Shown here piece after piece: positions 1-64,000 of a stretch of DNA of 64,000 nucleotides (its first letter is position 1; every line of letters starts with the position of its first letter). Below the pieces are notes generated by a model that searched no databases, had not been told where the DNA came from, and saw only the letters and a list, made by a program, of their open reading frames with translations. The translations under genes and the position numbers were made by a program. The stretch spans positions 69,737 to 133,736 of the forward strand of contig CAZJPJ010000002.1 in the NCBI GenBank assembly GCA_964548205.1. Direction: 5' to 3'. The DNA is from an uncultured Candidatus Saccharibacteria bacterium. GTDB lineage: Bacteria > Patescibacteriota > Minisyncoccia > Phycocordibacterales > WO2-35-19.

Positions 1-396
1 CTTGAAAATAAGTGTAGGAAGATAATAAAAGAAAAAGAACTTAAGGACGTAATAATAATTAGGTGGAGTGATATAGAATCAAATAGTTATTATATTGAAT
101 ATTTAGAAAAGATAAAAAATCTTTTTAGGCAAAATGAGGAATTCAAGATCGATATAGAGAATACAACTCGAGGTGTACTAAAAAATAATGTTACTGATTT
201 GGATGAGGGTAGGGCGATAGAAATCGGTGTTAATTTTTTGTTTCAAGAACTAGCCTTCATTTCTAATGCTGCTAGGATTTTAGATCTAGATAAAATAGCT
301 TATCTCTACCATTCAACTATGCCAGTGTTCAAAAATATGGTTGAAGGTAGATATCCTTTGGATACCCATAACGTTGGCTATATTACAGCAGTATAG
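1..396 (+). CDS. Cyclodipeptide synthase (CDPS)-like protein, C-terminal fragment; 5' end lies outside the window
   Basis: Frame 1 is open from base 1 to the stop at 394-396. The C-terminal sequence FLFQELAFISN...AYLYHSTMPVF aligns by eye with AlbC-type CDPS C-terminus (Y-x3-E region and Y202-H203 of the NYH subfamily). This is from my recall of AlbC, not a search. Confidence 0.45.
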   Translation, partial: LENKCRKIIKEKELKDVIIIRWSDIESNSYYIEYLEKIKNLFRQNEEFKIDIENTTRGVLKNNVTDLDEGRAIEIGVNFLFQELAFISNAARILDLDKIAYLYHSTMPVFKNMVEGRYPLDTHNVGYITAV

Positions 397-553
397 CTTA
401 CTGCGAACAAGAATCCCGGTCTGGTAGGGAGGTGGTAGTTGATCATGATGTGATGAGTGCAAACCAACAGGCTGCAGAAATAGCAGCAAACAAAGCTGTT
501 GGTTCCCCCAACTATAGGGAGGATCAAAAATAACAGGTTACCAAACAAAACAA

Positions 554-590
554 CCCGACACGAAGCCTGTGTCGGGCTTCGTTTTTATTT
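554..590 (+). terminator. Rho-independent terminator after the CDPS-like gene
   Basis: 8-bp perfect stem cccgacac/gtgtcggg with a 7-nt loop, followed by a T-run (cttcgtttttattt). Confidence 0.6.
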
Positions 591-615
591 ACAGAACTAT
601 GGTAGTATTTTGGGC

Positions 616-1209
616 ATGGAAAGTTTTAAAAATTATAGAGAATTAAGATTTGCTAACCTTGCTCCAGAAGTATGGAAAAAACTTGATGAAATTCCTAGAA
701 CGGGTTGGGTAAAAAGAGGTGTTAAAAACCCAGAAACAGTACAAGAACACACGGTTTCTTTGAGGGATTTGGCCATAAGTCTATTTTCAAAACTTACAGA
801 ATTTTCAGAAGAAGAAAAACAAGTGTTGATTGATATGTTAGAAATCCATGACTGGCCTGAAGCAATTGTTGGGGATGAGATTGTTTTAGAAGATGGAACT
901 GAAGAGAAAAATAAACTAAAAGAAGAAAAAAAGATAAAAGAAACTAAAGCTATGGTTCAGATATGTAGTAGTCTTGGAGATGAAGGTAAAAGGGTTATGG
1001 AGCTTTGGTTGCAATTTGAAGAAGGAAAAGGTTTGGTGGAATCTTTTGCACGAGAATTAGATAAATATCAGGCAGTAGAAAAAGCTTTGGAATTTGAGAG
1101 AGATCAAAAATTATCTTTGTTTCAGGAGTTTAAAGAGTATGCCTCAAGGTTTATCAGACACCCTTTGTTGGTTGAGCGTATGAACGGACTAAATAATGGT
1201 GCAAACTAG
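616..1209 (+). CDS. HD-domain phosphohydrolase (YfbR-like 5'-deoxynucleotidase family)
   Basis: The ORF track starts at 499, but 554-590 is a terminator hairpin, so the likely start is the ATG at 616 (MESFKNY). Motif RTGWVKRGVKNPETVQEHTV matches the HD hydrolase signature R.GW....E.V.EHS. Confidence 0.7.
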   Translation: MESFKNYRELRFANLAPEVWKKLDEIPRTGWVKRGVKNPETVQEHTVSLRDLAISLFSKLTEFSEEEKQVLIDMLEIHDWPEAIVGDEIVLEDGTEEKNKLKEEKKIKETKAMVQICSSLGDEGKRVMELWLQFEEGKGLVESFARELDKYQAVEKALEFERDQKLSLFQEFKEYASRFIRHPLLVERMNGLNNGAN

Positions 1210-1251
1210 TGATGTAGATGTGGTGGAGTATGGATCTGTTATTTATTTTCA

Positions 1252-1282
1252 ATAATCCTAGTTCTAACATCGTCCACTAGGT
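1252..1282 (+). repeat. Copy A of a 24-bp direct repeat (ATAATCCyAGTTCTAACATCrTCC) plus ACTAGGT
   Basis: Same 24-mer recurs at 2232-2255 immediately after the next gene. In copy B a GC hairpin is inserted before ACTAGGT. Confidence 0.6.
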
Positions 1283-1296
1283 TGCGCAGCGAGCAA

Positions 1297-1330
1297 AAAG
1301 ACTACTGAATTTCAGTAGTCTTTTTGATTG
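1297..1330 (+). terminator. Rho-independent terminator after the HD gene
   Basis: agactactg / cagtagtct perfect stem followed by ttttt. Confidence 0.55.
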
Positions 1331-1339
1331 CCTATGCAG

Positions 1340-1547
1340 GCAATGGATGAGATTTGAAAGCCGCAGCGCCCGAGCGTAGCGAGGCTGGACTTAGCAAAGT
1401 CCAGAAGCGAGGCAGGGTCGTGTGGCCAAAATTACGACGGTAATTTTGGAACACCTGACCAAATCCCAGCGTCTCCCTCTGTAGCTTTAGCGAAAGGGGA
1501 TCACTCGCGCATCGAAAAAAACCATAGAAGTATGGTTCTTTTTCTTT
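1340..1547 (+). ncRNA. Candidate structured RNA (sRNA or cis-regulatory leader) upstream of the methyltransferase gene
   Basis: GC-rich ~200 nt in an AT-rich genome. Consecutive perfect hairpins: ttgcc/ggcaa, ctggact/agtccag, ccaaaattac/gtaattttgg, aaccata/tatggtt, the last followed by a T-run (terminator at 1514-1547). No protein-coding potential. Confidence 0.3.
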
Positions 1548-1584
1548 ATACTGACGGGACGGAGAACTGTGGTATATTTGAAAT

Positions 1585-2235
1585 GTGGAAGAATTAAATC
1601 CAAATAATAACTTATCTGAAAATTCAGAGAATGGTGAAGGTTTAGATTTTCGAAAGCTAATCCAGCACGAACCTTATGAGTTGGAAATTGGAGGGGAGAA
1701 AATATCTATTCATGATGGTGTATTTGCTCCTGACTCAAGCCTTACAAATTCTCCTTTTATTATTCTAAATAATTTACCTAATGTTTCAGGAAAAGAGGTT
1801 TTAGATATGGGAACGGGGACAGGAATAATTGCCTTGGTATGTGCTAGAAATGGAGCTAATGTTGTTGCTGTAGACAGTGATGATAAGGCTATTGAAAATA
1901 CTAAAGAAAATGTCCAAAAAAGTGGTCTAGGAAATATTGAAGTCGTTAAATCTAATTTATTTGAAAATATAAGTGGTAAGTTTGATTACATTTTTGCCAA
2001 CCTGCCAATTTTAGATGAAATCTGGGATGGGACTGAAAAAACGGCATCTACGGTTGAAAGATTTTTAACGGAAGCAAAAGCGCATTTAAATACAGGTGGA
2101 TCAGTGTATGTACCTTGGTTTTCAGTTTCGGATATTAGAGACATCCAAGATATTGCAAATCAGCTTGGTTATAAACAAGAATTAATTACTGAAAGTAAAT
2201 TGGGATTTGATTGGTACCTACTGACTTTATCATAA
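1585..2235 (+). CDS. Class I SAM-dependent methyltransferase (small-domain / HemK-RsmC-like)
   Basis: GTG start. Motif I VLDMGTGTGIIAL and a motif IV-like DYIFANLPI (variant of NPPY). Confidence 0.7.
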   Translation: MEELNPNNNLSENSENGEGLDFRKLIQHEPYELEIGGEKISIHDGVFAPDSSLTNSPFIILNNLPNVSGKEVLDMGTGTGIIALVCARNGANVVAVDSDDKAIENTKENVQKSGLGNIEVVKSNLFENISGKFDYIFANLPILDEIWDGTEKTASTVERFLTEAKAHLNTGGSVYVPWFSVSDIRDIQDIANQLGYKQELITESKLGFDWYLLTLS

Positions 2236-2298
2236 TCCCAGTTCTAACATCATCCCTGCCCGCAATGCTTCGCATAGCGATGCAGGCGGGCACTAGGT
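2232..2298 (+). repeat. Copy B of the 24-bp repeat, carrying a ~35-nt GC-rich hairpin insertion before ACTAGGT
   Basis: ataatcccagttctaacatcatcc, then the hairpin tgcccgc...gcgggca, then actaggt. The TAA inside the repeat (2233-2235) is the methyltransferase stop codon. Confidence 0.6.
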
Positions 2299-2696
2299 GT
2301 TCCGAATTATGCTAATATTTCACGCATGATACGTTGGTTGGTTGATCGTAAATACTTTAGAAACGAAAATCATGCCATATGGTTTGCATGTTCGCTGGCC
2401 ATAATATTTTTCGTGACACTCACGTATCTGAGGCCAAGCAAATTCATTTTTCTTTTGACACCGCTCGTTGTACATATACCCGCTCTCATAAACTCTTCTA
2501 TCTCCGTTTACTTTGCTAAGGAGAGCGACTTGTATTCTAAAGACTGCATTTGGTTCAATGCTCTTTTGATAATTGTTTACCTAATATTATTTTCACTTTT
2601 TTAGACTCTATAGAGTGTCTGGCTTTCGCTTTTATAAAAAACGTAGAGGCTTGATGTGGTATCATATAAAAATAAGAAGCTATAACTGAGTAGTTT

Positions 2697-3101
2697 ATGA
2701 GAAAGTATAAAAAATGGTTGGTGTCAGGTGTTATCTTGATTGTAATCGGGTATGTCGTATATAGCTTTGTCGACAAAGGTCCAGGTGAAAATGCTTTTGA
2801 TAATCAGGTGACTATTGTAAGCAAGGTAGACATATCTTGGTCTGAGAGGGATCAGCTAGCCAAGTCTGTAGATCAGTTTATGAATGAATACAAATTGCCT
2901 AAAGGAGTACAAAATACATACTCCATGACTATCGAAAAAAGATTGAATGATTCTATCGAGATAAGTACTATGGTTCTTGGTGCCGGGGCTGATGATAGTG
3001 TGGTTATCTTTGCAAAGAAAACTAGCGGTGTCTGGCAAGTGGATCCGAATGGAGGCCCTTGGTGCACCATAGAAACTTTTGACAACAATACTTGCTTTTA
3101 G
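2697..3101 (+). CDS. Hypothetical protein with N-terminal membrane anchor
   Basis: 134-aa ORF with an N-terminal hydrophobic helix (WLVSGVILIVIGYVVY). No recognisable domain. Confidence 0.45.
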   Translation: MRKYKKWLVSGVILIVIGYVVYSFVDKGPGENAFDNQVTIVSKVDISWSERDQLAKSVDQFMNEYKLPKGVQNTYSMTIEKRLNDSIEISTMVLGAGADDSVVIFAKKTSGVWQVDPNGGPWCTIETFDNNTCF

Positions 3102-3148
3102 TCTATGAAATAAGTGAGAGTTTGAAGTGAGTGTGGCAGTAGATGTAG

Positions 3149-3394
3149 GTGTTAGTTTTAATCACAATGTCAAAAATAATAAAAGTAAAAGTGGGCGCTG
3201 GGGCGAAGAGTGAAAAGGTGGAGGAAGTAGGAGATGGAGCCTTTAGGATAAGGGTGACAGAGCCACCAGATAAAGGTAAGGCCAACAAAAGGGTATTGGA
3301 GCTTGTGGCAAAACACTTCGATGTGTCGACCTTGAGTGTACGGCTAGTCAGCGGTAATACTTATAGGGAGAAGGTGATAGAAGTAGATGTGTAG
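3149..3394 (+). CDS. YggU/DUF167 family protein (UPF0235)
   Basis: IKVKVGAGAKSEKV...EPPDKGKANKRVLELVAKHF...VSGNTYREKVIEV matches the DUF167 pattern. Likely start is at MSKIIK (3167). Confidence 0.6.
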   Translation: MLVLITMSKIIKVKVGAGAKSEKVEEVGDGAFRIRVTEPPDKGKANKRVLELVAKHFDVSTLSVRLVSGNTYREKVIEVDV

Positions 3395-3433
3395 CGATCT
3401 TGTGTTGTAGACTCCTATCTTGGGCTGTAACTA

Positions 3434-3793
3434 CTAAGAAACTTTTTTGTATACAAAGTTTATTAATTTTGCGATAAGGCAACCGGCGATTGCTGCAAGG
3501 AGGGGGATGTAAAACAAGGAGGCTTTGGCGTATAGGTAAAATAGTAGCACTGGTGCTAGGAGTATTGCTGTCCACCAATTTTTCTTACCTCTACCAAAAA
3601 GTCCAAATACTAGTGGTGTGAAGAAGGTATAGGAGAGTAGGAAGCCTGAAAATTTTATTGAATCAGCTTTATCGTAAATCCATGAGCCATAATGTGGTAC
3701 TAGATTTGCATACCAATTACCTACATATTCTGAGGTAAGATAACTCAATGCTATTGTTGCAATTAGTAAAATCAGATTTATATATTTACTCAT
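3434..3793 (-). CDS. Hypothetical integral membrane protein
   Basis: 119 aa with about four predicted TM helices. Abuts the large gene on the same strand. Confidence 0.45.
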   Translation of the reverse strand: MSKYINLILLIATIALSYLTSEYVGNWYANLVPHYGSWIYDKADSIKFSGFLLSYTFFTPLVFGLFGRGKKNWWTAILLAPVLLFYLYAKASLFYIPLLAAIAGCLIAKLINFVYKKVS

Positions 3794-3796
3794 GTT

Positions 3797-6700
3797 TTAA
3801 TTATTATTTATTAAATATTCCAAATCAGATTTCAATAAGTTGTAAGCTTGCTCATTTATTTTACCTCTTCTCAAGAAAGAATCGAGCTCTGCTTCTAATA
3901 ATTTTATTATTATCTTATCCACTTTTTGCTCATACTTACCATATCTCTTTTTCTCAAACTTTATTATTAGCTTAGCTTGCCTCAACAACCGGTCTCTAGT
4001 TTTTTTGTCTTTTATCCAGCCAAGATCATAAGCCCCATTTATATCTCCAATGACAATATCGAGTGTGGTTACTCGTTCTGTTTCCAGCTCTTCGGGATTG
4101 TCATTATTTACTAGGGCATTTATTTCTGTGATCTGGTCTGGCTCTGTTACTCCCAACACCTCTTTTGTAACAAAATCTGTATCAGAAATATAGCTTGTGG
4201 CTACTTTGTACTCTCCGCCATTATCAGTACCTATTATTTCTATTTTATATTCCCCATTTTGTGGGTTAGGGATGGTAATGAACTCGTTGTTTGTATCAAA
4301 GCCAGAATAGAATGCTAGGGGTATCTCACTATATTCCTCTCCTGTCGCAAAATTTTTGCCTACCCGCTTGCCATCAGGAGCAGTAATCACCACATCGATA
4401 GGTGAGTATAGTTGGATAACAAAGAGATTTTCAATAAGACTATTGTTTATATTTTCGATCGAATCGCGACCAGTTAATATTTTTACTACATCTCCTTCGG
4501 TTATAGTAGGTAAGGCTCTATGATCGGCAGAATAAGATACATTAGGAATATTGTCATCTAGTGTTGCACCAAATATAGTAACTGTGCCGTCTCCTTGTCC
4601 AAGTTCTAAAGATTCTACTTCACCGTGTTCCCACTTTTGTGTATCTGTTGTTGGGACAACTACAATATTTTCAATAGTGTTGTTGCCAGTATTGCCAGTT
4701 ATATTTGTAATCTTTACTCCACTGCCTATGAGTTTGTCGGTATTTATATTTAAGGCTTCGAGAAAAATATTTCTAGGATAATTATCTGGGTATTGTCTTA
4801 CTACGCCCGTGTCTTTATCCTCTATATAATCAAATGTTGGCAAAAGTTCCTGTATAGATACTATCGGTCTATTCCTTATATAATCAAATAAATTTGTATA
4901 ATAATTATGGAATGCCTCAGCTGTGAAAATTAACTTAAGTATTTTACCAAGAGGGTCGTCTAAAAATTGACCAGCTTCCCAGTTTAGATAAGATTGTGGC
5001 GACCCCCTGTGTGGTGTTCCTAAGAAAATAAGTTGGTCGACATTATGTTGGTACTGACCAGATTGGATATATTCTCGCGCTACTAGGCCTCCCATAGAGT
5101 GTGCGACCAAGTCAACTTTGTTACAGTCTACCTCTGATAAATTTGCACTAGCACACTCAGATATCACATTGGTAATCTTATCTTTGAGTAGATTCGCCGT
5201 GATGATATTTGAATCTCTCCACTCATAAGGGAAGGTAAAGAGTGTGGAGCCTTTTTCATAACCATTGGCTTCGAGTGTGGCAATGAGGTTGTCGTATGTG
5301 TGGAGAAGTGGATCGATCAACCATTTGCCTAGTGATGCTTTGTACTGACTCCCCATAATCCCCGGAATTATTATGACGGGGTTTAGGGTGGGAGTAGGAG
5401 GTTCTGAACCAGGAGGGGAAGTGAGAAAGGGTATAAAGTTGGCGCTGCCTTTTATAGTATGGCCAGAGCCAGAGGTGTTGTCGGTCTGATGATAAGGACC
5501 ATCGGGGGAACCCCACCAGTTGCTTGTGACATTTGGTATCTCGGTACCACTTTTGTTCCATAGTCCATAGAAGCTGATACTACTCTGATTTTCGCCTTGG
5601 GTGAAGAAAGAAGAATTGTGCATGGCAAAATATCCACCTTCGAAAACTATTCCATAATTGTATATACCGCTATCGATGGCTGAGTTTTGGATATCGGTAG
5701 TTCCCGACAGTTGATTGATGGCAGTATTCTCACCCTTTTCAATTTTTAAATTATCTACAACGATATTGCCCCCATTGTTTATCAATGCCCCGTAGTTGTA
5801 AGTATAAGGCGCTGGGAAAACAACACCCCTGGCATATTTCAAGGTTGTGTTCGATATATTTATAGTGCCACCATTTTCAGCAACAATGCCTCCTGTTAGT
5901 ACATTATAATTGCTAGTAGCATCTCCATCGTTGTTGGTGTCACCTCCAAAGCTGTCGTCGTAGATTGAGGTGAAGATCACAGGGTTCTCTTTTGTGCCCT
6001 CGATACTTACTTCACCCCCTCTGGCTATGATACCGTTGTCTTGAGTACCTTTGAGTATAGTACCTGCAGTGACTATCAGCTTGTTTGGAGCTTCTACGGT
6101 GCTACCTAGAAAGACATATGGTTTACCATCTATAGGGCTTAGGGTTTTTGTACCTTTCGGTGAACCGTTTATAATCCATGTGTCGAAGTCGCCCCCAGTT
6201 ATAGTCGTACCCTCTATGTCGAAGTCAATACCAAGTGAGACATAAGGAGCGTGTTGATTGTCTACAAAATCTACATTTCTTATGTATAAACTACTTTCAT
6301 TGTTGCTTGTCTGAAAAATATTTAACCCATGCGATATCGTGGAGTTGGTAAGATGGAGAGAGCCGTTCTCCAAGCTTACAGCTCCGAAGTTGTTATCCAT
6401 GGTTGTGTTGTCTATGTCGGTGTCTCCTCCGTCTAAGTAAAAAACTTGAGAATTATTTATGAAGGTAGAGTTTGTTACACTCACATTGCCTCCTAGGTTT
6501 GTGATACCAGCACTGCCGGGAGGGAATTGGGCAAACCCAGCCCATCTTTGGTGTAAAAAATTGATATTGCCCCTTGAGCCATCTCGGAAGACAAAACCAC
6601 CCCAACGGTCAGTGAAGTTTGGGGCGGAATCAGAAGTGTTTCTAAATATTACTGGATCATCGTTTTGTCCTAAAATGTTGAGCGTACCAAAGATGTCGAA

Positions 6701-6928
6701 TTTTCTTCCATTGCCCACTATCACCTCGACTCCAGCCTCAATATTTAAGACCCCAGTGTCTGTGATGGTTATATCTCCACCGTAAATATTTGGAATAAGG
6801 TAGGGGCTACCAGCAAGGTCCCAAGTGGTGTTGTCTTCTATATACAAATCAGTGACCACTGTTTCAGCCAGCGCGGCTGTAGGCCACAGTGCCGACAAAA
6901 GCAACAAGTATACGAAGCTTTTTGTCAT
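3797..6928 (-). CDS. Large secreted multidomain protein: signal peptide, parallel beta-helix-like repeats, lipase-type alpha/beta-hydrolase domain
   Basis: 1043 aa. N-terminal signal peptide (LLLLSALWPTAALA). Asn/Gly/Thr-rich repeats typical of right-handed beta-helix proteins. Lipase-like domain with GxSxG nucleophile elbow (LVAHSMGGLVAREY) resembling Bacillus LipA/PGAP1-like hydrolases. Confidence 0.75.
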   Translation of the reverse strand: MTKSFVYLLLLSALWPTAALAETVVTDLYIEDNTTWDLAGSPYLIPNIYGGDITITDTGVLNIEAGVEVIVGNGRKFDIFGTLNILGQNDDPVIFRNTSDSAPNFTDRWGGFVFRDGSRGNINFLHQRWAGFAQFPPGSAGITNLGGNVSVTNSTFINNSQVFYLDGGDTDIDNTTMDNNFGAVSLENGSLHLTNSTISHGLNIFQTSNNESSLYIRNVDFVDNQHAPYVSLGIDFDIEGTTITGGDFDTWIINGSPKGTKTLSPIDGKPYVFLGSTVEAPNKLIVTAGTILKGTQDNGIIARGGEVSIEGTKENPVIFTSIYDDSFGGDTNNDGDATSNYNVLTGGIVAENGGTINISNTTLKYARGVVFPAPYTYNYGALINNGGNIVVDNLKIEKGENTAINQLSGTTDIQNSAIDSGIYNYGIVFEGGYFAMHNSSFFTQGENQSSISFYGLWNKSGTEIPNVTSNWWGSPDGPYHQTDNTSGSGHTIKGSANFIPFLTSPPGSEPPTPTLNPVIIIPGIMGSQYKASLGKWLIDPLLHTYDNLIATLEANGYEKGSTLFTFPYEWRDSNIITANLLKDKITNVISECASANLSEVDCNKVDLVAHSMGGLVAREYIQSGQYQHNVDQLIFLGTPHRGSPQSYLNWEAGQFLDDPLGKILKLIFTAEAFHNYYTNLFDYIRNRPIVSIQELLPTFDYIEDKDTGVVRQYPDNYPRNIFLEALNINTDKLIGSGVKITNITGNTGNNTIENIVVVPTTDTQKWEHGEVESLELGQGDGTVTIFGATLDDNIPNVSYSADHRALPTITEGDVVKILTGRDSIENINNSLIENLFVIQLYSPIDVVITAPDGKRVGKNFATGEEYSEIPLAFYSGFDTNNEFITIPNPQNGEYKIEIIGTDNGGEYKVATSYISDTDFVTKEVLGVTEPDQITEINALVNNDNPEELETERVTTLDIVIGDINGAYDLGWIKDKKTRDRLLRQAKLIIKFEKKRYGKYEQKVDKIIIKLLEAELDSFLRRGKINEQAYNLLKSDLEYLINNN

Positions 6929-7036
6929 CTTTTGATGAAAATAGTAATTGATTTATTTATATAAATAATTACCTTGGGTGTCTAGCAAGAGTGGGGAAAG
7001 TAAAACCGTTGTGCCAGGATGTGCTAATATTTTTAT

Positions 7037-7591
7037 ATGGAAGGTGATGCAAAGAATGAACAAATTCAATACCCGCAGATAGCGCAAGAGTTGATAGAAA
7101 TGGCAGAAGCAGATCAAGCTATGAGAGAGCGAGCGGAAAATGAAGAAGGTTTTTGGGATGGCGAGGTAGATGAGAAAAATACGGCAAGGCTACAGGAGAT
7201 AGTCGGAGAAATAGGTTGGCCTACTGTTTCAAAAGTGGGCAAGGAAGCTTCTTTGCGAGCTTGGCTTTTGGTACAACATGCAGATCATGACCCAGAGTTT
7301 CAACAACATTGTCTTGATTTGATGAAGGAAGCTCGAGATGGGGAAGTAGACCCACACGACGTTGCGTATCTTGAGGATAGGGTAAGAGTAAATACTGATA
7401 GACCACAACTATACGGCACACAGATGGATACAACTTTTGATCGAGAGGGTAATGTCATAAGTTACAAACCAAGGCCAATCGAAGATCCAGAAAATATTGA
7501 TGCACGCAGAGCAAGTATGGGTATGGGCCCGCATGCTGAGTATGTACGAGAAATTTTAGAAAGCCATCATTCACATTTGTTAAAAGAATAA
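7037..7591 (+). CDS. Hypothetical protein (GC-rich gene)
   Basis: 184-aa ORF, noticeably higher GC than neighbours. No confident domain (WLLVQHADHDPEFQ motif). Confidence 0.5.
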   Translation: MEGDAKNEQIQYPQIAQELIEMAEADQAMRERAENEEGFWDGEVDEKNTARLQEIVGEIGWPTVSKVGKEASLRAWLLVQHADHDPEFQQHCLDLMKEARDGEVDPHDVAYLEDRVRVNTDRPQLYGTQMDTTFDREGNVISYKPRPIEDPENIDARRASMGMGPHAEYVREILESHHSHLLKE

Positions 7592-7592
7592 C

Positions 7593-7838
7593 ATGCAGAA
7601 TTTTTGGCAATACTATGGTTTTGATTGGATTGCTCTGACATTAGGGACTATCGGCATCTGGAAAGTTGGCAACAAAAACAGAAATGGTTTTTTGTTTTAT
7701 ATAGCGGCGGCAACTTCAGGTCTCATTTTTTCTTATTTGGCACATTCTTATGCATACATGATAGTAAATATAATATCGATAACTCTCCAGACTCGTGCAT
7801 ATATTCATTGGAAGCAGATGGAAGCGGCTACTCTATAA
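7593..7838 (+). CDS. Small hypothetical membrane protein
   Basis: 81 aa, two hydrophobic segments. Start overlaps the stop of the upstream gene. Confidence 0.3.
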   Translation: MQNFWQYYGFDWIALTLGTIGIWKVGNKNRNGFLFYIAAATSGLIFSYLAHSYAYMIVNIISITLQTRAYIHWKQMEAATL

Positions 7839-7874
7839 AGCGTGTGTAGTAAAAGTTGTGCTAAAATATTCTAA

Positions 7875-8432
7875 ATGCTCAAGAATAACGCTCTAGCTCA
7901 TTTTGTCAAAGATGTTTTCATAATATGCGCAAGTATCATACTGGCTTATGTCTTGGCCAAGAGTGGGGCTGTGGCTAAACTTGTGGAGCTCGATGGGCCG
8001 TTTATGTTTGTCTCTTGGCTAGTGGCTGGAGCGTTTTTCACCTCTATATTTACTGTAGCTCCTGCAGGGGTGGCTCTGACAGAGATGGTCGATGGCAATT
8101 CTATGATTCTCATATCTGCTGTGGCTGCTCTTGGGGCCATGATCGTGGACACTATTATTATCTCTTTTGTCCGCAAAGATATAACCAACGACCTAAGTTC
8201 TCTTTCTGACTTTGCATTCCGCAAACACCTAATAGGAGCCTTTCATTTCGGCTTTCTCAAATGGGTAGCCTTGATATTGGGAGTCTTTGTTGTAGCTTCG
8301 CCTCTCCCTGATGAGCTTGGGTTATTCTTGATAGGTCTTTCTAAAGTACGCTCATCATTTTTGCCTCTATTATTTTTTATTGCAAACTTTATAGGTATCT
8401 TTGCTCTTCTTTCTATTGCTTCATCTTTCTAG
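7875..8432 (+). CDS. Hypothetical integral membrane protein
   Basis: 185 aa with multiple TM helices. Confidence 0.5.
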   Translation: MLKNNALAHFVKDVFIICASIILAYVLAKSGAVAKLVELDGPFMFVSWLVAGAFFTSIFTVAPAGVALTEMVDGNSMILISAVAALGAMIVDTIIISFVRKDITNDLSSLSDFAFRKHLIGAFHFGFLKWVALILGVFVVASPLPDELGLFLIGLSKVRSSFLPLLFFIANFIGIFALLSIASSF

Positions 8433-8453
8433 TTGGTGTGATATTCTAAGAAA

Positions 8454-9347
8454 ATGAAGACATTTGCATTTCTTGTAGTAATAGGGACACTTGGATATTT
8501 CGGGTATGAGACTTTTGTTTCTCCTTGTGATAATCCGATTCATTATTCTATCGGGGAGATAGACAGCCGTTTTGGTGTTAGTGATGAAAATTTTAAGAAA
8601 GGCTTACTGGAAGCTGAAGCGGTATGGGAGAGTGTCGCGCTTCGCGAGCTATTTGTTTTTGATCCGAATGCGTCTTTTAAGGTAAACCTGATATACGACG
8701 ATAGACAAGCCGAAACAGATGCAAAACAAAAAGCATCCTTTGGATTGACTGCTAAGGAAGAAATTTTTAATAAATTAGACACCGCACTTTCTCTTGTACA
8801 ATCTAGTTATGAAGCAAAGAAGCTTCAATATGAAAGCAACCTTAATATTTTTGAAAACAAAAAAACTAAGTATGAACAACAGGTAGATTATTGGAACTCT
8901 AAGGGAGGAGCTCCGAAAGGTGAATATCAAAAACTTGAAGACGAAAGATCTGAACTAAGCAGACAGGCTGATCTAATAAATGAAGAAGCTGCTGCTCTAA
9001 ATGTCTTAGCTTCACAGCTAAACAAAGCTCTCGCTGAGCGCAATATAGCTGCGAATGATTACAATAAAGTGGTCTCTGAATACAATCAGAAATATGGCAA
9101 AGGTGTAGAGTTCAACCAAGCAGAGTATGTAGGCAAAGCAATCAACGTATACCAGTTTACAAATCATGCAGATTTGGTGCTTGCTTTGGCTCATGAATTT
9201 GGTCATGCGCTAAAGATAGGTCATGTAGAAGAAGAGGGCTCAGTCATGTACTATACTTCGGTCAGTGCCGAAACAGCCAAAATAACCCTTAGCTCTTCTG
9301 ATATATTGGCTCTAAATAAAGTTTGTAAGTTTAAAGTAAATGAATAA
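8454..9347 (+). CDS. Membrane-anchored metzincin-like zinc metalloprotease
   Basis: N-terminal TM anchor, long coiled-coil-like middle, and HExxHxxGxxH motif (AHEFGHALKIGH). Confidence 0.65.
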   Translation: MKTFAFLVVIGTLGYFGYETFVSPCDNPIHYSIGEIDSRFGVSDENFKKGLLEAEAVWESVALRELFVFDPNASFKVNLIYDDRQAETDAKQKASFGLTAKEEIFNKLDTALSLVQSSYEAKKLQYESNLNIFENKKTKYEQQVDYWNSKGGAPKGEYQKLEDERSELSRQADLINEEAAALNVLASQLNKALAERNIAANDYNKVVSEYNQKYGKGVEFNQAEYVGKAINVYQFTNHADLVLALAHEFGHALKIGHVEEEGSVMYYTSVSAETAKITLSSSDILALNKVCKFKVNE

Positions 9348-9990
9348 ATCAAAAATTGCTGAATTGTCTTGGATGTTTTTTCTAATAGTGTTATTTGTCT
9401 TTTCGCTAAAACTGACCAAGAGTGGAGAACTTGCATCGGTACTTTCATCATTCGGATTTTTCGCCCCAATAGCTCTGGTTTTTTTGAAAGCCTCTACTCT
9501 TATTATCGCTCCGCTCGGTGGCTCCCCCCTCTATGTTATAGCAGGAGCTCTTTTTGGTACCAAACTCGGGTTGGTTATAGTGCTTTTAGGAGACATCTTG
9601 GGAAGCTTGGTTTGTTTCTTGCTCGGTCGCCGTTTTGGGGAAAGGGTAGTCGGCTATCTTGCAGGAGATAAATACATCAGAGAAATAAAAAAGATAACCG
9701 GGCTCTTGGATAGCACGAAAGGTTTTATGAAGGCACGACTTGCACTCATAACAATACCTGAGCTTCTCGCGTATGCTGCCGGTCTCTCCACTATAAATGT
9801 CGCAAAATTCATGTTGCTACATTCGATAGTATACGTACCAGTAGATATTATTTTTGTCTTCCTAGGAGAAAAGGTTGCCTCTACTTCTAGTCTGTATTTG
9901 TTTGTAGTTTATGGTATCGTATTTTTGTTGGCCCTATCCGGTTTTGCTTCTTTGTATAAAGATTATCATAGGGTAGATAATAGTGAGTAG
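9340..9990 (+). CDS. DedA/TVP38 family membrane protein
   Basis: Hydrophobic profile and G-x-x-G-rich motif region (LGDILGSLVCFLLGRRFG) typical of DedA/SNARE-associated proteins. Confidence 0.55.
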   Translation: MNKSKIAELSWMFFLIVLFVFSLKLTKSGELASVLSSFGFFAPIALVFLKASTLIIAPLGGSPLYVIAGALFGTKLGLVIVLLGDILGSLVCFLLGRRFGERVVGYLAGDKYIREIKKITGLLDSTKGFMKARLALITIPELLAYAAGLSTINVAKFMLLHSIVYVPVDIIFVFLGEKVASTSSLYLFVVYGIVFLLALSGFASLYKDYHRVDNSE

Positions 9991-10119
9991 ATTTTGGCGC
10001 TTTTTTTTGCTATAAATTTCTTACTACTGTTTTGCCGTTGTAGTGCAGCCCCGACGCTTGACTGCAAAGTGTTAGAGGGTTGGGGAGCCAACCGAAGCGT
10101 CGGCTTTGGTCCCATGAGA

Positions 10120-10192
10120 GCCGATATAGCTCAGGTAGTAGAGCATTCCCATGGTAAGGGAAAGGTCGTCAGTGCAAATCTGGCTATCGGCT
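10120..10192 (+). tRNA. tRNA-Thr (anticodon GGT), atypical T-loop
   Basis: Hand-folded cloverleaf: acceptor gccgata/tatcggc, D-stem gctc/gagc, anticodon stem ttccc/gggaa with loop atGGTaa, T-stem gtcag/ctggc. T-loop reads tgcaaat (G at position 55), which is unusual. Confidence 0.5.
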
Positions 10193-10311
10193 CTCACGGG
10201 ATAAATGTCGCACGCCCATGGCCTGCCCGACACGCAAGACGAGCTTGTGAGTCGTTGCGGGCGGGTAAGGGCGAATTCATCGGTCCAATCCCGATCAACG
10301 GTACTAGCGAT

Positions 10312-11181
10312 CTAACCAAGATTAAGTTGGCGGAGATATTTTTTGAATTCTACCCCTACTTCTTTGTGTTTGAGACCGAGTTCGACTGTGGCTTTGAGAA
10401 AGCCTAGTTTGCTACCACAATCATAACGTTTACCTTCAAACAGCAATCCGTATATAGGTTTCTTTTTTAGGTACTCCTTTAGAGCATTTGCCATTATCAC
10501 TTCGCCACTCTTGGTTCTCTTTTTTAATTTTTCTAATTCTTCAAAAATTTCAGGAGTAATAATAAATTTACCAGCACAAACCATGTCTGAAGGGGCTTCT
10601 GATACAGAAGGTTTTTCTACAATGTCGATTATTTTGTATACGTTGTCTGATATTTTTTTTGCTTTTACTACTCCGTATTTACTTACTTCTTTTTTGTCTA
10701 TTTTTTCTAAAGCAATCACAGGTGTGCCAAATTTTTGATGGACTTTGACCAACTGACTTATGACGGGGGTCTTGCTGTCTACCAAATCATCCCCAAACAT
10801 TACAGCCACGTTTTCATCTTCGCCCACCATGTGTCTTCCGCAAAGTATGGCATCGCCGTCTCCAAGGGGTTTGTTTTGTCTTATATAAGTAAATCTGGCT
10901 AGACTAGATATAGCCCTGACTTCTTCGAGAGTATTGTTCTTGTTCTTGAAAGAGAGGGCTAGTTCGAGTTCGGGGGAAAAGTCGAAATGATCTTCGATGG
11001 CTCTTTTGTTGCGGCCGGTTATAAATATCACATCCTTCATACCAGATTTTTTAGCCTCTTCGACCAGGTATTGTATTATCGGTTTGTCGATAATAGGCAA
11101 CATCTCTTTGGGTTGGGCTTTGGTGGCGGGGAGGAATCTGGTACCCAAACCAGCTACTGGTATTATCACTTTCTTTATCAT
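10312..11181 (-). CDS. galU: UTP--glucose-1-phosphate uridylyltransferase
   Basis: N-terminal PVAGLGTRFLPATKAQPKEMLPI and the LGDGDAIL region are canonical GalU motifs. Confidence 0.9.
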   Translation of the reverse strand: MIKKVIIPVAGLGTRFLPATKAQPKEMLPIIDKPIIQYLVEEAKKSGMKDVIFITGRNKRAIEDHFDFSPELELALSFKNKNNTLEEVRAISSLARFTYIRQNKPLGDGDAILCGRHMVGEDENVAVMFGDDLVDSKTPVISQLVKVHQKFGTPVIALEKIDKKEVSKYGVVKAKKISDNVYKIIDIVEKPSVSEAPSDMVCAGKFIITPEIFEELEKLKKRTKSGEVIMANALKEYLKKKPIYGLLFEGKRYDCGSKLGFLKATVELGLKHKEVGVEFKKYLRQLNLG

Positions 11182-11231
11182 TGCCCATAATGTAGCATCT
11201 TATAGAAGCATGTCTGTGGAGCTGTGGAAAA

Positions 11232-11305
11232 GCCGAAGTAGCTTAGTTGGTAAAGCAATGCTTTCGTAAAGCAGAGAGCGTGGGTTCAAGTCCCACCTTC
11301 GGCTC
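11232..11305 (+). tRNA. tRNA-Thr (anticodon CGT)
   Basis: Cloverleaf: acceptor gccgaag/cttcggc, D-arm gctt...aagc, anticodon loop ttCGTaa, T-arm gtggg-ttcaagt-cccac. Confidence 0.8.
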
Positions 11306-11307
11306 AT

Positions 11308-11336
11308 TTGACAAAAAAACTATTTGTATATAGTAT
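11308..11336 (+). promoter_or_regulatory. Sigma70-like promoter immediately downstream of tRNA-Thr
   Basis: Perfect -35 TTGACA (11308-11313) followed by a TA-rich -10 region (tatagt/tagtat) at 15-17 bp spacing. Confidence 0.45.
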
Positions 11337-11342
11337 TGAGTA

Positions 11343-11495
11343 CGTTGGGGTGGGATCCTCAAAAGCTTACTAGATGAGCCTCTGGGACGTTGGGGACGCT
11401 CTGAGGCGCCATCTCAAGTTCCGAGGATCACCACCTCACACAAGCAAGTTCTTCCACGGCTGTGGATAACGGACTTGCTTTTTTTGTGCTTTTGT
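11343..11495 (+). ncRNA. Candidate small RNA (~150 nt) between tRNA-Thr and prfB
   Basis: GC-rich and hairpin-dense (ggtgggatcctc pairs with gaggatcaccacc). Ends in a terminator: gcaagt-[tccac ggc tgtgga]-acttgc plus 7 Ts at about 11441-11492. Confidence 0.4.
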
Positions 11496-11548
11496 ATATA
11501 GTGGAATCAAAGATTCTTAGTTCCCTTGGGGGAACTTGAGATGGCGCA

Positions 11549-11585
11549 GGGGCCGGACACATTACAGGTTCGGCCCTTTCTATTT
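11549..11585 (+). terminator. Second rho-independent terminator upstream of prfB
   Basis: gggccg / cggccc stem followed by tttctatttgtttgttttg. Confidence 0.5.
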
Positions 11586-11650
11586 GTTTGTTTTGTTTGT
11601 TGCCAATTTTGCCTATAATTTCACAACATATATCTGCTATACTCTCTAGT

Positions 11651-12544
11651 ATGAATAATATGAGCAAAGAGGAGATTGGAAGCAGAATAAAAGAAATAGA
11701 AGGGCAGATGGAGAACCCGCGGTTTTGGGAAGATAAGACTCGTGCTCAGCTTATCGTCAAGGAATACCAATCTCTAAAGGCAAAGCTAGAAGGTAGTGGT
11801 GGGTACGAAAGCGGAGGAGCAGTCATGACTATATTTAGCGGTGCGGGGGGAGATGATAGCGAAGACTTCAGTGCCGTGTTGCTACACATGTATAAGAAAT
11901 ATTTTGAGAAGCAAGGTTGGAGCTTTTTTATTGTGCACCAAAACCAGAATGATCATGGTGGATATAGGAATGTGACAGTAGAGATAGATGGCAAGGGGGC
12001 ATACGGCGCTCTCAAGCATGAATCTGGTGTACATCGACTGGTCCGTATCTCTCCTTTCAATGCCAACAAAAAGCGACACACCAGCTTTAGTATGGTGGAG
12101 GTAATACCAAAATTCGAGGAACAAAGCGAGAGCGATATAAAGCTCAAAGACGATGATCTGAAAATAGAACTTTCTCGATCGAGTGGTCCGGGGGGGCAAA
12201 ATGTAAATAAGAGAGAGACGGCTGTCAGGATAGTGCATGTACCAACGGGACTTTCTGCTCATGTAGATGAAGAGCGCAGTCAGGCGGCCAACAAAGAAAA
12301 AGCTTTGGCCATACTAAAAGCGAAGATATTCAAGGCTTTGGAGGAGAAAAGAATAAGCGAAGAGGAAGGTATGTATATATCCAAGACTACTCAGGTGGAG
12401 TGGGGCAACCAGATACGTTCTTATGTGCTGCACCCATACAAAATGGTAAAAGATCATAGGACAAATACTGAAACTAGCGATGTGGATGGAGTGCTTGAAG
12501 ATGGAGATATACAAATATTTGTGGATGCAGAGAAAAAACTTTGA
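11651..12544 (+). CDS. prfB: Peptide chain release factor 2
   Basis: GGQ motif (SGPGGQNVNK) and SPF tripeptide (RISPFNANKKRHTSF) mark RF2. ORF track starts at 11588, but a likely start is MNNMSKEE at 11651. No in-frame UGA frameshift site seen. Confidence 0.85.
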   Translation: MNNMSKEEIGSRIKEIEGQMENPRFWEDKTRAQLIVKEYQSLKAKLEGSGGYESGGAVMTIFSGAGGDDSEDFSAVLLHMYKKYFEKQGWSFFIVHQNQNDHGGYRNVTVEIDGKGAYGALKHESGVHRLVRISPFNANKKRHTSFSMVEVIPKFEEQSESDIKLKDDDLKIELSRSSGPGGQNVNKRETAVRIVHVPTGLSAHVDEERSQAANKEKALAILKAKIFKALEEKRISEEEGMYISKTTQVEWGNQIRSYVLHPYKMVKDHRTNTETSDVDGVLEDGDIQIFVDAEKKL

Positions 12545-12559
12545 TAGAATATCTGGGTA

Positions 12560-13240
12560 ATGATTCTTTTTGATAATGTTTCGAAGAGGTACAACGGTGA
12601 CTTCCCAGCTCTCAGCAAGGTTTCTTTTGAGGTCGTACCAAATGAATTTGTCTCTATAGTGGGCTCTTCTGGGGCTGGTAAGACCACACTCCTTAAGATG
12701 CTCATAGCTGAAGACAGACCTACAGAAGGCAAGGTTTTGCTTGAAGGTACAGATGTCCACACTCTTTCCGGAGAAGACATCAATAACCTCAGAAGAAAAA
12801 TTGGAGCAGTTTTTCAAGATTTTAGACTTATTCCACAGAAAAATGTTTTTGAAAACATTGCTTTTGCAATGGAGGCCGCTGGACGTAGTGATGAAGAGAT
12901 CGAGTCCGATGTGCCGCATGTATTAGAACTTGTGGACCTTGGTCCAAAGATATGGAACTTTCCACACGAACTATCTGGTGGAGAGAAGCAAAGGGTGGCC
13001 ATAGCTCGTGCTATAGTAAATCAGCCTGATATTATTATTGCAGACGAACCAACTGGTAATCTTGATCCGGCCAATACTTACGACATAGTCCAGATCTTCA
13101 AAAAGATAAACGATCTTGGCACTACCGTAATATTGACTACTCACAACAAAGGAGTGGTAGATTCGATAGGTAAGAGGGTTATAACTATGCAGGATGGTAA
13201 AATAATAAGAGACGATGTAAGTGGGAAATATATTTTATAG
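12560..13240 (+). CDS. ftsE: Cell division ATP-binding protein FtsE
   Basis: Walker A GSSGAGKTT, ABC signature LSGGEKQRVAIARA, Walker B IIIADEPTGNLD. Followed by ftsX. Confidence 0.9.
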   Translation: MILFDNVSKRYNGDFPALSKVSFEVVPNEFVSIVGSSGAGKTTLLKMLIAEDRPTEGKVLLEGTDVHTLSGEDINNLRRKIGAVFQDFRLIPQKNVFENIAFAMEAAGRSDEEIESDVPHVLELVDLGPKIWNFPHELSGGEKQRVAIARAIVNQPDIIIADEPTGNLDPANTYDIVQIFKKINDLGTTVILTTHNKGVVDSIGKRVITMQDGKIIRDDVSGKYIL

Positions 13241-13309
13241 CTTATAGATTTTAGCTTTTGGCTTTTAGTCCGACTAGAAGCTAGAAGCTAGTAACTAAAA
13301 GCTAGATAT

Positions 13310-14248
13310 ATGGAGCAAGCAAGTTTTAAAACAAAATTTAATAGAGTTGTGAAGTCTGGTTTTTTCAACTTTTGGAGGAGTGGCTACGTCTCTTTGGCTT
13401 CTGTGGTCGTGATGACAGTCACTCTTTTTGTGATGGGCTCTGTTATCTTTCTTGGAGCGATACTCAACACTACTCTTGAAACAATAAGGAATAAGGTAGA
13501 TGTCAATGTGTACTTTTTGGTTAGTGCGGATGAATCAAGTATTCTCTCGCTCAAAACAAAGATAGAAGCTTTACCAGAAATAAAAAGCGTCGAGTACGTC
13601 AGTCGTGAGATGGCTCTAGAAAACTTTATAGCGAGGCATGCCGATGATCAGGTAACTCTCCAAGCTTTAGAAGAGCTTGGCGAAAACCCACTTGGTGCTG
13701 TCTTGAATATAAGGGCAAAAGAACCTTCGAGCTACGAGTCGTTGGCAGATTTTCTCGGAGAGGAAAAAATACTTTCAACAGATGGCGAAAAAATAATAGA
13801 CAAAATAAACTATTTTGAGAACAAAGAGGCCATAGATCAGCTTTCTAGGATCACTGATTCGGCTGGCAGATTGGGCTCGATGCTCTCTATAGTGCTTGTG
13901 ATCGTATCTATTATCATTACTTTCAATACAGTCAGGCTTGCTATATATGTTTCGAGAGAGGAGATAAGTGTCATGCAGCTCGTGGGGGCTAGCAAGAATT
14001 ATATTCGCGGCCCATTTGTGGTCACTGGTATTATTGACGGTCTTGTTTCAGCGCTTCTCACCATAGTTCTGTTTTTCCCTTTGCTATATTGGCTAGGGGG
14101 TGTGACAGAAGATTTCTTTATTGGACTCAATGTTTATAACTATTACCTATCAAATATCATACAGATAGCCGGCATAATACTAGTATCTGGTGTCTGTATA
14201 GGAGCAGTCTCTAGTTTCCTTGCAGTACGTAAGTATCTTAAGTTATAA
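13310..14248 (+). CDS. ftsX: Cell division permease FtsX
   Basis: Four-TM FtsX-like topology with a large periplasmic loop, directly downstream of ftsE. Confidence 0.8.
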   Translation: MEQASFKTKFNRVVKSGFFNFWRSGYVSLASVVVMTVTLFVMGSVIFLGAILNTTLETIRNKVDVNVYFLVSADESSILSLKTKIEALPEIKSVEYVSREMALENFIARHADDQVTLQALEELGENPLGAVLNIRAKEPSSYESLADFLGEEKILSTDGEKIIDKINYFENKEAIDQLSRITDSAGRLGSMLSIVLVIVSIIITFNTVRLAIYVSREEISVMQLVGASKNYIRGPFVVTGIIDGLVSALLTIVLFFPLLYWLGGVTEDFFIGLNVYNYYLSNIIQIAGIILVSGVCIGAVSSFLAVRKYLKL

Positions 14249-14270
14249 ATATGCAGTAAAGAAATCGTAA

Positions 14271-15944
14271 ATGAAGAAAGATCACAAGTATATATTTGTT
14301 GTAGGTGGTGTGATGTCTGGTGTTGGTAAGGGGATAACAACTTCAGCGATCGGAACGATCTTGCAATCGAAAGGTTTTAGAGTCTCCCTTATAAAGGCTG
14401 ATCCGTATCTGAATGTAGATGCAGGTACCATGAACCCCACTGAGCATGGGGAAGTTTTTGTATTGGACAGTGGCCTTGAGACTGACCAAGACATGGGTAA
14501 CTATGAGCGATTCCTAAACAAGTCATTGCCGAGCGAAAACTATATGACAAACGGCATGATATTCAAGTATGTCATCGACAAAGAAAGAGCTCTTGGTTAT
14601 AGGGGTAAATGTGTAGAGCCAGTCTATCATATTACCGAAGAGATCCTTAGACGTATCAAAAAATCAGTCGAGAAAAATAATTCAGAAATTACTGTTTTCG
14701 AAATAGGTGGCACTGTCGGAGAGTATCAGAATGCTATCTTCTTAGAAGCGGCGAGGATGCTTAAAATCAAGCATCCTAAGGATGTCATGTTTGTTATGGT
14801 GAGTTATCTACCTGTGCCGGGTAAAATCGGCGAAATGAAAACCAAGCCGACTCAGAATGCAGTGAGGCAACTAAATTCTTATGGGATAAATGCGGACATG
14901 ATAATAGCGAGAAGTGAAGTACCTCTAGACCATAAAAGAAAAGAGAAGATTGCTCTGGCTACAGGGGTGATGGCCGAAAATGTTATCAGTGCTCCAGATA
15001 TAGATAGTATTTATGAAGTGCCGATAAACTTCGAAAAAGACGGTCTTTCAGAACGAGTTTTAGAATATTTTGACCTCGTACCTCGACAAAAGGATCTGAA
15101 GGAGTGGAGGGCGATGGTGGGGAAGATAAAGTCCGCCAAGAAAGAGATAAGGGTAGCAGTAGTCGGTAAGTATTTTGATACAGGAGATTTCGTACTCTCA
15201 GACGCTTATATATCGGTGATAGAGGCAGTCAAGTTTTCGGCTTTTTCCCAAGGAGCTAAGGTTGTACTTTCTTGGATAAATTCTAAAGAATACGAAGTTA
15301 ACCCAAACAAAGTCAAAGAACTCAAAAACTTTGACGGCATTATCGTACCCGGCGGTTTTGGTGAGTCTGGTATAGAGGGGGTAATATCTGCGATAAAATT
15401 TGCTAGGGAAAATAAGATACCGTACCTTGGGCTTTGCTACGGTATGCAGCTTGCTGTCATCGAGTTTGCTCGCAATGTTTGTGGCATGAAGGACGCGCAC
15501 ACAAGGGAAGTAAACCCAGAGTCGAAGCACTTGGTCATAGATGTGATGCCGGATCAGCGAAAGAAGATAGAGATGGGAGAGATGGGAGGCAGTATGAGGC
15601 TCGGGGCTTATGAAGCGATAGTAAAGATGGGTACAATAGCTGATAGTGCCTACAAGAAATTTTATAAAAAAGACTATAAGAAAAAAGGAATTTTCGGTAT
15701 TATCTCCGAACGACATCGCCATAGATTTGAAGTCAATCCGGATTTTATAGAGGAGATAGAAAAGAACGGGCTTGTCTTTAGCGCCACTTCGCCAAATGGC
15801 AACCTGATGGAGATAGCAGAGTTGCCCAAGAGTAAGCACCCGTTCTTTCTCGGTTGCCAATTTCACCCAGAACTCAAGGCTCGACCGCTCTCACCTCATC
15901 CACTTTTTAGTGCATTTGTAGAGGCAATACTGAAGAAAGGGTAG
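14271..15944 (+). CDS. pyrG: CTP synthase
   Basis: N-terminal synthetase domain (GGVMSGVGKGITTSAIG) and C-terminal class-I glutamine amidotransferase (GLCYGMQ, HPE). Confidence 0.95.
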   Translation: MKKDHKYIFVVGGVMSGVGKGITTSAIGTILQSKGFRVSLIKADPYLNVDAGTMNPTEHGEVFVLDSGLETDQDMGNYERFLNKSLPSENYMTNGMIFKYVIDKERALGYRGKCVEPVYHITEEILRRIKKSVEKNNSEITVFEIGGTVGEYQNAIFLEAARMLKIKHPKDVMFVMVSYLPVPGKIGEMKTKPTQNAVRQLNSYGINADMIIARSEVPLDHKRKEKIALATGVMAENVISAPDIDSIYEVPINFEKDGLSERVLEYFDLVPRQKDLKEWRAMVGKIKSAKKEIRVAVVGKYFDTGDFVLSDAYISVIEAVKFSAFSQGAKVVLSWINSKEYEVNPNKVKELKNFDGIIVPGGFGESGIEGVISAIKFARENKIPYLGLCYGMQLAVIEFARNVCGMKDAHTREVNPESKHLVIDVMPDQRKKIEMGEMGGSMRLGAYEAIVKMGTIADSAYKKFYKKDYKKKGIFGIISERHRHRFEVNPDFIEEIEKNGLVFSATSPNGNLMEIAELPKSKHPFFLGCQFHPELKARPLSPHPLFSAFVEAILKKG

Positions 15945-16036
15945 TTGACTTTACAAAAGTCGGCGATTATAATTTTCTCAAATGATGACAATTCCGATCT
16001 CCCTGGTCGGAGGGAGTCGTAATGTCACAAACTTGA

Positions 16037-16092
16037 GGGGTGAAGCGTAGGATTCAAGCCTTCTGCACTTCACCCCCCAGGTTGTTTTTTTT
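16037..16092 (+). terminator. Rho-independent terminator of pyrG
   Basis: ggggtgaag/cttcacccc stem followed by ttttttttatt. Confidence 0.6.
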
Positions 16093-16093
16093 A

Positions 16094-16121
16094 TTCAAAT
16101 TTTTTGAGATATTGGTATAAT
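16094..16121 (+). promoter_or_regulatory. Extended -10 promoter (TTCAAA-N16-TGgTATAAT)
   Basis: ttcaaa at 16094-16099, 16-nt spacer, TG-extended tataat at 16116-16121. Confidence 0.45.
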
Positions 16122-16127
16122 TTAACT

Positions 16128-16208
16128 ATAGACGAGTTTGCCACTTAATGTGGCAAGGGGTGTCGGTATATCCCTGGGCCCGGCACCCTTATTTTTTTGT
16201 GTTTATTT
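16128..16208 (+). ncRNA. Candidate sRNA 1 (~80 nt)
   Basis: Starts ~7 nt after the -10. Two hairpins (ttgccac/gtggcaa; gggtgtcgg/ccggcaccc), then ttattttttt. Confidence 0.35.
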
Positions 16209-16229
16209 TATCATTGTGTATTATGTACT

Positions 16230-16326
16230 TGTAGGCTTCTGTTACCGCAGAAGTTGTGCGGCTGGATGTGGTGACTCGAGGATTCTATCCTTCTCCTCCG
16301 TTTCGAGTCACCTGCCAGCTTTTTTG
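16230..16326 (+). ncRNA. Candidate sRNA 2 or second terminator structure
   Basis: Hairpin cttctg/cagaag, then long hairpin gctgg..gtgactcga/tcgagtcac..ccagc followed by tttttt. The 80-aa ORF called here has no support. Confidence 0.25.
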
Positions 16327-16405
16327 TTGGTAAAAATGTTTATCACGAACTGGCCGTCTGACTTGCCTGCCGGTAGGTAGGGATAATATTAGAACAAGTT
16401 TAATA

Positions 16406-16780
16406 TTAGACTGGTCTATTATAAAACTCTAATCTATACCCATTTGGGTCATCAAACCAAATAAACTCTTTATTCCCGTACTTATCTATCTGGATACCAC
16501 TATTTTTAATATTTGCTTGGTTAAGAGCGTTTTCAAATTCTTTTAGTTCTTCAGTGCTACGGACGCCAAATGCTAGATGGTTGAGTCCAGTCATGTCTTT
16601 ATCAAAAGTAGCCCATTCTTTATAAGGAAGTCCAAAGAATATTTTTGTTTCTCCTATTTTATAAGAAACTGAATCTTCTCCGATGTGTTCTGGCTTACCT
16701 AAAAAATTAGTATAAAACTTTTCAGTTTCCTGAACGTTTTTAATTATTAAAACTATGTGATCTATAAATTTTGGTGTCAT
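16406..16780 (-). CDS. VOC/glyoxalase-bleomycin resistance family protein
   Basis: 124 aa, paired beta-alpha-beta-beta-beta modules typical of the glyoxalase I fold (HIVLIIKNVQETEKFY ... HLAFGV). Confidence 0.65.
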   Translation of the reverse strand: MTPKFIDHIVLIIKNVQETEKFYTNFLGKPEHIGEDSVSYKIGETKIFFGLPYKEWATFDKDMTGLNHLAFGVRSTEELKEFENALNQANIKNSGIQIDKYGNKEFIWFDDPNGYRLEFYNRPV

Positions 16781-17525
16781 ATTTGTTAGATTTTAATTTA
16801 TTTTTTGTTATTTTATTAATTATTTTTTGTGAAAAATTAAAAAAGGTTTCTCTAAATGACATATATTCATCGTGAGTAAGCTTGATGCTTTTCTTATCAG
16901 TATAATTATGACTTTTTATATCTCTTATTTGATTTAAAAAAGCATGATCAACTTTGCTATTGTTGTGTATTATAATATTTCTTAAGGCTTGTCCTAAAAT
17001 TATTAAATTTTTTTCTTTTTCCAGCAAATCAATATCTAATTCAAAATATTCTCTTAAAAATCTTAAGGTTGCTTGTAGGTCTTGAAAATTAACCTCTCCT
17101 CTTAATGAATTAAGTACTAAATCTCCCACGGTTGGATTTGAGTAGCGAAGTAAAGTGACATCAACATGCAATTTATTTTTCTTCTCAGGCCATTTAATCA
17201 GATGAGGATATTTATCTATAATTGATTTTGTTAGATCATTTAAAAAAGACTCAAAATTTTCAACTAATAAAACTAATGCTTGGTTATAGATAACCTGATA
17301 TTTTGCTATTAAAGATGAATGATTCTTTATGTTTTTAATCGTTTCAATTATGGTATCGAGCTTATTTTTATATTCAAGAAACGCTGGCATCTTTTCATAT
17401 TGTGTTTTTAAATTTTCCAATATGGATACAACCAAACCTCCTACATCACTACCGATATTAACGATTTGATCTACTAATTTTAGATTTTCTTCAAATTTTT
17501 CTTTTATGATTTTTAAATCGTCCAT
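16740..17525 (-). CDS. Hypothetical protein with HEPN-like R-x4-H motif (possible Abi-type RNase)
   Basis: 261 aa in a very AT-rich gene. C-terminal half has LGQALRNIIIHNNSKVDHAF (R-x4-H, the HEPN catalytic signature). Domain assignment is inference only. Confidence 0.4.
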   Translation of the reverse strand: MDDLKIIKEKFEENLKLVDQIVNIGSDVGGLVVSILENLKTQYEKMPAFLEYKNKLDTIIETIKNIKNHSSLIAKYQVIYNQALVLLVENFESFLNDLTKSIIDKYPHLIKWPEKKNKLHVDVTLLRYSNPTVGDLVLNSLRGEVNFQDLQATLRFLREYFELDIDLLEKEKNLIILGQALRNIIIHNNSKVDHAFLNQIRDIKSHNYTDKKSIKLTHDEYMSFRETFFNFSQKIINKITKNKLKSNKYDTKIYRSHSFNN

Positions 17526-17531
17526 GACATT

Positions 17532-17960
17532 TTATGGCAATAATTCTTTGTATTTTTTTAGTACTTTTTTAATCTCTTTATCATTTAAATCTCGCATTTT
17601 GATTAATGAAAGCGAAGCAACAATAACAGAAAGTATAGCTGAAATTAAATCTATGCCGGTTAAAGATATATTGATAGCAAAACCAGAAAGCCATTGAAAG
17701 ATAGCTTTTAGAACTGGAAATACAACTACTAGTGTACCTATAGCAGTAAGAGCCATCATTATTAGTTGGATCTTATAGTTTGCAATTTCAAGCTTCTCTG
17801 AATGTTCGTTAGATATTTCTATTGTTTTCTGTAGCTTCTTTAAAGTTCGTCTTGTTAGCTCATCAGAGGCAAGCACCGTAAAAGTTGGGCTAAGTTCGTT
17901 AACCATATACATCAGCTGGTCATCTGTTGCATCCTCCAATTTAGGAGAAAAATTGCTCAT
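17532..17960 (-). CDS. Hypothetical membrane protein, upstream partner of the HEPN-like gene
   Basis: 142 aa with a charged N-terminal region then 2-3 TM helices. Stop is 7 bp from the HEPN-like start, so the two look like an operon. Confidence 0.5.
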   Translation of the reverse strand: MSNFSPKLEDATDDQLMYMVNELSPTFTVLASDELTRRTLKKLQKTIEISNEHSEKLEIANYKIQLIMMALTAIGTLVVVFPVLKAIFQWLSGFAINISLTGIDLISAILSVIVASLSLIKMRDLNDKEIKKVLKKYKELLP

Positions 17961-18126
17961 GTATGAAAAATACCACTCTGTTAGTCTTCTGTCTAATGTT
18001 TGTTATATATAAACCTATTCGTATTTTTATGTTTTATAACTATGCAGACAATTAAATTCGTAGTCCAGACACTCTTCGATTATTGCATAACTTGGTTGGC
18101 AGTCTACCTTTCCTTAAGCTTCAGAT

Positions 18127-18155
18127 TGGCAAATCAGGGACTCGGTCACCCATAA
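18127..18155 (-). repeat. Degenerate direct copy of the tRNA-Gln variable loop, T-arm and 3' end
   Basis: On the minus strand, ATTATGGGTGACCGAGTCCCTGATTTGCC against the tRNA's GTATTGGGGTTCGAGTCCCTGACCGGCA. It lies ~115 nt 3' of the tRNA. Confidence 0.5.
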
Positions 18156-18266
18156 TTTTGTAGAGCAAAATTTGCTCGACCCCGACTCGGCTACGATTGC
18201 TTCGCAATCGGCTTCGCAGCCTCCGTCTTTCTCGTCCCTGACCGGCAGCTCTCCGCTGCGCTCCGA

Positions 18267-18337
18267 GCTGCCGGTCAGGGACTCGAACCCCAATACTCGC
18301 CTCCAGAGGGCGATGTCCTACCATTAGACGAACCGGC
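18267..18337 (-). tRNA. tRNA-Gln (anticodon CTG)
   Basis: Reverse complement folds with U1-A72 acceptor TGCCGGT/ACCGGCA, D-arm GTCT..GGAC, anticodon stem TCGCC/GGCGA with loop ctCTGga, T-arm TGGGG-TTCGAGT-CCCTG, discriminator G. U1-A72 and G73 are typical of bacterial tRNA-Gln. Confidence 0.8.
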
Positions 18338-18617
18338 AATACGTATAAATATTACATTTTTGCCTGTTTTTTTCCAGTTAAGCTCTTGTTTTGCTTGGGC
18401 TGGACTCTAGACCCACTCTTGTGTATAAAGAAAAAGTGGTAAGATTGGCAGCATAGAAACAAGTAACAAATGAAAAATTTTTCTGAGATATTTATAGCAA
18501 ACCAAGGTGAAGACGTATGGCTGACTCACGGGTTGCACTTGTAAATGGGGAAGTAAAAGAGATGACATACAATGAGTTTAAAATGAGTAATGTTTGAACG
18601 CGTGTTAATATGCATAT

Positions 18618-19046
18618 ATGTTACCTGACGAAAACTCGAAAAAATTTGTGGCAGTTTTGAATAAGAAGGTCGAAGTGGGGAAGCTTATGAATGCGCTTGG
18701 GCATATGACAGCAGGGCTGGCTGGGGGTTTTGGTAAAGGAGATGAAATGAATTTCCTTGAGTATGTTGATAAAGATGGAGGTATTCACCCCAAAATTTCT
18801 CATTTCCCTTTTATCGTTTTAAAAGCAGAAAATTCGAATCAGATTCGAAAGATTAGAAATGAAGCTCTGCAAAGGAGTATTTTGTGTAATGATTTCACAA
18901 GTACTATGACAGTGGGTACTTCAGACGATCAACTGGAAAGAACAAAAAATACCGCAGAGGTAGAACTGGAATATTGGGGAATCTGTATGTTTGGCAATAG
19001 CAATGAGTTGAAAGAATTTACAGGAAAATTTTCTTTATTTAATTGA
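18618..19046 (+). CDS. Hypothetical protein (DUF2000-like small conserved protein)
   Basis: 142 aa. Family assignment is from memory of the KFV.VLNKKVEVGKLMNALGHM pattern and is uncertain. Confidence 0.4.
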   Translation: MLPDENSKKFVAVLNKKVEVGKLMNALGHMTAGLAGGFGKGDEMNFLEYVDKDGGIHPKISHFPFIVLKAENSNQIRKIRNEALQRSILCNDFTSTMTVGTSDDQLERTKNTAEVELEYWGICMFGNSNELKEFTGKFSLFN

Positions 19047-19114
19047 TAATTTTAGAAAATTAGCCTACTAGAGCCCCCATCGTTTTTAATTGTCAAAATG
19101 TTAAAATAACCCCC

Positions 19115-19795
19115 GTGAGTGAGCTTGAGAGAAATTTTCATAAATTTAAGCAAATAACTAAGGAGGAGTCTATTATTGCTGAACAAATCAGAAAGAATAT
19201 CGATATCAAAGATACCGATACGATTTTAGATGTGGGTTGTGCCGACGGTAACCTTTCAAAGTCGTTAACGAAAAATACTTCAAATATCACATTTTTAGAT
19301 GTCGATGAGTTCAATTTCTCCCCGCAGGAAAAGTTTATTAGGTCATCTTTTGAAGAAGTAGAACTAAGTGAGAAGTTTGATGTTATTTTAAGCTCTCATG
19401 TCTGGGGGCATTTTTATAGGAACAATACTTTTGTTTTTTGCTTTCACAAAGCACTCGATTTGCTTAAAGAAAATGGGAAGCTGATCGTAGTACATAACTC
19501 AAACAAAGATTTTATAGGCAAGCTTATCGAATTTTCAAAAACACTTTTTGATCAGATAGAGTTTGATGTCTTTCTTGATGAGTTTCTAGAGAATGTAGAG
19601 TATAAAGAGTCTTACTTTGATGTGAGTTTTAAAGCTGAGACATTCAAAGAACTAGCCGAGCTCGTACAGGTACTCTTGGTTGTCCCGGACAATATCTATT
19701 ACTCAAAAATAGAAGAGGTGACCAAATTTTTAGAGACTAATCTTAAAAAACCAGAATTTCCTATCAATCAGAGGTTATTGATAATAGAGAAGTAA
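19115..19795 (+). CDS. Class I SAM-dependent methyltransferase
   Basis: Motif I ILDVGCADGNLS, acidic residue after beta-2 (FLDVDE), Rossmann-like layout. Confidence 0.65.
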   Translation: MSELERNFHKFKQITKEESIIAEQIRKNIDIKDTDTILDVGCADGNLSKSLTKNTSNITFLDVDEFNFSPQEKFIRSSFEEVELSEKFDVILSSHVWGHFYRNNTFVFCFHKALDLLKENGKLIVVHNSNKDFIGKLIEFSKTLFDQIEFDVFLDEFLENVEYKESYFDVSFKAETFKELAELVQVLLVVPDNIYYSKIEEVTKFLETNLKKPEFPINQRLLIIEK

Positions 19796-19870
19796 ATATT
19801 TGCATTGGAGACTGCGTCATTTGAATTATCAGAAAAACAATGTATATTGAGTAAAGGAGGTACACCCTAA

Positions 19871-20104
19871 ATGTCCAAGAGAATTCGCTTGGCAGATCTT
19901 CCTGCTACGCATTTAGTGAATCGTTATACCCAGATAGTTAGACGTTGTTGGGAAGAGTATCAAAAGCATAATAAGGCGAACAGAAAGCCTTTACATGGTG
20001 GCCATGATCCTTTCTACCAGAGGGAACTTGCAGTCAAAAGGGAAATACTCCGGCGTCTAGGAGTCGAACCTGATCGCACGGGTGCCAAAAAGAGAAAAAA
20101 GTAA
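19871..20104 (+). CDS. Small basic hypothetical protein
   Basis: 77 aa. Strong SD (aaaggaggt) 7 nt upstream of the ATG. First gene of the GC-rich block. Confidence 0.5.
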   Translation: MSKRIRLADLPATHLVNRYTQIVRRCWEEYQKHNKANRKPLHGGHDPFYQRELAVKREILRRLGVEPDRTGAKKRKK

Positions 20105-20206
20105 CAATTTCAAAAAAAGGCCTGTCTCCGGACCGGCCTTTTCAATTATCAATATAGAATCTAGAGCGTAGCTCGCGGATATGTCCTTATCGCGCTATGC
20201 TATGAT

Positions 20207-20659
20207 TTGCATATGAAAGAAATAACTCTGCATAGGCAATGGGTGATCAGAGCTTCTGTCGAAGAAGTTTTTAAGATAATGACAGACTTTGAAAGCTTGC
20301 CCAAGCATTTCCCCAAAGTGGCTGAGTCGGTGACTATAAGAAAAAGGGAAGGAAATTTTTTGGAAATGGATGCTATGGTAAGATCGTTCGGAAGACTTTT
20401 CCCCGTAAAGATGAGAACAGAGATATTGCCTATGCGGGGCTTTGTTTCAGAAAATGAGAGTCCTAAGTTTGGTACATCTGGCCATGAAGAGCTGTTGCTC
20501 TCTGAGCATGCAGAAGGCGCTCTGGTCGACTACACCTACCAAGTATCCATACACAAACCCTGGCTCCGCCTTGTAGCCACACCACTCATCAAATGGTATT
20601 CGATGAAATTATGGGAAAAGGCAGTGATAGACGAGCTTAAGAAGCTGCTCGAGAAGTAG
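20207..20659 (+). CDS. SRPBCC (START/Bet v1-like, polyketide-cyclase-type) protein
   Basis: 150 aa. N-terminal pattern WVIRASVEEVFKIMTDFESLPKHFP is typical of polyketide_cyc2/SRPBCC ligand-binding proteins. Confidence 0.5.
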   Translation: MHMKEITLHRQWVIRASVEEVFKIMTDFESLPKHFPKVAESVTIRKREGNFLEMDAMVRSFGRLFPVKMRTEILPMRGFVSENESPKFGTSGHEELLLSEHAEGALVDYTYQVSIHKPWLRLVATPLIKWYSMKLWEKAVIDELKKLLEK

Positions 20660-20718
20660 TCTCAGTTTACGGTATTTGACTGCGAGATATTTTATAGTAT
20701 AAAGACTTGGGAGGTCCT

Positions 20719-21054
20719 ATGAGATCATATGAAATTCCGCGGATTCTTTACAATGAGTTGAAGGACGGCAAGCTAACGGTTGAGGGGTTTCCAAACTGCG
20801 AAGCGGTCTTTAGGGAGGATTACCCCAATACTATGTTTTTGGTTTACCTCAAGGGGGCGGCTGCAACCGTCCACTTGGGTGATGATCCTGATTTCCGAAT
20901 CACATCTTCTGGAGCCGGTTCGCCGTGGGTGCGAACAAGCCTTGAGCTTCTTGAACAGTCATCATTCAGGGACATCTATGCGCGAGCCTTAGCGCTCTAC
21001 AAGGAGACTGAAGACTACACTCGCTTTGCCAGATTTCCGCAGAGCAAGGGGTGA
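20719..21054 (+). CDS. Hypothetical protein (GC-rich)
   Basis: Start chosen at MRSYEIP, preceded by gggagg. ORF track gives 20707. No domain recognised. Confidence 0.45.
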   Translation: MRSYEIPRILYNELKDGKLTVEGFPNCEAVFREDYPNTMFLVYLKGAAATVHLGDDPDFRITSSGAGSPWVRTSLELLEQSSFRDIYARALALYKETEDYTRFARFPQSKG

Positions 21055-21142
21055 ATGGCAGGGCGGCGTTCCTACAAGGAACGCCGCCCTTTCTAATGGT
21101 TGATTTTGCTTCTACTTAGTATATATTAACCTCGGAGGTCAC

Positions 21143-21832
21143 ATGAACAATAAGGTAACGCTCATCAGAGTGCCAGCCGCGTTGACGCGTACTCTCGAAG
21201 GGGTTGTCGCAACCAATGAAGACCTTCGAAAGAAGTGTCCTTCTGGGCACGACGTGAAGGTTTCCATCAAAATTTGGTATGCACCCAAAGGGGAGAGAGG
21301 GTTTAGTACCAAATCTGATAAAGTCCCAGTTGGGTTGATGCGAAAGTTGAAAGCCGTCGTCGAAAAAAGCGGGACAGTTCGGAGAAACTGTCCGTTTGAA
21401 CACGATGTCAAACTTTCTGTCTCGGTACAATATGTGCACAAAGGTCCGCCACGCATCGACTTTCGTGCAGAGATGAGGAGAGCGAGAGTTCCCAAGGGTC
21501 CAAAGCTCGTAAGGTCCGAACAGGAGTTTGGTAGCGAGCACTTCGGGATGCTCTTGGGCTCTGCTTTGCACATGAGAGACAAGCGTTTTGTCCTCCTTTT
21601 CCAAGAAAGGGGAAATAGGCCGATGGCGCCTATAGAATGGATGAGGGCGGGATATAATAGGGTATCTCATGTACAGGGGATCAATGCGTTGTGCAGGCGT
21701 CATCGCCTGCCGGCATCTTTCGGCAGGACGGGTCACTATATTATGGAAGATGGCGTCGACTTCGATCGGAGGGAGTTGTACAAATTTTACGTCATGGAAC
21801 CGGCCCGTCGCGGCCGGAAGGCTCGAGAGTAA
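21143..21832 (+). CDS. Hypothetical protein with an internal CP-x-HDVK tandem repeat
   Basis: SD ggaggt before the ATG. Two ~45-aa repeats (KKCPSGHDVKVSIKIWY... / RNCPFEHDVKLSVSVQY...). Overlapping antisense ORFs in this GC-rich stretch are judged spurious. Confidence 0.5.
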   Translation: MNNKVTLIRVPAALTRTLEGVVATNEDLRKKCPSGHDVKVSIKIWYAPKGERGFSTKSDKVPVGLMRKLKAVVEKSGTVRRNCPFEHDVKLSVSVQYVHKGPPRIDFRAEMRRARVPKGPKLVRSEQEFGSEHFGMLLGSALHMRDKRFVLLFQERGNRPMAPIEWMRAGYNRVSHVQGINALCRRHRLPASFGRTGHYIMEDGVDFDRRELYKFYVMEPARRGRKARE

Positions 21833-21900
21833 AATCTCGAGCCTTTTTGATAACCAGTTTATTGGAATTTTCCAGAATATCCTGAGGCTATGCCTCAGGG

Positions 21901-22311
21901 ATGAATGGAAATATAAAACAAGAGCAAGCGGAGCTTGCTCTATACCAACAAAGTTGCCCTGATGTCTCTCGCCTAATACCCCGCCAGTTTACTGAGGGGA
22001 TAGGACGAGAGGCCAACTTTATTATCAAAAATGGTATGATGGGGGGTATGGAAGGAGTAGGTAACAATCCAAATAAAGAGTTCGCAGAGATGACAGAAGA
22101 GCGGATGGGGGAGATAGAAAGGTTGATAGAGGGGGAGTGTAAAAAGGTGGAGATGTATCCTGATGCGGTGTATGACGACATGGCTACGTTTTATGGATTA
22201 GGTCAAGAAGATGAAAGTGCAAAAGGTTACTTTGAAGCGCTTGCCGAAAGGTTAGGAATTACGATAGAAGAAATGCTTAAGTATGCAGAAAAAGTGTATC
22301 TGAGTGAGTAA
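21901..22311 (+). CDS. Hypothetical acidic protein
   Basis: 136 aa, no domain recognised. Last gene of the GC-rich block. Confidence 0.4.
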   Translation: MNGNIKQEQAELALYQQSCPDVSRLIPRQFTEGIGREANFIIKNGMMGGMEGVGNNPNKEFAEMTEERMGEIERLIEGECKKVEMYPDAVYDDMATFYGLGQEDESAKGYFEALAERLGITIEEMLKYAEKVYLSE

Positions 22312-22341
22312 GAGTAATTCAAGAGTAATTATGGTATCGAT

Positions 22342-23493
22342 ATGAATAAAAACGTTTTTTTAATTTTTATTTTAGCCTTCATTTCCTACAGTACCTCTGC
22401 TTTTTTTAGTGCTACATTTGCTCAAGAAGTTTATCAAAGTTATCAAGGTACTTATAAGGCAGAAGTAGTAAATATCTTGGAGCAAGAGGAGAGGTTGATA
22501 CCGGGCACAGATACACCTTATCTTTTTCAAAAAATTGAAGCGGAGGTGTTGGACGGTCCCCAAAAAGGTACCAAGGTGCACATAGAAAATGATTACACAG
22601 AACTCGATGAGGGGGATAGATTTTATTTTAATCACAATGTTTATATAGACGGAAGAGAGATTTATGGCATCACAAACATAGATCGAAGTAGTTCTATATT
22701 TTTGTTGGTAGCTATATTTGTAGGGGTAGTACTATTTTTTGGAGGCAAGCAGGGGGCAAGGTCACTCTTAGCTCTGTCTGGTAGCTTTTTTGCAATATTT
22801 TATATTCTCTTACCCGGACTTGTAAAAGGCTGGGATCCTCTTGTGGCTAGTTCTCTCGTGGCTGGAGCTATACTGTTCGTAGCCATATTCTTTACTCATG
22901 GATTCAACAAAGAGTCTTTGGTTGCCTACGGCGGCACTATGATATCTGTCTTTATTACAAGTCTCTTTGCTGCCTATGCGGTCAACAGTACTGATCTGAC
23001 TGGTTTTGCTAGCGACGAGTCTATATACCTAAACTTCAATACCAAGGGGGCCATAGACTTTGTCGACCTACTACTAGGAGCTATTATCATAGGTGTACTC
23101 GGAGTACTTGATGACATTTCTATTACCCAAGCTGCTGTAGTGACTGAGCTTTATAATAGCAATGAGCAAATGAGCCGGTATGAGGTCTACAGAAGAGCCC
23201 TGCGGGTAGGGCGCGAACATGTCGGAGCTTTGGTCAACACTCTTGTTCTTGCATATGCTGGCACCTCGTTACCTCTACTGCTATTTTTCTATATGTCGCC
23301 CCACGGCTTTATTTCCTCGATAAATTCTGAAGTATTTGCAACTGAAATAGTCCGTACTATTGTTGGTAGTGTCGGGCTCATATTTACGGTACCGGTAGTG
23401 ACTTTGCTTGCTGTTTTCTATCTTAAAGGTTACAAGTCAAAATCAGGACATTCACACCACCACCATCATCATCATGATAACCATAGCCACTGA
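22342..23493 (+). CDS. YibE/F-family membrane protein with C-terminal poly-His tail
   Basis: N-terminal extracytoplasmic domain plus ~7 TM helices typical of YibE/F. C-terminus is SGHSHHHHHHHDNHSH. Confidence 0.65.
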   Translation: MNKNVFLIFILAFISYSTSAFFSATFAQEVYQSYQGTYKAEVVNILEQEERLIPGTDTPYLFQKIEAEVLDGPQKGTKVHIENDYTELDEGDRFYFNHNVYIDGREIYGITNIDRSSSIFLLVAIFVGVVLFFGGKQGARSLLALSGSFFAIFYILLPGLVKGWDPLVASSLVAGAILFVAIFFTHGFNKESLVAYGGTMISVFITSLFAAYAVNSTDLTGFASDESIYLNFNTKGAIDFVDLLLGAIIIGVLGVLDDISITQAAVVTELYNSNEQMSRYEVYRRALRVGREHVGALVNTLVLAYAGTSLPLLLFFYMSPHGFISSINSEVFATEIVRTIVGSVGLIFTVPVVTLLAVFYLKGYKSKSGHSHHHHHHHDNHSH

Positions 23494-23529
23494 CCGTTTA
23501 TAAAAAAGTTCATCTAGTTTGTTGCGCCC

Positions 23530-24246
23530 CTATACTATAGCTATGAGAGTTATACCTATGATTATAAAAATAAATTGCATGGCGCTGCTTACGATTTTTT
23601 TTGTTTTATGAAGTTCTGGTAGCAGGTCAGACATGGCTATATATATGAAGCCTCCGGCTGCTATTGCTAGCAAAGCTGTTTCTAACGATTCTGACACATC
23701 TTCGAATAAAAATATAAAAGTAAGACCGAGTACAGAAGCAAGTGCAGATATGAAATTGTAAAACAAAGCTTTGCTTTTGGAATATCCAGCTTGGAGTAAT
23801 ATAGCAAAGTCGCCTATCTCTTGAGGTATTTCGTGTATTATGACAGCGATAGTAGTAGCTATACCAACCTCAGTACTTAAAAGATAGCTTGCGCCTATTA
23901 TGAGTCCATCAACAAAGTTATGTAAGCCGTCTGATAGTAGTATCAGTTTTCCTACCGGGTGTTCATGTTCGCAGTCTTCGTGGTGGTGCCAATGTATTAC
24001 CTTTTCAAGTATAAAAAATAAAAGTATCCCAACTATTACAAGCAAAGGGGTTGTTTCGCCTAGTACCTCCATTGATTCTGGTATCAAGTGCAAGAATGCA
24101 TTACCAAGCAGAGCTCCGACAGAAAGGCTAACAAGTAGCAGAGAATACTTTTTTATTCGGTTTGATCCTAGTACTAAGGTAACGGCTCCGATCATTGATA
24201 CGAGGCTTACAAATAGAACACTGATAAGTGGGGGATAATAAATCAT
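23530..24246 (-). CDS. zupT: ZIP-family zinc transporter (ZupT-like)
   Basis: HEIPQEIGDFAILL motif and His-rich loop (HWHHHEDCEHEH). Eight TM segments. Confidence 0.8.
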   Translation of the reverse strand: MIYYPPLISVLFVSLVSMIGAVTLVLGSNRIKKYSLLLVSLSVGALLGNAFLHLIPESMEVLGETTPLLVIVGILLFFILEKVIHWHHHEDCEHEHPVGKLILLSDGLHNFVDGLIIGASYLLSTEVGIATTIAVIIHEIPQEIGDFAILLQAGYSKSKALFYNFISALASVLGLTFIFLFEDVSESLETALLAIAAGGFIYIAMSDLLPELHKTKKIVSSAMQFIFIIIGITLIAIV

Positions 24247-24344
24247 TTTGTTAAATATTTTTTAATCAACATCAAATTGTGTAGCCATATTATATTATAC
24301 CCAATTATTTTGGTAATAAAGGGCTTAAATTATATAATTAGTAC

Positions 24345-26195
24345 GTGATTGTGATCAGAAAAAGATATTCTGTCGCTTTTTGGCTTGTTGGAGCCTTTCT
24401 TGTCGCATCTATCATTGGCAATACTGTTACTGTAAAAGCTAATACCTACAATCTTTATTCTACCTCTTGTCTTGGGGGTTGGGAGAATACCAATCTTGCT
24501 GTAGGAAAGCCAGATGTATCACCTGAATCACCCTTGTATAACGAAGGTAATAGCGCACGACTTTCGGGTAATGCTCATGCTCAGATATACTGCGGAGGAT
24601 TCTATGGAGATGTAATCGAAAATACTGTGCCAAAAAAAATATCTGTAAAATTTTCTTGGGCAGTAGAGTATCCAAATTTCGGTGTAAATAATTCAGATTC
24701 AAGTACAGAAGAAGTTTATAGTTCGGATATCATTTCGGAAGACCAAACCGAATCTGAGACATTAAAAACAAGTGAACCTCAAGAAAAAGACCTAGAAATG
24801 AGTTTAGTCGAAGGAGATTCGTTAGATATTGGGGAAGTGCAAGGTGAGAGTATAGAGAGTTATGACGAAGATGAAATAGTGTCAGGAACGGAGGATTTTT
24901 CTAAATCAGAAGAATCACAAAATGAAATAGTTGAAGTCAAAGATGATGAATCCACATTAGATAGTGACAACGGGGGTACTTCTCTGCCGAGTGATATTGA
25001 GGAAAATTTGGCTGTACCCCCTGAACAATCTGAGTCAGTATCTGGAACAGAATTACAACCGGAATCTGATGTTGCATCTGATCCTATTTCTAAGAAAGAT
25101 TTTATGCCCTGGTATATCACTATGTTTGCAAGCATTGCAAATGCGCAAGGGGTAGAAGAAGAAAATACAAACACACAAGAAAGCACAGATTTCGAGGAAT
25201 CCTCTGGGGTCATTATTGAATTAGAGGATAATGCTGAAAATGATGCAAATAATAATATAGCCACAAGTACAAACAATAGCGTAGACAATACCGCTAAATT
25301 TCTCGATGCCCCTTCTGGTCTTGTAGAAGTCTTTTATACTCTAGATGGTATAGATTGGAAGAGTATGGGTTATGTGGGCAGTGATGAATTTCAGGGTAAA
25401 TATTTTGAAATCCCAATAGAAGAGGCTTCGAGTTGGGAAGACATATCAAAGATACAAATAAGTGTTCAAAGTACGTCTATAATAGACGTAAGGATACCTA
25501 CGTTATATTTAGACTCAATATGGATAGAAGTAGACTATGAACTTGGAGAAGTGCAGAAATTAGATGGTCCACATGTTTATGATAAAGATGTAATTATAGA
25601 CCCACAAGCAAAACATTCTTGTGCAGTCAATCCTTCTTCTTTGTCACTTCAGTATGGCACAGATTATAAAGCGATAGTTTCCCTTGCTTTCTCTGGGGAC
25701 CCTAGTCCTACATTAGAAACTGTTAACGGAGATCAAAATGAAAATACTGATGAAAATAATGAACAATCACCCAAACGTACTAGGTTCGGTTTTATCGATA
25801 TAGGCGCTCTACCGCGTGGTATAGATGTGAGGTTTTTTTCAACTACTACTCCGTATAGTTACTTGATTGATGAATATGGCCCAGATAATATTGAGATTAA
25901 CGTAAGTATATATACACAGGATGCACAAAGAGGCTCTTTTAGTATCCCGTTTATTTTTACAAAGACAAAAGGTAAAGATTCATCTACTATTTGCCAACTA
26001 AACCTCATATATTCTCAATCAGATACTGTAATAAATCATGAAGTGGTGCCAACAGAGTCAATAAATTATAGCGATATCCCGGGTGACGTTTTTTTTGAAG
26101 ATGTCTCGCGCGAAAATGACACAGGACGTGAAGATCTTAAACAAGAAATTATTGAAGAAGAAAATCAGGCCGCTATAATTGATCATGATTTATGA
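24345..26195 (+). CDS. Secreted highly acidic protein (signal peptide, Asp/Glu/Ser-rich region, C-terminal beta-rich domain)
   Basis: 616 aa. N-terminal signal/TM segment. Residues ~120-320 are low-complexity acidic. Confidence 0.55.
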   Translation: MIVIRKRYSVAFWLVGAFLVASIIGNTVTVKANTYNLYSTSCLGGWENTNLAVGKPDVSPESPLYNEGNSARLSGNAHAQIYCGGFYGDVIENTVPKKISVKFSWAVEYPNFGVNNSDSSTEEVYSSDIISEDQTESETLKTSEPQEKDLEMSLVEGDSLDIGEVQGESIESYDEDEIVSGTEDFSKSEESQNEIVEVKDDESTLDSDNGGTSLPSDIEENLAVPPEQSESVSGTELQPESDVASDPISKKDFMPWYITMFASIANAQGVEEENTNTQESTDFEESSGVIIELEDNAENDANNNIATSTNNSVDNTAKFLDAPSGLVEVFYTLDGIDWKSMGYVGSDEFQGKYFEIPIEEASSWEDISKIQISVQSTSIIDVRIPTLYLDSIWIEVDYELGEVQKLDGPHVYDKDVIIDPQAKHSCAVNPSSLSLQYGTDYKAIVSLAFSGDPSPTLETVNGDQNENTDENNEQSPKRTRFGFIDIGALPRGIDVRFFSTTTPYSYLIDEYGPDNIEINVSIYTQDAQRGSFSIPFIFTKTKGKDSSTICQLNLIYSQSDTVINHEVVPTESINYSDIPGDVFFEDVSRENDTGREDLKQEIIEEENQAAIIDHDL

Positions 26196-27196
26196 GTATG
26201 GATAGGTCGTCTAAAATTAATAAAAAAAATATTGTAGAAAAATTTACAATGAGGTCAGTGCTAATACTATGCATTGTGCTCCTTGTAATTAGTAATATTA
26301 CAACTTTGGTGCTGTATGTTTTTGGTTCAAGTGAGAGTATAGATCAGTTTAGAGAAAAATATCCTCTGATTGATGTCTCTAGACACTTAATTTCGCAAGA
26401 CCATTTTATTTCAACTCTCCAGCCACTAAGGGAAAGTCTGAATAGTGTTGTCGAGAGGAATGGTAAAGGTGTTATATCTATATATTTCGAATATTTAAAT
26501 ACTGGAGCGAATATATCTATCAATGAGGACCTAAGGATGTTCCCAGCATCATTAGTGAAAGTGCCTCTTGCTATGGCTGTTATGAAAAAGGTGGAGAGAG
26601 GTGATTGGCTTATGCATAACGAACTCGTTCTTATGAAGGAGGATAGAGATTATGCTTGGGGAGATGTGCATAAGCGTCCTATTGGGACACGTATAAGTAT
26701 AGACGATCTTTTACACGAGATGCTCGTATCATCTGATAATACTGCTTTCCGTATGCTTTATCGCAATCTTTCCTTTGATGAATTACAAGATGTTTTGGTG
26801 GCTGTTGGGCTTGAAGAGTTATTTAACGAAGATGGTAAGATCACGGTCAAAGAGTATACTAGACTTTTTCGGGCCTTATATACATCAAGTTATCTTAATC
26901 GAGAAAACTCGCAAAAAATTATTGATATCTTAACCAAGACTTCTTACGATGAATATTTAGGCCAAGGGGTGCCAGATAATGTTTTATTTGCACACAAGAT
27001 AGGTGAGAATGATGAGGCTGAAGTGATACTCGATACCGGTATTGTGTATATAGAAAATAGACCATACCTTATCTCCGTCGCTATTGATTACGGTACTACA
27101 AACATAGGCCGCGATGGAGCTCTCGAGATACTAAAAGAAGTATCCAAGATGAGTTATGATTATATTTTGAATTATGATACGCAAGGTGCTCCGTAA
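26192..27196 (+). CDS. Class A beta-lactamase-like serine hydrolase
   Basis: S-x-x-K (ASLVK), SDN loop (VSSDNTAFRML, compare TEM MSDNTAANLL), and K[T/S]G-like HKIGEN. Membrane-anchored N-terminus. Confidence 0.6.
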   Translation: MSMDRSSKINKKNIVEKFTMRSVLILCIVLLVISNITTLVLYVFGSSESIDQFREKYPLIDVSRHLISQDHFISTLQPLRESLNSVVERNGKGVISIYFEYLNTGANISINEDLRMFPASLVKVPLAMAVMKKVERGDWLMHNELVLMKEDRDYAWGDVHKRPIGTRISIDDLLHEMLVSSDNTAFRMLYRNLSFDELQDVLVAVGLEELFNEDGKITVKEYTRLFRALYTSSYLNRENSQKIIDILTKTSYDEYLGQGVPDNVLFAHKIGENDEAEVILDTGIVYIENRPYLISVAIDYGTTNIGRDGALEILKEVSKMSYDYILNYDTQGAP

Positions 27197-30100
27197 TATA
27201 ATAAGGGGCTTTGCTTCTGTATTTTTGATATTAGCCATCTTTTTTATAGGTGTGCCATTTGATGGTATTGTTCATATTATAGAAGAGCGCAATATAGTCG
27301 ACCTACTATATAAGGCAGAAAAAAGTAGCAATGTAGTCGACAGCCTTTTCAAAGATATTGTCTTACCAAAGACCGAAAAAACTAGTGCGGCGACTAATGA
27401 TGCGATGCTCGTCTTCAACTCTAAAGTTGGGACATCTACCATGCAGTATAGGGTCTGGAATGGAAGTTCTTGGGGGAGTGAGTCAACAACCTCTGATTTT
27501 CATGGCTCAGAGATTCGTTGGGCCCAGATGAAATATGCGCCAAATCGTGATGAGGCTATTTTAGTAGTACTTACAAATACAGGTCAAGTACAAGCGCAAA
27601 TATACGATGGTAGTTTCTGGGGGGAAACTACTATTTTATCGACCTTGAGTGACTTAAATGGAAGTTCTGATGGAGGTTCTTTATACAGAGGATTCGATGT
27701 TGAGTATGAACAATCTTCAGGAGACGCTATTGTTGTTTCTGGAGATGGCACGGCGGATCCAAATTATCATGTTTGGGATGGGTCTACGTGGAGTTTGAAT
27801 AATAATATCGATATCCCAACTACAGGGAGACCAAACTGGATTGAGCTTGCTGCTCCTATGGCTACGACCACTAATGATTCTTTGGCACTTATTACATTAG
27901 ATTCAAACAGTGATATATATGGCATGCGTTGGACTGGTAGCTCTTGGGATAATATGGGGGTAACAACTACTTGGGATGCGGCCGCAAGTATCTCGACAAG
28001 GAAAGCGATAGATGTTGCGTTTGAGACAGGCACTGGAGATATCATGTTCTTATGGGGTGATTCTGTTGCTGCTGACGATCACAATTATCGTACTTATGCT
28101 GGTGGGGCTTTGAGTAGTATTGTTGCTCTTCCTAACTCAAATGCTGGAGGTCAGCCAAACTGGGTAAGGCTCGCACCAAATACTACCTCTGGTGCAAACG
28201 TAAATCAGATAATGCTTGGCACCTTGGACTCCGCTGCTGATCTATCCACTTTTATTTGGAGCGGTACTGCTTGGAGCGCTGTGCATGCAGAGCATTCTGC
28301 TGCCGTAGAGAATGCTGCTGTTCAACAGGATTTTGAAATTGTCTTTGAGACTCATGTATCAAATCCTGATGATGCGTGGCTCTTATGGAACAATGGTTCA
28401 ACAGTTTCTAGGAAATTATGGAATGGCCCTACTGCTGCCTGGGGTTCAGCTACGACAGTGGGAGATGATAGCGCCGGGTTGGTATTAAATTCACATCCCA
28501 ATAATGGAGCCGTGCTTGCTGGTATATATGAAGATACAAGTTCAGCCTCTGATGATATTAGTGAAATACATTTGACGGGTGGGAGTCAGACATGGTCTTC
28601 GCTTGCTGATTTTTGGACAGGACCAGTGCAAAGAGAGATCGGTCTTCTTCGTATGGCGCAAGCGGTGCAAAGTTATAATAATTCAAATGAAGCCATGGTT
28701 GCTTATGTTACAGAAGGGAGCACCTCGTATCCTCAGTATGCGCGTTGGAATGGTTCTTCTTGGGGCAGTGTTGCATCTACATCTCCTACCGCTGGCGAGA
28801 TTAGACACATGGTACTAAAGGCTGCTCCTACTAGAGATGAGCTCATGCTCGTTACCTTAGGTCATACTGGTCAAGTGCAGGCTCAGGTATACAGTGGTGA
28901 GAGTGGAGCTTGGGGTTCTGCTCAATTGTTAAACACTATGAATAATTCACAGGGTACTAGGGATACCCAGTCTTTATATAGAGGTTTTGACATTGAGTAT
29001 GAGAGTGCTTCAGGAGATGCTATCGTGGTGACTGGAGATGGCACGGCGGATCCAAATTATCATGTCTGGGATGGGAGCTCTTGGACGGGGCCTACTGACA
29101 TAAATATTCCAAATACAGGTCGCCCGAATTGGATAGAGTTGGCTGCACCACTCGCTACTACTACAAACGATTCACTCGCTTTTATATTGGTGGATAGTAA
29201 TGTTGATGTATATGGTATGCGATGGACTGGAAGTGCGTGGGACAATATGGGGGCTGCCGCAGTATGGGATGCGACAGGTGCTATTGCCACTGAAAAATCT
29301 GTTGACGTGGCTTTTGAAACAGGAAGCGGGGACATTATGTTTATATGGGGAGATTCGGTATCTACTGATCAATACTACCGGACTTATTCTGGAGGATCGT
29401 TATCTGCCGCTACTCTTCTTGATAATGCACAAGCTGGAGCTGTAAACAACTGGATGCGTCTTGCTCCAAATCCTACAGGTGGCTCTTTCCAAGATCAAAT
29501 CCTCTATGCAGTTCTCGACGGCGGTTCGGACCTCAATACATTTATGTGGAGCGGTACTGCTTGGAGTAGTGTGCACACTGAACACACTGCTGCTGCAGAA
29601 AATCATTCTAATCAGGTTTTTGATATTGCGTTTGAAACCCACTCCTCAAATCCTGATGATGCATGGCTTGCTTATGGGGATGGAAATACCATATCTCGTA
29701 AGCTTTGGAATGGTGCAACACAAACGTGGGGTAGCGCTACAACTCAAGGAGATGACACTGACTATATTGCTCTCAATGCTCATCCCAATACAGGAGCATT
29801 CTTTATGGCCGCTTATGAAAGTTCTGCTTCTGCTTCTGATGACGCCACCATCAATAATCTTAGTGGAGGCTCTCAAACATGGGGATCTGCAACAAGTATC
29901 TGGCCTGGTCCTGTTGGACGTGTTGGCTTAGGTCTTACACAAATTGCGATTGCTAGTGATCGATATCAATCTCCTACATTTGAACAATCTGCCTACCGTC
30001 TATTTACAAACACAAACTCGGCTGATGTAGGAAGCCCTCTTGCTCTGCAAGACACTTCGGCAACTCTTAGTTCTACCGGAGATGCTTTTAGACTCAGAAC

Positions 30101-31064
30101 ACTTATTCATGTGGGGAGTAACCAGCTCACAACTGGGTCTACTAGTTTCAAGTTGCAGTATGCCGAAAAGTCAGGCACTTGCGATACTTCATTTTCGGGG
30201 GAAACTTATGCTGATGTGACAGGTGCTACCCCCATAGCTTTTAATGACAACGCTTCGCCTGTGGATGGAGCGTCATTGGTTGCAAATGTAAATGATCCGA
30301 CCCATGGTGGGCACGCTATAGTAAATCAGGATTATGAGGAATCTAATAATTTTACTAACTCTGAGGCTGCTATACCGGCAGGTCAGGATGGTAAGTGGGA
30401 TTTCTCACTTATAGATAATGGTGCACCAGCAAATACAAGCTATTGTTTTAGAATTGTAAAATCAGGAGGTGCATTGCTCGATACATATACTGTCATTCCT
30501 GAGGTAAGTACTGCGGACGGTGCGCCGTCACTTACATTTACAGTGACTACCAATAACTTCGGCTCTATTGTTCCGGGTTTCCCAGTTTTTGCTACCAGCA
30601 CTCTTTCTGTAAATACAAATAATTCGTCTGGATGGTTTGTGACTGTTTCAGCAGATGATGTTACTGACACAGTTCAAACAATGGATCTAACAACTGATAC
30701 AAATATTGAGATTATGGACCTTGATCCTCAATGGATCGCTCCTGTATCAACTACAACGACTAGTAATGCTATATCCATAACTAATGGTCAGAATGCTCTA
30801 GCTTTCAGGGTGATGACTGCAAGTGGTACGACTTCTTTCCGTTCTACTTCTTGGTGGGGGAGTGGAGATGATCCTTATACTACGGCACGATGGGCTGGCT
30901 TTGCTAGTTCTAGTGCCCCGACTACAAATTTGAAGATAGGTATATCAAGCACTGATTCTGGCGGAGAAGCTATTAATACTATCCAATATTATTTGGATGT
31001 ATCAGAGAGTCAATTGAGCGGGGACTATTCTGGGTCTATTACCTTTACTGCTGTTGCAAACTAA
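27174..31064 (+). CDS. Giant secreted protein: two tandem ~420-aa beta-propeller-like lectin-type repeats plus a ~200-aa C-terminal domain shared with the next gene
   Basis: 1296 aa. Blade-like motifs recur every ~50 aa (YRVWNGSSWG, YHVWDGSTWS, YGMRWTGSSWD, FIWSGTAWS). The whole block is duplicated (aa ~78-505 and ~505-930). The C-terminal region aligns with ORF 31166-31858. Confidence 0.75.
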   Translation: MIRKVLRNIIRGFASVFLILAIFFIGVPFDGIVHIIEERNIVDLLYKAEKSSNVVDSLFKDIVLPKTEKTSAATNDAMLVFNSKVGTSTMQYRVWNGSSWGSESTTSDFHGSEIRWAQMKYAPNRDEAILVVLTNTGQVQAQIYDGSFWGETTILSTLSDLNGSSDGGSLYRGFDVEYEQSSGDAIVVSGDGTADPNYHVWDGSTWSLNNNIDIPTTGRPNWIELAAPMATTTNDSLALITLDSNSDIYGMRWTGSSWDNMGVTTTWDAAASISTRKAIDVAFETGTGDIMFLWGDSVAADDHNYRTYAGGALSSIVALPNSNAGGQPNWVRLAPNTTSGANVNQIMLGTLDSAADLSTFIWSGTAWSAVHAEHSAAVENAAVQQDFEIVFETHVSNPDDAWLLWNNGSTVSRKLWNGPTAAWGSATTVGDDSAGLVLNSHPNNGAVLAGIYEDTSSASDDISEIHLTGGSQTWSSLADFWTGPVQREIGLLRMAQAVQSYNNSNEAMVAYVTEGSTSYPQYARWNGSSWGSVASTSPTAGEIRHMVLKAAPTRDELMLVTLGHTGQVQAQVYSGESGAWGSAQLLNTMNNSQGTRDTQSLYRGFDIEYESASGDAIVVTGDGTADPNYHVWDGSSWTGPTDINIPNTGRPNWIELAAPLATTTNDSLAFILVDSNVDVYGMRWTGSAWDNMGAAAVWDATGAIATEKSVDVAFETGSGDIMFIWGDSVSTDQYYRTYSGGSLSAATLLDNAQAGAVNNWMRLAPNPTGGSFQDQILYAVLDGGSDLNTFMWSGTAWSSVHTEHTAAAENHSNQVFDIAFETHSSNPDDAWLAYGDGNTISRKLWNGATQTWGSATTQGDDTDYIALNAHPNTGAFFMAAYESSASASDDATINNLSGGSQTWGSATSIWPGPVGRVGLGLTQIAIASDRYQSPTFEQSAYRLFTNTNSADVGSPLALQDTSATLSSTGDAFRLRTLIHVGSNQLTTGSTSFKLQYAEKSGTCDTSFSGETYADVTGATPIAFNDNASPVDGASLVANVNDPTHGGHAIVNQDYEESNNFTNSEAAIPAGQDGKWDFSLIDNGAPANTSYCFRIVKSGGALLDTYTVIPEVSTADGAPSLTFTVTTNNFGSIVPGFPVFATSTLSVNTNNSSGWFVTVSADDVTDTVQTMDLTTDTNIEIMDLDPQWIAPVSTTTTSNAISITNGQNALAFRVMTASGTTSFRSTSWWGSGDDPYTTARWAGFASSSAPTTNLKIGISSTDSGGEAINTIQYYLDVSESQLSGDYSGSITFTAVAN

Positions 31065-31165
31065 GTAAAGTTTTTGTTTTATGGACTGTGGATATCGTCT
31101 TGTAATATGTACCTTTTCAAAATAAAATTAAGAGGTCAGTTCTTCCTTATTAATATAAAAAAGAA

Positions 31166-31858
31166 ATGAAAATAGAATACATTAGTAGTTTTAGTAAATC
31201 TGATACAAGGTTGCTTGCTTTTTGTTTGGCTGTATCTTTCTTGGTCACCAGTTTGTTTTATGTAAATTATGCTAAGGGTGAAGCTGTGGTGCTTACTGTT
31301 ACTGTCCAGTCCACTCTTTCTTTTTCAACCACTTCTGATAATTTCGGCAACATTACTCCCGGTAGTCCGAAGTTTGCTACTACAACTCTTGCTCTTTCTA
31401 CAAACAATACTCCAGGATGGAATATTATTCTTTCCGGAGATGATCAAGGTACATCGAATGAAGTATGTGATTTAGACAGTGATGCTTCGGTAGGTCTTAC
31501 TGATCAAGCAGAATGGGTCCCGGGTGCAGCTACGACTACAGCTGGTAATGCTGTCCGTATAGGTTCATTTGATAATTCAGGTGACGTTTTAGCTTTTCGA
31601 GTGATGACCGCAAGTGGTAGCGCCCCTTTTAGATCTACTTCTTGGTGGGGAAGTTCTGATACATATACTGATAATGCGAGCACCCTGTGGGCTGGTATAT
31701 CGAGTTCTTCGCCATCAAGACAGATAGGTAATGCAGGTAATGGTTCTTATAGCGCAAGTACTCATTTGAATACAGTATTGTATTATCTTGATGTTCCTGC
31801 TTCTCAGCAGACGGGTGCTTATAGTTGCCCACTTACATTTACAGCAACAGCCAATTAG
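31166..31858 (+). CDS. Secreted protein consisting of the C-terminal domain shared with the giant propeller protein (WxL-like cell-surface domain candidate)
   Basis: Signal peptide. TVTVQSTLSFSTTSDNFGNITPGSPKFATTTLALSTNNTPGW...LAFRVMTASG..FRSTSWWGS...YYLDV...TFTATAN is colinear with the last ~200 aa of the giant protein. Confidence 0.65.
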   Translation: MKIEYISSFSKSDTRLLAFCLAVSFLVTSLFYVNYAKGEAVVLTVTVQSTLSFSTTSDNFGNITPGSPKFATTTLALSTNNTPGWNIILSGDDQGTSNEVCDLDSDASVGLTDQAEWVPGAATTTAGNAVRIGSFDNSGDVLAFRVMTASGSAPFRSTSWWGSSDTYTDNASTLWAGISSSSPSRQIGNAGNGSYSASTHLNTVLYYLDVPASQQTGAYSCPLTFTATAN

Positions 31859-31868
31859 AAGTCTATAA

Positions 31869-32795
31869 ATGACGTCAATTATTAAAAAAATCGTTGTCTG
31901 TTCTATCGTAACAGTGGCTTTAGGAGTTGAGCTTGTGTCTGCAAGTACTGGCCTTTCAATACAACCAGTAAAGGTAAGTCACACCTTAACTCCTGGAGAT
32001 GAAGTATCGGGTATTATTTCATTGAAAAATGAAAGTGGTGAAAGAATTGCGGTCGATGTAAGTGTCGAAGACTTCACACCTTCGGCAGGAACAACAAACA
32101 TATCGTTTGTAGGTAGGGCAGATGGCAATACTACGGTTAGGGATTGGGTCACTCTGGATGTACCAAGTAATTTTTTCTTTGAATCTGGTGAAAGTAAACA
32201 AATCAAATATACTATCAAAGCTCCTCAGGATGCAGAGCCGGGGAGTCATTTTGGGGTTTCTTTTTTTAAAGCATACAAACCTGAAGATCAGAGTCAGCTC
32301 AAGGTTAGTACTAGGATAGGGATGCTAATGTTCGTGACTATTCCAGGAAATCAACTTCAGAGTGGAAGAGTTCTAGATTTTAAATCCCCATTATTTCTTC
32401 AGAGAGGTCCAGTGCCGTTTACGATAAAGTACGAAAATACTGGGACTGTTCACTTTGAACCCAAGGGTAAAATTGAGATAAAAAATATCTTGGGTAAAAA
32501 AGTTGGGGAAGTGGAGGTTGCAGGTCAAGCTGTTCTACCAACTGGTATAAGAGACCTTGAAGCGGCATGGAACGAGGGAGGTCTTGTGTTCGGTCGTTAT
32601 ACCGCCAACCTAACCATACAGGATGGCGAAGGTAATGTCATGAATTCAGAACAGATTTCCTTTTATGGATTTCCATTGATGTATACAGGTGGTTTTATTT
32701 TCTTGGCTTTTATAATATTTGTATTAGTCAAATTTTTGAAGAGAAGACTACATATAAATATAAGTGTTGGTAAAAAGGATGATACAATGATGTAA
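31869..32795 (+). CDS. Membrane-anchored cell-surface protein (DUF916/DUF3324-like architecture)
   Basis: Signal peptide, ~250-aa beta-rich ectodomain, C-terminal TM helix plus basic tail (GGFIFLAFIIFVLVKFLKRR). This architecture, and its position after two proteins sharing a C-terminal domain, recall Gram-positive csc/WxL clusters. Family call is tentative. Confidence 0.45.
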   Translation: MTSIIKKIVVCSIVTVALGVELVSASTGLSIQPVKVSHTLTPGDEVSGIISLKNESGERIAVDVSVEDFTPSAGTTNISFVGRADGNTTVRDWVTLDVPSNFFFESGESKQIKYTIKAPQDAEPGSHFGVSFFKAYKPEDQSQLKVSTRIGMLMFVTIPGNQLQSGRVLDFKSPLFLQRGPVPFTIKYENTGTVHFEPKGKIEIKNILGKKVGEVEVAGQAVLPTGIRDLEAAWNEGGLVFGRYTANLTIQDGEGNVMNSEQISFYGFPLMYTGGFIFLAFIIFVLVKFLKRRLHINISVGKKDDTMM

Positions 32796-33820
32796 TGATG
32801 GGCCTGCGCTTCCACTTTATTTCTCTGTTTTTTATATTATTTTTTTTCTTAATTTTTAATCAAATTATTGCTAGCTCTACAACTTTGAGAGTGGTTGTTG
32901 TAGGAGATAAACAGTGTAATGACGGTATTGACAACGATGGGGACAACCTCATCGATTATTTGGGTGACCCTGGGTGTGACACCTCAATTGATGATGATGA
33001 AAGTAATCCATCTACTGGTGGTGGGGGCGGTTCTGGTGGTGGAGGAGGCGGTGGGGGTGGTACAACGGTATCTAGTCAGTCTCTTACTGGGGTAATATTT
33101 AGGGGGGTAGCCTACCCAAATAGTAGCGTTTTTATACTAAAAAACGGTAGCATAGTGGCTTCCACTATATCTGGACCTGATGCTAGGTTTGATGTACTCA
33201 TTAACAACATATCTTCTGGAAACTATACTTTCAGTATTTATGCTACAGATGCTAATGGTATGTCATCTACACCCAAAGTCTTTTCTATTAGTTTGATATC
33301 AGGTTCTACAGCCACAGTGAGTGATATTTTTCTTTCCCCAACAATATCAACTGATAAAGTAGAAGTGAGAAGAGGTGATCCGATTGTACTGTTCGGTCAA
33401 GGAGCGCCTGAGTCAAAAGTAACGATCGTAGTAAATTCTGAAAATGAGATAATAAAAGAAAAAAACACTGATACTAAGGGGGTTTGGTCGTATCAGTTAG
33501 ATTCTATCTTACTTGAAAATGGAGACCATGAAGCAAAAAGTAGAATTTCTTCTTCTGAATCAGTTAGTCCTTTTTCTAAATCTGTATTTTTTAAAGTTGG
33601 TAATGTAAATAAGAATAGAGACAAAGAACCAAATACACTCAGAAAAGGTGACCTCAATAGTGATGGAAAAGTGAATCTAGTGGACTTTTCTATCGCGGCA
33701 TTTTGGTATAGGAAGCAGTTGTCCGGAGATATAATAGAAAGGGAATTAGAAAGATTAAATGCTGATAGCAAAATAGATCTAAAAGATTTTAGCATTATTG
33801 CTTATTGGTGGACTGGTTAA
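32795..33820 (+). CDS. Secreted protein with a Cys-bounded DNDGDG calcium-binding motif, Gly-rich linker, Ig-like domains and C-terminal dockerin-like repeats
   Basis: CNDGIDNDGDNLIDYLGDPGC; a GGGGGSGGGGGGGGG linker; two dockerin-type calcium-binding repeats (DLNSDGKVNLVDFSIAAFWY, ADSKIDLKDFSIIAYWW). Confidence 0.6.
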   Translation: MMGLRFHFISLFFILFFFLIFNQIIASSTTLRVVVVGDKQCNDGIDNDGDNLIDYLGDPGCDTSIDDDESNPSTGGGGGSGGGGGGGGGTTVSSQSLTGVIFRGVAYPNSSVFILKNGSIVASTISGPDARFDVLINNISSGNYTFSIYATDANGMSSTPKVFSISLISGSTATVSDIFLSPTISTDKVEVRRGDPIVLFGQGAPESKVTIVVNSENEIIKEKNTDTKGVWSYQLDSILLENGDHEAKSRISSSESVSPFSKSVFFKVGNVNKNRDKEPNTLRKGDLNSDGKVNLVDFSIAAFWYRKQLSGDIIERELERLNADSKIDLKDFSIIAYWWTG

Positions 33821-34730
33821 TATGAAAAAAATATTTAAAATACTAATTATACTCTCTGTTAGCTCTACCCCACTTCTCAGTAGTGCGGCTGTTTTTGGAG
33901 TCGATAAAAATAACATAAGCCCATCTGATAGTTCAGAATTATTTTTAGACGTTTATGTAGATACTGAGGGTGAGGCTATAAATACTTTTGCGGGAGAGCT
34001 ATTTATACCAGATTTTATTCAGGTAAAAAAAATATACTATGGAAATTCTATAATAAATACTTGGATCCAAACACCAGAATACATAAATAATAGCATCATT
34101 TTTTCTGGAGTTGTGCCAGGGGGGTTTGAAAGAGATGTAAATCCTCTAAGTAAACTTGGTACCAAGGGGTTGCTTTTTCAGGCGTTAGTATCAATTGAAA
34201 ATAGAGAAGAATTAGAACAAGGAAAGGGAGAAAAGGAATTATTATTTTTAAGTGCCGAAGCTTTTTTGAATGACGGCGAAGGTACAAGTGCCAAAGTAAA
34301 ATTTAAAGAAATCGATGTTACCAAATCCGTTGGCGGATCAAGTTATGAAGTACCCGTTGTTACTGATAGGCTTTCTCCGGAATCAATAAATTATGAGATA
34401 AGCAGAGATCGTTCTATTTTCAATAATAAGTATTTTGTATCTTTTTATTCTGAAGATAGGCATTCTGGGGTCAATAGGTATGAGATATGTGAGTCTTGGT
34501 TGCCATTGCCTTACCCGTATACTTGTATCGGTAAGTGGTATGAGGCTTCCAGTCCATATCTCCTCACTGACCAATCACTCAGAAGTGATATTTATATCAA
34601 AATTTATGATGTAGAGAATAATGTGTATACAAAAGTTATTTATCCTAAGCACAGCTCTGTCTTATATACTTTCTATCTTATTGGTATAATTTTGTTGTTG
34701 GTTTTTTATAAGTATTATATAAAAAGATAA
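33798..34730 (+). CDS. Cohesin-like domain protein with C-terminal membrane anchor
   Basis: Signal peptide, N-terminal ~150-aa beta-sandwich region resembling cohesin modules, C-terminal TM helix (FYLIGIILLLVFY). Confidence 0.45.
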   Translation: MLIGGLVNMKKIFKILIILSVSSTPLLSSAAVFGVDKNNISPSDSSELFLDVYVDTEGEAINTFAGELFIPDFIQVKKIYYGNSIINTWIQTPEYINNSIIFSGVVPGGFERDVNPLSKLGTKGLLFQALVSIENREELEQGKGEKELLFLSAEAFLNDGEGTSAKVKFKEIDVTKSVGGSSYEVPVVTDRLSPESINYEISRDRSIFNNKYFVSFYSEDRHSGVNRYEICESWLPLPYPYTCIGKWYEASSPYLLTDQSLRSDIYIKIYDVENNVYTKVIYPKHSSVLYTFYLIGIILLLVFYKYYIKR

Positions 34731-34738
34731 AACAAAAA

Positions 34739-36178
34739 TTGAAATTTTATAAATCTAAAATTTTTTTATTTTCATTTCTGTTTGTCTTAGCTTTTGTTTT
34801 GTTGCCCTCAGTTACAAATGCCGCAAGTCTGTATTTCAATCCTTCCAGTTCTGAGTATAAGATAGGCGATTCTTTTTTTGTAAATGTTGTCATTGATAGT
34901 GCTGATAAGTCTATCAACGCACTCTCTGGAAGTATCGATTTCTCAAGCGATGTTTTAGAGGTTGTTTCTATAAGCAAAACTGGCTCAATTGTAAATTTTT
35001 GGGTACAGGAACCAAATTATTCTAATGCCAATGGGAGTGTCAGTTTTGAGGGTGTTGTACCGAATCCTGGGTTTATAGGTAATGTCGGTCGTGTTATAAC
35101 CATAAATTTTAAGGTAAAAAGAGCTGGGCTGGCAAAACTTGCGTATTCATCTGCTTCTGTTTTGGCGAATGACGGTTTGGGTACAAATATTCTTTCTGGT
35201 GTAAAGGGCGCCACTTTCTCTATCAAGGAAGCTTTGGTTGTACCACAAATAAAATCAGATTTAGATGTTATTGATAATAGTCCTTCTATATTGAACTCAA
35301 TAAAAGAAGCCCCAAGAGAGGATAAGACTGTTCCGATTGTGGGGCTTGAGTATGTTTTAAATCAAAAAGTTTCTGATGAATATAAGTATCAAGTTTATAT
35401 CGGAGGGTTTGGACCTACAGATTGGCAAACTGATACAGATAAGATTTTTAGTACAAGTCCGTTACAGCCAGGAGAGCATACAATAAGAGTTGTAATATCA
35501 GATCGGAAGGGTAATGAATATACAAAGATTTTTAATGTTTATGTAGCTCCTCTTGAAAGGCCAACTCTTAATCAGACTCTCAGTATTGTAAATTCCGATG
35601 AACCTATTGTGGTAAACGGTTATTCGAGCTATGTAGGAGAGAGGGTTATGCTTCATATAAAGAACAATGATGGAAGTTTTATAAAAAAATATGAGGTGGT
35701 TATAAAATCTGATGGTACTTTCTCCATAATAGGCGATAAGCTAGGTAGCGATGTTTATACAATGTACGTAGAGGTTGTAAGGCAAGATGGAGCAAGAAGT
35801 CTGCCTACAGAATCAGTGACATTCCTTGTAAGAAGCTCAAATATTTTAAGGCTCGGTAATTTGGCTATAAGTTACCTCTCTATCATTGTTACCCTTCTTT
35901 TGCTTATAGCCGGAGCGATTGTGCTCGGGCTATTTATCTTGAGGTATGTCTATGTCTACAATCGCAAAGTCAAAAAATGGCGTGAAAATGTCGATACTGA
36001 GGTCTCTCGCGGAGTTTCAGATCTTGAGTCTGAGATAGATTATCTAATTTCTCAGTTTGATGGTAAGCCAAACCTGAGTTCTAAAGAAAAGGAAATGCTG
36101 GATAAGATAACAGCTCTCTTGGAGAGGTATCGACATAATGTTGTTAAAAAACTTGGTAAAGAAATAAAGTCTGAATAG
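34739..36178 (+). CDS. Cohesin-like domain protein with Ig-like middle region and C-terminal membrane anchor
   Basis: Signal peptide. The N-terminal module LYFNPSSSEYKIGDSFFVNVVIDSADKSINALSGSIDFSSDVLEVVSI resembles type-I cohesins. C-terminal TM helix plus cytoplasmic coiled-coil tail. Confidence 0.5.
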   Translation: MKFYKSKIFLFSFLFVLAFVLLPSVTNAASLYFNPSSSEYKIGDSFFVNVVIDSADKSINALSGSIDFSSDVLEVVSISKTGSIVNFWVQEPNYSNANGSVSFEGVVPNPGFIGNVGRVITINFKVKRAGLAKLAYSSASVLANDGLGTNILSGVKGATFSIKEALVVPQIKSDLDVIDNSPSILNSIKEAPREDKTVPIVGLEYVLNQKVSDEYKYQVYIGGFGPTDWQTDTDKIFSTSPLQPGEHTIRVVISDRKGNEYTKIFNVYVAPLERPTLNQTLSIVNSDEPIVVNGYSSYVGERVMLHIKNNDGSFIKKYEVVIKSDGTFSIIGDKLGSDVYTMYVEVVRQDGARSLPTESVTFLVRSSNILRLGNLAISYLSIIVTLLLLIAGAIVLGLFILRYVYVYNRKVKKWRENVDTEVSRGVSDLESEIDYLISQFDGKPNLSSKEKEMLDKITALLERYRHNVVKKLGKEIKSE

Positions 36179-36197
36179 AAATCTAAATATAAGAAAA

Positions 36198-36225
36198 GCC
36201 CCCGGCGCGTACCCGCGCCGGGGGC
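36198..36225. terminator. Bidirectional GC-rich terminator hairpin between convergent genes
   Basis: gcccccggcgcg-tacc-cgcgccgggggc, a perfect 12-bp stem. Confidence 0.6.
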
Positions 36226-36235
36226 TGAAGGCTGT

Positions 36236-37429
36236 TTACCACGATACAACAATGATCATGGCAAGGTAGCCCAAAAGGAATCCTGCGGGCACAAACCATC
36301 CCTCAACTACCCATCGGATGATATTCTTCGCCTCTGGAAACTGCCCAGAGGCGACCACCCCTGCGCTTGAGCCAAACCAAGTGTTGCTACCACCAGTGCC
36401 AACGGCGTAGCATAGGTAGGCCCAATTGTAACCACCTTGGGACAAGGCTAGCTTGGTTAGCGGAATGTTGTCCAGAAATCCGGAGAACACCCCAATCCAA
36501 AACGTCGATAAGATGCTTGCAATTGGGAGTTGGTCGATCGGCATCATCGACGCCGACAGTACCAAACATAGTAGGAATGAGACACTACCCACTGCATGCC
36601 TCAACCCGACAATATCGAACTCAAAATGCAAACTCCTTATCGGTAAAAATGACACGCAAACCCCGATAAAGGCTGCCGCGCCCACCCAGGGAAATGAGTC
36701 GGCGTACTCTTTGAAGCTCATGTTGACGATAGTGTTGACCCCCGCTGCAAATGACAGTATCCCAACAACCCACCACAGATACTCGGTCTTTATTCTTATG
36801 TTTTTTACCGGGTCAATCTGTATGGGGCTGATAGCTTGTTGCATCCGCCCTGCGAAGAATGCTACAAACAGGACGTTTACAACAGAACCGACGATTGCCG
36901 GTGCGATTTCTAGCACAGAGACACCGGAAATCCACGCCATAGTTGTGGTGGTGTCGCCGATAACACTCCATGCTCCACCTGCATTTGCACATGCTACAAT
37001 TCCAGCCAAATATCCAATTGTTATTTGTGTGAATACTACTTTGGCAATGGTTCCGCCTATGATTGTGGATGCAATGTTGTCTAGAAATGCAGATCCTGTT
37101 GCTACCATGAGCAACAGGAAAAAACCACCCCGCCAGTTGTCTGGCAGGATCTTAGGGAGCCAGTCTGGTACCAGGCTGGCTTTGAAGTACTGACCAAGCA
37201 CTTCAAAGCTAAATATGAGAGCTAATATGTTTGCCCCCAATACCCATTCGTGGCCTAAGTGTTCCATGAGTGGGTTAAGCCCAATGTGACCTTTGAACCC
37301 AAAGCCAAAGGTTTTGACCGCGGCGATGGTTAACATCCCCGCAATCGCAATTCTGAGATTGTGCTCGTGGTATTTGTTAATACCAAAGAGCATTAAAAAA
37401 AGTAGCCCAAAAAGGGCGATTGCTTCCAT
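36236..37429 (-). CDS. NhaD/ArsB-superfamily ion transporter (Na+/H+ antiporter NhaD-like)
   Basis: 397 aa, ~11 TM helices, duplicated motif regions (FLDNIASTIIGG / FLDNIPLTKLAL). GC content is clearly higher than flanking genes. Confidence 0.6.
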   Translation of the reverse strand: MEAIALFGLLFLMLFGINKYHEHNLRIAIAGMLTIAAVKTFGFGFKGHIGLNPLMEHLGHEWVLGANILALIFSFEVLGQYFKASLVPDWLPKILPDNWRGGFFLLLMVATGSAFLDNIASTIIGGTIAKVVFTQITIGYLAGIVACANAGGAWSVIGDTTTTMAWISGVSVLEIAPAIVGSVVNVLFVAFFAGRMQQAISPIQIDPVKNIRIKTEYLWWVVGILSFAAGVNTIVNMSFKEYADSFPWVGAAAFIGVCVSFLPIRSLHFEFDIVGLRHAVGSVSFLLCLVLSASMMPIDQLPIASILSTFWIGVFSGFLDNIPLTKLALSQGGYNWAYLCYAVGTGGSNTWFGSSAGVVASGQFPEAKNIIRWVVEGWFVPAGFLLGYLAMIIVVSW

Positions 37430-37526
37430 CTCTTATTATCTCCGTGTTTTGAATTTACAACTTCCGGTACAAGACTACAATATTTTGGTTATTTAGCAAC
37501 TAAGTGACCTCTTTTTGTGATAATAT

Positions 37527-38099
37527 GTGTATATGAAAATGGTGTCGCTTAGGCGGTTCATTTATATCCTTGTGGCTCTGGCTCTTATCGCAGGAGTCTT
37601 TTATATAACTCTCGATCGCACTAAAACACAAGAAAAAAAAGAGATTTTGAGTTTTGAAGATTGTGCTGCTACAACCAATATAGTTATGGAAAGTTATCCA
37701 AGGAAGTGTATGACAGAAGATGGTAGAACTTTTGTAGAGGAGATAGGTAATGAACTTGAAAAGATGGATCTCATAAGAATCGCATCACCGCGGCCCAACG
37801 ATCAGGTTTCTAGCCCAATCAAAATTTCAGGAGAAGCTAGAGGTTTTTGGTTTTTTGAAGCCACTTTCCCTGTAGTTTTGACCGATTGGGATGGACGGAT
37901 AATAGCCGAAGGTTATGTCTCTGCAGATCAAGAGTGGATGACAGAAGATTTTGTGCCATTTAGTGGGGAGCTAGTTTTTGATAATAATTACCTAAGTGAG
38001 GCATATTCAAACAAAGCTTACCTCATTCTTCAAAGAAACAATCCTTCTGGTCTACCAGAAAATGATGACGCTCTTGAGATACCTGTTTACTTGGAATAA
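37527..38099 (+). CDS. Membrane-anchored Gmad2/GerM-like immunoglobulin-fold protein
   Basis: N-terminal TM anchor. The C-terminal region (ISGEARGFWFFEATFPVVLTDWDGRIIAEGYVSADQEWMTEDFVPFSGELVF) matches the Gmad2 Ig-like pattern. Confidence 0.5.
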   Translation: MYMKMVSLRRFIYILVALALIAGVFYITLDRTKTQEKKEILSFEDCAATTNIVMESYPRKCMTEDGRTFVEEIGNELEKMDLIRIASPRPNDQVSSPIKISGEARGFWFFEATFPVVLTDWDGRIIAEGYVSADQEWMTEDFVPFSGELVFDNNYLSEAYSNKAYLILQRNNPSGLPENDDALEIPVYLE

Positions 38100-38157
38100 C
38101 TCTCCGCAAGGTTGGCATTTTGTAAAACAGACTTGACGTCGGTGTTATAATAGATAC

Positions 38158-38703
38158 ATGCAAAATGAGACCAAAGAAACAATTGTATTTGGCGGGGGGT
38201 GCTTCTGGTGTACAGAAGCTATATTCAGGCACCTTAAAGGTGTCTTGTCTGTGATGCCGGGGTATGCGGGAGGTAGCAAAGATAGTGCGAGTTATGAGAA
38301 AGTCAGTGGTGGCGATACGGGTCATGTAGAGGTAGTAAAGATAGAGTTCGATAACCATACGATAACTCTCGAAGATCTCTTGAATGTATTTTTCCATACT
38401 CACAACCCTACTACTCCAAATAGGCAAGGGGCTGATGTGGGGGAGCAGTATTCTAGTGTCGTATTTTATTCGACTGACGATCAGAAAAAGACAGTAGAAG
38501 ATTTTATTAAGTTACTTGAGGACCAAAAAGCTTACCAAGAAAGAATAGTGACCAAAGTACTACCTCTCGAAGGTTTTTATGAGGCTGAAGATTATCACAA
38601 AGCATATTATGAAAAGAACAAAGAAGTGCCATATTGCGAGTTGGTCATAGGTCCGAAGATAGAAAAGCTCAATAAGCAATTTGCCAATCTTGTCAAAAGC
38701 TAA
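38158..38703 (+). CDS. msrA: Peptide methionine sulfoxide reductase A
   Basis: Active-site GGGCFWC motif and MsrA fold signature (PTTPNRQGADVGEQYSS). Confidence 0.9.
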   Translation: MQNETKETIVFGGGCFWCTEAIFRHLKGVLSVMPGYAGGSKDSASYEKVSGGDTGHVEVVKIEFDNHTITLEDLLNVFFHTHNPTTPNRQGADVGEQYSSVVFYSTDDQKKTVEDFIKLLEDQKAYQERIVTKVLPLEGFYEAEDYHKAYYEKNKEVPYCELVIGPKIEKLNKQFANLVKS

Positions 38704-38734
38704 AAGTTAAAAGCAAAAATAAAATTAAAAAGAT

Positions 38735-39109
38735 ATGGACGAAGAAGATTTTAAGAAAAAGCTTACAGAAGAAGAATATAAGGTTTTGAGAGAAAAGGGT
38801 ACCGAGGCTCCTTTTAGTGGTAAGTATGTACACGAAAAGAGTGATGGAATGTATAAATGCAAAGCTTGTGGTAATGTGCTCTTTGATTCAAATACAAAGT
38901 TTGATTCTGGTACCGGTTGGCCGTCGTTTGATCAAAGCTTGCCTGGTGCAATAGAATATATAGAGGACCGATCGCATGGCATGCTTCGGACTGAAGTTGT
39001 TTGTGCCGAATGCAAGTCTCATTTGGGGCACGTTTTCGACGATGGACCGACAGATACTAAGAAACGATATTGTATAAACTCAGTTTGTCTTTATCTGGAA
39101 AGTTATTAA
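38735..39109 (+). CDS. msrB: Peptide methionine sulfoxide reductase B
   Basis: Two CxxC zinc motifs ([21 protein letters not shown]) and catalytic RYCINS. Confidence 0.9.
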
Positions 39110-39162
39110 TAATGCACCCCTCTATATTTGGAATTTATTTACTAATTTTATTTTAAATAAAA

Positions 39163-39696
39163 ATGAAAAACAAAAACTATCAATCAGGAAACATTGCTTA
39201 TATAGTTATAGCTCTAGTGGTCATCGCTATAGGATTTTATTTTATAACAAGTGACGGTGATGATAGAAACAATACAACTGACAAGACAGAAAATGAGTCT
39301 TTGGTGATGGAAGAAAAAGCTGAAAGCAGAGGAGCTATGATGGAAGATGGGACAATCGATTCTTCTCAAGAAATTGCTATGGCTAAGAAGGGGACTTATG
39401 AGGCTTACAGTGCAGACAAGCTAGCTCTCGCTGACACTGGTAGTGTAGTGCTCTTTTTCCATGCCTCTTGGTGTCCATTTTGTCGATCAGCCGAAGCAGA
39501 TATCAACAAAAATATTTCGAGTATTCCTGAAGGAGTTCATATCCTAAAAACCGACTATGATAAAGAGACTAGTCTAAAGCAAAAGTACGGGGTCACCACT
39601 CAGCATACTTTTGTACAGGTAGACAAAGAGGGTAATTTGATCAAAAAATGGTCTGGTTCTGAGACCTTAGCAGCTATCGTCGGCAACATACAATAA
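39163..39696 (+). CDS. Membrane-anchored thioredoxin-like protein
   Basis: N-terminal TM helix. WCPFC active site in a thioredoxin-fold region. Confidence 0.7.
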   Translation: MKNKNYQSGNIAYIVIALVVIAIGFYFITSDGDDRNNTTDKTENESLVMEEKAESRGAMMEDGTIDSSQEIAMAKKGTYEAYSADKLALADTGSVVLFFHASWCPFCRSAEADINKNISSIPEGVHILKTDYDKETSLKQKYGVTTQHTFVQVDKEGNLIKKWSGSETLAAIVGNIQ

Positions 39697-39698
39697 CG

Positions 39699-41504
39699 AT
39701 GATCTTCTTTATCATCTCTCTTGTTGCTGGATTTCTGACGGTCCTCACCCCGTGCGTTTTACCTATTCTACCTATTGTTCTCACAAGTTCGGTTGCTGAT
39801 GGGGGTGTTAGTCGCAAGAGAAGTTTTGTGGTCACATCATCTCTTATTGTCTCGGTTTTTGTTTTCACTTTTCTCTTGAGGGTTAGTACTGCGCTTATCA
39901 TGGTGCCGCCGGCATTTTGGACTTACCTATCTGGTGCGATTATATTGATCTTTGGTCTATCGCTTGTTTTTCCAAATATGTGGGGCAAGTTGTCAGGGAG
40001 TCTTTTTGCTAAATCAAGTGATTTACTCAATCAAAGCTTTCAAAATCGCAAAAAATGGTGGGGGGATATAGCTCTAGGTGCATCTCTTGGTCCCATCTTT
40101 ACTACTTGTTCGCCAACTTTCTTCCTTATCTTAGCTACAGTTTTGCCAGCGAGCTTAGCTCAAGGTGTTGTATATCTTGTAGCCTATTGCATTGGCTTGG
40201 CGACAGCATTGCTACTCATTGCATTTCTTGGGCAAAAGATACTTCTCAAGTTCAATACTATTTCTGACCCGAACAGTAGCTTCAAGAAAGTTCTAGGCTT
40301 TGTTTTTATTGCTCTTGCTATACTTATAGCAACTGGTCTGGTCAAACGGATAGAGAGCAAGATTCTTGATGTAGGCTTCTTGGACTTTACCAAGATAGAG
40401 CGCAGTATTACTGACTTGCTCAGTGGTAAAGAAGATATTGATACAGGAGCCGATACCATAGAAGACTATACAGGACAAAATCAGGATTTATCGTTAGGCA
40501 AGATGGGAGCGACACAATCAGATCAAGATAGTACAAACAGAAAGATATCTAGCGACTATGATAGCTACCCATACAAAGAGATAGTCAACCCATCAGGTTT
40601 TGTAAACGCTAACGCATTCAAACTCGGTGATCTTGTAGGTAAGAAAGTTATTCTTCTCGACTTTATGACCTATTCTTGTATAAACTGCCAACGTACATTT
40701 CCATATCTCAGAGCTTGGTACGATAAATACAGAGACCAAGGTCTTGAAGTAATAGCTATCCATACTCCAGAGTTTGCTTTTGAGAAAAATATAGACAATG
40801 TCCGAAAAGCGGCAAAAGATTTTGGTCTTGAATTTCCCATTGTGCTCGATAATGATTATGCTACTTGGAATGCTTATGCCAACAGATTTTGGCCCCGTAA
40901 GTATCTGATAGATATAAATGGCAATGTAGTGTATGACCATATAGGCGAAGGGGAATACGATACTACTGAAGCAAAAATCCAAGAACTCTTGCAAGAAAGA
41001 GCAGAAAAGAAGGGTGAGTATGTGAGTCTTAATAGTACTGATGTGCCAGAATATGGGATATATAGTAGAAGCCCAGAGACCTATTTCGGAGCATGGAGAA
41101 ATCGAAATTTTGGTAATGGCAAGGCAGGTGTCGAGTATAGCGATATCTTTAGTTTACCAAACATTATCTTTGAAAATACATTTTACTTGGGAGGTGAGTG
41201 GAATATAGGCAGGGAGTATGTGGAAAATATTGGAGCTCCGGTGGATTTAGTCTTTAAATTTGATGCAAAAGAAGTGTATATGGTGGCAGAGTCGGCAGAT
41301 GAGTTTGATAGAGAGGTGGAGGTGTACCTCGATGGCTCTATGGTAACAAGTGTATATGACGGAAATGATGTAAATAGTGGCAAGGTGATGATAAAAGATT
41401 CTACTCTATATCACCTTATATCTCTTCCAGAGGCAGGAAAGCACACCTTGCGTCTTGTATTTAAAAAACCAAAGACACGTATTTACACTTTCACATTTGG
41501 GTAA
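39699..41504 (+). CDS. CcdA/DsbD-type transmembrane thiol-disulfide transporter fused to a periplasmic TlpA/ResA-like thioredoxin domain
   Basis: N-terminal LTPCVLPILP motif of CcdA/DsbD, ~8 TM helices, C-terminal redox domain with YSCINCQ. Confidence 0.7.
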   Translation: MIFFIISLVAGFLTVLTPCVLPILPIVLTSSVADGGVSRKRSFVVTSSLIVSVFVFTFLLRVSTALIMVPPAFWTYLSGAIILIFGLSLVFPNMWGKLSGSLFAKSSDLLNQSFQNRKKWWGDIALGASLGPIFTTCSPTFFLILATVLPASLAQGVVYLVAYCIGLATALLLIAFLGQKILLKFNTISDPNSSFKKVLGFVFIALAILIATGLVKRIESKILDVGFLDFTKIERSITDLLSGKEDIDTGADTIEDYTGQNQDLSLGKMGATQSDQDSTNRKISSDYDSYPYKEIVNPSGFVNANAFKLGDLVGKKVILLDFMTYSCINCQRTFPYLRAWYDKYRDQGLEVIAIHTPEFAFEKNIDNVRKAAKDFGLEFPIVLDNDYATWNAYANRFWPRKYLIDINGNVVYDHIGEGEYDTTEAKIQELLQERAEKKGEYVSLNSTDVPEYGIYSRSPETYFGAWRNRNFGNGKAGVEYSDIFSLPNIIFENTFYLGGEWNIGREYVENIGAPVDLVFKFDAKEVYMVAESADEFDREVEVYLDGSMVTSVYDGNDVNSGKVMIKDSTLYHLISLPEAGKHTLRLVFKKPKTRIYTFTFG

Positions 41505-41523
41505 ATTGTGCTAGATTTTTGGC

Positions 41524-42159
41524 ATGAAAACATCAACATGGGTTATTGTTGCCATAGTGGCTATAGTCGGTTTATTGCTAATACTAGGAGGTGGAGGGCC
41601 GAAAATTGAGCCCGCATTTGAGCTTAACGCTCTGCATCCTCTTGATCGTATAAAAGGGAATCCGAGCGGGGATATTGTCCTCCTGGAATACAGTGATTTT
41701 CAGTGTCCTGCTTGTAGGAGTTATTATCCGATTTTGAGACAAGTTGTGGAACAATTTGGCGATAGAGTAACTTTTGTTTATAGACATTTTCCTTTATCGA
41801 GCATTCATCCCAATGCGGATTTTGCCGCAAGAGCTGCTGAAGCTGCGGGCATGCAGGGCAAGTTCTGGGAGATGCATGATTTGCTTTTTGAAAAACAGGC
41901 TGAATGGTCTAGTCAATCAGATGTGGAAACAATATTTTCAAATTATGCAACTCTACTCGGTATAGATGTAGAAAAATTCAAAATCGACTGGAGATCTGAT
42001 GGTGTGAAGAATTTGGTTAATGCTCAAAAGCAGCATGCGATCAAATCAGGCTTTCAAGGGACTCCCACATTTCTTATAGACGGAAAGGTTATCGAAAATC
42101 CAAAATCTAAAGAACATTTTGAATCTGTTTTGATGGCTGTCATAGATGCAAAGAAATAG
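41524..42159 (+). CDS. DsbA-family thiol:disulfide oxidoreductase
   Basis: N-terminal TM anchor, active site FQCPACR, cis-Pro region GTPTFLIDG. Confidence 0.8.
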   Translation: MKTSTWVIVAIVAIVGLLLILGGGGPKIEPAFELNALHPLDRIKGNPSGDIVLLEYSDFQCPACRSYYPILRQVVEQFGDRVTFVYRHFPLSSIHPNADFAARAAEAAGMQGKFWEMHDLLFEKQAEWSSQSDVETIFSNYATLLGIDVEKFKIDWRSDGVKNLVNAQKQHAIKSGFQGTPTFLIDGKVIENPKSKEHFESVLMAVIDAKK

Positions 42160-42211
42160 TTTATCAACAGTTTTGCTTCCAAGACTTTTTCTAGAGATAT
42201 AAAATATATTC

Positions 42212-42517
42212 ATGAGTTCTTACTCTGAAATATATTTTGCAGTTCTTTCTGTCTCAACTATAGCCATCGCCGGTCTTTTGCTAGCTATTTTATTTTATGC
42301 ACTTTCTGTACTGCGAGACATAAAGAAGATGTCAGAGATAGCAAAAAGAGAAGCAGAGTCAGTAGCCAGTGCTGTTGCAAGGGGGGCAAGTATTCTCGGA
42401 GCAGGACTTTCTTCAGAGGCTGCTGGTTTCGTAAAGACTGTATTCTCACTCCTTATTTCGAAGGCTGTAGAGAAGAAGAGTAAGAAGAAATCATCCTCTA
42501 GTGCCAAGAAAGTTTAA
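42212..42517 (+). CDS. Small hypothetical membrane protein
   Basis: 101 aa with one N-terminal TM helix and a Lys/Ser-rich tail. Confidence 0.35.
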   Translation: MSSYSEIYFAVLSVSTIAIAGLLLAILFYALSVLRDIKKMSEIAKREAESVASAVARGASILGAGLSSEAAGFVKTVFSLLISKAVEKKSKKKSSSSAKKV

Positions 42518-42519
42518 TT

Positions 42520-42990
42520 TTGATGAAAAACACTTTAAGGTTTGTTACATATATTGCCGCGTGTGTCGCAGTCTATCTGATAATAGTTGCGAGTACAGGT
42601 AGTGGTGTAAGTATAAATACAAGTAAGGTCGTTGCTTTCGAAAGGGAAGTAGATGCCAAGATCTATTTTGCAATGGATACTTCCAAAGGTGCTTGTGCCC
42701 CAGTAGATTTTGTTACAAAGAAGATATACAACGCTGAAACTCTTGGGCTTGGGGCTCTAGAGAAACTTCTTGCTGGCACCTCGCCGAACGATAGAAGGAA
42801 GGGTTTTGTAAGTACGATTGATCCTGATGTCAGGTTAGTAAGTTTTGAAGTCAAAGATGGCACAGCTTATGTAGAATTTGATAAGCCTATATCTAGCGAC
42901 CCTGAAAGCTGTGCTTACAAGACCGCTATGAGCCAAATAGAGAAGACTCTAACTTCTTTGCCTGATGTTCAAAAAGTGGTACTTAAATAA
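42520..42990 (+). CDS. GerMN-like lipoprotein-type protein
   Basis: 156 aa, N-terminal anchor, GerMN-like pattern (VDAKIYFAMDT ... GTSPNDRRKGFVSTI ... VRLVSFEVKDGTAYVEF). Confidence 0.4.
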   Translation: MMKNTLRFVTYIAACVAVYLIIVASTGSGVSINTSKVVAFEREVDAKIYFAMDTSKGACAPVDFVTKKIYNAETLGLGALEKLLAGTSPNDRRKGFVSTIDPDVRLVSFEVKDGTAYVEFDKPISSDPESCAYKTAMSQIEKTLTSLPDVQKVVLK

Positions 42991-42994
42991 AAAG

Positions 42995-43264
42995 CTAGTT
43001 TAACCATTTTTCAACATCTGGTCTAACTGAATTTTCTACAACGGCACTCATTATGTCAGGAGCTTTTCCTGTAACTTCTCTAAGTTTCAGATATGCTTCT
43101 CTCGCGGCAAGGAAATTGCCAAGGTCAACTTTCAAACCATTGGCACCAATCCCAGTACTAACAACTTGTTTTGTCAGGGGATCATCTTTTAAGATAGGGC
43201 TCTCCATAGCTAGCATTCTAGCTGCGTCTCTATCTTGGGGTCTAATGTTTTCTGCGTACTCCAT
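42995..43264 (-). CDS. Hypothetical protein
   Basis: 89-aa ORF with non-repetitive composition but no clear RBS. An alternative ORF lies on the opposite strand. Confidence 0.3.
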   Translation of the reverse strand: MEYAENIRPQDRDAARMLAMESPILKDDPLTKQVVSTGIGANGLKVDLGNFLAAREAYLKLREVTGKAPDIMSAVVENSVRPDVEKWLN

Positions 43265-43288
43265 TTGTAAATAATTAAATATTAATAG

Positions 43289-44443
43289 TTATTTTGTATC
43301 CTTTATTGGTATAAAAAACAAGCCTGAAATGGTGATAAACGACAGTATTGTAAAAATACTAGAATAACCTCCATAATTCAGTATCGGTATAGCTATAAGC
43401 GGTGCGGCTATGTACGCTACTGGTCTTGTAATTCTGAACAGGCTTATTAATCCGGAATCCTCCTCATCTACATGCTTAAAGAAGTAGCTTTGGTTCGATA
43501 TCTCTATCATGCTTGCTCCGATTCTGGATACAAAAAGCAATAGAGCCCAATAGTAAATTGAGCTATCAGTACTGGAGCCTACAAAATAAGTGGCCACAGC
43601 TGTTATTATGATGCCAGCCCCCAATATTTCTCTTTCTCCTACTTTCTTATCCTCAAGATATCCGATTGGGTACTCAAACAGGAGGAATGGCAATAGCATG
43701 ATAGTCAAAATGATTCCGATCTCTGCCCAAACAAACCCGTTTTTTAAAATCAACAAAAGAGGTAGGTATATAACCATTGTGGCGTAGAAGAATTCAAGTA
43801 TTGTATTGGAAATAAGTATTCTCCTTATATCTCCTTTGTGGAGAGCTGATTTTAGCGTTTTTTTGATCGCAAAGTTTTCTGGGTGTATTTTTCGGTATCG
43901 TTTGTAAAATCTGGCTATTAGAAACAAGGCGGGCAAAATAAGTAAAGAGGCTCCCATGTAAACCATGTCAAAGTTGCCTAGAGGCGAGATAATGCTCACA
44001 AGTACGGGAGATGATACCCAAGCAATATTTTGAAAAGTCAGATAAGCTCCGCGGCTTGCTCCGGTCTCAGATTCACTTTTTATCTCATGTTCTAGAAATA
44101 TATCCAACATATAGTATAGGATCGGCCCTAGTGCTTGGTGGATTACGAAAAATGAGAGAAGGTACATAGGGGCTATATTTGTACCCAGACTAAAGGTGGC
44201 AGCTATCTGTATGCACGCTACTACAACAAAAGTCTTTAGCAGACCACTCTTGAGTATTTTAGGAGCGAAAATGAGTATTATAAGGCTTATTATCGAGGAA
44301 AATGTGTATAGTAAGCTTACTGTACTGCTACTTGCTATGTTCGATAGTAAGGTAGAGTTTATATATATAGTTAGGGTGTAATAGAAGGCTATAAACATCC
44401 CCGCAAAGTATATATTTTTCCTACCCTTAAACATTTTAGACAC
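43289..44443 (-). CDS. MFS transporter
   Basis: 384 aa, 12 predicted TM helices in two bundles of six. Confidence 0.7.
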   Translation of the reverse strand: MSKMFKGRKNIYFAGMFIAFYYTLTIYINSTLLSNIASSSTVSLLYTFSSIISLIILIFAPKILKSGLLKTFVVVACIQIAATFSLGTNIAPMYLLSFFVIHQALGPILYYMLDIFLEHEIKSESETGASRGAYLTFQNIAWVSSPVLVSIISPLGNFDMVYMGASLLILPALFLIARFYKRYRKIHPENFAIKKTLKSALHKGDIRRILISNTILEFFYATMVIYLPLLLILKNGFVWAEIGIILTIMLLPFLLFEYPIGYLEDKKVGEREILGAGIIITAVATYFVGSSTDSSIYYWALLLFVSRIGASMIEISNQSYFFKHVDEEDSGLISLFRITRPVAYIAAPLIAIPILNYGGYSSIFTILSFITISGLFFIPIKDTK

Positions 44444-46328
44444 CCAAGATTACAGGTATAACGATTGGTCGTTTTGCAGTATTTTGGAATAGGTATCGAG
44501 CTACAGTGTCTGATACGTTTGTCTTTACTATATCGAAGTTGATAGGGTTCATACCTGTGCAAGTATTCTCAATGGTCTTTTTTATCAATAGTCTTGTCTG
44601 TTGCAGTAAATCTTGAGATTCTCTCAAATATACAAAGCCTCTTGAAATGATATCGGGGGATTTTCGCAGTTTACCCGTTTTTAGGTTTATTATGGCTACC
44701 ACCACGAACATACCGTCCTGAGCCAACATCTGGCGATCTCTCAAAACAACTTCTTGGATGTCTCCTATCGCAAACCCATCTACCATCACCAAATCACTCG
44801 GAGCTCTTTCTTTTCTTACTCTTATTTTTTGACCTTCATCATAAATTTCTACGATAGAACCGTTGTCTGGTATCACAACATTTTCTTTTGCTGTGCCTAA
44901 AGATTCTGAAAGCTCACCGTGCTGGCGAAGTAGATAATGGTAACCGTGCACAGGCATAAAGAAGCGATAATTTATTTTTTGGTGTATCCATTTGAGCTCG
45001 TCCCTGTTTCCGTGACCAGAGGCATGAATGTCTGAATCAAGGTAGGTAATGACTTTTGCATCTGATCGATAAAGATTGTCTTTCAATTTCACAATCGCTT
45101 TGTAGTTTGTTGGAATGATAGAAGAAGAAAGCAGTACGGTGTCATTTTTCTTCAGGTGTATGTACTTGTGGGATTTGTTCGCCATGCGCATCAAAGCTGC
45201 GAACTCTTCACCTTGAGCACCAGTTACTAGCATTACGATTCTATCGGGAGGATAATTTTCTATATCTTCTACAGGTATTACGTTTGTTATGTCTGCAAGT
45301 TTTAAGTATTTTATGATTTCGAGGTTTGTCTTCATGCTCCTACCCTCGACCACAATCTTTTTGTTGTATTTTTCTGCAGTTTTTATAATAGATATTATTC
45401 TCTCTACCTGAGATGCAAATGTCCCAATGATAAGTCTGCCATGTGTATCTCTAATGAATTTTTCTATGTTGTCAGCTACTACGTTTTCAGATAAAGAGAA
45501 ACCAGACTTTTCGATGCTTGTAGAGTCCATAGTGAGAAGAAGTACATTCATATCCTTAAACATCGCGTACTGCTCCTCTTCTTCTTTAGTAGGAATGCCT
45601 TTTACATTGTCGACACGGACATCTTCAATAAAAACTATATTGCCATAGGGGGTTTCTATGATTAGCCCCATAGAGTCAGGTATTGTGTGGGATATAGGAA
45701 AGGTTTTAACCTTTATATTTCCTGCACGCAAAGTTTCGTCTCCATCTATTACTTTAACATCTAGCTGTTTAAGGTGAGGAAATTCTTCTTGTCTTTTTTG
45801 GATCATTATGGCACCGAATTGTCTGGTGTATAGTGGGGGATAGCCAATTCTATCAACAACAAAAGGAATGCCTCCGATGTGGTCGAGGTGTCCGTGGGTT
45901 ATAAAAAGTGCTCTGATTTTATCTTTTCTTTCCTCAAGATAGCGTGTATTGGGTAGAATATAATCTATACCAGGGGAGTCTTCGTCTTTGAATTGAAAAC
46001 CAGCATCTACCACTATTATATCGTCGCCGATTTCAATAGCTGTCATGTTTCTACCGATTTCTTCCACTCCACCAAGTGGGATTATTCTAACCACACCACT
46101 TTCTATTGTTGGTACTGGTAATCCATCGTCCTTATCACGTTTTTTTAATGGTCTAGAAGGTCCTTTACGTGGAAGCTTGCCCATCTTATTTATAGGTCTA
46201 AGTTTATTTGTATGAATATTTTGTGGTTTATTTGAAGATTGAATCCTTGCTCTGGTTGGTCTTTGGGTAGGGGCATGAAAACTTCTGATCCTGCTCCTGC
46301 TTTGGTTGTTTTGATTGTTATTTTCCAT
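44436..46328 (-). CDS. rnj: Ribonuclease J (metallo-beta-lactamase/beta-CASP RNase) with basic N-terminal extension
   Basis: MBL motif ALFITHGHLDHIGG, beta-CASP region, C-terminal domain. N-terminal ~90 aa are Lys/Arg/Pro-rich. Confidence 0.9.
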   Translation of the reverse strand: MENNNQNNQSRSRIRSFHAPTQRPTRARIQSSNKPQNIHTNKLRPINKMGKLPRKGPSRPLKKRDKDDGLPVPTIESGVVRIIPLGGVEEIGRNMTAIEIGDDIIVVDAGFQFKDEDSPGIDYILPNTRYLEERKDKIRALFITHGHLDHIGGIPFVVDRIGYPPLYTRQFGAIMIQKRQEEFPHLKQLDVKVIDGDETLRAGNIKVKTFPISHTIPDSMGLIIETPYGNIVFIEDVRVDNVKGIPTKEEEEQYAMFKDMNVLLLTMDSTSIEKSGFSLSENVVADNIEKFIRDTHGRLIIGTFASQVERIISIIKTAEKYNKKIVVEGRSMKTNLEIIKYLKLADITNVIPVEDIENYPPDRIVMLVTGAQGEEFAALMRMANKSHKYIHLKKNDTVLLSSSIIPTNYKAIVKLKDNLYRSDAKVITYLDSDIHASGHGNRDELKWIHQKINYRFFMPVHGYHYLLRQHGELSESLGTAKENVVIPDNGSIVEIYDEGQKIRVRKERAPSDLVMVDGFAIGDIQEVVLRDRQMLAQDGMFVVVAIINLKTGKLRKSPDIISRGFVYLRESQDLLQQTRLLIKKTIENTCTGMNPINFDIVKTNVSDTVARYLFQNTAKRPIVIPVILGV

Positions 46329-46348
46329 TCTGTTGTTCAGTTTTATTT

Positions 46349-48100
46349 TTAATTGCTTGCAAACATACTCCAGACTCTATTTGTCTCTATATACCAATCT
46401 GACAAATATCTATATCTGTCATGGGTAGAGGATACTTTGTCTAAGCTTACGTTCTTTATATCTTCACTATAAAGGTATGTATAGTTTGGACTAAATAAGA
46501 ATATTGCAGGTATATCTGAAACTATTTCTTCGTTTAGTTGTTTTGTTTTCTCACTCAATTCAGTGTTACTAGCAGAATTCCTCAACTCCTCTAATATCTT
46601 ATCTGTGGTAATGTTTGCATACATTGCAATATTTAGCCCTGGATCGTTTCTTTGGGATGAATGCCAGAAAGTATACAGATCGCTTTCTGAGTTTACCACC
46701 TCACCAAACAGCAGGGCATCATATTTTCTCGGTCTGATGACATTTTGGTTTAGGTCACTTGTCTCAAATATTTCTACTTTTACTTTGGCTCCTATTTTGC
46801 CCCAGCTAGACTTTATGATTTCAGCAACTTTTTTCAGATCAGAATTGTCAGAAGTAGCTATAGAAAACTGCAAAACTTCAGTTCCGGATTTAGTTTTCTT
46901 TGACATTATACCATCTTCGCCTATTTGCCAACCAGCATCTAAGAGTATTTTTTTGGCTTGCTCATATATCTCCTCGGTCTCATTCTCTGTTAAATCTCTA
47001 GAGAATTGAGGTAAAATACCAGTAATTACAGAACCTCTCCCTCTTAGCACTTCATTTACTATAGTATTCTTGGGGGTGGCGGTTTCAAGTGCGAGGCGAA
47101 CTTCTTTGTGGAGTAGTGTTTGGGCATTATTTTGGTTAAAAAATATACCGAATACTCTGGGCAAGGAAGAGCTTATAGCTTTTTCTGATTGCGATGTCTC
47201 AACCTTGTCGCCGGATGATAGAATTGCATTAGATACCTCATTTGTTTGAATGGCTTTATGCAAAGCTTCCTCATTTTGATAAAACTTAAACAGTACATTT
47301 TGTACCTTATAAGGTAGAGCTGTGTACTTCTTCGACAGTTCAAGACTAATACTTGTAGGTATGCCGGCTGAATTTTTCTTTACTGACACAATCTTGTAGG
47401 GTCCACTTCCAATAGGATCAATATTGAGAGGGCTGAATGGAAACTCTTCAGAAGTTGCACTTTGCCATATATGTTTTGGTAGTATGCCAAAAGTCAGCGT
47501 ATCAAGAAAGTTTGATTTTTTTTCGGGAAGAATAAACTTCACTGTCCTTTGGTCTATTTTTTCTATAGAAACTTTGTCAAAAGTGGATTCCTTTGGGCTT
47601 TTTATTATAGGATCTCTTGCTTTTTCTACGGTAAAGATTACATCATCACTTGTGACGGGAAAATTGTCATGAAAAACAGCATCTTCGCTTATGGTTACAG
47701 TATATTGCAATCCATCTTCAGATACTTCGATATTGCTTGCCATGTCGTTGATGATTTTCCTACTATTTTGATATCTGGTTAGACCTGAATATATAAGTGA
47801 TGCTATAGATTTGTCTGTATCCGAGATTGCAAGCACTGGGTTCAAAAACCGAGGTGATCCTACGATTCCTTCTGTTATCCTGCCTCCGACTGCTGGGACC
47901 TCTGTAAGAAAGTAATTGTTTACATTTAAAAGGAGGATCGCCCCACTTATTGTCATCGTTATTGCAAAAATAATAAACCAAGTTTTCTCGCTAATAGAAA
48001 AACTTGCAAATATCCTTTTGAAAACCTTTTCTAGCCGACTTTCTTTGGGGTTTTCAAATATAGCCTCGAAAAAGCCAATCAGCACTTTATTTAACTTCAT
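46349..48100 (-). CDS. ABC transporter substrate-binding protein, family 5 (OppA/DppA-like), membrane-anchored
   Basis: 583 aa with N-terminal TM helix and SBP_bac_5-like layout. Confidence 0.75.
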   Translation of the reverse strand: MKLNKVLIGFFEAIFENPKESRLEKVFKRIFASFSISEKTWFIIFAITMTISGAILLLNVNNYFLTEVPAVGGRITEGIVGSPRFLNPVLAISDTDKSIASLIYSGLTRYQNSRKIINDMASNIEVSEDGLQYTVTISEDAVFHDNFPVTSDDVIFTVEKARDPIIKSPKESTFDKVSIEKIDQRTVKFILPEKKSNFLDTLTFGILPKHIWQSATSEEFPFSPLNIDPIGSGPYKIVSVKKNSAGIPTSISLELSKKYTALPYKVQNVLFKFYQNEEALHKAIQTNEVSNAILSSGDKVETSQSEKAISSSLPRVFGIFFNQNNAQTLLHKEVRLALETATPKNTIVNEVLRGRGSVITGILPQFSRDLTENETEEIYEQAKKILLDAGWQIGEDGIMSKKTKSGTEVLQFSIATSDNSDLKKVAEIIKSSWGKIGAKVKVEIFETSDLNQNVIRPRKYDALLFGEVVNSESDLYTFWHSSQRNDPGLNIAMYANITTDKILEELRNSASNTELSEKTKQLNEEIVSDIPAIFLFSPNYTYLYSEDIKNVSLDKVSSTHDRYRYLSDWYIETNRVWSMFASN

Positions 48101-48176
48101 TTACTTTAGTTTTATTTTGGGGGGTTGCTTCTCTAGAATCAAAGAGGTGTTTCTGCTCAGAAAATAACGCTTTTAA

Positions 48177-48386
48177 TTATAACAAGTTCATTAATGTAGA
48201 TGCAACAAACAATATAGCTACTATGATAGTTATCCTAAATATCTGCAATTCCGCGCCTCTTCTGGTATGAGTAATAGCATCACCCGAGTCAGAACCAAAA
48301 GCACTCCCTAGTGATCCTTCAGATTGTTGAAGCAGTATGAGGGCCCCCAGTATCAAGCCTAGTATTATTTGTATGTAAGTAAGCAT
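48177..48386 (-). CDS. secG: Preprotein translocase subunit SecG
   Basis: 69 aa, two TM helices flanking the Gly-rich LLQQSEGSLGSAFGS loop. Confidence 0.65.
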   Translation of the reverse strand: MLTYIQIILGLILGALILLQQSEGSLGSAFGSDSGDAITHTRRGAELQIFRITIIVAILFVASTLMNLL

Positions 48387-48531
48387 CTTGTGGAGGGTAT
48401 AGTAGCACTAAACAGCAATACTTGCAAATGCAAGATAAAAACATTAGGAGGGTGGTGTCAAGTTTATTTTTTTGACAAATGGCTTATAATGTGGGCGCAA
48501 GCAGATTTTTTATTAACTAAAAAAATTCTAT

Positions 48532-48903
48532 ATGAAGAAGATAAAACCAAAGTCGACAAGCAAAAGTAAGGTCACAAAAAAAACAGTTTTAAACAAACAG
48601 ATCAGCTTTGGAATGACACCTCTTCAAGATAGGGTTATTCTTAAACCTATAGTTTCGGAAGATCTAGTTAAGAAAACAGCCTCGGGGATCATTATTCCTG
48701 ATACCGTGTCTAAGGAAAAGCCAGAGCAGGGTGTGGTTGTTGCCGTTGGGGAAGGTAAGGTCGTTGACGGCAAACTTGTAAAAGTTGCATTATCTATAGG
48801 AGACAGAGTTGTGTTTTCGAGATATGGCTATGATGAGGTCAAACATGATGATGAGGATTTTTATATTGTAAAAGAGGAAAATATACTAGCTGTTATCAAA
48901 TAA
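48532..48903 (+). CDS. groES: Co-chaperonin GroES
   Basis: [10 protein letters not shown]...[14 protein letters not shown]...[10 protein letters not shown]...[19 protein letters not shown] track includes a ~25-aa basic N-terminal extension, and a later start is possible. Confidence 0.85.
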
Positions 48904-48932
48904 CAGCTAAGTCTAAAGCAGAAAGTTTATAA

Positions 48933-50585
<1,653 letters not shown>

Positions 50586-50789
50586 TATAAAAGACTTGTA
50601 TTTATATGCTATAATACTCTTATGCATATAATGAGAGTATTGATTTTCGCCTCTTTTTCAGCTTTATGTGCAGCTGTTATTATTCTTTATACTGATTATT
50701 TATTTCCTCCAGATGAGTCTGCGGTTAGTTGTCCGTTTTATGACCAAAGCTGCCAAGAATTATTGAAGATATAATTAACATAAACTAAA

Positions 50790-51338
50790 ATGAATCTAGT
50801 ATTACTTGCAATATTCATAGTTGTTATACTCTGGTTCGTCTTGTCTTACAACAGGTTTGTAGCTCTAATGAATAGAGTAAAGGAAGCATGGAGTGATATA
50901 GAAGTACAGATGAAAAGGCGTTATGATTTGATCCCGAACCTTGTTGAAACAGTCAAGGGTTATGCCTCTCATGAACAAAATACACTGGATAAAGTAATAA
51001 AGGCAAGAAATATGGCTATGCAAGCTACCAGTACAAACGAGCACGCAGAAGCTGAAAATATGCTATCCGGCACTCTAAAGTCTCTTTTTGCTCTTTCTGA
51101 AAATTATCCAGACTTGAAAGCGAATCAGAATTTTTTGGAGTTACAGCGCGAACTTTCAGATACTGAAAACAAGATACAAGCTGCTCGACGGTTTTATAAT
51201 ACAAATGTAAAAGATCTAAACATCACAGTAGGATCATTTCCTTCTAATCTAATCGCAAGCATTTTCGGGTTCAAACAGATGGATTTCTTTGAGCTAAATG
51301 AAGAAGCGGCAAAAGAGCCAGTAAAAGTTCAGTTTTAA
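50790..51338 (+). CDS. lemA: LemA family protein
   Basis: N-terminal TM helix, then YNRFVALMNRVKEAWSDIEVQMKRRYDLIPNLVETVKGYASHE, the LemA signature. Confidence 0.85.
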   Translation: MNLVLLAIFIVVILWFVLSYNRFVALMNRVKEAWSDIEVQMKRRYDLIPNLVETVKGYASHEQNTLDKVIKARNMAMQATSTNEHAEAENMLSGTLKSLFALSENYPDLKANQNFLELQRELSDTENKIQAARRFYNTNVKDLNITVGSFPSNLIASIFGFKQMDFFELNEEAAKEPVKVQF

Positions 51339-51360
51339 ATTAAAATTAATACCCAAGTAT

Positions 51361-51648
51361 ATGAACGAAACAAACACAAGCAACGCTACTAGTGATTCAG
51401 TATCTGACAACACAAAAAATGTCGTCATATATTCGACCCCAACATGTCATTTTTGCCATATGGCCAAGGAGTTCTTTGCTGCAAATGGTATAAAGTATAC
51501 AGATTATGATGTCCTTTCAGATATCGAAAAAAGGCAAGAAATGGTACAAAAATCTGGTCAATTAGGTGTACCGGTAATATTGATAGGCGACAACGTGACT
51601 GTCGGGTTTGATGAACCAAAGATTAGGGAGCTTTTAGGCATAATGTAA
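51361..51648 (+). CDS. Glutaredoxin/NrdH-like redoxin
   Basis: VVIYSTPTCHFCHMAKEFF (CxxC) and GVPVILIGD (cis-Pro). 95 aa. Confidence 0.7.
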   Translation: MNETNTSNATSDSVSDNTKNVVIYSTPTCHFCHMAKEFFAANGIKYTDYDVLSDIEKRQEMVQKSGQLGVPVILIGDNVTVGFDEPKIRELLGIM

Positions 51649-51650
51649 CT

Positions 51651-51896
51651 ATGACTCCAGAAGAGAAACAGATAATAAAGAAAACCCTTGAGCTTGCCGA
51701 AGAAAATAACAGGATGCTCAAGTCTATAAAGCGCCAAATGTTTTGGGGTAAAGTGTATAGGATAGTATACTGGGCCATAATTCTCGGTACGGCTGTTGGT
51801 TTGTATTATTATATAGACCCTTACATAAGCGAAGCTATAAACGCCTACGGAGGCCTTAAAGGTGATCTGCGAAGCTTTGGAGATCTGATCAAATAG
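51651..51896 (+). CDS. Small hypothetical membrane protein
   Basis: 81 aa with one TM helix. Start is 3 nt after the redoxin stop. Confidence 0.4.
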   Translation: MTPEEKQIIKKTLELAEENNRMLKSIKRQMFWGKVYRIVYWAIILGTAVGLYYYIDPYISEAINAYGGLKGDLRSFGDLIK

Positions 51897-51902
51897 ATTT
51901 TT

Positions 51903-52277
51903 CTAGAAATCTAATTTTGTTCCTTTGTATGAGAGTGCCTCCTCCAAGAATCCCTGATCACTTTTTGTGCTGTGTTCTATAATGTGACAATTTGCACATA
52001 GTAATTTACATTTTTTAACTTCTGATTTTATGGAATTCCAACTCTTGTTTGCCGCATTCCCTATAATAAAATTTTTTTTACCTGGGTCTAGATGATGAAA
52101 TTGTAATCCGGCTTGATCTTCTTTCCAGCCACAACGTTGACATTTACCTCCTAAAAGTTTAATCGCTGCAGCTTTAGCTCTGAATCGCCTAATTTTTGTG
52201 TTACAAGATCCACACCTTGTTCTATTTCTACTCTCGTAGTTTTTGATTTTATTACGGCACAACTTACAAGTCTTCAT
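51903..52277 (-). CDS. HNH endonuclease
   Basis: Cys-rich zinc-finger region and HNH core (LQFHHLDPGKKNF...LLCANCHIIEH). Confidence 0.7.
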   Translation of the reverse strand: MKTCKLCRNKIKNYESRNRTRCGSCNTKIRRFRAKAAAIKLLGGKCQRCGWKEDQAGLQFHHLDPGKKNFIIGNAANKSWNSIKSEVKKCKLLCANCHIIEHSTKSDQGFLEEALSYKGTKLDF

Positions 52278-52359
52278 TTTTTCAGTATAACATCTAGTGT
52301 TCTACCAATAGAATAATTTGTTGAAAAAGTAGTAATTTATTGATACTCTGTAGTCACAT

Positions 52360-52436
52360 GCCGGGGTAGCTCAGTTGGTAGTAGCGCTCCCCTGAAGAGG
52401 GATAGGTCGGCGGTTCAAGTCCGCCCCCCGGCACCA
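52360..52436 (+). tRNA. tRNA-Phe (anticodon GAA) with encoded CCA
   Basis: Acceptor gccgggg/ccccggc, D-arm gctc-agttggtag-tagc, anticodon loop ctGAAga, T-arm ggcgg-ttcaagt-ccgcc, discriminator A, CCA. Confidence 0.85.
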
Positions 52437-52482
52437 TAACCAAACAAAAATTTCAAATATCATTTTAGAAACAACTAAATAT

Positions 52483-53409
52483 GTGGTTAAAAATTCTGAT
52501 TTCGTCAAAATCAATCATGGAAAAGTTGAAGAATTTTCCAATAGTTTTGACCATGGTCAGGTGGCACATTGGCTTAGTGCTGCACCCTACGATTTTTCAC
52601 ATTTGAATGATGAGGATAAATTGCATTTTGTTTTTCTTTTTAACGCGCTAAGTTTTTCATATTGGGGCAATCCAAAATGGGCGGTTGCACATAAAGACAA
52701 AGAGCATGATGGCTCATGGGGCATGATTCTTGCGCTTGGGCGTAGTCTTGATGAAGGTACAAAACTTTTAGATTTTAAGTATTGTTCTCAAATCTCTAAA
52801 CAAGAGTTTTCAAAAATTTTGCGAGGTAATGTTGTCATTCCTTTACTAGAAGAAAGATGGAAGATTTTACGTGAAATTGGAACAAATATGGTTGCAAAAT
52901 ATGGTGGAAAAGTTAGCAACCTTACCAAGGAAGCTGGGGGAGATGCACAAAAACTTGTCGAGCTAATAGTTAAAAATTTTCCATCTTTCTCTGATACTTC
53001 TTCTTTTAAAGACAGGGAAATTTATTTCTACAAAAGAGCTCAGTTGTTTGTTGCAGATATTTATCAATTATTTAAGGGTAATAATTTCGCTGCGGTAAAA
53101 AATATTGATCAACTAACAGCATGTGCCGACTATAAACTACCGCAAATTCTCAGAAAGGTGGGGATTCTGGAGTATGCGACTGAACTTGCGGAAAGAATAG
53201 ATAACAAGATTGAAATTAACCATGATTCACAAGAAGAGCTGGAAATACGAGCAAACACGATATGGGCAGTAGAGAGCATTAAAGAAAAAGCGAAGGAACA
53301 TAATCCTCGAGTCTTGTCTTTTGAAATAAATGACCATCTCTGGTTATTAACACAACAAAAAGTGGCAGGCGAAAAACCTTATCACTTAACACGGACTACA
53401 GCTTATTAA
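52483..53409 (+). CDS. DUF2419/Qng1-like protein (queuosine-salvage hydrolase family candidate)
   Basis: 308 aa. Pattern FYKRAQLFVADIYQLF and general similarity to C9orf64/Qng1 family. Assignment from memory, moderate. Confidence 0.5.
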   Translation: MVKNSDFVKINHGKVEEFSNSFDHGQVAHWLSAAPYDFSHLNDEDKLHFVFLFNALSFSYWGNPKWAVAHKDKEHDGSWGMILALGRSLDEGTKLLDFKYCSQISKQEFSKILRGNVVIPLLEERWKILREIGTNMVAKYGGKVSNLTKEAGGDAQKLVELIVKNFPSFSDTSSFKDREIYFYKRAQLFVADIYQLFKGNNFAAVKNIDQLTACADYKLPQILRKVGILEYATELAERIDNKIEINHDSQEELEIRANTIWAVESIKEKAKEHNPRVLSFEINDHLWLLTQQKVAGEKPYHLTRTTAY

Positions 53410-53415
53410 TGAAAA

Positions 53416-53886
53416 CTAACCCTTAACTTTAAGTCTCGTTTGCCTGTTTTTATCTAGTTTTGGAAGCTTTATTATCAGAAGGCCGTGCTTTTCTACCGCA
53501 TCGGCGGCGTCTACATCTATCTCTTGTGGCAATACTATAGTTCGAGAAAAAGAACCCCAATAAAGCTCTCTATGGAAGAAGTCCTCTTCGCTTATAGTTC
53601 TTTCAGTTTCTCTTTTGCCCTTTATTGTTACCATATCTCTCGAAATAGATATATCAAGATCTTCTGGCTTTACACCAGCTACCATAGATTTTATAACTAT
53701 TTCATTTGGGTTCTGAAATACGTCAACACTGAGTTCCCCCTCTTCTTGGGTTTCTTCAAGCCACCCGCTTTGACTTTGAGGTATTGCATAAGTCTCTGTC
53801 TCCAATTCTTCATCTTCGGGTAAGGAGACAGATCCTGTTATTCTATCGAAGAATGACTTTTTTGCTCTGTTTTTTGATCCAAACAT
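53416..53886 (-). CDS. Hsp20/alpha-crystallin family small heat-shock protein
   Basis: Alpha-crystallin domain (VDVFQNPNEIVIKSMVAGVKPEDLDISISRDMVTIKG...GLLIIKLPK). Confidence 0.8.
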   Translation of the reverse strand: MFGSKNRAKKSFFDRITGSVSLPEDEELETETYAIPQSQSGWLEETQEEGELSVDVFQNPNEIVIKSMVAGVKPEDLDISISRDMVTIKGKRETERTISEEDFFHRELYWGSFSRTIVLPQEIDVDAADAVEKHGLLIIKLPKLDKNRQTRLKVKG

Positions 53887-53891
53887 ATATT

Positions 53892-54578
53892 TTATTTAAG
53901 CCTTGTCCTTTTTACCTTTTCGATCCACACAATTATGAAGGTAAGTAGTAGCCACAACCCTGCGAATACTAAGAATATTCCTTGTTCAGATCTAATTATA
54001 AGCAAATTAAAGAGAGAGTGCAATACTATAGCGATAATCAGTCCGATGAAAAGCGCAAGCTCCTTTTTAAGAGTACTTCTATAGAAATAAAGTGCATAAA
54101 GTATACCTACGACGGCTGAAGATGCTGTGTGTAGCAGTGTTGCACCTACAAATCTCATGTTACCGGTTATAAAAGTTTGTAGGAGGAGTCCGTTGTCAAC
54201 TATGTTCCATAAGAAAAAAGTGTTTTCGAGTGCAGAGAACCCTAATGCCCCCGTTATCATGTAGATAACAGCGTCTATTGGTTCATCTGTGTCTTTGTTG
54301 TGTATAGCTATGAAATATACAGCAGCGAATTTGCATATTTCTTCTACGGCAGACCATAGAATTATGGTAGCAGGACGTAAGTCGCCGATAAAACCATATA
54401 TTAATTTTTCTATAGGGAGCACTACAAGTACTGACACCATACCCCCAAAAAAAGTAAGAGCAAGCCTGTTTTTTGGCTCAGGGTGTAACTTGTCCTCTTG
54501 AAGCCAAAACCAGAGCCATAGAAGGGTTGGTATTATTCCCAGTACTATAGCAAACGCTACTCTAATGTTTATGTCCAT
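53892..54578 (-). CDS. PrsW-family intramembrane protease
   Basis: Multi-TM protein with EEICKF (EExxK) and FVGATLLHTASSAVVG (F-x3-H) motifs. Confidence 0.6.
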   Translation of the reverse strand: MDINIRVAFAIVLGIIPTLLWLWFWLQEDKLHPEPKNRLALTFFGGMVSVLVVLPIEKLIYGFIGDLRPATIILWSAVEEICKFAAVYFIAIHNKDTDEPIDAVIYMITGALGFSALENTFFLWNIVDNGLLLQTFITGNMRFVGATLLHTASSAVVGILYALYFYRSTLKKELALFIGLIIAIVLHSLFNLLIIRSEQGIFLVFAGLWLLLTFIIVWIEKVKRTRLK

Positions 54579-54588
54579 TATTTAAATT

Positions 54589-56715
54589 TTATATTTTTAT
54601 TGGCCATTTTTCTATAATCAACAAGTTTTTCCTGTTTGGCAACATACCCCATATCTTCTCTGTCACAAATGGCATGAAAGGGTGCAAGATTTTCAACTGT
54701 TCTTCAAGTAAGTGTCGAAGTAGAATTTGAGCGGATCTCTTGTCCTTTTCTTCCTTTATTCTTGTTTTGCAATTCTCGATAATTACATCTGCAAAAGTGT
54801 GCCAAAAGTAGTGATAAATTTTTTCAGCTGCAAAATATAGGCGATAATTTTCCAGATCGTTTGTTATATCTTTTACCACTGCTTCAAACTCTGCCAGTAT
54901 CTCTCGGTCTGACTCAATTAGTGTAGCAGGGTCATGGGCCCCGTCGGCTCCTTTTTCTGTATTTTCAAGTACAAAACGGGAAGCATTCCATATCTTGTTT
55001 GCAAAATGTTTGTAACCCTTTACTTTATCTTCACTTAGGTTTAAATCATTACCTGGAGGGTTGCCTACTATAAGCGCCATACGCAACGCGTCAGCTCCAT
55101 ATTTGTTTATCAGGTCTACTGGGTCTATTATGTTGCCAAGCGATTTGGACATTTTTCTTCCTTGATAGTCTCTAACCAAGCCATGTAGATATACTGTTCT
55201 AAATGGTATTGTGCCCACTAGATATTTGGACATAAGTATCATTCTGGCTACCCAGAAGAATATTATGTCGTAACCTGTCTCAAGTAGGTCTGTTGGGTGG
55301 AATCTTTTCAAATCATCTGTGCGTTCTGGCCAGCCCAGTGTAGAGAAGGTCCAAAGACCAGACGAGAACCATGTATCCAAGGTGTCTTCATCTTGTAACC
55401 AACCTTCTCCTTGGGGGGCTTCTGTTCCTACATATGCTTCATCAGTACGGTACCAGACTGGTATTCTGTGTCCGTACCATATTTGTCTGCTTATACACCA
55501 ATCTTTTAGGTTGTTTATCCATTCAAAATAAACTCTTTCATACCTGTCGGGTACAAACTTTATGCCATCTACCCTCACGGCTTCGATCATAAGTTCTTTT
55601 AGGCTCTTTCCCCAGATATTAGACTTTTTATTTACACTTACAAACCATTGAAGTTTGATCTGGGGTTCTATGATTCCTCCAGATCTCTCAGCTGTGGACA
55701 CTTGGTGGGTATAGTCTTCTTCTTTTACCAGCAAGCCTTTATTTTTTAGCTTCTCTACGATTTTCTCTCTTGCTTCGCCAATCTTCATTCCGGCAAATTC
55801 ACCTGCTATAGGGAGAAGTTTTCCTGTCTCGTCGATTATCTGTTCTTTATCCAAGCCGTGGCGTTCAGCTATATCAAAATCTATACTGCTGTGCCAAGGA
55901 GTTATAGTCATAGCACCTGTCCCAAATTCCATGTCTATTACCTCATCTTTTATAATGGTGGCCTTAATTTTCCCATTTATCCATTCGAGCTCGAATTGGT
56001 CTCCATGTTTGAAGTTTGCATACCTACTATCTTTCGGGTGCACCACTACGTATTTATCGCCGAATTTTGTTTCTGGCCTTGCTGTACCTATAACAAATGG
56101 TCCGTATTTGAAATAATAAAACTTTGTCTTTTCTTCTATATAAACAAGTTCGTCATCTGATATGGTTGTCTGACCTTTGGGATCCCAGTTTACGATACGG
56201 TGTCCACGGTATATGAGTCCATCTTCGTACATTTTGGTAAACGCTGTTCTCACTGCCAGACTTCTTTTTTTATCCAAGGTAAAGGCTTCTCTTGACCAAT
56301 CTACTGATGCGCCCATTTTTTTGATTTGATGAACTATGGTGTCATGACTCTCTTGGGCGAATTGATCCACTCTTGTCAGGAAAGCCTCTCTGCCTAGATC
56401 ACGTTTATTAAGCTTTTCCTTTGAGATCTCTTTTTCCACCTTAGATTGGGTGGCTATAGCTGCGTGATCAGTGCCAGGCAACCACAAGGTTGCTTTACCG
56501 AGCATTCGCTGAAATCGTACTATTATGTCTTCTACTACCAACATAAGAGCGTGTCCAGTGTGCAGTGTACCTGTAACATTGGGCGGCGGGAGTACTATTG
56601 AAAATCTCTCCGCCTCATCAGCACTTGGTTCAAAATATCGACCCTTATGCCAAGAAGAGTAAATCAGCTCTTCGTTCGAGCTTGGGTCGTATGGCCTTTT
56701 TATTTCCTCGTTCAT
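54589..56715 (-). CDS. valS: Valine--tRNA ligase (compact form)
   Basis: PPPNVTGTLHTGHAL (HIGH region, ValRS-type PPPNVTG context) and KMSKSLGN. 708 aa, shorter than typical ValRS. Confidence 0.8.
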   Translation of the reverse strand: MNEEIKRPYDPSSNEELIYSSWHKGRYFEPSADEAERFSIVLPPPNVTGTLHTGHALMLVVEDIIVRFQRMLGKATLWLPGTDHAAIATQSKVEKEISKEKLNKRDLGREAFLTRVDQFAQESHDTIVHQIKKMGASVDWSREAFTLDKKRSLAVRTAFTKMYEDGLIYRGHRIVNWDPKGQTTISDDELVYIEEKTKFYYFKYGPFVIGTARPETKFGDKYVVVHPKDSRYANFKHGDQFELEWINGKIKATIIKDEVIDMEFGTGAMTITPWHSSIDFDIAERHGLDKEQIIDETGKLLPIAGEFAGMKIGEAREKIVEKLKNKGLLVKEEDYTHQVSTAERSGGIIEPQIKLQWFVSVNKKSNIWGKSLKELMIEAVRVDGIKFVPDRYERVYFEWINNLKDWCISRQIWYGHRIPVWYRTDEAYVGTEAPQGEGWLQDEDTLDTWFSSGLWTFSTLGWPERTDDLKRFHPTDLLETGYDIIFFWVARMILMSKYLVGTIPFRTVYLHGLVRDYQGRKMSKSLGNIIDPVDLINKYGADALRMALIVGNPPGNDLNLSEDKVKGYKHFANKIWNASRFVLENTEKGADGAHDPATLIESDREILAEFEAVVKDITNDLENYRLYFAAEKIYHYFWHTFADVIIENCKTRIKEEKDKRSAQILLRHLLEEQLKILHPFMPFVTEKIWGMLPNRKNLLIIEKWPIKI

Positions 56716-56957
56716 TTGTATCTGTAGTGTTTATTGACTAAGTTTAGCTTAAAGTCACAATATTGTAAAAATGTCCTTTATATATTCTATATGACCTATA
56801 AGAGTATTGTGGCTATTTTAAGGCGTAAAAACGTCCTATAAAAGACAATGTTTTCAAAGGACAATCATTGAATTTGTGTCACATTATGTTTTAAGCAAAA
56901 AACCCCCTTATATTTCAACGTATTCTAGGAATATGGATTCAGTTGACCTTTAGGGGG

Positions 56958-57000
56958 TATTTGTCAAATACTTGACAAATTTTGTCAAATGTACTAAGAT
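56958..57000 (+). promoter_or_regulatory. Promoter (TTGACA-N17-TAAGAT) overlapped by a 9-4-9 palindrome and a third direct half-site
   Basis: atttgtcaa-atac-ttgacaaat palindrome at 56958-56979 includes the -35 ttgaca (56972-56977). tttgtcaaat is repeated at 56981-56990. The -10 taagat is at 56995-57000. Confidence 0.45.
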
Positions 57001-57095
57001 ATATGAGTAAGTTATTTGTGTTGTCTTTTACTATGGGGTTTCAAACTTTCATGGCTGACAATGATTTGTTATAAGTAAATTGTATTAGAAATTGT

Positions 57096-60000
57096 ATGAA
57101 AAATCTGATAAATAATAGTGGAAAGAATTTTCGAGGAGTGATGGCTTCATTCTTGATTTTTTCTGTTGTCTTCGTAAATCCACTTTTGGTTCTTGCTGAT
57201 GAGGTTGTCGACGAGGCCGCACCTGTCCAAGATAATAGTGCGGTTGTAGAAGAGTTAACTACTCCGTCTACGGAAGACTCGGTAGTTGTTGATACTCCTG
57301 CTGACACTATTGTTGACGATAGCTCAGAATCAGAAACACCATCAATAGATGAAAACACAGTGGCAAATGATGAGCCTATGGACGCTTCATCTGATGTATC
57401 TACTGAAGGTGGTCTGGAAGGAAAGACAGAAGGATCTAGGACAGATGAAAAATCTGTAACCATCGATCAGGTTGAAACTGAAACTTCTTCTTCGACACAG
57501 GATTCACAAGAATCTGAGGTTTCAGACCAATCTAATAGCAAATCATTCGCTCCTACTTCTATAAGTTCATCTTCATATTCTGTTGCAAACACAAGCTGTC
57601 TGTTGCCAAGCGCTCTTGGTGATACAAAAGTAGACCCAATAACACATGGTCTAGATGCTGACTCGCTACAGGATATATTTAACACCAACAATACTGTAAA
57701 TAAGAATGTAATCTCTGATCAGGAGCAATATCAGGTTTGGTATACAACCAAGACTGATACTCATATAGTAGTCGAGTATGTAAATCCAGAAGGCAAGTTC
57801 ATTTCTGGCTTGAAGCATGTATTTGGTTTTTACAATATGGGTGACAAGTCTTCATTTGCTCCGCTTATGAAGAACGGGTCAGTTTCAGGTTTTGAATCCG
57901 TACCCCTACTAAGCTCTCATGGTGCCACTACATATTTTGACGTTACAGGAAAGAATAAGGCTATTGGTTTCGCTATAAAATCTAGCGAAAACTCTGCTGT
58001 GCCGGGCTCTCCTTTTGAAAACTATTCGGAAAACAGCTTGAACGATGATCAGGCTGATAAAATGGTCGCTTACAAGATATCTGACAACGAGTACGTGATG
58101 TCTTTTGAAGACTTACCTTATGATATCTCTGACACCGACTACAATGACTACACTGTTCGCATTACGGTTTCTTGTGAGGATATATACAAAAATCATCCTC
58201 CAGTCATAACTCTAATCGGCAACAACCCTCTGGTCATCACGCAGAACTCTACATTTACTGATCCAGGTGCTAGTGCTACAGACACAGAAGACGGCGATCT
58301 AACTTCAGCTATCATTGTAAGTGGCAATGTGGATACATCTGTACTCGGTACTACTACGCTTACATATTCTGTTTCAGACAGTGATGGTGCTACTGCTCAA
58401 GTTACAAGAAACGTGGTGGTTGTAGAGAATACCAATCCATTGATGTGTACAGAAAAAAATCTAGATACTTTTGCATCGGTTGGTGATTATCTAAAATTTA
58501 TTTACAAATCAAATTCTGGCCAAAAGCTTAGCAATACAGTAAAAAACACTGGTATATTGGGTGGAGAACTCGATGTTATGTATGTCGGAGATGTGAGTGG
58601 CAATGTCTCTAGTATTGATATTGGTGGCGGTAATCTAGAATTTAATAATAGTGTTAATACTACTGGAAAGGTGTTGCTTGTCTGGGATGGTGTCGATGGC
58701 GATGCTACAGAAATAAACTACAACGGCCTCAACAGTTTCAACCTTTCTCAAGGTGATAAAGCTGAGTCTATAAAGTTTAATTACAAATCTGATATTACTG
58801 AGAAGAGTATCTACCTAGATATGGTTGTTTACTCAAATGCGAGCAATGCCTCAAAAGCTACATACGTGATATATGGTGGAGATAATCAGGAACACCAAGC
58901 TGAGATAAAGCTATCTAGCTTTACAAATTTCTTGGGTAACGGAGCTGATTTTAAGAACGTCGGAGCCATTACGCTGAGTATCGATCTGACAGCCGGTACA
59001 GGTATAGATTTTGCTTTAAACAGCATAAATGTTGGTTGTGAAAGTGGTGATAATGGTGGTAATGGAGGTGGTGGTGGTGGAGATAATGATCCAAGTTTTA
59101 TTTGCCCACTTGAAACAAAAACAAACAGAATAATAGTTAGCTTTGAGGATGTTTGGGATGGTCTAAAGGGTGGCAAAATATTTGGAAATCAGGGATGGCA
59201 GAAAATGATAAGAGGTCCTTCTTCTACAAACATACCAGCTGGTGAATATAAAGTGACTTTCGTATCTTATGATGATAAGCATCCAAACGAAGTTACTCAG
59301 AATCATGAGCAATACAGAGTCTATCTTATGACTTCTTATGGTCATGACATAATAGGTCCAAGTGCAGACTTGCCTGACAACCAAACTTCACTCGTATATA
59401 CTCTCCCAAATACAATAAATATTACCGAGACTATTACTGAAGTTTATGCAAAGCACTATGCTTATCCGAACGGAAGCAACGACGAAGACGGAGTGTACCC
59501 TGTATGTGTAGCGTTCGATGCAGCTACTTCTACTCCTGTTATCAAATATCCTCCAGTCATAACTCTAATCGGCAACAATCCTCTAATTATCACGCAGAAC
59601 TCTACATTTACTGATCCAGGTGCTAGTGCTACAGACACAGAAGACGGCGATCTAACTTCAGCTATCATTGTAAGTGGCAATGTGGATACATCTGTACTCG
59701 GTACTACTACGCTTACGTATTCTGTAAAGGACAGTGACAACAATCAGGCTACTACTACAAGAGATGTAGTCGTCGAAGCAGCGGCAAATACTCCTGCAAT
59801 TTGTTCTGACAACATCGACAATGATGGTGATGGTAAAGTTGATGCGGATGATCCTGGTTGTCATCGTGATAACGATCCAAATAATAGTTCATCTTATGAT
59901 CCAAATGATGGAGATGAAACAGATGCAACTACACCTACAAATCCTCCTACAAATACCGGAGGTAGTGGAGGCGGAAGTAATGGTGGTGGCAGCAGTAATA

Positions 60001-61028
60001 CAGGAGGTCATAGAAGAGACATCTCAAATCTGATCTCAACTGGTGAAATCCTAGGTGCAACATCCTGCTTCTACTTGCGAGATTATCTAAGACAAGATTG
60101 GCAAAACGACAAAATAGAAGTCCTTAAGTTGCAGTCCTTCTTGAATGTCTTTGAAGGAGAAAAATTGTCCTTGAGTGGTGTCTTTGATCAATATACCTTT
60201 GACGCTGTATCAAGATTTCAATTGAAATATGATAGCGATATCCTTTCTCCTTGGGGCCACGACAACTCAACAGGTTTTGTCTACATTCTTACAAAGAAAA
60301 AAGTAAACGAGATATATTGTTCAACGCTATTCCCAGTATCAGCTTCACAACAGCAAGAAATAGACGCTTTTCGTTCAATGCTTTTGAATGGAGGTTTTAG
60401 GGGAATAGATACAGGTGACAGTATAGGTTCAGATTCTTCAAGTAATGGCTTGGTGAATGATGGTCTTAACACAGAAGAAGCTTCGACTGCTCAAAGTGTT
60501 GTAAATAATGTAAAAGAAGTAGGAAGTAGGGCAGAGGGTATAGTTAAGAATGCTGCAATTTCATTGCTCGCATTTCCAAATAACTTGAATCTAGGTACAC
60601 AGTGTCTAGAACAAGGTTGTCTGATAGTATTCGTTGTGTTGCTCGCTATCGTGTATCTACTTGCTGGACATATATCAAGAATCATCAAGATAGATCATTA
60701 TACTTATAGGCGAACATCTGTACTGTTTATCATAGGTTCACTACTTGCTATCTTGCTTGGGATTCTTGCTCCACTTTATTGCATCATATTGCCGTTTATC
60801 TTGGCGATAGTGGTAGCAGTAATAATCTTATTGGTTAGAGGTAGAAACAATGGTGCCCACTCAACTCAGTCTGAATCAGATGTAAGTGGCATGAAGAAGG
60901 TTGTAGAAGTGCCAAATATGCACGAGCAAGATGCTAAAAACTTTGGTTTTAGTTCTCTAAAACTTGAAGATAAGTCAGAATTAGATTTGCCCGATGAGAT
61001 AATAATAGACGAAAGCGAAACAGAATAA
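57096..61028 (+). CDS. Giant cell-surface protein: signal peptide, acidic low-complexity region, two near-identical Ig-like (DUF5011/HYR-like) domains, DNDGDG motif, Gly-rich linker, C-terminal multi-TM anchor
   Basis: 1310 aa. PPVITLIGNNPL(V/I)ITQNSTFTDPGASATDTEDGDLTSAIIVSGNVDTSVLGTTTLTYSV occurs twice. CSDNIDNDGDGKVDADDPGC motif. C-terminal hydrophobic helices. Confidence 0.8.
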   Translation: MKNLINNSGKNFRGVMASFLIFSVVFVNPLLVLADEVVDEAAPVQDNSAVVEELTTPSTEDSVVVDTPADTIVDDSSESETPSIDENTVANDEPMDASSDVSTEGGLEGKTEGSRTDEKSVTIDQVETETSSSTQDSQESEVSDQSNSKSFAPTSISSSSYSVANTSCLLPSALGDTKVDPITHGLDADSLQDIFNTNNTVNKNVISDQEQYQVWYTTKTDTHIVVEYVNPEGKFISGLKHVFGFYNMGDKSSFAPLMKNGSVSGFESVPLLSSHGATTYFDVTGKNKAIGFAIKSSENSAVPGSPFENYSENSLNDDQADKMVAYKISDNEYVMSFEDLPYDISDTDYNDYTVRITVSCEDIYKNHPPVITLIGNNPLVITQNSTFTDPGASATDTEDGDLTSAIIVSGNVDTSVLGTTTLTYSVSDSDGATAQVTRNVVVVENTNPLMCTEKNLDTFASVGDYLKFIYKSNSGQKLSNTVKNTGILGGELDVMYVGDVSGNVSSIDIGGGNLEFNNSVNTTGKVLLVWDGVDGDATEINYNGLNSFNLSQGDKAESIKFNYKSDITEKSIYLDMVVYSNASNASKATYVIYGGDNQEHQAEIKLSSFTNFLGNGADFKNVGAITLSIDLTAGTGIDFALNSINVGCESGDNGGNGGGGGGDNDPSFICPLETKTNRIIVSFEDVWDGLKGGKIFGNQGWQKMIRGPSSTNIPAGEYKVTFVSYDDKHPNEVTQNHEQYRVYLMTSYGHDIIGPSADLPDNQTSLVYTLPNTINITETITEVYAKHYAYPNGSNDEDGVYPVCVAFDAATSTPVIKYPPVITLIGNNPLIITQNSTFTDPGASATDTEDGDLTSAIIVSGNVDTSVLGTTTLTYSVKDSDNNQATTTRDVVVEAAANTPAICSDNIDNDGDGKVDADDPGCHRDNDPNNSSSYDPNDGDETDATTPTNPPTNTGGSGGGSNGGGSSNTGGHRRDISNLISTGEILGATSCFYLRDYLRQDWQNDKIEVLKLQSFLNVFEGEKLSLSGVFDQYTFDAVSRFQLKYDSDILSPWGHDNSTGFVYILTKKKVNEIYCSTLFPVSASQQQEIDAFRSMLLNGGFRGIDTGDSIGSDSSSNGLVNDGLNTEEASTAQSVVNNVKEVGSRAEGIVKNAAISLLAFPNNLNLGTQCLEQGCLIVFVVLLAIVYLLAGHISRIIKIDHYTYRRTSVLFIIGSLLAILLGILAPLYCIILPFILAIVVAVIILLVRGRNNGAHSTQSESDVSGMKKVVEVPNMHEQDAKNFGFSSLKLEDKSELDLPDEIIIDESETE
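58195..58390 (+). repeat. Intragenic direct repeat copy 1 (~195 bp, ~95% identical to 59539-59734)
   Basis: cctccagtcataactctaatcggcaacaa...ggtactactacgcttac is repeated almost verbatim 1.34 kb downstream. Confidence 0.8.
59539..59734 (+). repeat. Intragenic direct repeat copy 2
   Basis: See copy 1. Only a few substitutions (ccctctggtc vs tcctctaatt). Confidence 0.8.
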
Positions 61029-61060
61029 AAAACAAAAAGCCCCCTAGAGGGGCTTTTTGT

Positions 61061-62251
61061 TTAGATACTCTGGTTGCCGTTTGCTTTCAGATCATCAGCG
61101 TTATTTGCTCCTTGTTCTACGTATTGCAGATAGCCAGTCGCCGCGATCATGGTAGCGTTATCCGTAGTCAACATCTTTTCTGGTATCAGTGTTTTTACCC
61201 CACATTCATCACCGAGAGTTTGAAGCTTTAGTCTTAGGTATTTGTTGGCTATAACTCCTCCGCCTACTATCAGTGTTTTTGCATTTGTTTGCTCGAGTGC
61301 TTTTTTGGTTTTCGATACCAAAACTTCTGTGACAGCTTCTTCGAATTCGTAGGCTACTTTTTGTTTTAGTTCTAGAGAAAAAAAAGTTACTTTGCTCTCT
61401 TGTCCTCCCCGACTCTCGTCGGGTCCGGATGTTCGCTCCGCAACTTTTTTTTCTCTATCACGTAAATAGTACAAAACTGCTGTTTTTAGACCAGAAAAAG
61501 AGAAATTAAGGTCTTTGGAGTGCATCATAGGGCGGGGGAATTTGAAATTTGCCTCAATACCTTTCTCTCTGGCCTCATTGGCCAGCTTCGATATTTCAGG
61601 GCCTCCAGGGTAGGAAAGTCCGAGCATTCTGGCTACTTTGTCGTAAGCTTCGCCCACAGCGTCGTCGAGTGTTTGGCCTATTTTTTCCTTCTTGGTCCAA
61701 CTATCGAGTCTGACAAGCTCTGTATGCCCACCACTTATGAGCAGTGCTACGGCTGGAAATATTATAGAGTTTGGATTTTGTGATTTGTGATTTGTCATTT
61801 CTTCCGTTTTGTTAAGTAAAACAGAAGCTATATGACCCTCCATATGGTTTGCCCCCACTATCGGGATTTGCCACTTTTTGCTCAAATCCTTGGCGAACTC
61901 TATGCCTGTCCAAAGAGCTGGCTCAAGCCCAGGGCCTACTGTGACTGCTATAAGATCGATCGGGAAGCTTTTGTCTACATTTTTCTCCATCCATAATTCA
62001 TGATTCATAATACTTAATTCACCTCCGATCCCTGCTTCTTCAAGGGCTTTCTCAAGTACTATAGGCAGGTATTTCTGGTGCTCTCTCTTCGCTATATTTG
62101 GTACTACTCCACCAAACTCTTCGTGTTCTTTTATTTGAGAGTGGACTATATGAGAGAGTACTCTGAAAGTAGGCTTATCCAAACCTCCTTTTGCTTCGAC
62201 TATGCTTATAGCTGTCTCATCGCAACTTGTCTCTATACCTAGTATCAACAT
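61061..62251 (-). CDS. tsaD: tRNA N6-adenosine threonylcarbamoyltransferase TsaD (Kae1/Gcp family)
   Basis: MLILGIETSCDETAISIV N-terminus and metal-binding H-x-x-H (HMEGHIAS). Contains a ~25-aa Ser/Gly/Glu-rich insertion. Confidence 0.85.
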   Translation of the reverse strand: MLILGIETSCDETAISIVEAKGGLDKPTFRVLSHIVHSQIKEHEEFGGVVPNIAKREHQKYLPIVLEKALEEAGIGGELSIMNHELWMEKNVDKSFPIDLIAVTVGPGLEPALWTGIEFAKDLSKKWQIPIVGANHMEGHIASVLLNKTEEMTNHKSQNPNSIIFPAVALLISGGHTELVRLDSWTKKEKIGQTLDDAVGEAYDKVARMLGLSYPGGPEISKLANEAREKGIEANFKFPRPMMHSKDLNFSFSGLKTAVLYYLRDREKKVAERTSGPDESRGGQESKVTFFSLELKQKVAYEFEEAVTEVLVSKTKKALEQTNAKTLIVGGGVIANKYLRLKLQTLGDECGVKTLIPEKMLTTDNATMIAATGYLQYVEQGANNADDLKANGNQSI

Positions 62252-62344
62252 GGGGAAAATATATCACAAATGTACAGAATAAGTGCTTTTGTATCAAAAT
62301 CCATACCTCTCCCTTAACGACATAATTGAGGGGAAAATAAAAAA

Positions 62345-62962
62345 CTAACTATTTAATAGGTTACCAGTCCTGGGTATATATCCTTTATTATCGAAGCCTT
62401 CAATTTTTTTAAAAAAATTTGGCTTTGCCTTTCTTGGTACATCTGCTTTTTGTCTCAATTGCCAAGAGCCAAAACCTTTGAAATATACTATTTCTACTTT
62501 TTTTCCTAATTCCTGTGCTCCTGTTGTTGCCCCAACAAAATCGTGATCGTTTGAAACAATAATGGCAGTATCGTACTTATTTAAAGCGGCCATTTTAACT
62601 ATGTCGGTGGTCATTTGGGTGTCCAAATTTTTCTCCTGTAAATTTCCTTTGCCCCCATTTACTGTTGCATAATGTATAAAAATATTTTCTATCTTGGATA
62701 CTAAGCCGTAGTATTTCATGGTAAAGGAGTATCTATTCTTATCAGCCTCATCGCCTTGTATTAAATATGCAGGAGGGGGAGCACAATAAAAACCAATAAA
62801 CGCCAAAGTTCTATTCCCAGCCAATTTTTTTGCAAGGTGTTCGGGGCAATAGGCGGAAGGATATGAAAAATTTCCCACTTTTTGTAAATCTTTGATTGTG
62901 TTAAGAACGTTACTATTATCTATAAAAATTGCCACACGATTAAGTGAATCCATGAAAATCAA
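62345..62962 (-). CDS. NYN-domain (LabA-like) protein
   Basis: VAIFIDNSNV...LDTQMTTDIV...AIIVSNDHDF pattern of NYN/PIN-like nucleases. Confidence 0.55.
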   Translation of the reverse strand: MIFMDSLNRVAIFIDNSNVLNTIKDLQKVGNFSYPSAYCPEHLAKKLAGNRTLAFIGFYCAPPPAYLIQGDEADKNRYSFTMKYYGLVSKIENIFIHYATVNGGKGNLQEKNLDTQMTTDIVKMAALNKYDTAIIVSNDHDFVGATTGAQELGKKVEIVYFKGFGSWQLRQKADVPRKAKPNFFKKIEGFDNKGYIPRTGNLLNS

Positions 62963-63099
62963 TCTAACATAAAAATAGACAAAAACAAAGAGGGGTTGCC
63001 CCCTCTTTGTTGCTTATTAGCACCGAAGTACCAATAAGGATTTATTTAACAATTATTATATACTTACAATTGAGAATTTTCGATGAAGATTGTGGAAAA

Positions 63100-64000
63100 C
63101 TCTCTAGAGTAATGCTATCATAGTTGGGTAAAAATATCAAGTTACCATGAATAAGGCCATTTTTATCTCTATTTTGAAGCGTGTAATAAAGCACCCATTA
63201 AAACGCCAAACCTCTGATTGTCGTTGCCTCGATTGTTGTAATGAAAGACAAAAGCGTCAAGGTAAGACTGTAAGTGCTGTCTAGAAATAACTTTGAAAGT
63301 ACCCTTGATACTTCTCTTTAGGTGGCTGAAAAATGTCTCCACTGTGTTTATATAAACATCACCTCTGACATACTCGCCTCTGTGGTGGTCTACAGCTTCT
63401 CTTTTGTGAGTCTTGTCGCTTCTCCAGTATATCTTTGAGCTATCAGTTAAAATTCTAGTCTTCTTTGTATCTATATTTCTTTCGATAAAGTCTTGCATAG
63501 TTTGAGCAGTATTGTTTGGAGTTATCTCTGCTTTAATCTTTCCTCCTCTTTCTACTGCTACCATAACAACTGATTTTTTAGACATAACCTTGCTCAAGTT
63601 TTCATTATCCTTTCCAGCGTTGCCTTTACCTCCGAAATATCCTGTATCAATTTCTACATCGCCCCTAAGTTTAATACTATCTTGTTTTAGTGATTTTCTA
63701 ATTAAGCTAAGTATCCTCCAAGCTGTCTTGTATGTACAACCAAGCTGTCTTTCAAGTTCCTTTGCTGAAATACCGCTTTTAGCATTTGAGAATATCCATA
63801 TAGCGTGGAACCAATCAGAGAGTTTGGTATCCGACTTATGAAATATGGTATTGGCACAAGGAGCTATCTGGTATCTACATTTAGAGCATTGAAACTGCTT
63901 TCTACCCTTTATCTGTCTGTATTCACCACCACAAGAGCATTTACGACTGTGTAGGGTATCGAATATCAAAGCTAGACATGCCTCATCTGTGGGGAAGTCT
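63100..64000 (-). mobile_element. IS1595-family insertion sequence (partial; one end beyond the window)
   Basis: Transposase ORF reaches to within 31 bp of the window end. Terminal inverted repeats cannot be assessed. Confidence 0.55.
63169..63969 (-). CDS. IS1595-family transposase (ISXO2-like DDE domain with N-terminal zinc ribbon)
   Basis: N-terminal C-x2-C...C-x2-C zinc ribbon and VEIDTGYFGGK (IS1595 signature EIDETY.GGK). Confidence 0.8.
   Translation of the reverse strand: MIFDTLHSRKCSCGGEYRQIKGRKQFQCSKCRYQIAPCANTIFHKSDTKLSDWFHAIWIFSNAKSGISAKELERQLGCTYKTAWRILSLIRKSLKQDSIKLRGDVEIDTGYFGGKGNAGKDNENLSKVMSKKSVVMVAVERGGKIKAEITPNNTAQTMQDFIERNIDTKKTRILTDSSKIYWRSDKTHKREAVDHHRGEYVRGDVYINTVETFFSHLKRSIKGTFKVISRQHLQSYLDAFVFHYNNRGNDNQRFGVLMGALLHASK

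Follow-up and report, generated by a model that had tools for sequence, protein, structure and literature searches.

A tRNA-dependent cyclodipeptide synthase and a conserved non-coding element among accessory gene modules of a probable candidate-phyla-radiation bacterium

The closest described counterparts of the cyclodipeptide synthase (CDPS) encoded at the edge of the window, i.e., the whole 64-kb stretch of DNA analyzed here, are AlbC (3oqv/4q24), YvmC (3oqh), Shae-CDPS (6ez3), and BtCDPS (6ztu), with which it shares the family HMMs and the predicted fold (TM 0.72-0.86). Like the solved NYH CDPSs, its full-length protein P0001 has the G-x-S serine, the equivalents of Asn40, Glu182, Tyr202, and His203, a size within the range of about 215-250 aa, and a basic helix predicted to bind tRNA. 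On the other hand, P0001 is only 17-25% identical to these enzymes in sequence, has Phe for Tyr178 and Ala for Pro184 of AlbC, and belongs to a clade with an invariant M-I-P-D strand in place of V-Y-V-D in AlbC; furthermore, its organism-named relatives, unlike the solved enzymes, are all Patescibacteria MAGs. One CDPS of the Parcubacteria is already known from expression, assays, and crystal structures (PMC5816076; PDB 7qat and others). This enzyme, ParcuCDPS (Parcubacteria bacterium RAAC4_OD1_1; CDPS 90, Gondry et al. 2018; PDB 7qat-7qb8), likewise comes from a bacterium of the candidate phyla radiation (CPR), but it is a member of the XYP subfamily, with cyclo(His-Pro) and cyclo(His-Glu) as products, whereas the window enzyme is of the NYH type, and it matches P0001 weakly (phmmer E about 2e-7, TM 0.63).

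Since the Parcubacteria enzyme is already characterized, the occurrence of a CDPS in a small genome is no novelty, and the original prediction, which considered its presence in such an organism notable, overstated the case. The mere existence of the gene adds little, as CPR CDPSs are annotated automatically and one has been crystallized. The more unexpected result is a repeat of 22-26 nt that many uncultivated genomes share base for base. The locus as a whole is probably explained by the combination of a functional-looking stand-alone CDPS, independent neighbor modules, and a conserved non-coding element.

Layout of the locus and transcription signals

The features of the region, all on the forward strand, are as follows.

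1..396, +, 3' part of the CDPS gene, 131 codons and TAG (394-396), equal to residues 92-222 of P0001
554..590, +, intrinsic terminator after the CDPS gene, a GC-rich hairpin and a T run (terminator scan)
594..615, +, promoter of the HD gene, GAACTATGGTAGTATTTTGGGC, with extended -10 TGGTAGTAT at 600-608
616..1209, +, HD-domain phosphohydrolase (HD_3 / YfbR-like), 197 aa, PF13023 71.5 bits (cut-off 22.5)
1252..1288, +, element copy 1, ATAATCCTAGTTCTAACATCGTCC ACTAG GTT GCGCA
1289..1331, +, 21-bp near-perfect hairpin behind element copy 1, flanked by A and T runs (bidirectional terminator)
1332..1545, +, non-coding spacer, GC-rich and dense in hairpins, with a second terminator at 1515-1543
1551..1584, +, methyltransferase promoter, CTGACG, 16 nt, and TGGTATATT at 1570-1578 (promoter scan)
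1585..2235, +, class I SAM methyltransferase (MTS / HemK2-like), 216 aa, GTG start, PF05175 80.4 bits
2232..2298, +, element copy 2, ATAATCCCAGTTCTAACATCATCC, a 36-nt GC hairpin at 2256-2291, and ACTAGGT
2310..2604, +, next module, extended -10 TGCTAATAT at 2310-2318 and a 92-aa ORF at 2326-2604

The stems of the CDPS terminator, 9-10 bp long, are located at 554-582 and are followed by TTTTT. The -10 element of the HD gene ends just 7 nt before the ATG, and hence a leaderless transcript is inferred. A sequence nearly identical to the HD promoter precedes both the CDPS start (on Logan contig L001) and the methyltransferase start, and TGnTAnnnT is found 15-16 nt before about 18 of the 55 starts in the window. 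Judging by these signals, the CDPS, HD, and methyltransferase genes form separate transcription units, each with its own predicted promoter and with terminators after the first two, and the CDPS gene is probably monocistronic, stand-alone, and leaderless. The hairpin at 1289-1331 (inverted repeat I1, 90% complementary) is present in the MFE fold, the fold z-score for 1210-1584 is -5.85, and the spacer at 1332-1545 has no Rfam match. By eye, the layout of the spacer resembles that of locus L034 at 4873-4950. A possible degenerate copy of the element within the spacer (AAATCCCAG at 1461-1469 and ACTCGCGCA at 1503-1511) is weak and was missed by nhmmer.

Both predicted enzymes behind the CDPS gene, the HD phosphohydrolase and the SAM methyltransferase, were borne out by the Pfam matches listed above. 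The HD protein, which also occurs in exactly the same form on L001, has the metal-binding motif H...HD (H45, H78-D79). The methyltransferase scores 88.1 bits against TIGR00537, barely above the cut-off of 87, and 123.6 bits against NF011529, under the cut-off of 162; its motif IV, read from the sequence, is NLPI (A-N-L-P-I-L at the aligned place) rather than NPPY, the (D/N)PP(Y/F) motif of the HemK/Mtq2-type N5-glutamine (or N-) methyltransferases being absent. Its classification is hence limited to that of a class I SAM methyltransferase (MTS domain, GTGTG motif). The 92-aa ORF of the next module has no Pfam match, and its 42%-identical homolog lies in the equivalent variable region of locus L035.

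A conserved non-coding element 3' of accessory genes

The 24-nt direct repeat at 1252-1275 and 2232-2255 is identical at 22 of 24 positions. Each of the three genes had been predicted to end in this repeat; copies do follow the HD and methyltransferase genes, whereas none was found after the CDPS gene with an nhmmer profile. A stretch at 412-422 (AATCCCGGTCT) that looks similar by eye was rejected as a third copy, both nhmmer and fuzzy matching being negative. The HD-side copy begins 43 nt past the HD stop codon, and the only stop codon located within a repeat copy is the TAA of the methyltransferase gene (2233-2235). Two copies were detected by nhmmer in the 64-kb window, that is, at 2 of about 55 genes. 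Chance and local duplication are ruled out, since the repeat had no match in 100 shuffles of the window and the element core ATAATCCYAGTTCTAACATCRTCCAC has 14 exact 22-mer matches in metagenome contigs. The hairpin of copy 2 is 100% identical to L011 2032-2068 and L039 5080-5115. Nearly all of the 29 distinct copies are on the strand of a neighboring ORF that ends or starts nearby, and arrays on one strand comprise up to 8 copies in 7 kb, with heterogeneous cargo (Fic, ParE, NADAR, NYN, MazG, glyoxalase, DUF1643, and ORFans). The 24-bp repeat is thus the core of a conserved, undescribed non-coding element of many uncultivated genomes, which sits 3' of accessory genes and upstream of their terminator, is often arrayed, and marks the boundaries of blocks moving between genomes.

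Several other identities of the element were rejected. A coding peptide (NPSSNIVH / ILVLTSS frames) disagrees with the long upstream open frame being present in only 2 of 29 copies and with genes entering the element in different frames. An origin from a tRNA 3'-end or att site was dismissed because no resemblance to the element was seen at the ends of the 21 tRNA genes present in the window and the loci. A structured RNA is contradicted by the core fold z-score of about 0 and by the lack of Rfam matches: even with E values of up to 10 allowed, the window gave no match at the element, and tRNAs were the only matches at gathering score in 14 loci. A phage association was discarded given a single match in 2.9 million viral contigs. 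Resemblances to attC, dif/pdif, and REP failed inspection, as did the DnaA box, boxA, and ECF, sigma-54, and phage-RNAP promoters; the problems encountered across these candidates were a missing partner arm, variable hairpin insertions, and a variable distance to the next gene with intervening terminators. In particular, when copies were examined for the R'' (RYYYAAC) and R' (GTTRRRY) sites of attC, no GTTAGAA partner was found downstream of TTCTAAC in any of them. Literature searches on the element sequence, and on integrons or cassettes in Patescibacteria, returned nothing relevant.

As to what the element does, it may be either a 3'-UTR signal or a recombination site. Tentatively, it may act in RNA, as a signal that follows the stop codon and precedes the terminator in a class of monocistronic leaderless mRNAs; it could be a binding site for a protein or rRNA, a determinant of processing or stability, or an aid to termination. 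The strand preference of the copies is consistent with such a role, as are the identified upstream stop codons at 0-160 nt before the copy, the intrinsic terminator within 20-70 nt downstream of many copies, and the conservation of a sequence that is not a palindrome. However, the element shows neither covariation nor a stable fold and is not in Rfam, and a 3'-UTR role does not by itself explain the homology breakpoints or the accessory cargo; moreover, with copies behind just 2 of the roughly 55 genes of the window, it is no general signal. If it does act in RNA, it would be a novel 3'-UTR element associated with leaderless mRNAs.

Possible, though doubtful, is that the element serves as a DNA site of cassette-type site-specific recombination, by which modules are inserted, lost, and exchanged; with the same reserve, a module would consist of a promoter, a gene, and the element, and the CDPS, HD, and methyltransferase genes would stand in such an array. 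This agrees with the same-strand arrays in which each interval holds a single short gene, mostly an ORFan (L032, L022, and L027), with arrays that start directly after tRNA genes, and with the loci L021 and L022, identical up to the element plus 16 nt and unrelated beyond. Likewise, the methyltransferase homology block stops at the element, stop codons are supplied by the element in different frames, and the 22-nt core is identical between genomes with proteins differing by more than 50%. On the contrary, no recombinase, and no integrase domain in particular, was found among the roughly 30 window ORFs and 10 L032 ORFs scanned; the core lacks dyad symmetry, an attC-like R''/R' pair, and a stable hairpin; the L034/L035 breakpoint lies after the terminator (TTTTTGGTT), outside the core; the 64 kb of the present genome contain just two copies; and metagenome assemblies may break or chimerize at repeats. 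A full CPR gene-cassette system, undescribed so far, with leaderless-promoter modules and the 3' site ATAATCCYAGTTCTAACATCRTCCAC, arrays by tRNA genes, inter-lineage exchange, and the CDPS, HD, and methyltransferase genes as cargo, seems rather improbable. Should the element be a recombination site, it would open a way to study the gain and reshuffling of accessory genes in very small genomes.

The cyclodipeptide synthase and its neighbors

The ORF at 1-396 is open from base 1 and encodes the last 131 residues, i.e., the 3' two-thirds of the CDPS gene. This fragment scores 50.1 bits against PF16715 (cut-off 27) and 66.9 bits against TIGR04539 (cut-off 45), which confirms that the truncated first gene is CDPS-like, as originally predicted. 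The full-length protein P0001, recovered from public data (L001) and matching the window fragment at 100%, reaches 144.2 bits against TIGR04539 over profile positions 6-216 of 220; counted from the ATG at M9 of P0001, the full protein has 214 aa. Every match of P0001 among the PDB sequences is a CDPS. Its AlphaFold2 model (pLDDT 92.9, pTM 0.88) has a predicted Rossmann-like fold of the class-Ic aminoacyl-tRNA-synthetase type that resembles AlbC, YvmC, and Rv2275, and the top 50 Foldseek matches in the PDB are all CDPSs (TM 0.72-0.86), including 6ez3 and 6ztu (both TM 0.85). The catalytic serine is present in the N-terminal part encoded upstream of the window, where G31-L-S33, invariant in 18 relatives, corresponds to G35-I-S37 of AlbC. 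The checks proposed along with the original prediction (HMM match, AlbC-like fold, and G-x-S serine in the missing N-terminus) all came out positive for the full-length protein. Hence, window 1-396 belongs to a genuine tRNA-dependent CDPS, an enzyme of a kind already known.

The residues N36, Y194, and H195 correspond to the NYH trio of AlbC (Asn40, Tyr202, and His203), and E174 and Y194 are the equivalents of AlbC Glu182 and Tyr202; G31, S33, N36, E174, Y194, and H195 are invariant in the 18 relatives and nearly so in the best 150 cluster representatives. Of the two motifs expected from the sequence, YH stands (Y194-H195, window 307-312), whereas the supposed Y-x3-E is F170-x3-E174 (235-249; F170 codon at 235-237, E174 at 247-249). 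Phe170 aligns with a Tyr in AlbC (Tyr178), YvmC, Shae-CDPS, and BtCDPS; it is invariant in 18 of 18 aligned relatives and in about 38 best 50%-identity clusters, while wider relatives mix Phe and Tyr (Phe in about 40 of the 150 best clusters). Ala176 (codon at 253-255), the equivalent of AlbC Pro184, is invariant in the 18 closest relatives and replaced by Ser in two of the approximately 38 best clusters; Ala predominates at this position in the 150 best clusters, Pro being found in more distant clusters only. By alignment, the enzyme thus falls into the NYH subfamily, in a clade with Phe and Ala at the Tyr178 and Pro184 equivalents. The usual hydrophobic strand lining pocket P1 is replaced by M61-I-P63-D64, M61 and P63 mapping to AlbC V65 and V67, and the published P1/P2 pocket motifs do not transfer at 17-25% identity.

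Nine loci match the CDPS at 40-50% identity, and all seven with a named taxon are MAGs of Patescibacteria, Andersenbacteria, Saccharibacteria, or Nomurabacteria; 132 clusters match at E<1e-30, and a search of P0001 against genome contigs gave no match. The host is probably a CPR bacterium. By homology with AlbC, YvmC, and Rv2275, Ser33 would take the aminoacyl group from the first aminoacyl-tRNA, the second aminoacyl group would then be added with Glu174 to give a dipeptidyl-enzyme, and Tyr194 would assist the release of the 2,5-diketopiperazine. The basic helix at residues 76-104, which contains 10 K/R, would bind tRNA.

Activity of the present CDPS should not be assumed, since published work on AlbC regards Tyr178 as conserved and considers its hydroxyl essential, Y178F being "poorly active" (PMC3105412). 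This raises the unlikely alternative that the protein has the CDPS fold but is non-classical, the loss of the Tyr178 hydroxyl and of Pro184 resulting in an impaired enzyme or in altered chemistry, which may involve, e.g., a different acceptor or a linear product. The invariance of F170 and A176 in the 18 closest relatives and the replaced P1-pocket strand would fit such an enzyme. However, the invariant Ser33, Asn36, Glu174, Tyr194, and His195 argue for selection on the canonical catalytic cycle, the alternation of Phe and Tyr among related clusters implies that position 170 tolerates either, and in QM/MM calculations Y178F barely affects the cyclization step (PMC5935735). The Phe-bearing clade is sizeable (about 38 clusters at 50% identity, within 132 related clusters), and, with its named members all Patescibacteria MAGs, it offers a clean natural test of the role of the Tyr178 hydroxyl, as well as a source of unexplored products.

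The proposal that the HD protein and the methyltransferase form a tailoring set for the CDPS did not hold. Homologs of both genes are lacking in 15 other CDPS-relative loci (tblastn; 0/15, bar one weak SAM-motif match), and the neighbor genes of close CDPS homologs all differ. A related genome carries the same methyltransferase module (about 90% aa identity over residues 21-216) with no CDPS or HD gene upstream: window 1561-2263 is 86.7% identical in nucleotides to L034 and L035, the homology beginning at 1561 and the contexts differing, and syntenic M10 peptidase and VTT genes are only 46-49% identical. More distant methyltransferase homologs are set among unrelated small enzymes, and the module appears to have been exchanged horizontally. 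The HD and methyltransferase genes are thus independent single-gene accessory modules in a variable region. That all three genes constitute one biosynthetic cluster, the latter two tailoring the diketopiperazine, is very improbable and largely refuted, since the adjacency, common direction, and very similar promoter sequences of the genes are offset by their own promoters, by the terminators behind the CDPS and HD genes, and by the genome-wide occurrence of the promoter motif. Methyltransferases are known CDPS tailoring enzymes, and methyltransferase-domain fusions exist (PMC5816076). In three other CPR-clade loci (L010, L011, and L012), a SAM methyltransferase is also found one or two genes away from the CDPS, and a loose functional link between CDPSs and methyltransferases is thus conceivable; these methyltransferases are, however, unrelated to the window methyltransferase and to one another. 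A partner gene may lie upstream of the CDPS, as the window begins within the CDPS gene and L001 extends it by a mere 41 nt. A conserved 285-aa gene is located divergently upstream in 5 of the 9 relatives' genome loci (L008-L016).

The element beside known systems

Two described systems come close to the element. The first is the integron cassettes with their attC sites, which likewise have one gene per unit, mostly without annotated function, and a co-oriented 3' site that sometimes overlaps the stop codon; in both cases the units form arrays and a variable hairpin-containing segment lies within the site. Unlike integron cassettes, however, the units described here carry their own promoters, the element shows conservation of a 22-26-nt sequence instead of a structure and has no R''/R' inverse core pair, and no IntI gene is present among the ORFs scanned. 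The second system is the RAYT-associated REP/BIME elements, which are likewise short multi-copy sequences of 3' intergenic regions, close to terminators and GC-rich hairpins. In contrast to these, the core of the element is non-palindromic and has no GTAG-plus-hairpin arrangement, no Y1 transposase lies beside the copies examined, and the element is common to distant genomes rather than species-specific.

Predicted separate transcription units and a probably exchanged methyltransferase module

The truncated cyclodipeptide synthase (CDPS) gene is followed by two co-directional genes, whose predicted HD hydrolase and SAM methyltransferase (MTase) products were both confirmed by profile searches (HD_3 phosphohydrolase, PF13023, 71.5 bits; MTS-type SAM methyltransferase, PF05175, 80.4 bits). 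The MTase just clears the TIGR00537 cut-off, and its motif IV is NLPI, without NPPY. A near-identical sequence, GAACTRTGGTAKTAT, with an extended -10 approximately 7 nt ahead of the start codon, precedes each of the three genes. Since the pattern TGnTAnnnT is found 15-16 nt before approximately 18 of the 55 start codons of long ORFs in the window, without a Shine-Dalgarno sequence, this signal is regarded as a general leaderless-type promoter and not as specific to the cluster; leaderless mRNAs seem to be usual in this genome. An intrinsic terminator lies after the CDPS gene. Behind the HD gene come a hairpin terminator, 200 nt of spacer dense in hairpins, and then another terminator.

Genes and transcription signals in the window
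554-590, intrinsic terminator after the CDPS gene
616-1209, HD gene, co-directional with CDPS
1289-1331, 21-bp hairpin terminator after the HD gene
1585-2235, MTase gene, co-directional with CDPS
7022-7039, 7860-7877, 18603-18620, 38143-38160, and 41509-41526, other examples of the extended -10

The 375-nt intergenic region 1210-1584 folds far better than its shuffles (z -5.85), with one short-range GC-rich hairpin after another. Within it are two terminators and a possible degenerate copy of the repeat element (1461-1511). The region has no Rfam match and shows no similarity to other loci outside the element and promoter.

The MTase acts like a mobile unit: its promoter, gene, and repeat together have 86.7% nucleotide identity to two other loci, L034 (GCA_964392285.1) and L035, with the homology beginning at the promoter and stopping at the repeat.

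Copies of the MTase module
Window 1561-2263
L034 4977-5663
L035 56-732

The MTase protein is approximately 90% identical in these loci, compared with 46-49% for the M10 peptidase and VTT genes that follow in synteny. Such nucleotide identity next to syntenic neighbors below 50% at the amino acid level suggests that the module was recently exchanged horizontally. The genes upstream of the MTase in L034 are AAA_16 and Prim-Pol, not CDPS or HD. The number of genes between the MTase and the M10 peptidase is one in L034, three in L035, and seven in the window; the window stretch missing from both loci encodes a protein of 1043 aa (3797-6928, minus strand) that has an LCAT/PGAP1-like lipase domain.

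A tblastn search over 15 other loci with CDPS relatives detected the HD homolog in none of them, and a single weak SAM-motif match with the MTase query. The closest CDPS homologs have as neighbors a NUDIX gene, a restriction system, or a Y1 transposase together with RNase HII. SAM methyltransferases do occur near the CDPS in three loci (L010, L011, and L012), being unrelated to the window MTase and to one another. The proposal that the three genes form a plausible tailoring set is therefore not supported: given their own predicted promoters, the terminators after the CDPS and HD genes, their gene context, and the likely exchange of the MTase, we consider them modules independent of one another, placed in a variable region.

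The conserved non-coding element

Of all parts of the finding, the repeat is of greatest interest. The original prediction, in which each of the three genes ends in the same 24-bp repeat, holds for the HD and MTase genes, whose copies (1252-1275 and 2232-2255) are identical at 22 of 24 positions, with no match in shuffled windows; no copy was found after the CDPS gene. On the HD side, the distance from stop to copy is 43 nt, and only the MTase stop codon sits inside the repeat.

JGI metagenome contigs contain 14 exact matches, with unrelated flanks, to the 22-nt core, AATCCYAGTTCTAACATCRTCC. When a single mismatch in the 17-nt center is tolerated, 29 distinct copies are counted over the window, L002 (which carries the closest CDPS homolog), and 14 metagenome loci, giving the consensus ATAATCC-YAGTTCTAACATCRTCC-AC. 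The element supplies the stop codon of several genes; since these stops enter in different frames and the open frames are short, a coding role was excluded and the element is considered non-coding. No Rfam family matches it, viral contigs almost lack it, and none of the papers searched contains its sequence.

Two readings of its function carry similar weight. Nearly all copies lie on the same strand as a neighboring ORF ending or starting nearby. The stop of the upstream ORF, where identified, is 0-160 nt before the copy, and many copies are followed by an intrinsic terminator within 20-70 nt and then by the next promoter. This near-universal co-orientation and the placement between stop and terminator favor an RNA signal of the 3'-UTR, although the element follows only 2 of the approximately 55 genes in the window.

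The second reading is a DNA site for cassette-type recombination, and it draws on the arrays formed by the element: L032 has eight copies within 7 kb, L022 has four within 2.9 kb, and L027 has five, with one short gene in each interval. The arrays start directly after tRNA genes. The associated genes are mixed accessory cargo (Fic, ParE toxin, NADAR, NYN, MazG, glyoxalase, DUF1643, DUF2103, DUF2268, STAS, and many ORFans). Homology breakpoints point in the same direction, e.g., L021 and L022 are identical through the element and the next 16 nt, beyond which they are unrelated, as does the base-perfect conservation of the element across distant genomes. However, no recombinase was found, the breakpoint between L034 and L035 falls past the terminator and not within the core, and the element is asymmetric. 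The core does not fold, lacks dyad symmetry, and, in contrast to attC, has no partner arm.

Some copies carry an inserted hairpin between RTCC and ACTAG. That of the second window copy, the 36-nt GC-rich CTGCCCGCAATGCTTCGCATAGCGATGCAGGCGGGC, occurs with 100% identity in three contigs that are unrelated to each other.

Occurrences of the 36-nt hairpin
Window 2256-2291
L011 2032-2068, interrupting a tRNA-like D-arm fragment
L039 5080-5115, flanked by a 13-nt direct repeat

Because of this complete identity in two other contigs, the hairpin itself looks like a small palindrome that is mobile independently. Other hairpins occupy the same element position in L023 and L029.

The cyclodipeptide synthase and its relatives

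The CDPS reading frame is open at window base 1 and ends with TAG at 394-396, leaving a 131-residue fragment that scores 50.1 bits against PF16715 (cut-off 27) and 66.9 bits against TIGR04539 (cut-off 45). A protein search retrieved the full-length P0001, 100% identical across the fragment and encoded on a 136-kb NCBI contig; the exact match of the MTase, P0167, is from an NCBI contig of equal length. A Logan contig (L001), which agrees perfectly with the window for 1810 nt, supplies the absent 5' part of the CDPS gene. The NCBI-annotated TTG start of P0001 (MNCGSILG...) falls within the promoter (L001 18-44), ahead of the first window base. Since all relatives start at the ATG giving MEILEL..., the true start is most likely this ATG, eight codons further on, for a protein of 214 aa.

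The CDPS call was borne out on the full-length protein, which scores 144.2 bits over nearly the entire TIGR04539 profile. All matches in a PDB sequence search are CDPSs (BtCDPS, 2e-15; Shae-CDPS, 1e-14; YvmC, 6e-9; AlbC, 2e-8), as are the best 50 Foldseek matches in PDB (TM 0.85 to 6ez3 and 6ztu) of an AlphaFold2 model built on 18 relatives (pLDDT 92.9). From this we infer cyclodipeptide-synthase activity. Residue equivalences with AlbC were taken from sequence alignments.

Equivalent residues in P0001 and AlbC
G31, AlbC G35
S33, AlbC S37
N36, AlbC N40
F170, AlbC Y178
E174, AlbC E182
A176, AlbC P184
Y194, AlbC Y202
H195, AlbC H203

By these equivalences, the catalytic serine of the G-x-S pocket is present in the N-terminal part missing from the window, and the enzyme is assigned to the NYH type. 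Residues 76-104, a long helix with 10 Lys/Arg in the model, would fit the tRNA-binding helix of CDPSs. The expected Y-x3-E motif proved to be F-x3-E; compared with AlbC and Rv2275, two of the six family-conserved residues are changed (Tyr178 to Phe and Pro184 to Ala). The Y178F variant of AlbC was described as "poorly active" and the Tyr178 hydroxyl was judged essential (PMC3105412), whereas later QM/MM work assigned Y178F little effect on cyclisation (PMC5935735). All of the 18 closest relatives have Phe at position 170, as do the top ~38 clusters (50% identity), and Phe and Tyr alternate in farther clusters. Judged by this conservation, Phe170 is no lesion, and P0001 was filed as a CDPS of a clade departing from the canonical residue set.

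CDPS relatives at 40-50% identity are carried by nine genome loci. The seven with a named taxon, all MAGs, belong to Patescibacteria, Andersenbacteria, Saccharibacteria, or Nomurabacteria; one relative is labeled "tRNA-dependent cyclodipeptide synthase" by NCBI. Close homologs adjoin a NUDIX hydrolase gene 10 nt downstream (L002 2532-3065), an IS200-type Y1 transposase (L004, L005, and L007), or IS91-type transposase fragments (L003 546-1396), consistent with the CDPS gene itself being accessory or mobile. In five of the nine loci, a conserved protein of ~285 aa (55-84% identity among loci), without Pfam or NCBIfam match, is encoded just upstream of the CDPS in divergent orientation and may be a regulator or partner.

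Genes for the ~285-aa neighbor
L009 4044-4904, minus
L012 4044-4874, minus (paralog 6509-7330)
L014 3242-4099, minus
L015 4031-4891, minus
L016 3970-4818, minus

Elsewhere the window carries ordinary chromosomal genes (RF2, FtsEX, CTP synthase, GroEL, RNase J, class I tRNA synthetase, TsaD, and queuosine salvage). At 18229-18287, a 23-nt inverted repeat with 91% complementarity reaches into the 3' end of tRNA-Gln (18267-18338, minus); it may stem from an integration event that duplicated the tRNA end. Two very large ORFs of 1296 and 1310 aa, probably repetitive surface proteins, contain long internal direct repeats.

Internal direct repeats of the large ORFs
27678-29668, 283 nt, 73% identity
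58195-59737, 190 nt, 95% identity

The window CDPS gene adds a new member to a known family; its clade is unstudied and has an unusual Phe where AlbC has Tyr178. That a small-genome organism carries a CDPS, initially considered notable, is not a new kind of observation, since the CDPS of Parcubacteria RAAC4_OD1_1 has been expressed, makes cyclo(His-Pro) and cyclo(His-Glu) (PMC5816076), and is already crystallised (PDB 7qat and others). The Parcubacteria enzyme, however, belongs to the XYP subfamily, in contrast to the NYH-type assignment of the window CDPS.

Follow-up and report, generated by a model that had tools for sequence, protein, structure and literature searches.

The locus described here, from a CPR (Patescibacteria) genome, raises the question whether two adjacent genes beside a tRNA-Gln gene, one coding for a small membrane protein (A) and the other for a protein with an R-x4-H motif (B), serve in defence, and whether the two proteins belong to one system. 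The original prediction had seen in them a recurring combination of a membrane partner with a HEPN-type RNase, next to a tRNA gene with an att-like duplication. These proposals were followed up in the window, i.e. the whole stretch of 64 kb of DNA that was analysed, and in related loci, on the basis of direct observations on the structure, composition and contexts of the genes, on the conservation of the motif and on family size. In our view, the locus is probably a small, horizontally acquired defence islet beside tRNA-Gln, comprising a HEPN RNase (B) and a promiscuous accessory protein (A).

Both genes, identified by ORF calling, lie head to tail and co-oriented on the minus strand, where a glyoxalase/VOC gene overlaps the 3' end of B by 41 nt (Table 1). 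Their adjacency had been recognised correctly; the distance, first given as 7 bp, is 6 nt. Because of this short spacer, A and B are probably co-transcribed, as judged from the sequence. No terminator-like site was seen between them, and promoter and terminator scans at the locus gave signals no higher than chance. The same transcript may extend to the VOC gene as its third member. The GC contents of B (24.8%) and A (32.6%) compare with a mean of 39.4 ± 4.8% for 44 genes of the window, and the lowest-GC segment of 800 nt in the entire 64 kb, about 4 SD under the mean, starts at position 16700, which bears out the description of the module as AT-rich relative to its surroundings. With 31.5% GC, the VOC gene is a third low-GC gene beside A and B. 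One flank of the module is formed by the housekeeping genes prfB, ftsE, ftsX and pyrG, the last of which ends at position 15944; on the other side, 306 nt upstream of A and on the same strand, lies the expected tRNA-Gln(CTG) gene, and beyond it a DUF2000 gene and a methyltransferase gene. An Rfam scan of positions 15900 to 18700 returned nothing except the tRNA.

Table 1. Features of the A-B locus; positions are counted from the first nucleotide of the window.
Feature	Position	Strand	Description or basis
Glyoxalase/VOC gene	16406–16780	minus	124 aa; Pfam PF00903, E 1.3e-7
Gene B	16740–17525	minus	ORF, 261 aa; all-helical, predicted HEPN-type metal-independent RNase
R182-N-I-I-I-H187 codons (R-x4-H motif of B)	16965–16982	minus	sequence reading
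A/B intergenic spacer	17526–17531	minus	6 nt, from the TAA of A to the ATG of B
Gene A	17532–17960	minus	ORF, 142 aa, 2 TM helices
Partial direct copy of tRNA T-arm/3' region	18134–18154	minus	17/21 identical, 11 exact
Inverted copy of tRNA 3' end	18229–18251	minus	21/23 identical
tRNA-Gln (anticodon CTG)	18267–18338	minus	ARAGORN; Rfam tRNA 54.5 bits

Two short copies of tRNA sequence are present at the tRNA-Gln gene. The direct copy corresponds to positions 18275–18295 (exact over 11 nt, with 13 of 14 and, when extended, 17 of 21 identical); the chance expectation of the 14-nt degenerate pattern is 0.02, the exact 11-mer on its own not being significant. It encloses about 110 nt, leaving A and B outside. 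The inverted copy can pair with the acceptor/T-arm 3' strand of the tRNA to form an 18-bp hairpin (fold z −3.9). Both copies are located between tRNA-Gln and A, not around the genes, and the 64-kb window contains no further copy. Family scans and a tblastn comparison of the locus with the window, searches that were not integrase-specific, yielded no integrase match near the module. Given the lack of an integrase match, the position of the direct copy and the lack of a second one, the idea of a tRNA-integrated island was rejected: the att-like duplication of the tRNA 3' end exists, small as it is, and the claim that it marks an integrated element carrying A and B is not supported. Comparable short tRNA-end copies, a few hundred nucleotides from the tRNA, were found in two loci with A-like genes (L018, L023), again without bracketing these genes. 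We read the copies as scars of recombination at a hotspot linked to the tRNA, and not as the borders of an island. An origin of the two families from mobile elements was rejected as well, after searches in which both families were absent from the viral contigs of IMG/VR, A and B had no match in GenBank phages, and B and the family member P0158 had none in the plasmids of PLSDB.

Searches with protein B itself were negative in Pfam and PADLOC, up to a permissive E ≤ 1, and in NCBIfam at E ≤ 0.01. A word-indexed search retrieved 22 close homologues (43–71% identity, about 245 aa), the source-named minority of which are from Parcubacteria (CPR); R182, H187 and N188 are invariant in their alignment. 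With a profile searched against 1.84 billion representatives, the family grew to 1096 representatives at E ≤ 1e-3, and nearly all of the best 150 of these matches are about 250 aa long and align over their full length. When 74 spread-out members were aligned (19% mean column identity), R182 and H187 were the sole invariant columns. The R-x4-H motif from which the original prediction started is therefore not only present, but conserved in 74 of 74 diverged homologues, and the concern that its Arg and His might vary among them can be dismissed. Position 183 is occupied by H in 63 of the 74 members and by N in the remaining 11; Q82, F147-Q148-D149 and S152 are nearly invariant. All strongly conserved residues of the family are kept in B apart from S152, for which B has an alanine (71 of 74 homologues have S), and the last ~17 residues of B are an extension without counterpart in the homologues.

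The AlphaFold2 (AF2) model of B is all-helical (pLDDT 83.6, pTM 0.75), with the motif at the C-terminal end of a helix spanning residues 169–187, followed by a loop (188–193). According to the survey of the HEPN superfamily by Anantharaman et al. (2013, PMC3710099), the Rx4-6H motif sits where core helix-3 ends, leading into the loop to helix-4, and a polar residue (N, D or H) directly follows the arginine. In the model, the position of the motif and the polar residue after R182 match this description. A Foldseek comparison of the model with the PDB gave nothing significant, the HEPN toxin 7ae6 ranking 24th with E 1.6, and an hmmsearch of PDB sequences with the B-family profile gave no credible relative. 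The single PDB match of the profile with a low E value, 7mcd (E 1.3e-4), was discarded, as it is a repetitive designed protein without any significant stretch. The link of B to HEPN proteins, as far as it can be drawn from sequence comparison, would thus be transitive, via the family profile. In individual scans, 12 of the 74 family members matched Pfam PF18735 (HEPN_RiboL-PSP; best E 1.1e-5), 12 matched the PADLOC model RTasHEPN (best E 4.6e-7), and three weakly matched NCBIfam HepT_toxin (best E 6.5e-4). The proposed HEPN identity of B is thus backed by the motif, its place at a helix end and the matches of the family, and it lacks a profile match of B itself as well as a significant HEPN structure in the Foldseek search. 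Likewise, the PADLOC search that had been suggested gave no significant match for either A or B, RTasHEPN being recognised among relatives of B.

The RiboL-PSP-HEPN family, which has been described as distantly related to AbiD/AbiF (PMC3710099), shares with the B family an all-helical make-up, a length of about 200–250 aa and an R-[NH]-x3-H motif, and the 12 matching members align with it over the core including this motif; in P0158, for example, residues 87–206 with R195 and H200 align with positions 34–165 of the 191 positions of PF18735. However, all of these matches fall below the gathering score (28.4), the best of ten individually scored members being P0158 with 25 bits, and B itself has none. 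Moreover, the B family differs from RiboL-PSP-HEPN in showing neither a fusion to an endoRNase L-PSP domain nor a ParB operon, and in being chiefly linked to hsdS and hsdR in CPR. The HEPN proteins associated with reverse transcriptases of the UG/Abi DRT type (Mestre et al. 2022, PMC9226505) are the counterpart of the RTasHEPN matches; unlike these, neither B nor any of its 12 examined homologues adjoins a reverse transcriptase gene.

The genomic contexts of B homologues are almost uniformly those of defence genes: eleven of twelve independent loci are defence-related, six of them type I restriction-modification (R-M) loci, two type IIG/ISP loci and three defence islands; the twelfth is unassigned, and none is a housekeeping context, contrary to what had been considered a possible objection. 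The order hsdM-(unknowns)-hsdS-B-hsdR, in which start and stop codons overlap, is found in P0004, P0003/L008 and L038, and hsdS-B in P0002/L010, L041 and L042. In L006 and L003, the B homologue directly follows a type IIG/ISP enzyme or a T5orf172-ResIII protein, and the defence islands contain Bsp6I, Dcm, Vsr, SLFN_AlbA and NYN (L001), DpnI, Zeta toxin and Fic (L007), or DUF4365 (L046). The three closest homologues (64–71% identity) all belong to type I R-M operons of the layout hsdS-B(-hsdR). Together with the HEPN signature of the family, these contexts sustain the interpretation of B as a defence protein. The site between hsdS and hsdR is also that of the anticodon nuclease PrrC, a HEPN RNase encoded in the type Ic R-M locus hsdM-hsdS-prrC-hsdR of E. 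coli (PMC3710099). Unlike PrrC, B lacks an N-terminal ABC-ATPase domain, family scans having detected no ATPase domain in B or in its family, and it is not embedded in an hsdMSR operon in the window, as its homologues are in six loci; nor can the specificity of PrrC for tRNA-Lys be assumed for B. Since tblastn searches in which every ORF of the related loci served as query detected no hsd or other type I R-M genes in the 64-kb window, a guard model of the PrrC kind cannot apply locally.

In protein A, a conserved, cytosolic N-terminal head of 40 residues (MSNFSPKLEDATD...LASDELTRR) is followed by a long stalk helix and then by two TM helices; hydropathy and the AF2 model place the hydrophobic helices at residues ~64–88 and ~98–121. 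The description of A as a small membrane protein proved right, the term "multi-TM" being too generous for two helices. A total of 77 homologues was found, nearly all of the organism-labelled ones from CPR. Most of them have 87 aa and a single TM helix, and seven, including A of the window, have the 2-TM form. Pairwise identities in the family of 0.66, 0.79 and 0.44 at codon positions 1, 2 and 3, respectively, indicate conservation at the protein level. Comparison of A with Pfam, PADLOC and the PDB gave nothing convincing. SLATT proteins, which are small proteins with two to three TM helices, exchanged between unrelated defence systems in the role of accessory or replacement effectors (PMC9226505), were considered as relatives: A likewise has two TM helices, and the gene of a DRT2 reverse transcriptase lies immediately upstream of one A homologue. 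However, the matches are marginal (E 0.04 for A against PADLOC RTasSLATT; E 0.004 for one of 19 A-family members against DUF4231), the closest A homologues give no SLATT profile signal at all, the conserved domain of A precedes its TM helices, and the majority of A-family members have a single TM helix, so that a SLATT identity of A is not supported. The reverse transcriptase upstream of the A homologue P0029 is, moreover, the self-sufficient DRT2 and not an enzyme of the SLATT type.

The contexts of A-like genes were examined in 27 loci. In 17 of 24 listed A-like ORFs (L012 repeating L011), a co-oriented upstream gene ends at most 44 nt before the A-like start, and in 11 of ~26 distinct loci, a number that includes two contigs read without DNA, the upstream gene codes for a recognised restriction or defence enzyme. 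These enzymes comprise Mrr in the locus of the closest A homologue (L037; 70% identity, genes overlapping by 8 nt), the DRT2 reverse transcriptase (L011; PADLOC 2e-135), an Eco57I/MmeI type IIG enzyme (L013), type III Res (L014, L017), a type ISP enzyme (L019), T5orf172 (L015), a MutH-like nuclease (L018), GmrSD-HNH (L035), HNH (L036) and a C-terminal fragment of HsdR (L026). Two upstream genes, coding for a sigma-70 factor and a SET-domain protein, look like housekeeping genes; a NucS-like nuclease and a DUF4143 ATPase are encoded among the downstream neighbours. The order tRNA, defence gene, A-like gene occurs in four loci, the tRNA being tRNA-Ser in L015, tRNA-Asn in L018, and tRNA-Gln, as in the window, in L037 and L011, the two closest A-like loci with readable DNA. 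Since A-like genes follow many unrelated restriction and defence genes, A is best read, from these gene orders, as a membrane accessory that is promiscuous among defence operons. A wider view, which we offer tentatively and with some doubt, would regard A-like proteins as an unrecognised general membrane arm of CPR immunity, for instance pore-forming or tethering, and A-B as its HEPN-coupled version; such an arm would plug into type I, IIG, III, ISP and IV restriction enzymes, DRT2 and a HEPN RNase.

Whether A and B are parts of one system was addressed by running the HMMs of both families over all ORFs of 46 other loci (about 36 distinct). The 27 A-like loci contained no B-like ORF and the 19 B-like loci no A-like one, and the exact A-B pair occurs on contigs of this organism only; the claim that A-B represents a recurring membrane-plus-HEPN system is not supported. 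Nor is the notion that A and B are two halves of a dedicated, conserved system, and any functional coupling between them would be putative. A dedicated two-component abortive-infection system, in which A would sense or execute at the membrane, for instance as a pore, and would be specific to B, could be modelled on the PICI HEPN-TM system or on Cas13b-Csx28. In layout, both resemble A-B, the gene of a HEPN RNase lying beside that of a small membrane protein; unlike in these systems, the A-B pairing is not conserved, and the A family mostly accompanies DNA-targeting restriction enzymes. The 6-nt spacing, the common strand and the common low GC content suggest a single transcript, A-like genes are nearly always operonic with nucleases, and accessory proteins with TM helices are on record for HEPN and other effectors (PMC9226505; PMC11087260). 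Nevertheless, besides the uniqueness of the pairing (0/27 and 0/19 loci) and the absence of significant PADLOC matches for A and B, the partners of A-like proteins are many unrelated enzymes, which makes specific recognition of B by A improbable, and we consider a dedicated system unlikely.

In the converse explanation, B would be an orphan left over from a type I R-M operon that has decayed, A would be an unrelated neighbour at the tRNA-Gln hotspot, and their juxtaposition would be without function; as a corollary, B may be inactive or heading for loss. It would agree with the hsdS-B(-hsdR) arrangement of all of the closest B homologues and the lack of hsd genes in the window according to tblastn, with the loss of the native stop codon of B, by which the 17-residue tail overlapping the VOC gene was gained, with the replacement of S152 by alanine, and with the two closest readable A-like loci, which have the tRNA-Gln neighbourhood in common and carry different cargo. 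On the other hand, the frame of 261 codons is intact in DNA of 25% GC, for which the chance is estimated at ~4e-11 (stop-codon frequency ~0.088 per codon) and which argues against a long-dead pseudogene; the strongly conserved residues other than S152 are retained, and the tight coupling to A suggests that B is expressed. A functionless relic seems decidedly unlikely to us. Highly improbable, finally, is a toxin-antitoxin or addiction pair with B as the toxin, neutralised by A or by an antisense or small ORF. Toxins of the HEPN type are frequent in toxin-antitoxin systems, and HepT_toxin is the model weakly matched by three of the 74 B-family members; however, known HEPN toxins are partnered by MNT nucleotidyltransferase antitoxins, not by membrane proteins (PMC3710099), and B homologues have no conserved small partner, their neighbours being hsdS and hsdR. 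The most economical reading remains a variable tRNA-Gln defence hotspot, at which a promiscuous A has come to lie beside a HEPN nuclease stripped of its usual R-M operon.

Within such a defence islet, B is, by analogy with related systems, a probable abortive-infection RNase. It would be a HEPN-superfamily endoRNase of a large unannotated family, distantly related to RiboL-PSP-HEPN (AbiD/AbiF-like) and to RT-associated HEPN proteins. Because B homologues are encoded between hsdS and hsdR, as is PrrC, a second-line, abortive-infection RNase that is inactive until infection appears to be its most likely mode. Once triggered, B would cleave cellular or phage RNA at a site formed by R182 and H187, metal-independently and leaving 2',3'-cyclic phosphate ends, and would thereby arrest translation, as suggested by analogy with PrrC, Tha and other HEPN proteins of abortive infection (PMC3710099; PMC11087260). 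Tha, a HEPN Abi protein of an S. aureus prophage with the motif R265NSIMH270, is a non-specific RNase triggered by phage (PMC11087260). As described, it resembles B in being a stand-alone protein of about 300 aa, in which an uncharacterised helical N-terminal part is followed by the RNxxxH HEPN site; it is prophage-encoded, whereas the B family was absent from the viral contigs and phage genomes searched. In the present genome, the R-M neighbours of B would have been lost, and B would now be co-transcribed with A. Candidates for keeping B in check are A, R-M systems elsewhere in the genome and the N-terminal helical domain of B itself. A may form a membrane pore or serve as a tether or sensor, by analogy with accessories of the SLATT type (PMC9226505) or of the Csx28 type. 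RNase activity, abortive-infection behaviour and any interaction of A with B are what we infer from these parallels.

The A-B pair, as a single occurrence, is a fairly ordinary defence islet. More interesting are the two unannotated, R-M-associated CPR families to which it leads and which travel with CPR restriction enzymes. At threshold, Pfam covers neither the A nor the B family, NCBIfam has no confident match to the B family, and PADLOC covers part of the B family only (RTasHEPN) and neither A nor B of the window; owing to these gaps, genes of the two families are largely invisible to current annotation of defence systems. CPR bacteria (Patescibacteria) largely lack CRISPR and are thought to depend on restriction-modification. 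In this setting, the A family presents itself as a small membrane protein encoded behind nucleases of very different kinds, and the PrrC-like placement of the B family, with its ~1100 representative clusters, suggests that suicide RNases guarded by R-M are widespread in these ultra-small bacteria.

Two members of the 74-sequence set of diverged homologues of gene B, the predicted HEPN-type RNase gene, contain a DnaG-type CHC2 zinc ribbon, and the same two match PADLOC RT_UG29 and RTasDnaG-like; therefore, the predicted HEPN module of the B family also serves primase- or RT-linked systems. N-terminal extensions occur in two B-family proteins, P0163 (345 aa) and P0212 (362 aa), which most probably are the CHC2-bearing pair, the scan having given no member names. 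Where a B-like gene is part of a type I R-M operon in CPR, additional genes are also inserted between hsdM and hsdS; they code for unannotated proteins of 271–283 aa, a DUF4145 protein, and an OLD/AbiEii-like ATPase (AAA_15/AAA_21).

Downstream of the gene for the 87-aa homologue of gene A's small membrane protein, both L020 and L023 encode a paralogous tail-anchored protein. When the locus ORFs were searched with the A profile, the stalk and TM region of this paralogue matched at E about 7e-6. The next gene in L020 is VOC/glyoxalase-like, and its product shares 27% identity with that of the VOC gene which overlaps gene B (16406–16780). This arrangement hints that the A-VOC neighbourhood may predate the arrival of B. 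Three strong hairpin-plus-U-run elements, none of which matched Rfam, lie in the intergenic sequence that separates pyrG from the VOC gene. Upstream of the middle one is a promoter-like TTCAAA-16-TATAAT, so this element could be a small RNA of ~75 nt.

Coordinates of features in the window and in homologous loci
Feature	Location	Strand	z
pyrG-VOC intergenic region	15945-16405	+	
Hairpin + U-run, first	16030-16083	+	-5.35
Promoter-like TTCAAA-16-TATAAT	16094-16121		
Hairpin + U-run, middle	16138-16200	+	-2.85
Hairpin + U-run, third	16270-16335	+	-4.2
Predicted fold	18090-18345		-3.9
Inverted copy of tRNA-Gln 3' end	18229-18287 region		
SAM-dependent methyltransferase	19115-19795	+	
A-like gene and paralogue	L020 and L023, 4001-4602		
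VOC/glyoxalase-like gene	L020 4782-5222		
hsdM-hsdS insertions	P0004 contig; L008 1768-3689; L010 1689-2321; L042 2269-3831		
tRNA-Gln/DUF2726/Mrr, then A-like	L037 380-2296		
tRNA-Gln/DRT2, then A-like	L011 2805-5128		
tRNA-Ser/T5orf172, then A-like	L015 3242-4294		
tRNA-Asn/MutH-like, then A-like	L018 52-2434		

Immediately downstream of tRNA-Gln, the 3' end of the tRNA is repeated in inverted orientation; together with the 3' strand of the acceptor/T-arm, this copy can form a perfect hairpin of 18 bp, which in a read-through transcript would compete with folding of the tRNA. In L047, a Logan contig of the same organism and an independent assembly of the A/B locus, the assembly break falls within the tRNA-Gln gene, ~336 nt upstream of gene A; such a break would be consistent with repeats here or with variation between strains. 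Past the tRNA, the SAM-dependent methyltransferase gene and the adjoining DUF2000 gene are likewise below average in GC content (34–37%); the PADLOC mad2 match of the former (4.5e-14) probably reflects generic methyltransferase similarity. A co-oriented arrangement of a tRNA gene, one or more defence genes and an A-like small membrane gene, in that order, was seen repeatedly, suggesting that CPR have tRNA-linked defence hotspots.

What the first reader, a model, noticed from the sequence alone, without database searches (positions are those of the whole stretch)
24345..36178. Twelve-kb cell-surface locus: acidic protein, beta-lactamase-like hydrolase, giant tandem-propeller protein, paralogous small protein, anchored DUF916-like protein, dockerin protein and two anchored cohesin-like proteins
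Eight consecutive same-strand genes all encode exported or anchored proteins. The arrangement has two proteins sharing a ~200-aa C-terminal domain followed by a single-pass anchored beta-rich protein, which mirrors Gram-positive WxL/csc surface complexes. A dockerin-bearing protein is then directly followed by two membrane-anchored cohesin-like proteins. The tandem-propeller protein's blades resemble the fucose-binding lectins of the AAL/RSL family. Together this suggests a modular, non-covalently assembled adhesion or glycan-binding surface complex.
Basis: partly seen in the sequence, partly recalled or inferred. Interest (0 to 1): 0.7.

Follow-up and report, generated by a model that had tools for sequence, protein, structure and literature searches.

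The report
Pam-like pilus operon with cohesin–dockerin anchor
This is a conserved eight-gene operon of an ultrasmall (CPR/Parcubacteria) bacterium that most likely builds an adhesive surface fibre by strand-swapping between subunits, distantly related to the newly described Pam pili and to Gram-positive WxL clusters. It appears to be tied to the cell membrane by a cohesin–dockerin pair, an arrangement I did not find described in the paper library searched here.

Summary
Eight tightly packed same-strand ORFs (24345-36178) all carry N-terminal export/anchor segments, and three also have C-terminal membrane helices.

Most domain calls survive testing:
- ORF2 is a class-A beta-lactamase-like hydrolase.
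- ORF3 and ORF4 share a 180-aa C-terminal domain (45% identity).
- ORF5 folds like WxLIP/DUF916 and PapD-type pilus chaperones.
- ORF6 ends in a dockerin.
- ORF7 and ORF8 start with cohesins.
- The AAL/RSL fucose-lectin and WxL-domain assignments get no HMM or PDB-profile support.

New here:
- The shared ORF3/ORF4 domain is a remote relative of the C-terminal domain of Pam pilins (CPR pilus, 2026 preprint).
- ORF5 is homologous to the chaperone-position gene of a bona fide pam operon.
- ORF4 and ORF6, but not ORF3, begin with a free alternating beta-strand typical of donor strands.
- The six-gene core (large variable-head protein, small pilin, chaperone, dockerin protein, two cohesin anchors) recurs in the same order in about 30-37 Paceibacteria genomes.

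Proposed model, with the assembly steps inferred: ORF3 is the tip adhesin, ORF4 the shaft, ORF5 the membrane chaperone, and ORF6 a terminator/adaptor docked onto the ORF7/ORF8 anchors.

Verdict: a new variant of a known kind. Interest about 0.68.

The parts
24310..24338 (+). Promoter-like site (TTGGTA-17-TATAAT) upstream of ORF1
   Evidence: 10/12 consensus match. This is a pattern match only; the number of such sites in the region does not exceed shuffled controls.
24345..26195 (+). ORF1: 616-aa acidic exported/anchored protein of unknown fold; accessory gene
   Evidence: pI 4.05, 19% D+E, N-terminal hydrophobic segment at residues 10-28. No Pfam or NCBIfam hit. A homologue lies upstream in 13/23 related loci.
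26192..27196 (+). ORF2: membrane-anchored class-A beta-lactamase-like serine hydrolase; accessory gene
   Evidence: PF13354, E 2.7e-43. NCBIfam bla_class_A scores 79.7 bits, well below its 200 cut-off. Motifs SxxK at 120, SDN at 181 and KIG at 269; TM segment 23-41. Present in 13/23 related loci.
27174..31064 (+). ORF3: 1296-aa putative tip adhesin. It comprises a signal/anchor, two tandem ~430-aa propeller-like modules, a stalk domain, and a C-terminal pilin-like domain with no donor strand.
   Evidence: Orthologous position in 26/31 loci, with hypervariable heads.
27351..28673 (+). ORF3 propeller-like module 1 (residues ~60-500), with about 8 W-x-G-x-x-W blades
   Evidence: 59% identical to module 2, E 3.5e-175. 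40-48% identical to the C-terminal module of ~560-aa CPR proteins that have type IV prepilin N-termini. The homologue P0335 carries precomputed PF13360/PF13570 hits, which I recall to be PQQ-like propeller families. No Pfam hit for the module itself.
28671..29963 (+). ORF3 propeller-like module 2 (residues ~500-930)
   Evidence: No Pfam hit.
29964..30518 (+). ORF3 stalk domain (residues 931-1115), ending in the YCFR(I/V)...Y.V.P motif
   Evidence: The same domain precedes the pilin domain in many orthologous large proteins (O3M hits; motif visible). No Pfam hit.
30519..31061 (+). ORF3 C-terminal pilin-like domain; acceptor-only, with no extra N-terminal strand
   Evidence: 45% identical to ORF4 residues 50-230. 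NF058581 Pam_pilin_C E 7.7e-5, 22.8 bits. The ORF4-family HMM match starts at position 46, after the N-terminal extension.
31166..31858 (+). ORF4: 230-aa small pilin, the putative shaft subunit. It comprises a signal peptide, a 10-14-aa N-terminal extension and a pilin-like beta-sandwich ending in an invariant ...TATAN-COOH.
31280..31312 (+). ORF4 N-terminal extension (residues 39-49, EAVVLTVTVQS): candidate donor strand
   Evidence: Unstructured in the monomer model, pLDDT 59-70. L43, T46 and V47 are at least 90% conserved. An alternating h-p-h-p-h strand follows the signal peptide in 37/40 orthologues. It is absent from ORF3-type proteins.
31869..32795 (+). ORF5: 308-aa membrane-anchored two-Ig-domain chaperone-like protein (WxLIP / PapD / PamC-D type)
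   Evidence: AF2 pLDDT 88, with two beta-sandwiches and a TM helix at 270-293. Foldseek: WxLIP 9i1y at 4.7e-10, then Caf1M, CfaA, CsuC, FimC, SafB and DraB at 1e-9 to 1e-7. 28% identical, E 2e-25, to the gene lying between the pilins and PamR in the pam operon of L056. PF06030 is sub-threshold in 23/46 family members.
32795..33820 (+). ORF6: 341-aa putative terminator/adaptor. It comprises a signal peptide, a free N-terminal beta-strand, an acidic Cys knot and Gly linker, Ig domains and a C-terminal dockerin.
   Evidence: Big_6 E 3.9e-7, acid_disulf_rpt and the dockerin hits. Follows ORF5 in 37/40 loci.
32873..32905 (+). ORF6 N-terminal strand (residues 27-37, SSTTLRVVVVG): candidate donor strand
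   Evidence: 36/47 orthologues have the same (T/S)L(T/Q)V(T)V-type strand directly after the signal peptide, followed by poly-G/P linkers or a Cys knot. The same pattern occurs in 3/69 ORF5, 1/12 ORF1, 1/16 ORF2 and 0/25 large proteins.
33593..33817 (+). ORF6 dockerin module, with two Ca-loop repeats (DLNSDGKVNLVDFSI / LNADSKIDLKDFSI)
   Evidence: PF00404 E 1.4e-4, 22.4 bits against a 22.9 cut-off. 40/40 orthologous C-termini hit, best 1.5e-14.
33798..34730 (+). ORF7: 310-aa membrane-anchored cohesin protein (cohesin at about 33885-34337; C-terminal TM segment 286-304)
   Evidence: A3 cohesin-family HMM E 3.4e-30. It belongs to alignment A3, of which 44/60 members hit PF00963. TM segment.
34739..36178 (+). 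ORF8: 479-aa membrane-anchored cohesin protein (cohesin at 34811-35233, Ig-like middle region, TM segment 382-400, ~75-aa cytoplasmic tail)
   Evidence: The N-domain hits PF00963 at E 1.5e-6, 28.9 bits, above the 24.1 cut-off. The A3 profile's top three PDB hits are cohesins 5g5d, 5m2o and 5aoz. TM segment.
36197..36226 (.). GC-rich hairpin between the convergent ORF8 and the minus-strand gene 36236-37429
   Evidence: 13-bp stem with 12 GC pairs. The T-tract was scored on the minus strand.

Best explanation
The locus is an operon of a Parcubacteria/Paceibacteria (CPR) bacterium for a chaperone-assisted, usher-less, donor-strand-linked adhesive fibre. It is a distant relative of the Pam pilus of Saccharimonadia and of Firmicute WxL/WxLIP clusters.

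Shown here:
- ORF3 and ORF4 share a pilin-like beta-sandwich domain remotely related to the Pam pilin C-terminal domain.
- ORF5 is a membrane-anchored two-Ig-domain protein of the PapD/WxLIP fold and is homologous to the chaperone-position gene of a bona fide pam operon.
- ORF6 ends in a dockerin.
- ORF7 and ORF8 begin with cohesins and end in TM helices.
- The six genes are syntenic across many genomes.

Inferred mechanism:
1. All subunits are exported by Sec.
2. ORF5, tethered to the membrane, caps the incomplete fold of newly exported pilin domains.
3. ORF3 has a large variable head and an acceptor-only pilin domain, so it starts the fibre as the tip adhesin, in the manner of FimH or PamT. 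Its head consists of two propeller-like modules that also occur on type-IV-pilin-like proteins.
4. ORF4 subunits insert their N-terminal extension into the preceding subunit's groove and so form the shaft.
5. ORF6 has the same kind of N-terminal strand but no acceptor domain. It ends the chain, and its dockerin binds the cohesins of the membrane-anchored ORF7/ORF8. In this it would replace the PamR anchor.

ORF1 (acidic protein) and ORF2 (beta-lactamase-like hydrolase) are accessory. They may condition the envelope, but no role was shown.
For: Fold:
- The ORF5 model (pLDDT 88) matches WxLIP and chaperone-usher chaperones at Foldseek E 5e-10 to 1e-7.

Homology to Pam:
- 43/46 ORF4-family members hit NF058581 Pam_pilin_C, and 3 hit PamT.
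- The ORF3 C-terminal domain hits NF058581 at 7.7e-5.
- P0241 is the closest relative of the ORF3 head (54% identity). Its C-terminal domain passes the NF058581 cut-off, 63.6 against 55 bits.
- hhalign of the ORF4 family against Pam C-terminal domains aligns end to end, E 6e-5.
- The ORF5 profile hits, at E 7e-41, the gene lying between four NF058581-positive pilins and PamR in L056. Pairwise identity is 28%, E 2e-25.

Donor strands:
- An alternating strand directly follows the signal peptide in ORF4 (37/40) and ORF6 (36/47) orthologues. It is found in 0/25 large proteins, 3/69 ORF5, 1/12 ORF1 and 1/16 ORF2.
- In ORF6 the strand is followed by flexible linkers.
- ORF3-type proteins have only strand A before the FG motif.

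Tip logic:
- Heads are hypervariable: 8% of pairs are similar, against 100% for the tails.
- The ORF3 head is shared with type-IV-pilin-like proteins carrying an RGFSxVEVLLA N-terminus.

Anchor and operon:
- Cohesin and dockerin are confirmed, and ORF7/ORF8 have TM helices.
- Synteny is strong.
- The published Pam model has the same logic: an acceptor-only tip, pilins, TM-anchored chaperones, and a terminator that inserts an N-terminal strand (bioRxiv 10.64898/2026.03.03.709456).
Against:
- All Pam-family HMM hits of the window proteins are far below the curated cut-off (20-23 bits against 55). hhalign probability is only 65%.
- ORF4 is a single-domain pilin, unlike the two-domain PamA/PamB, and could be a PamT-like cap rather than a polymerising subunit.
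- ORF6 shows no similarity to PamR (E 0.07).
- That the dockerin binds ORF7/ORF8, and that ORF6 inserts into ORF4, rests only on gene adjacency and sequence pattern.
- The donor-like pattern also occurs in 8/31 ORF7 and 18/51 ORF8 N-termini, so it is not fully specific.
Confidence: 0.58

Rival explanations
1. A WxL/csc-type static surface complex. ORF3 and ORF4 would each be held 1:1 on the membrane-anchored ORF5 by strand complementation and displayed on the wall without polymerising. The dockerin and cohesin proteins would form a separate or loosely associated scaffold.
For: - The three-gene architecture (large protein with the shared C-terminal domain, small protein made only of that domain, two-Ig-domain TM protein) equals the published definition of a WxL cluster (PMC10599100).
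- The best fold match of ORF5 is WxLIP, including a WxLIP bound to a long WxL protein (9i25).
- PF06030 hits are sub-threshold in 23/46 family members.
- In WxL clusters a WxLIP strand is predicted to complete the WxL sandwich.
Against: - 0/46 ORF4-family members match WxL PF13731.
- ORF4 and ORF6 carry conserved free N-terminal strands, which a 1:1 chaperone complex does not need.
- The sequence relationship is to Pam pilins, which do form filaments.
- The dockerin and cohesin genes are as tightly syntenic as the rest.
Confidence: 0.25
2. A cellulosome-like glycan-capture complex. The propeller protein would be a lectin, and the dockerin protein would be recruited onto cell-bound cohesin scaffolds to harvest polysaccharide, in analogy with csc clusters proposed for carbohydrate utilisation.
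For: - Genuine cohesin and dockerin modules are present.
- W-x-G-x-x-W blades recall the WDGxGW motif of RSL/AAL lectins. This rests on my own recollection of those sequences, not on a test.
- The csc clusters of L. plantarum were proposed to serve carbohydrate utilisation (PMC1534035, title seen).
Against: - There is no glycoside hydrolase, carbohydrate-binding module or sugar transporter in the locus.
- There is no PF07938 hit and no lectin hit in the PDB profile searches.
- Only one dockerin protein is encoded in the 64 kb, and it carries Ig domains, not an enzyme.
Confidence: 0.07
3. Unrelated surface-protein genes that merely happen to be adjacent.
For: ORF1 and ORF2 are present in only 13/23 related loci, and in other genomes extra genes are inserted between them and the core.
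Against: The order of the six-gene core is conserved in about 30-37 genomes at 42-62% protein identity. Gene junctions overlap.
Confidence: 0.03

Closest known systems
Pam pilus system of CPR bacteria (PamA/B/E/T pilins, PamC/D chaperones, PamR anchor; Ca. Mycosynbacter amalyticus; bioRxiv 10.64898/2026.03.03.709456)
   Same: - It is found in CPR bacteria only, and all components are Sec-exported.
- The pilin C-terminal domain is remotely homologous.
- The membrane-anchored PapD-like chaperone is homologous.
- There is no usher.
- The logic of an acceptor-only tip and a terminator that inserts an N-terminal strand is the same.
   Different: - The lineage differs: Paceibacteria here, against the Saccharimonadia and Microgenomatia named as most prevalent in the paper.
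- The shaft pilin has a single domain with an N-terminal extension, not an N-terminal domain, linker strand and C-terminal domain.
- The tip carries a >1100-aa head.
- There is no PamR. A dockerin adaptor plus two TM-anchored cohesin proteins take its place.
- The window proteins fall below all NCBIfam Pam cut-offs.
- The paper mentions neither cohesin/dockerin nor WxL.
WxL / csc clusters of Firmicutes (small WxL, large WxL, WxLIP = DUF916 + DUF3324 + TM helix; PMC10599100, PMC1534035)
   Same: - The three-gene architecture is identical.
- ORF5 has the WxLIP fold and domain order.
- A partner strand is predicted to complete an incomplete sandwich.
   Different: - There is no PF13731 WxL match.
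- The C-terminal WxL motif is replaced by ...T(F/Y)TATAN-COOH.
- Extra N-terminal strands are present.
- Cohesin and dockerin genes are attached.
- The host is a CPR bacterium.
Chaperone-usher pili (Fim/Pap, and archaic Csu/CupE)
   Same: - The chaperone has two Ig domains.
- The tip adhesin has two parts, head plus pilin domain, as in FimH and PapG.
- The shaft subunit has an N-terminal extension.
- A terminator subunit is part of the concept (PapH).
   Different: - There is no outer membrane and no usher.
- The chaperone is membrane-tethered.
- There is no detectable sequence similarity.
- Anchoring is by cohesin-dockerin.
Cellulosomal cohesin-dockerin pairs (anchoring scaffoldins)
   Same: Pfam-level cohesin (PF00963) and type I dockerin (PF00404) modules are present, with the duplicated Ca-binding loops. 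The cohesin is on a cell-bound protein and the dockerin on a secreted one.
   Different: - There are no enzymes or carbohydrate-binding modules.
- The cohesin carriers are anchored by a C-terminal TM helix, not by SLH domains or sortase.
- The context is a pilus-like operon.
- Non-cellulosomal cohesin/dockerin modules are known to be widespread (Peer et al. 2009, from my own knowledge).
AAL/RSL fucose-binding beta-propeller lectins (PF07938)
   Same: Repeated ~52-aa units carry a W-x-G-x-x-W motif that recalls WDGxGW.
   Different: There is no HMM or PDB-profile match. Each module has about 8 blades. The real relatives are the C-terminal modules of CPR type-IV-pilin-like proteins.

Membership tests
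Pam pilus system (CPR) | Pilins carry the Pam_pilin_C domain (NCBIfam NF058581, cut-off 55 bits) | tested here: inconclusive
   - ORF4 scores 20.3 bits (E 4.7e-4) and the ORF3 C-terminal domain 22.8 bits (E 7.7e-5), both below the cut-off.
- 43/46 ORF4-family members hit, best 5.9e-7.
- hhalign gives probability 65%, E 6e-5.
- P0241, a relative of the ORF3 head, passes the cut-off at 63.6 bits.

Pam pilus system (CPR) | Major pilins have two domains, with a linker donor strand between the N-terminal and C-terminal domains | tested here: not met
   ORF4 consists of a signal peptide, an ~11-14-aa N-terminal strand and a single domain. ORF3 has a different, propeller-type head.
Pam pilus system (CPR) | PapD/FimC-like chaperone with a C-terminal TM helix (PamC/PamD) | tested here: met
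   The ORF5 model has two Ig domains and a TM helix. It matches chaperone-usher chaperones at E 1e-9. It is homologous to the chaperone-position gene of the L056 pam operon, E 2e-25.
Pam pilus system (CPR) | RbmA-like, TM-anchored terminator PamR (NF058578) | tested here: not met
   No NF058578 hit in the locus. ORF6 against the L056 PamR gives E 0.07.
Pam pilus system (CPR) | Forms helical filaments by donor-strand exchange | not testable with these tools
   This needs cryo-EM or multimer modelling. Only candidate donor strands were found.
WxL / csc cluster | At least two WxL-domain proteins (PF13731), one small and one large | tested here: not met
   The small-plus-large architecture is present, but 0/46 ORF4-family members and neither window protein match PF13731.
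WxL / csc cluster | WxLIP protein: DUF916 (PF06030) + DUF3324 + C-terminal TM helix | tested here: inconclusive
   The top fold match is WxLIP 9i1y/9i25 at E 5e-10, and the domain order is the same. PF06030 is sub-threshold only: window E 0.17; 23/46 members, best 5e-4. There is no DUF3324 hit.
Chaperone-usher pili | Outer-membrane usher | tested here: not met
   No usher-like gene in the locus or its flanks. CPR bacteria are regarded as monoderm (established knowledge).
Chaperone-usher pili | Ig-like pilin fold completed by a neighbour's N-terminal strand | tested here: inconclusive
Cohesin-dockerin system | Cohesin module (PF00963) | tested here: met
   The ORF8 N-domain scores 28.9 bits against a 24.1 cut-off. 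44/60 ORF7/ORF8-type domains hit, best 3.4e-11. The profile's top PDB hits are cohesins. For ORF7 itself no Pfam score was listed; it matches the shared A3 family HMM at E 3.4e-30.
Cohesin-dockerin system | Dockerin module (PF00404) with duplicated Ca-binding loops | tested here: met
   The window copy scores 22.4 bits against a 22.9 cut-off, marginally under. 40/40 orthologues hit, best 1.5e-14. Both loops are visible in the sequence.
Cohesin-dockerin system | Specific cohesin-dockerin binding | not testable with these tools
   Only conserved adjacency is available.
AAL/RSL fucose lectins | Match to PF07938, or to solved AAL/RSL-type propellers | tested here: not met
   No hit in the full-length or per-module Pfam scans. 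No hit from the propeller or blade profiles against all PDB sequences.
Class A beta-lactamase | Passes the NCBIfam class A equivalog cut-off | tested here: not met
   PF13354 is met at E 2.7e-43, but NF033103 scores 79.7 against 200 bits. The SxxK, SDN and K-I-G motifs are present. It is a beta-lactamase-like serine hydrolase, not a named resistance enzyme.

The most novel reading that the evidence does not exclude
Paceibacteria carry a previously undescribed pilus class. A donor-strand-exchange fibre (FimH-like tip, single-domain shaft pilin, membrane-tethered chaperone, no usher) is fastened to the cell by a cohesin-dockerin pair. This would be the first cohesin-dockerin used as a pilus anchor. 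It would also link Firmicute WxL clusters, Saccharimonadia Pam pili and this operon into one ancient monoderm 'chaperone-without-usher' family. The same propeller adhesin head would be exchangeable between this fibre and type IV pili.
Probability: 0.35. Interest if true: 0.85.

Novelty: new variant of a known kind. Interest (0 to 1): 0.68.

Why it matters
CPR/Patescibacteria make up a large share of bacterial diversity and live attached to host cells, yet how most of them attach is unknown. [quoted passage not shown]

This locus suggests that the very abundant Parcubacteria/Paceibacteria have their own conserved version, which current curated models leave as hypothetical proteins. It has hypervariable tip heads that are natural candidates for host-specificity determinants.

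Two further points would matter if true. It offers a testable bridge between Gram-positive WxL clusters, whose mechanism is still unsettled, and chaperone-type pilus assembly. It also gives cohesin-dockerin pairs a new role outside cellulosomes.

Tried and rejected
- Single-sequence and profile searches of ORF4 and ORF5 against all PDB sequences found nothing useful. Only fold comparison worked.
- The full-length Pfam scan missed the ORF8 cohesin and under-scored the dockerin. Scanning isolated domains and orthologue sets recovered them.
- WxL PF13731 gave 0/46 hits. ORF4 is therefore not filed as a WxL domain.
- For the AAL/RSL lectin idea I tried a Pfam scan per module, a 43-sequence propeller profile and a 16-blade profile against PDB. 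There were no lectin hits.
- ORF6 as a PamR homologue is rejected (E 0.07).
- Pfam scans of ten orthologous large heads found no known domains.
- Literature searches for WxL with donor strand, and for cohesin/dockerin in CPR bacteria, found no prior description.
- A type IV pilus machinery cluster downstream was considered. The tested ORF 46349-48100 is a peptide ABC substrate-binding protein.
- The organism name could not be obtained. The exact proteins sit on an unnamed 136-kb NCBI contig.
- Not done: the representative-library search was left unused, because it returns no annotation or genomic context.

Full report
**Observation**

The eight ORFs exist exactly as described, all on the + strand:

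| ORF | Coordinates | Length (aa) |
|---|---|---|
| ORF1 | 24345-26195 | 616 |
| ORF2 | 26192-27196 | 334 |
| ORF3 | 27174-31064 | 1296 |
| ORF4 | 31166-31858 | 230 |
| ORF5 | 31869-32795 | 308 |
| ORF6 | 32795-33820 | 341 |
| ORF7 | 33798-34730 | 310 |
| ORF8 | 34739-36178 | 479 |

- Junctions overlap or are at most 101 nt apart.
- A 10/12 promoter-like site sits at 24310-24338, and a 13-bp GC hairpin at 36197-36226. These are pattern matches only.
- All eight products have an N-terminal hydrophobic segment. ORF5, ORF7 and ORF8 also have a C-terminal TM segment. ORF1 is acidic (pI 4.05).
- Named homologues come from Parcubacteria-group lineages such as Nomura-, Sung-, Kaiser-, Taylor-, Adler-, Ryan- and Portnoybacteria.
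- The exact proteins lie on an unnamed 136-kb NCBI contig.

- ORF2 is a beta-lactamase-like serine hydrolase. PF13354 hits at E 2.7e-43, and the SxxK, SDN and KIG motifs are present. It is far below the NCBIfam class A cut-off.
- ORF3 residues 1119-1296 and ORF4 residues 50-230 are 45% identical, E 2e-40. Both end in ...TA(T/V)AN-COOH.
- ORF6 ends in a dockerin. The window copy scores 22.4 bits against a 22.9 cut-off. All 40 orthologous C-termini hit PF00404, best 1.5e-14.
- ORF7 and ORF8 begin with paralogous cohesins:
  - The ORF8 N-domain scores 28.9 bits against a 24.1 cut-off.
  - 44/60 family domains hit PF00963.
  - The family profile's top three PDB hits are cohesins.
  - The full-length scan had missed this.
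- The ORF3 head is two tandem ~430-aa copies, 59% identical. Each has about eight ~52-aa units with a W-x-G-x-x-W motif.
  - It has no match to PF07938 or to any other Pfam family.
  - Neither a 43-sequence profile nor a blade profile finds AAL, RSL or any lectin among PDB sequences.
  - The fucose-lectin idea therefore stays a motif-level resemblance.

**What ORF4 and ORF5 are**

ORF4 belongs to a well-conserved family of about 230-aa proteins: 437 hits, the listed ones 55-77% identical.
- Its AF2 model (pLDDT 82) shows a signal helix, an unstructured stretch at residues 33-50, and a beta-sandwich.
- Foldseek is weak, with no hit at E 1e-3 or better.

ORF5 has 473 homologues.
- Its model (pLDDT 88) has two beta-sandwich domains followed by a TM helix.
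- Its best PDB matches are the E. faecium WxLIP structures 9i1y and 9i25 (E 5e-10). Next come the pilus chaperones Caf1M, CfaA, CsuC, FimC, SafB and DraB, and RbmA.
- 23/46 family members give sub-threshold hits to PF06030 (WxLIP_PGBD = DUF916).
No member of the ORF4 family matches the WxL HMM.

**Link to Pam pili**

NCBIfam flagged ORF4 weakly against NF058581, 'Pam pilus system pilin subunit'. A 2026 preprint (10.64898/2026.03.03.709456) describes this system in Ca. Mycosynbacter amalyticus. Its parts are:
- pilins assembled by donor-strand exchange;
- PapD-like chaperones (PamC/PamD) that carry a C-terminal TM helix;
- an acceptor-only tip (PamT);
- a TM-anchored terminator (PamR) that inserts an N-terminal strand.

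Evidence gathered here:
- 43/46 ORF4-family members hit NF058581 (best 5.9e-7), and three hit PamT.
- The ORF3 C-terminal domain hits NF058581 at 7.7e-5.
- P0241, the nearest relative of the ORF3 head (54% identity), has a C-terminal domain that passes the curated cut-off, 63.6 against 55 bits.
- hhalign of the ORF4 family against Pam C-terminal domains taken from three Saccharimonadia loci aligns end to end. The alignment includes the C-terminal G-x-Y-(S/T)...T-(F/Y)-x-x-T strand. E 6e-5, probability 65%.
- A genome scan with the ORF5 profile also pulled in distant loci (24-30% identity). One of them, L056, is a bona fide pam operon:
  - It has a PamT-like gene, three further NF058581-positive pilins (83-171 bits) and PamR (293 bits).
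  - The ORF5 homologue sits between the pilins and PamR (profile E 7e-41; pairwise 28% identity, E 2e-25).

ORF5 is thus a homologue of the Pam chaperone-position protein, and the ORF3/ORF4 domain is a remote member of the Pam pilin C-terminal superfamily. All window scores are below the curated cut-offs, so the locus is not a standard pam operon.

**Synteny and anatomy**

Counts are from 47 close loci (42-62% ORF5 identity), taking only loci with enough flank:

| Feature | Loci |
|---|---|
| ORF4 abuts ORF5 | 36/40 |
| Dockerin gene follows ORF5 | 37/40 |
| At least two cohesin genes follow | 29/32 |
| Large protein with the ORF4-type tail precedes | 26/31 |
| ORF1 present upstream | 13/23 |
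| ORF2 present upstream | 13/23 |

- Where ORF1 and ORF2 are present, extra genes often lie between them and the core.
- The large proteins keep the tail (100% of pairs similar), but their heads are hypervariable (8% of pairs similar; 163-1259 aa). The heads have no Pfam domains.
- The ORF3 propeller module is 40-48% identical to the C-terminal module of ~560-aa CPR proteins. Those proteins begin with a type IV prepilin motif (RGFSxVEVLLA), and sources name them PilV or type II secretion system protein. The same head is therefore displayed on type-IV-pilin-like proteins elsewhere.

**Donor-strand evidence**

- Mature ORF4 starts with EAVVLTVTVQS, ahead of the first strand of the domain. This stretch is conserved (L43, T46 and V47 at 90% or more) and unstructured in the monomer model.
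- ORF3-type proteins lack it. The family HMM match starts at about position 42, and only strand A precedes the FG motif.
- ORF6 orthologues start with the same kind of strand (SSTTLRVVVVG here; TLTVTV-like elsewhere). It is followed by poly-Gly/Pro linkers or a small Cys knot, that is, a strand on a tether.
- Frequency of the alternating pattern directly after the signal peptide:

| Protein group | With pattern |
|---|---|
| ORF4 | 37/40 |
| ORF6 | 36/47 |
| ORF8 | 18/51 |
| ORF7 | 8/31 |
| ORF5 | 3/69 |
| ORF2 | 1/16 |
| ORF1 | 1/12 |
| Large proteins | 0/25 |

**Model** (domains and homologies shown; assembly steps inferred)

| Component | Proposed role |
|---|---|
| ORF3 | Acceptor-only tip adhesin, like FimH or PamT |
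| ORF4 | Shaft pilin with an N-terminal extension |
| ORF5 | Membrane-tethered chaperone |
| ORF6 | Chain terminator/adaptor whose dockerin binds ORF7/ORF8 |
| ORF7, ORF8 | Membrane-anchored cohesin proteins that hold the fibre base |
| ORF1, ORF2 | Accessory; role unknown |

ORF6 with ORF7/ORF8 would replace PamR. ORF6 is not homologous to PamR. WxL clusters probably work in a related way, since a WxLIP strand is predicted to complete the WxL sandwich (PMC10599100).

**Rivals**

- The main rival is a static WxL-like complex without polymerisation (about 0.25).
- A cellulosome-like glycan-harvesting complex is unlikely. There are no enzymes or carbohydrate-binding modules, and only one dockerin protein is encoded in 64 kb.
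- Chance adjacency is excluded for ORF3-ORF8 by synteny.

**Novelty**

- The Pam preprint does not mention cohesin, dockerin, WxL or Paceibacteria. Literature searches found no description of this operon.
- I rate it a new variant of a known kind (a donor-strand, chaperone-dependent pilus of CPR bacteria) with a new anchoring module.

**Limits**

- No complex was modelled and the ORF3 propeller was not folded, because the prediction jobs were exhausted.
- The Pam and WxLIP sequence links are sub-threshold.
- No experimental evidence of a fibre exists.

Noticed in passing
window 31466-31468 and 31826-31828 (ORF4 Cys101 and Cys221): The two cysteines co-occur perfectly across the ORF4 family: 16 sequences have both, 30 have neither, and 0 have only one. 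In locus orthologues the counts are 8, 71 and 1. This suggests an optional disulfide that pins a loop to the C-terminal strand, consistent with folding outside the cytoplasm.
   Followed up: partly
window 38158-42159: A cluster lies just downstream of the locus, all on the + strand: MsrA, MsrB, thioredoxin, a CcdA/DsbD-type membrane reductase fused to thioredoxin domains, and a DsbA-like protein. It looks like an extracytoplasmic protein-oxidation and repair set that could serve exported surface proteins.
   Followed up: no
P0252, P0294, P0254 (homologues of window 27351-28673): The ORF3 propeller module also forms the C-terminal ~410 aa of CPR proteins with a type IV prepilin N-terminus (RGFSxVEVLLA). 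Sources annotate these as PilV or type II secretion system protein. One adhesin head is therefore shared between two different fibre systems.
   Followed up: partly
L027 2641-5630 and 6640-7719 (also L024, L025, L029, L034, L040, L043, L046): In many related genomes five extra genes (about 207, 540, 243, 180 and 170 aa) sit between the ORF1 and ORF2 homologues and the large pilin-tailed protein. They are absent from the window. One has a methyltransferase-like GxGxG start, and the 536-aa one looks like a multi-pass membrane protein, so they may be a pilin-modification set.
   Followed up: no
L056 5771-7531: The bona fide pam operon of this Saccharimonadales genome contains a 586-aa protein with streptogramin-lyase (Vgb)-like beta-propeller repeats between the pilin genes. 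Propeller proteins thus recur in Pam-type operons.
   Followed up: no
L030, L006, L026, L033: Some genomes duplicate modules. L030 has two ORF5-ORF6 pairs. L006 has a second dockerin-cohesin pair upstream. L026 has an extra cohesin gene about 8 kb downstream. L033 has a second small pilin after ORF5 in place of the dockerin and cohesin genes.
   Followed up: no
window 34739-36178 (method note): The full-length ORF8 Pfam scan reported no cohesin at E 0.1 or better. The isolated N-domain passes the gathering threshold at 28.9 bits. Full-length scans of these low-complexity surface proteins under-report domains.
   Followed up: yes
window 57096-61028 and 3797-6928(-): Two further giant ORFs (1310 and 1043 aa) lie elsewhere in the window. 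The 1310-aa one has Ig-like segments similar to the bacillolysin and chitinase-60 Ig domains. Neither contains the pilin, chaperone, cohesin or dockerin families of this locus.
   Followed up: partly
window 46349-48100(-): This ORF is an oligopeptide/dipeptide ABC substrate-binding protein (AppA-like, E 3e-46), not pilus machinery.
   Followed up: yes
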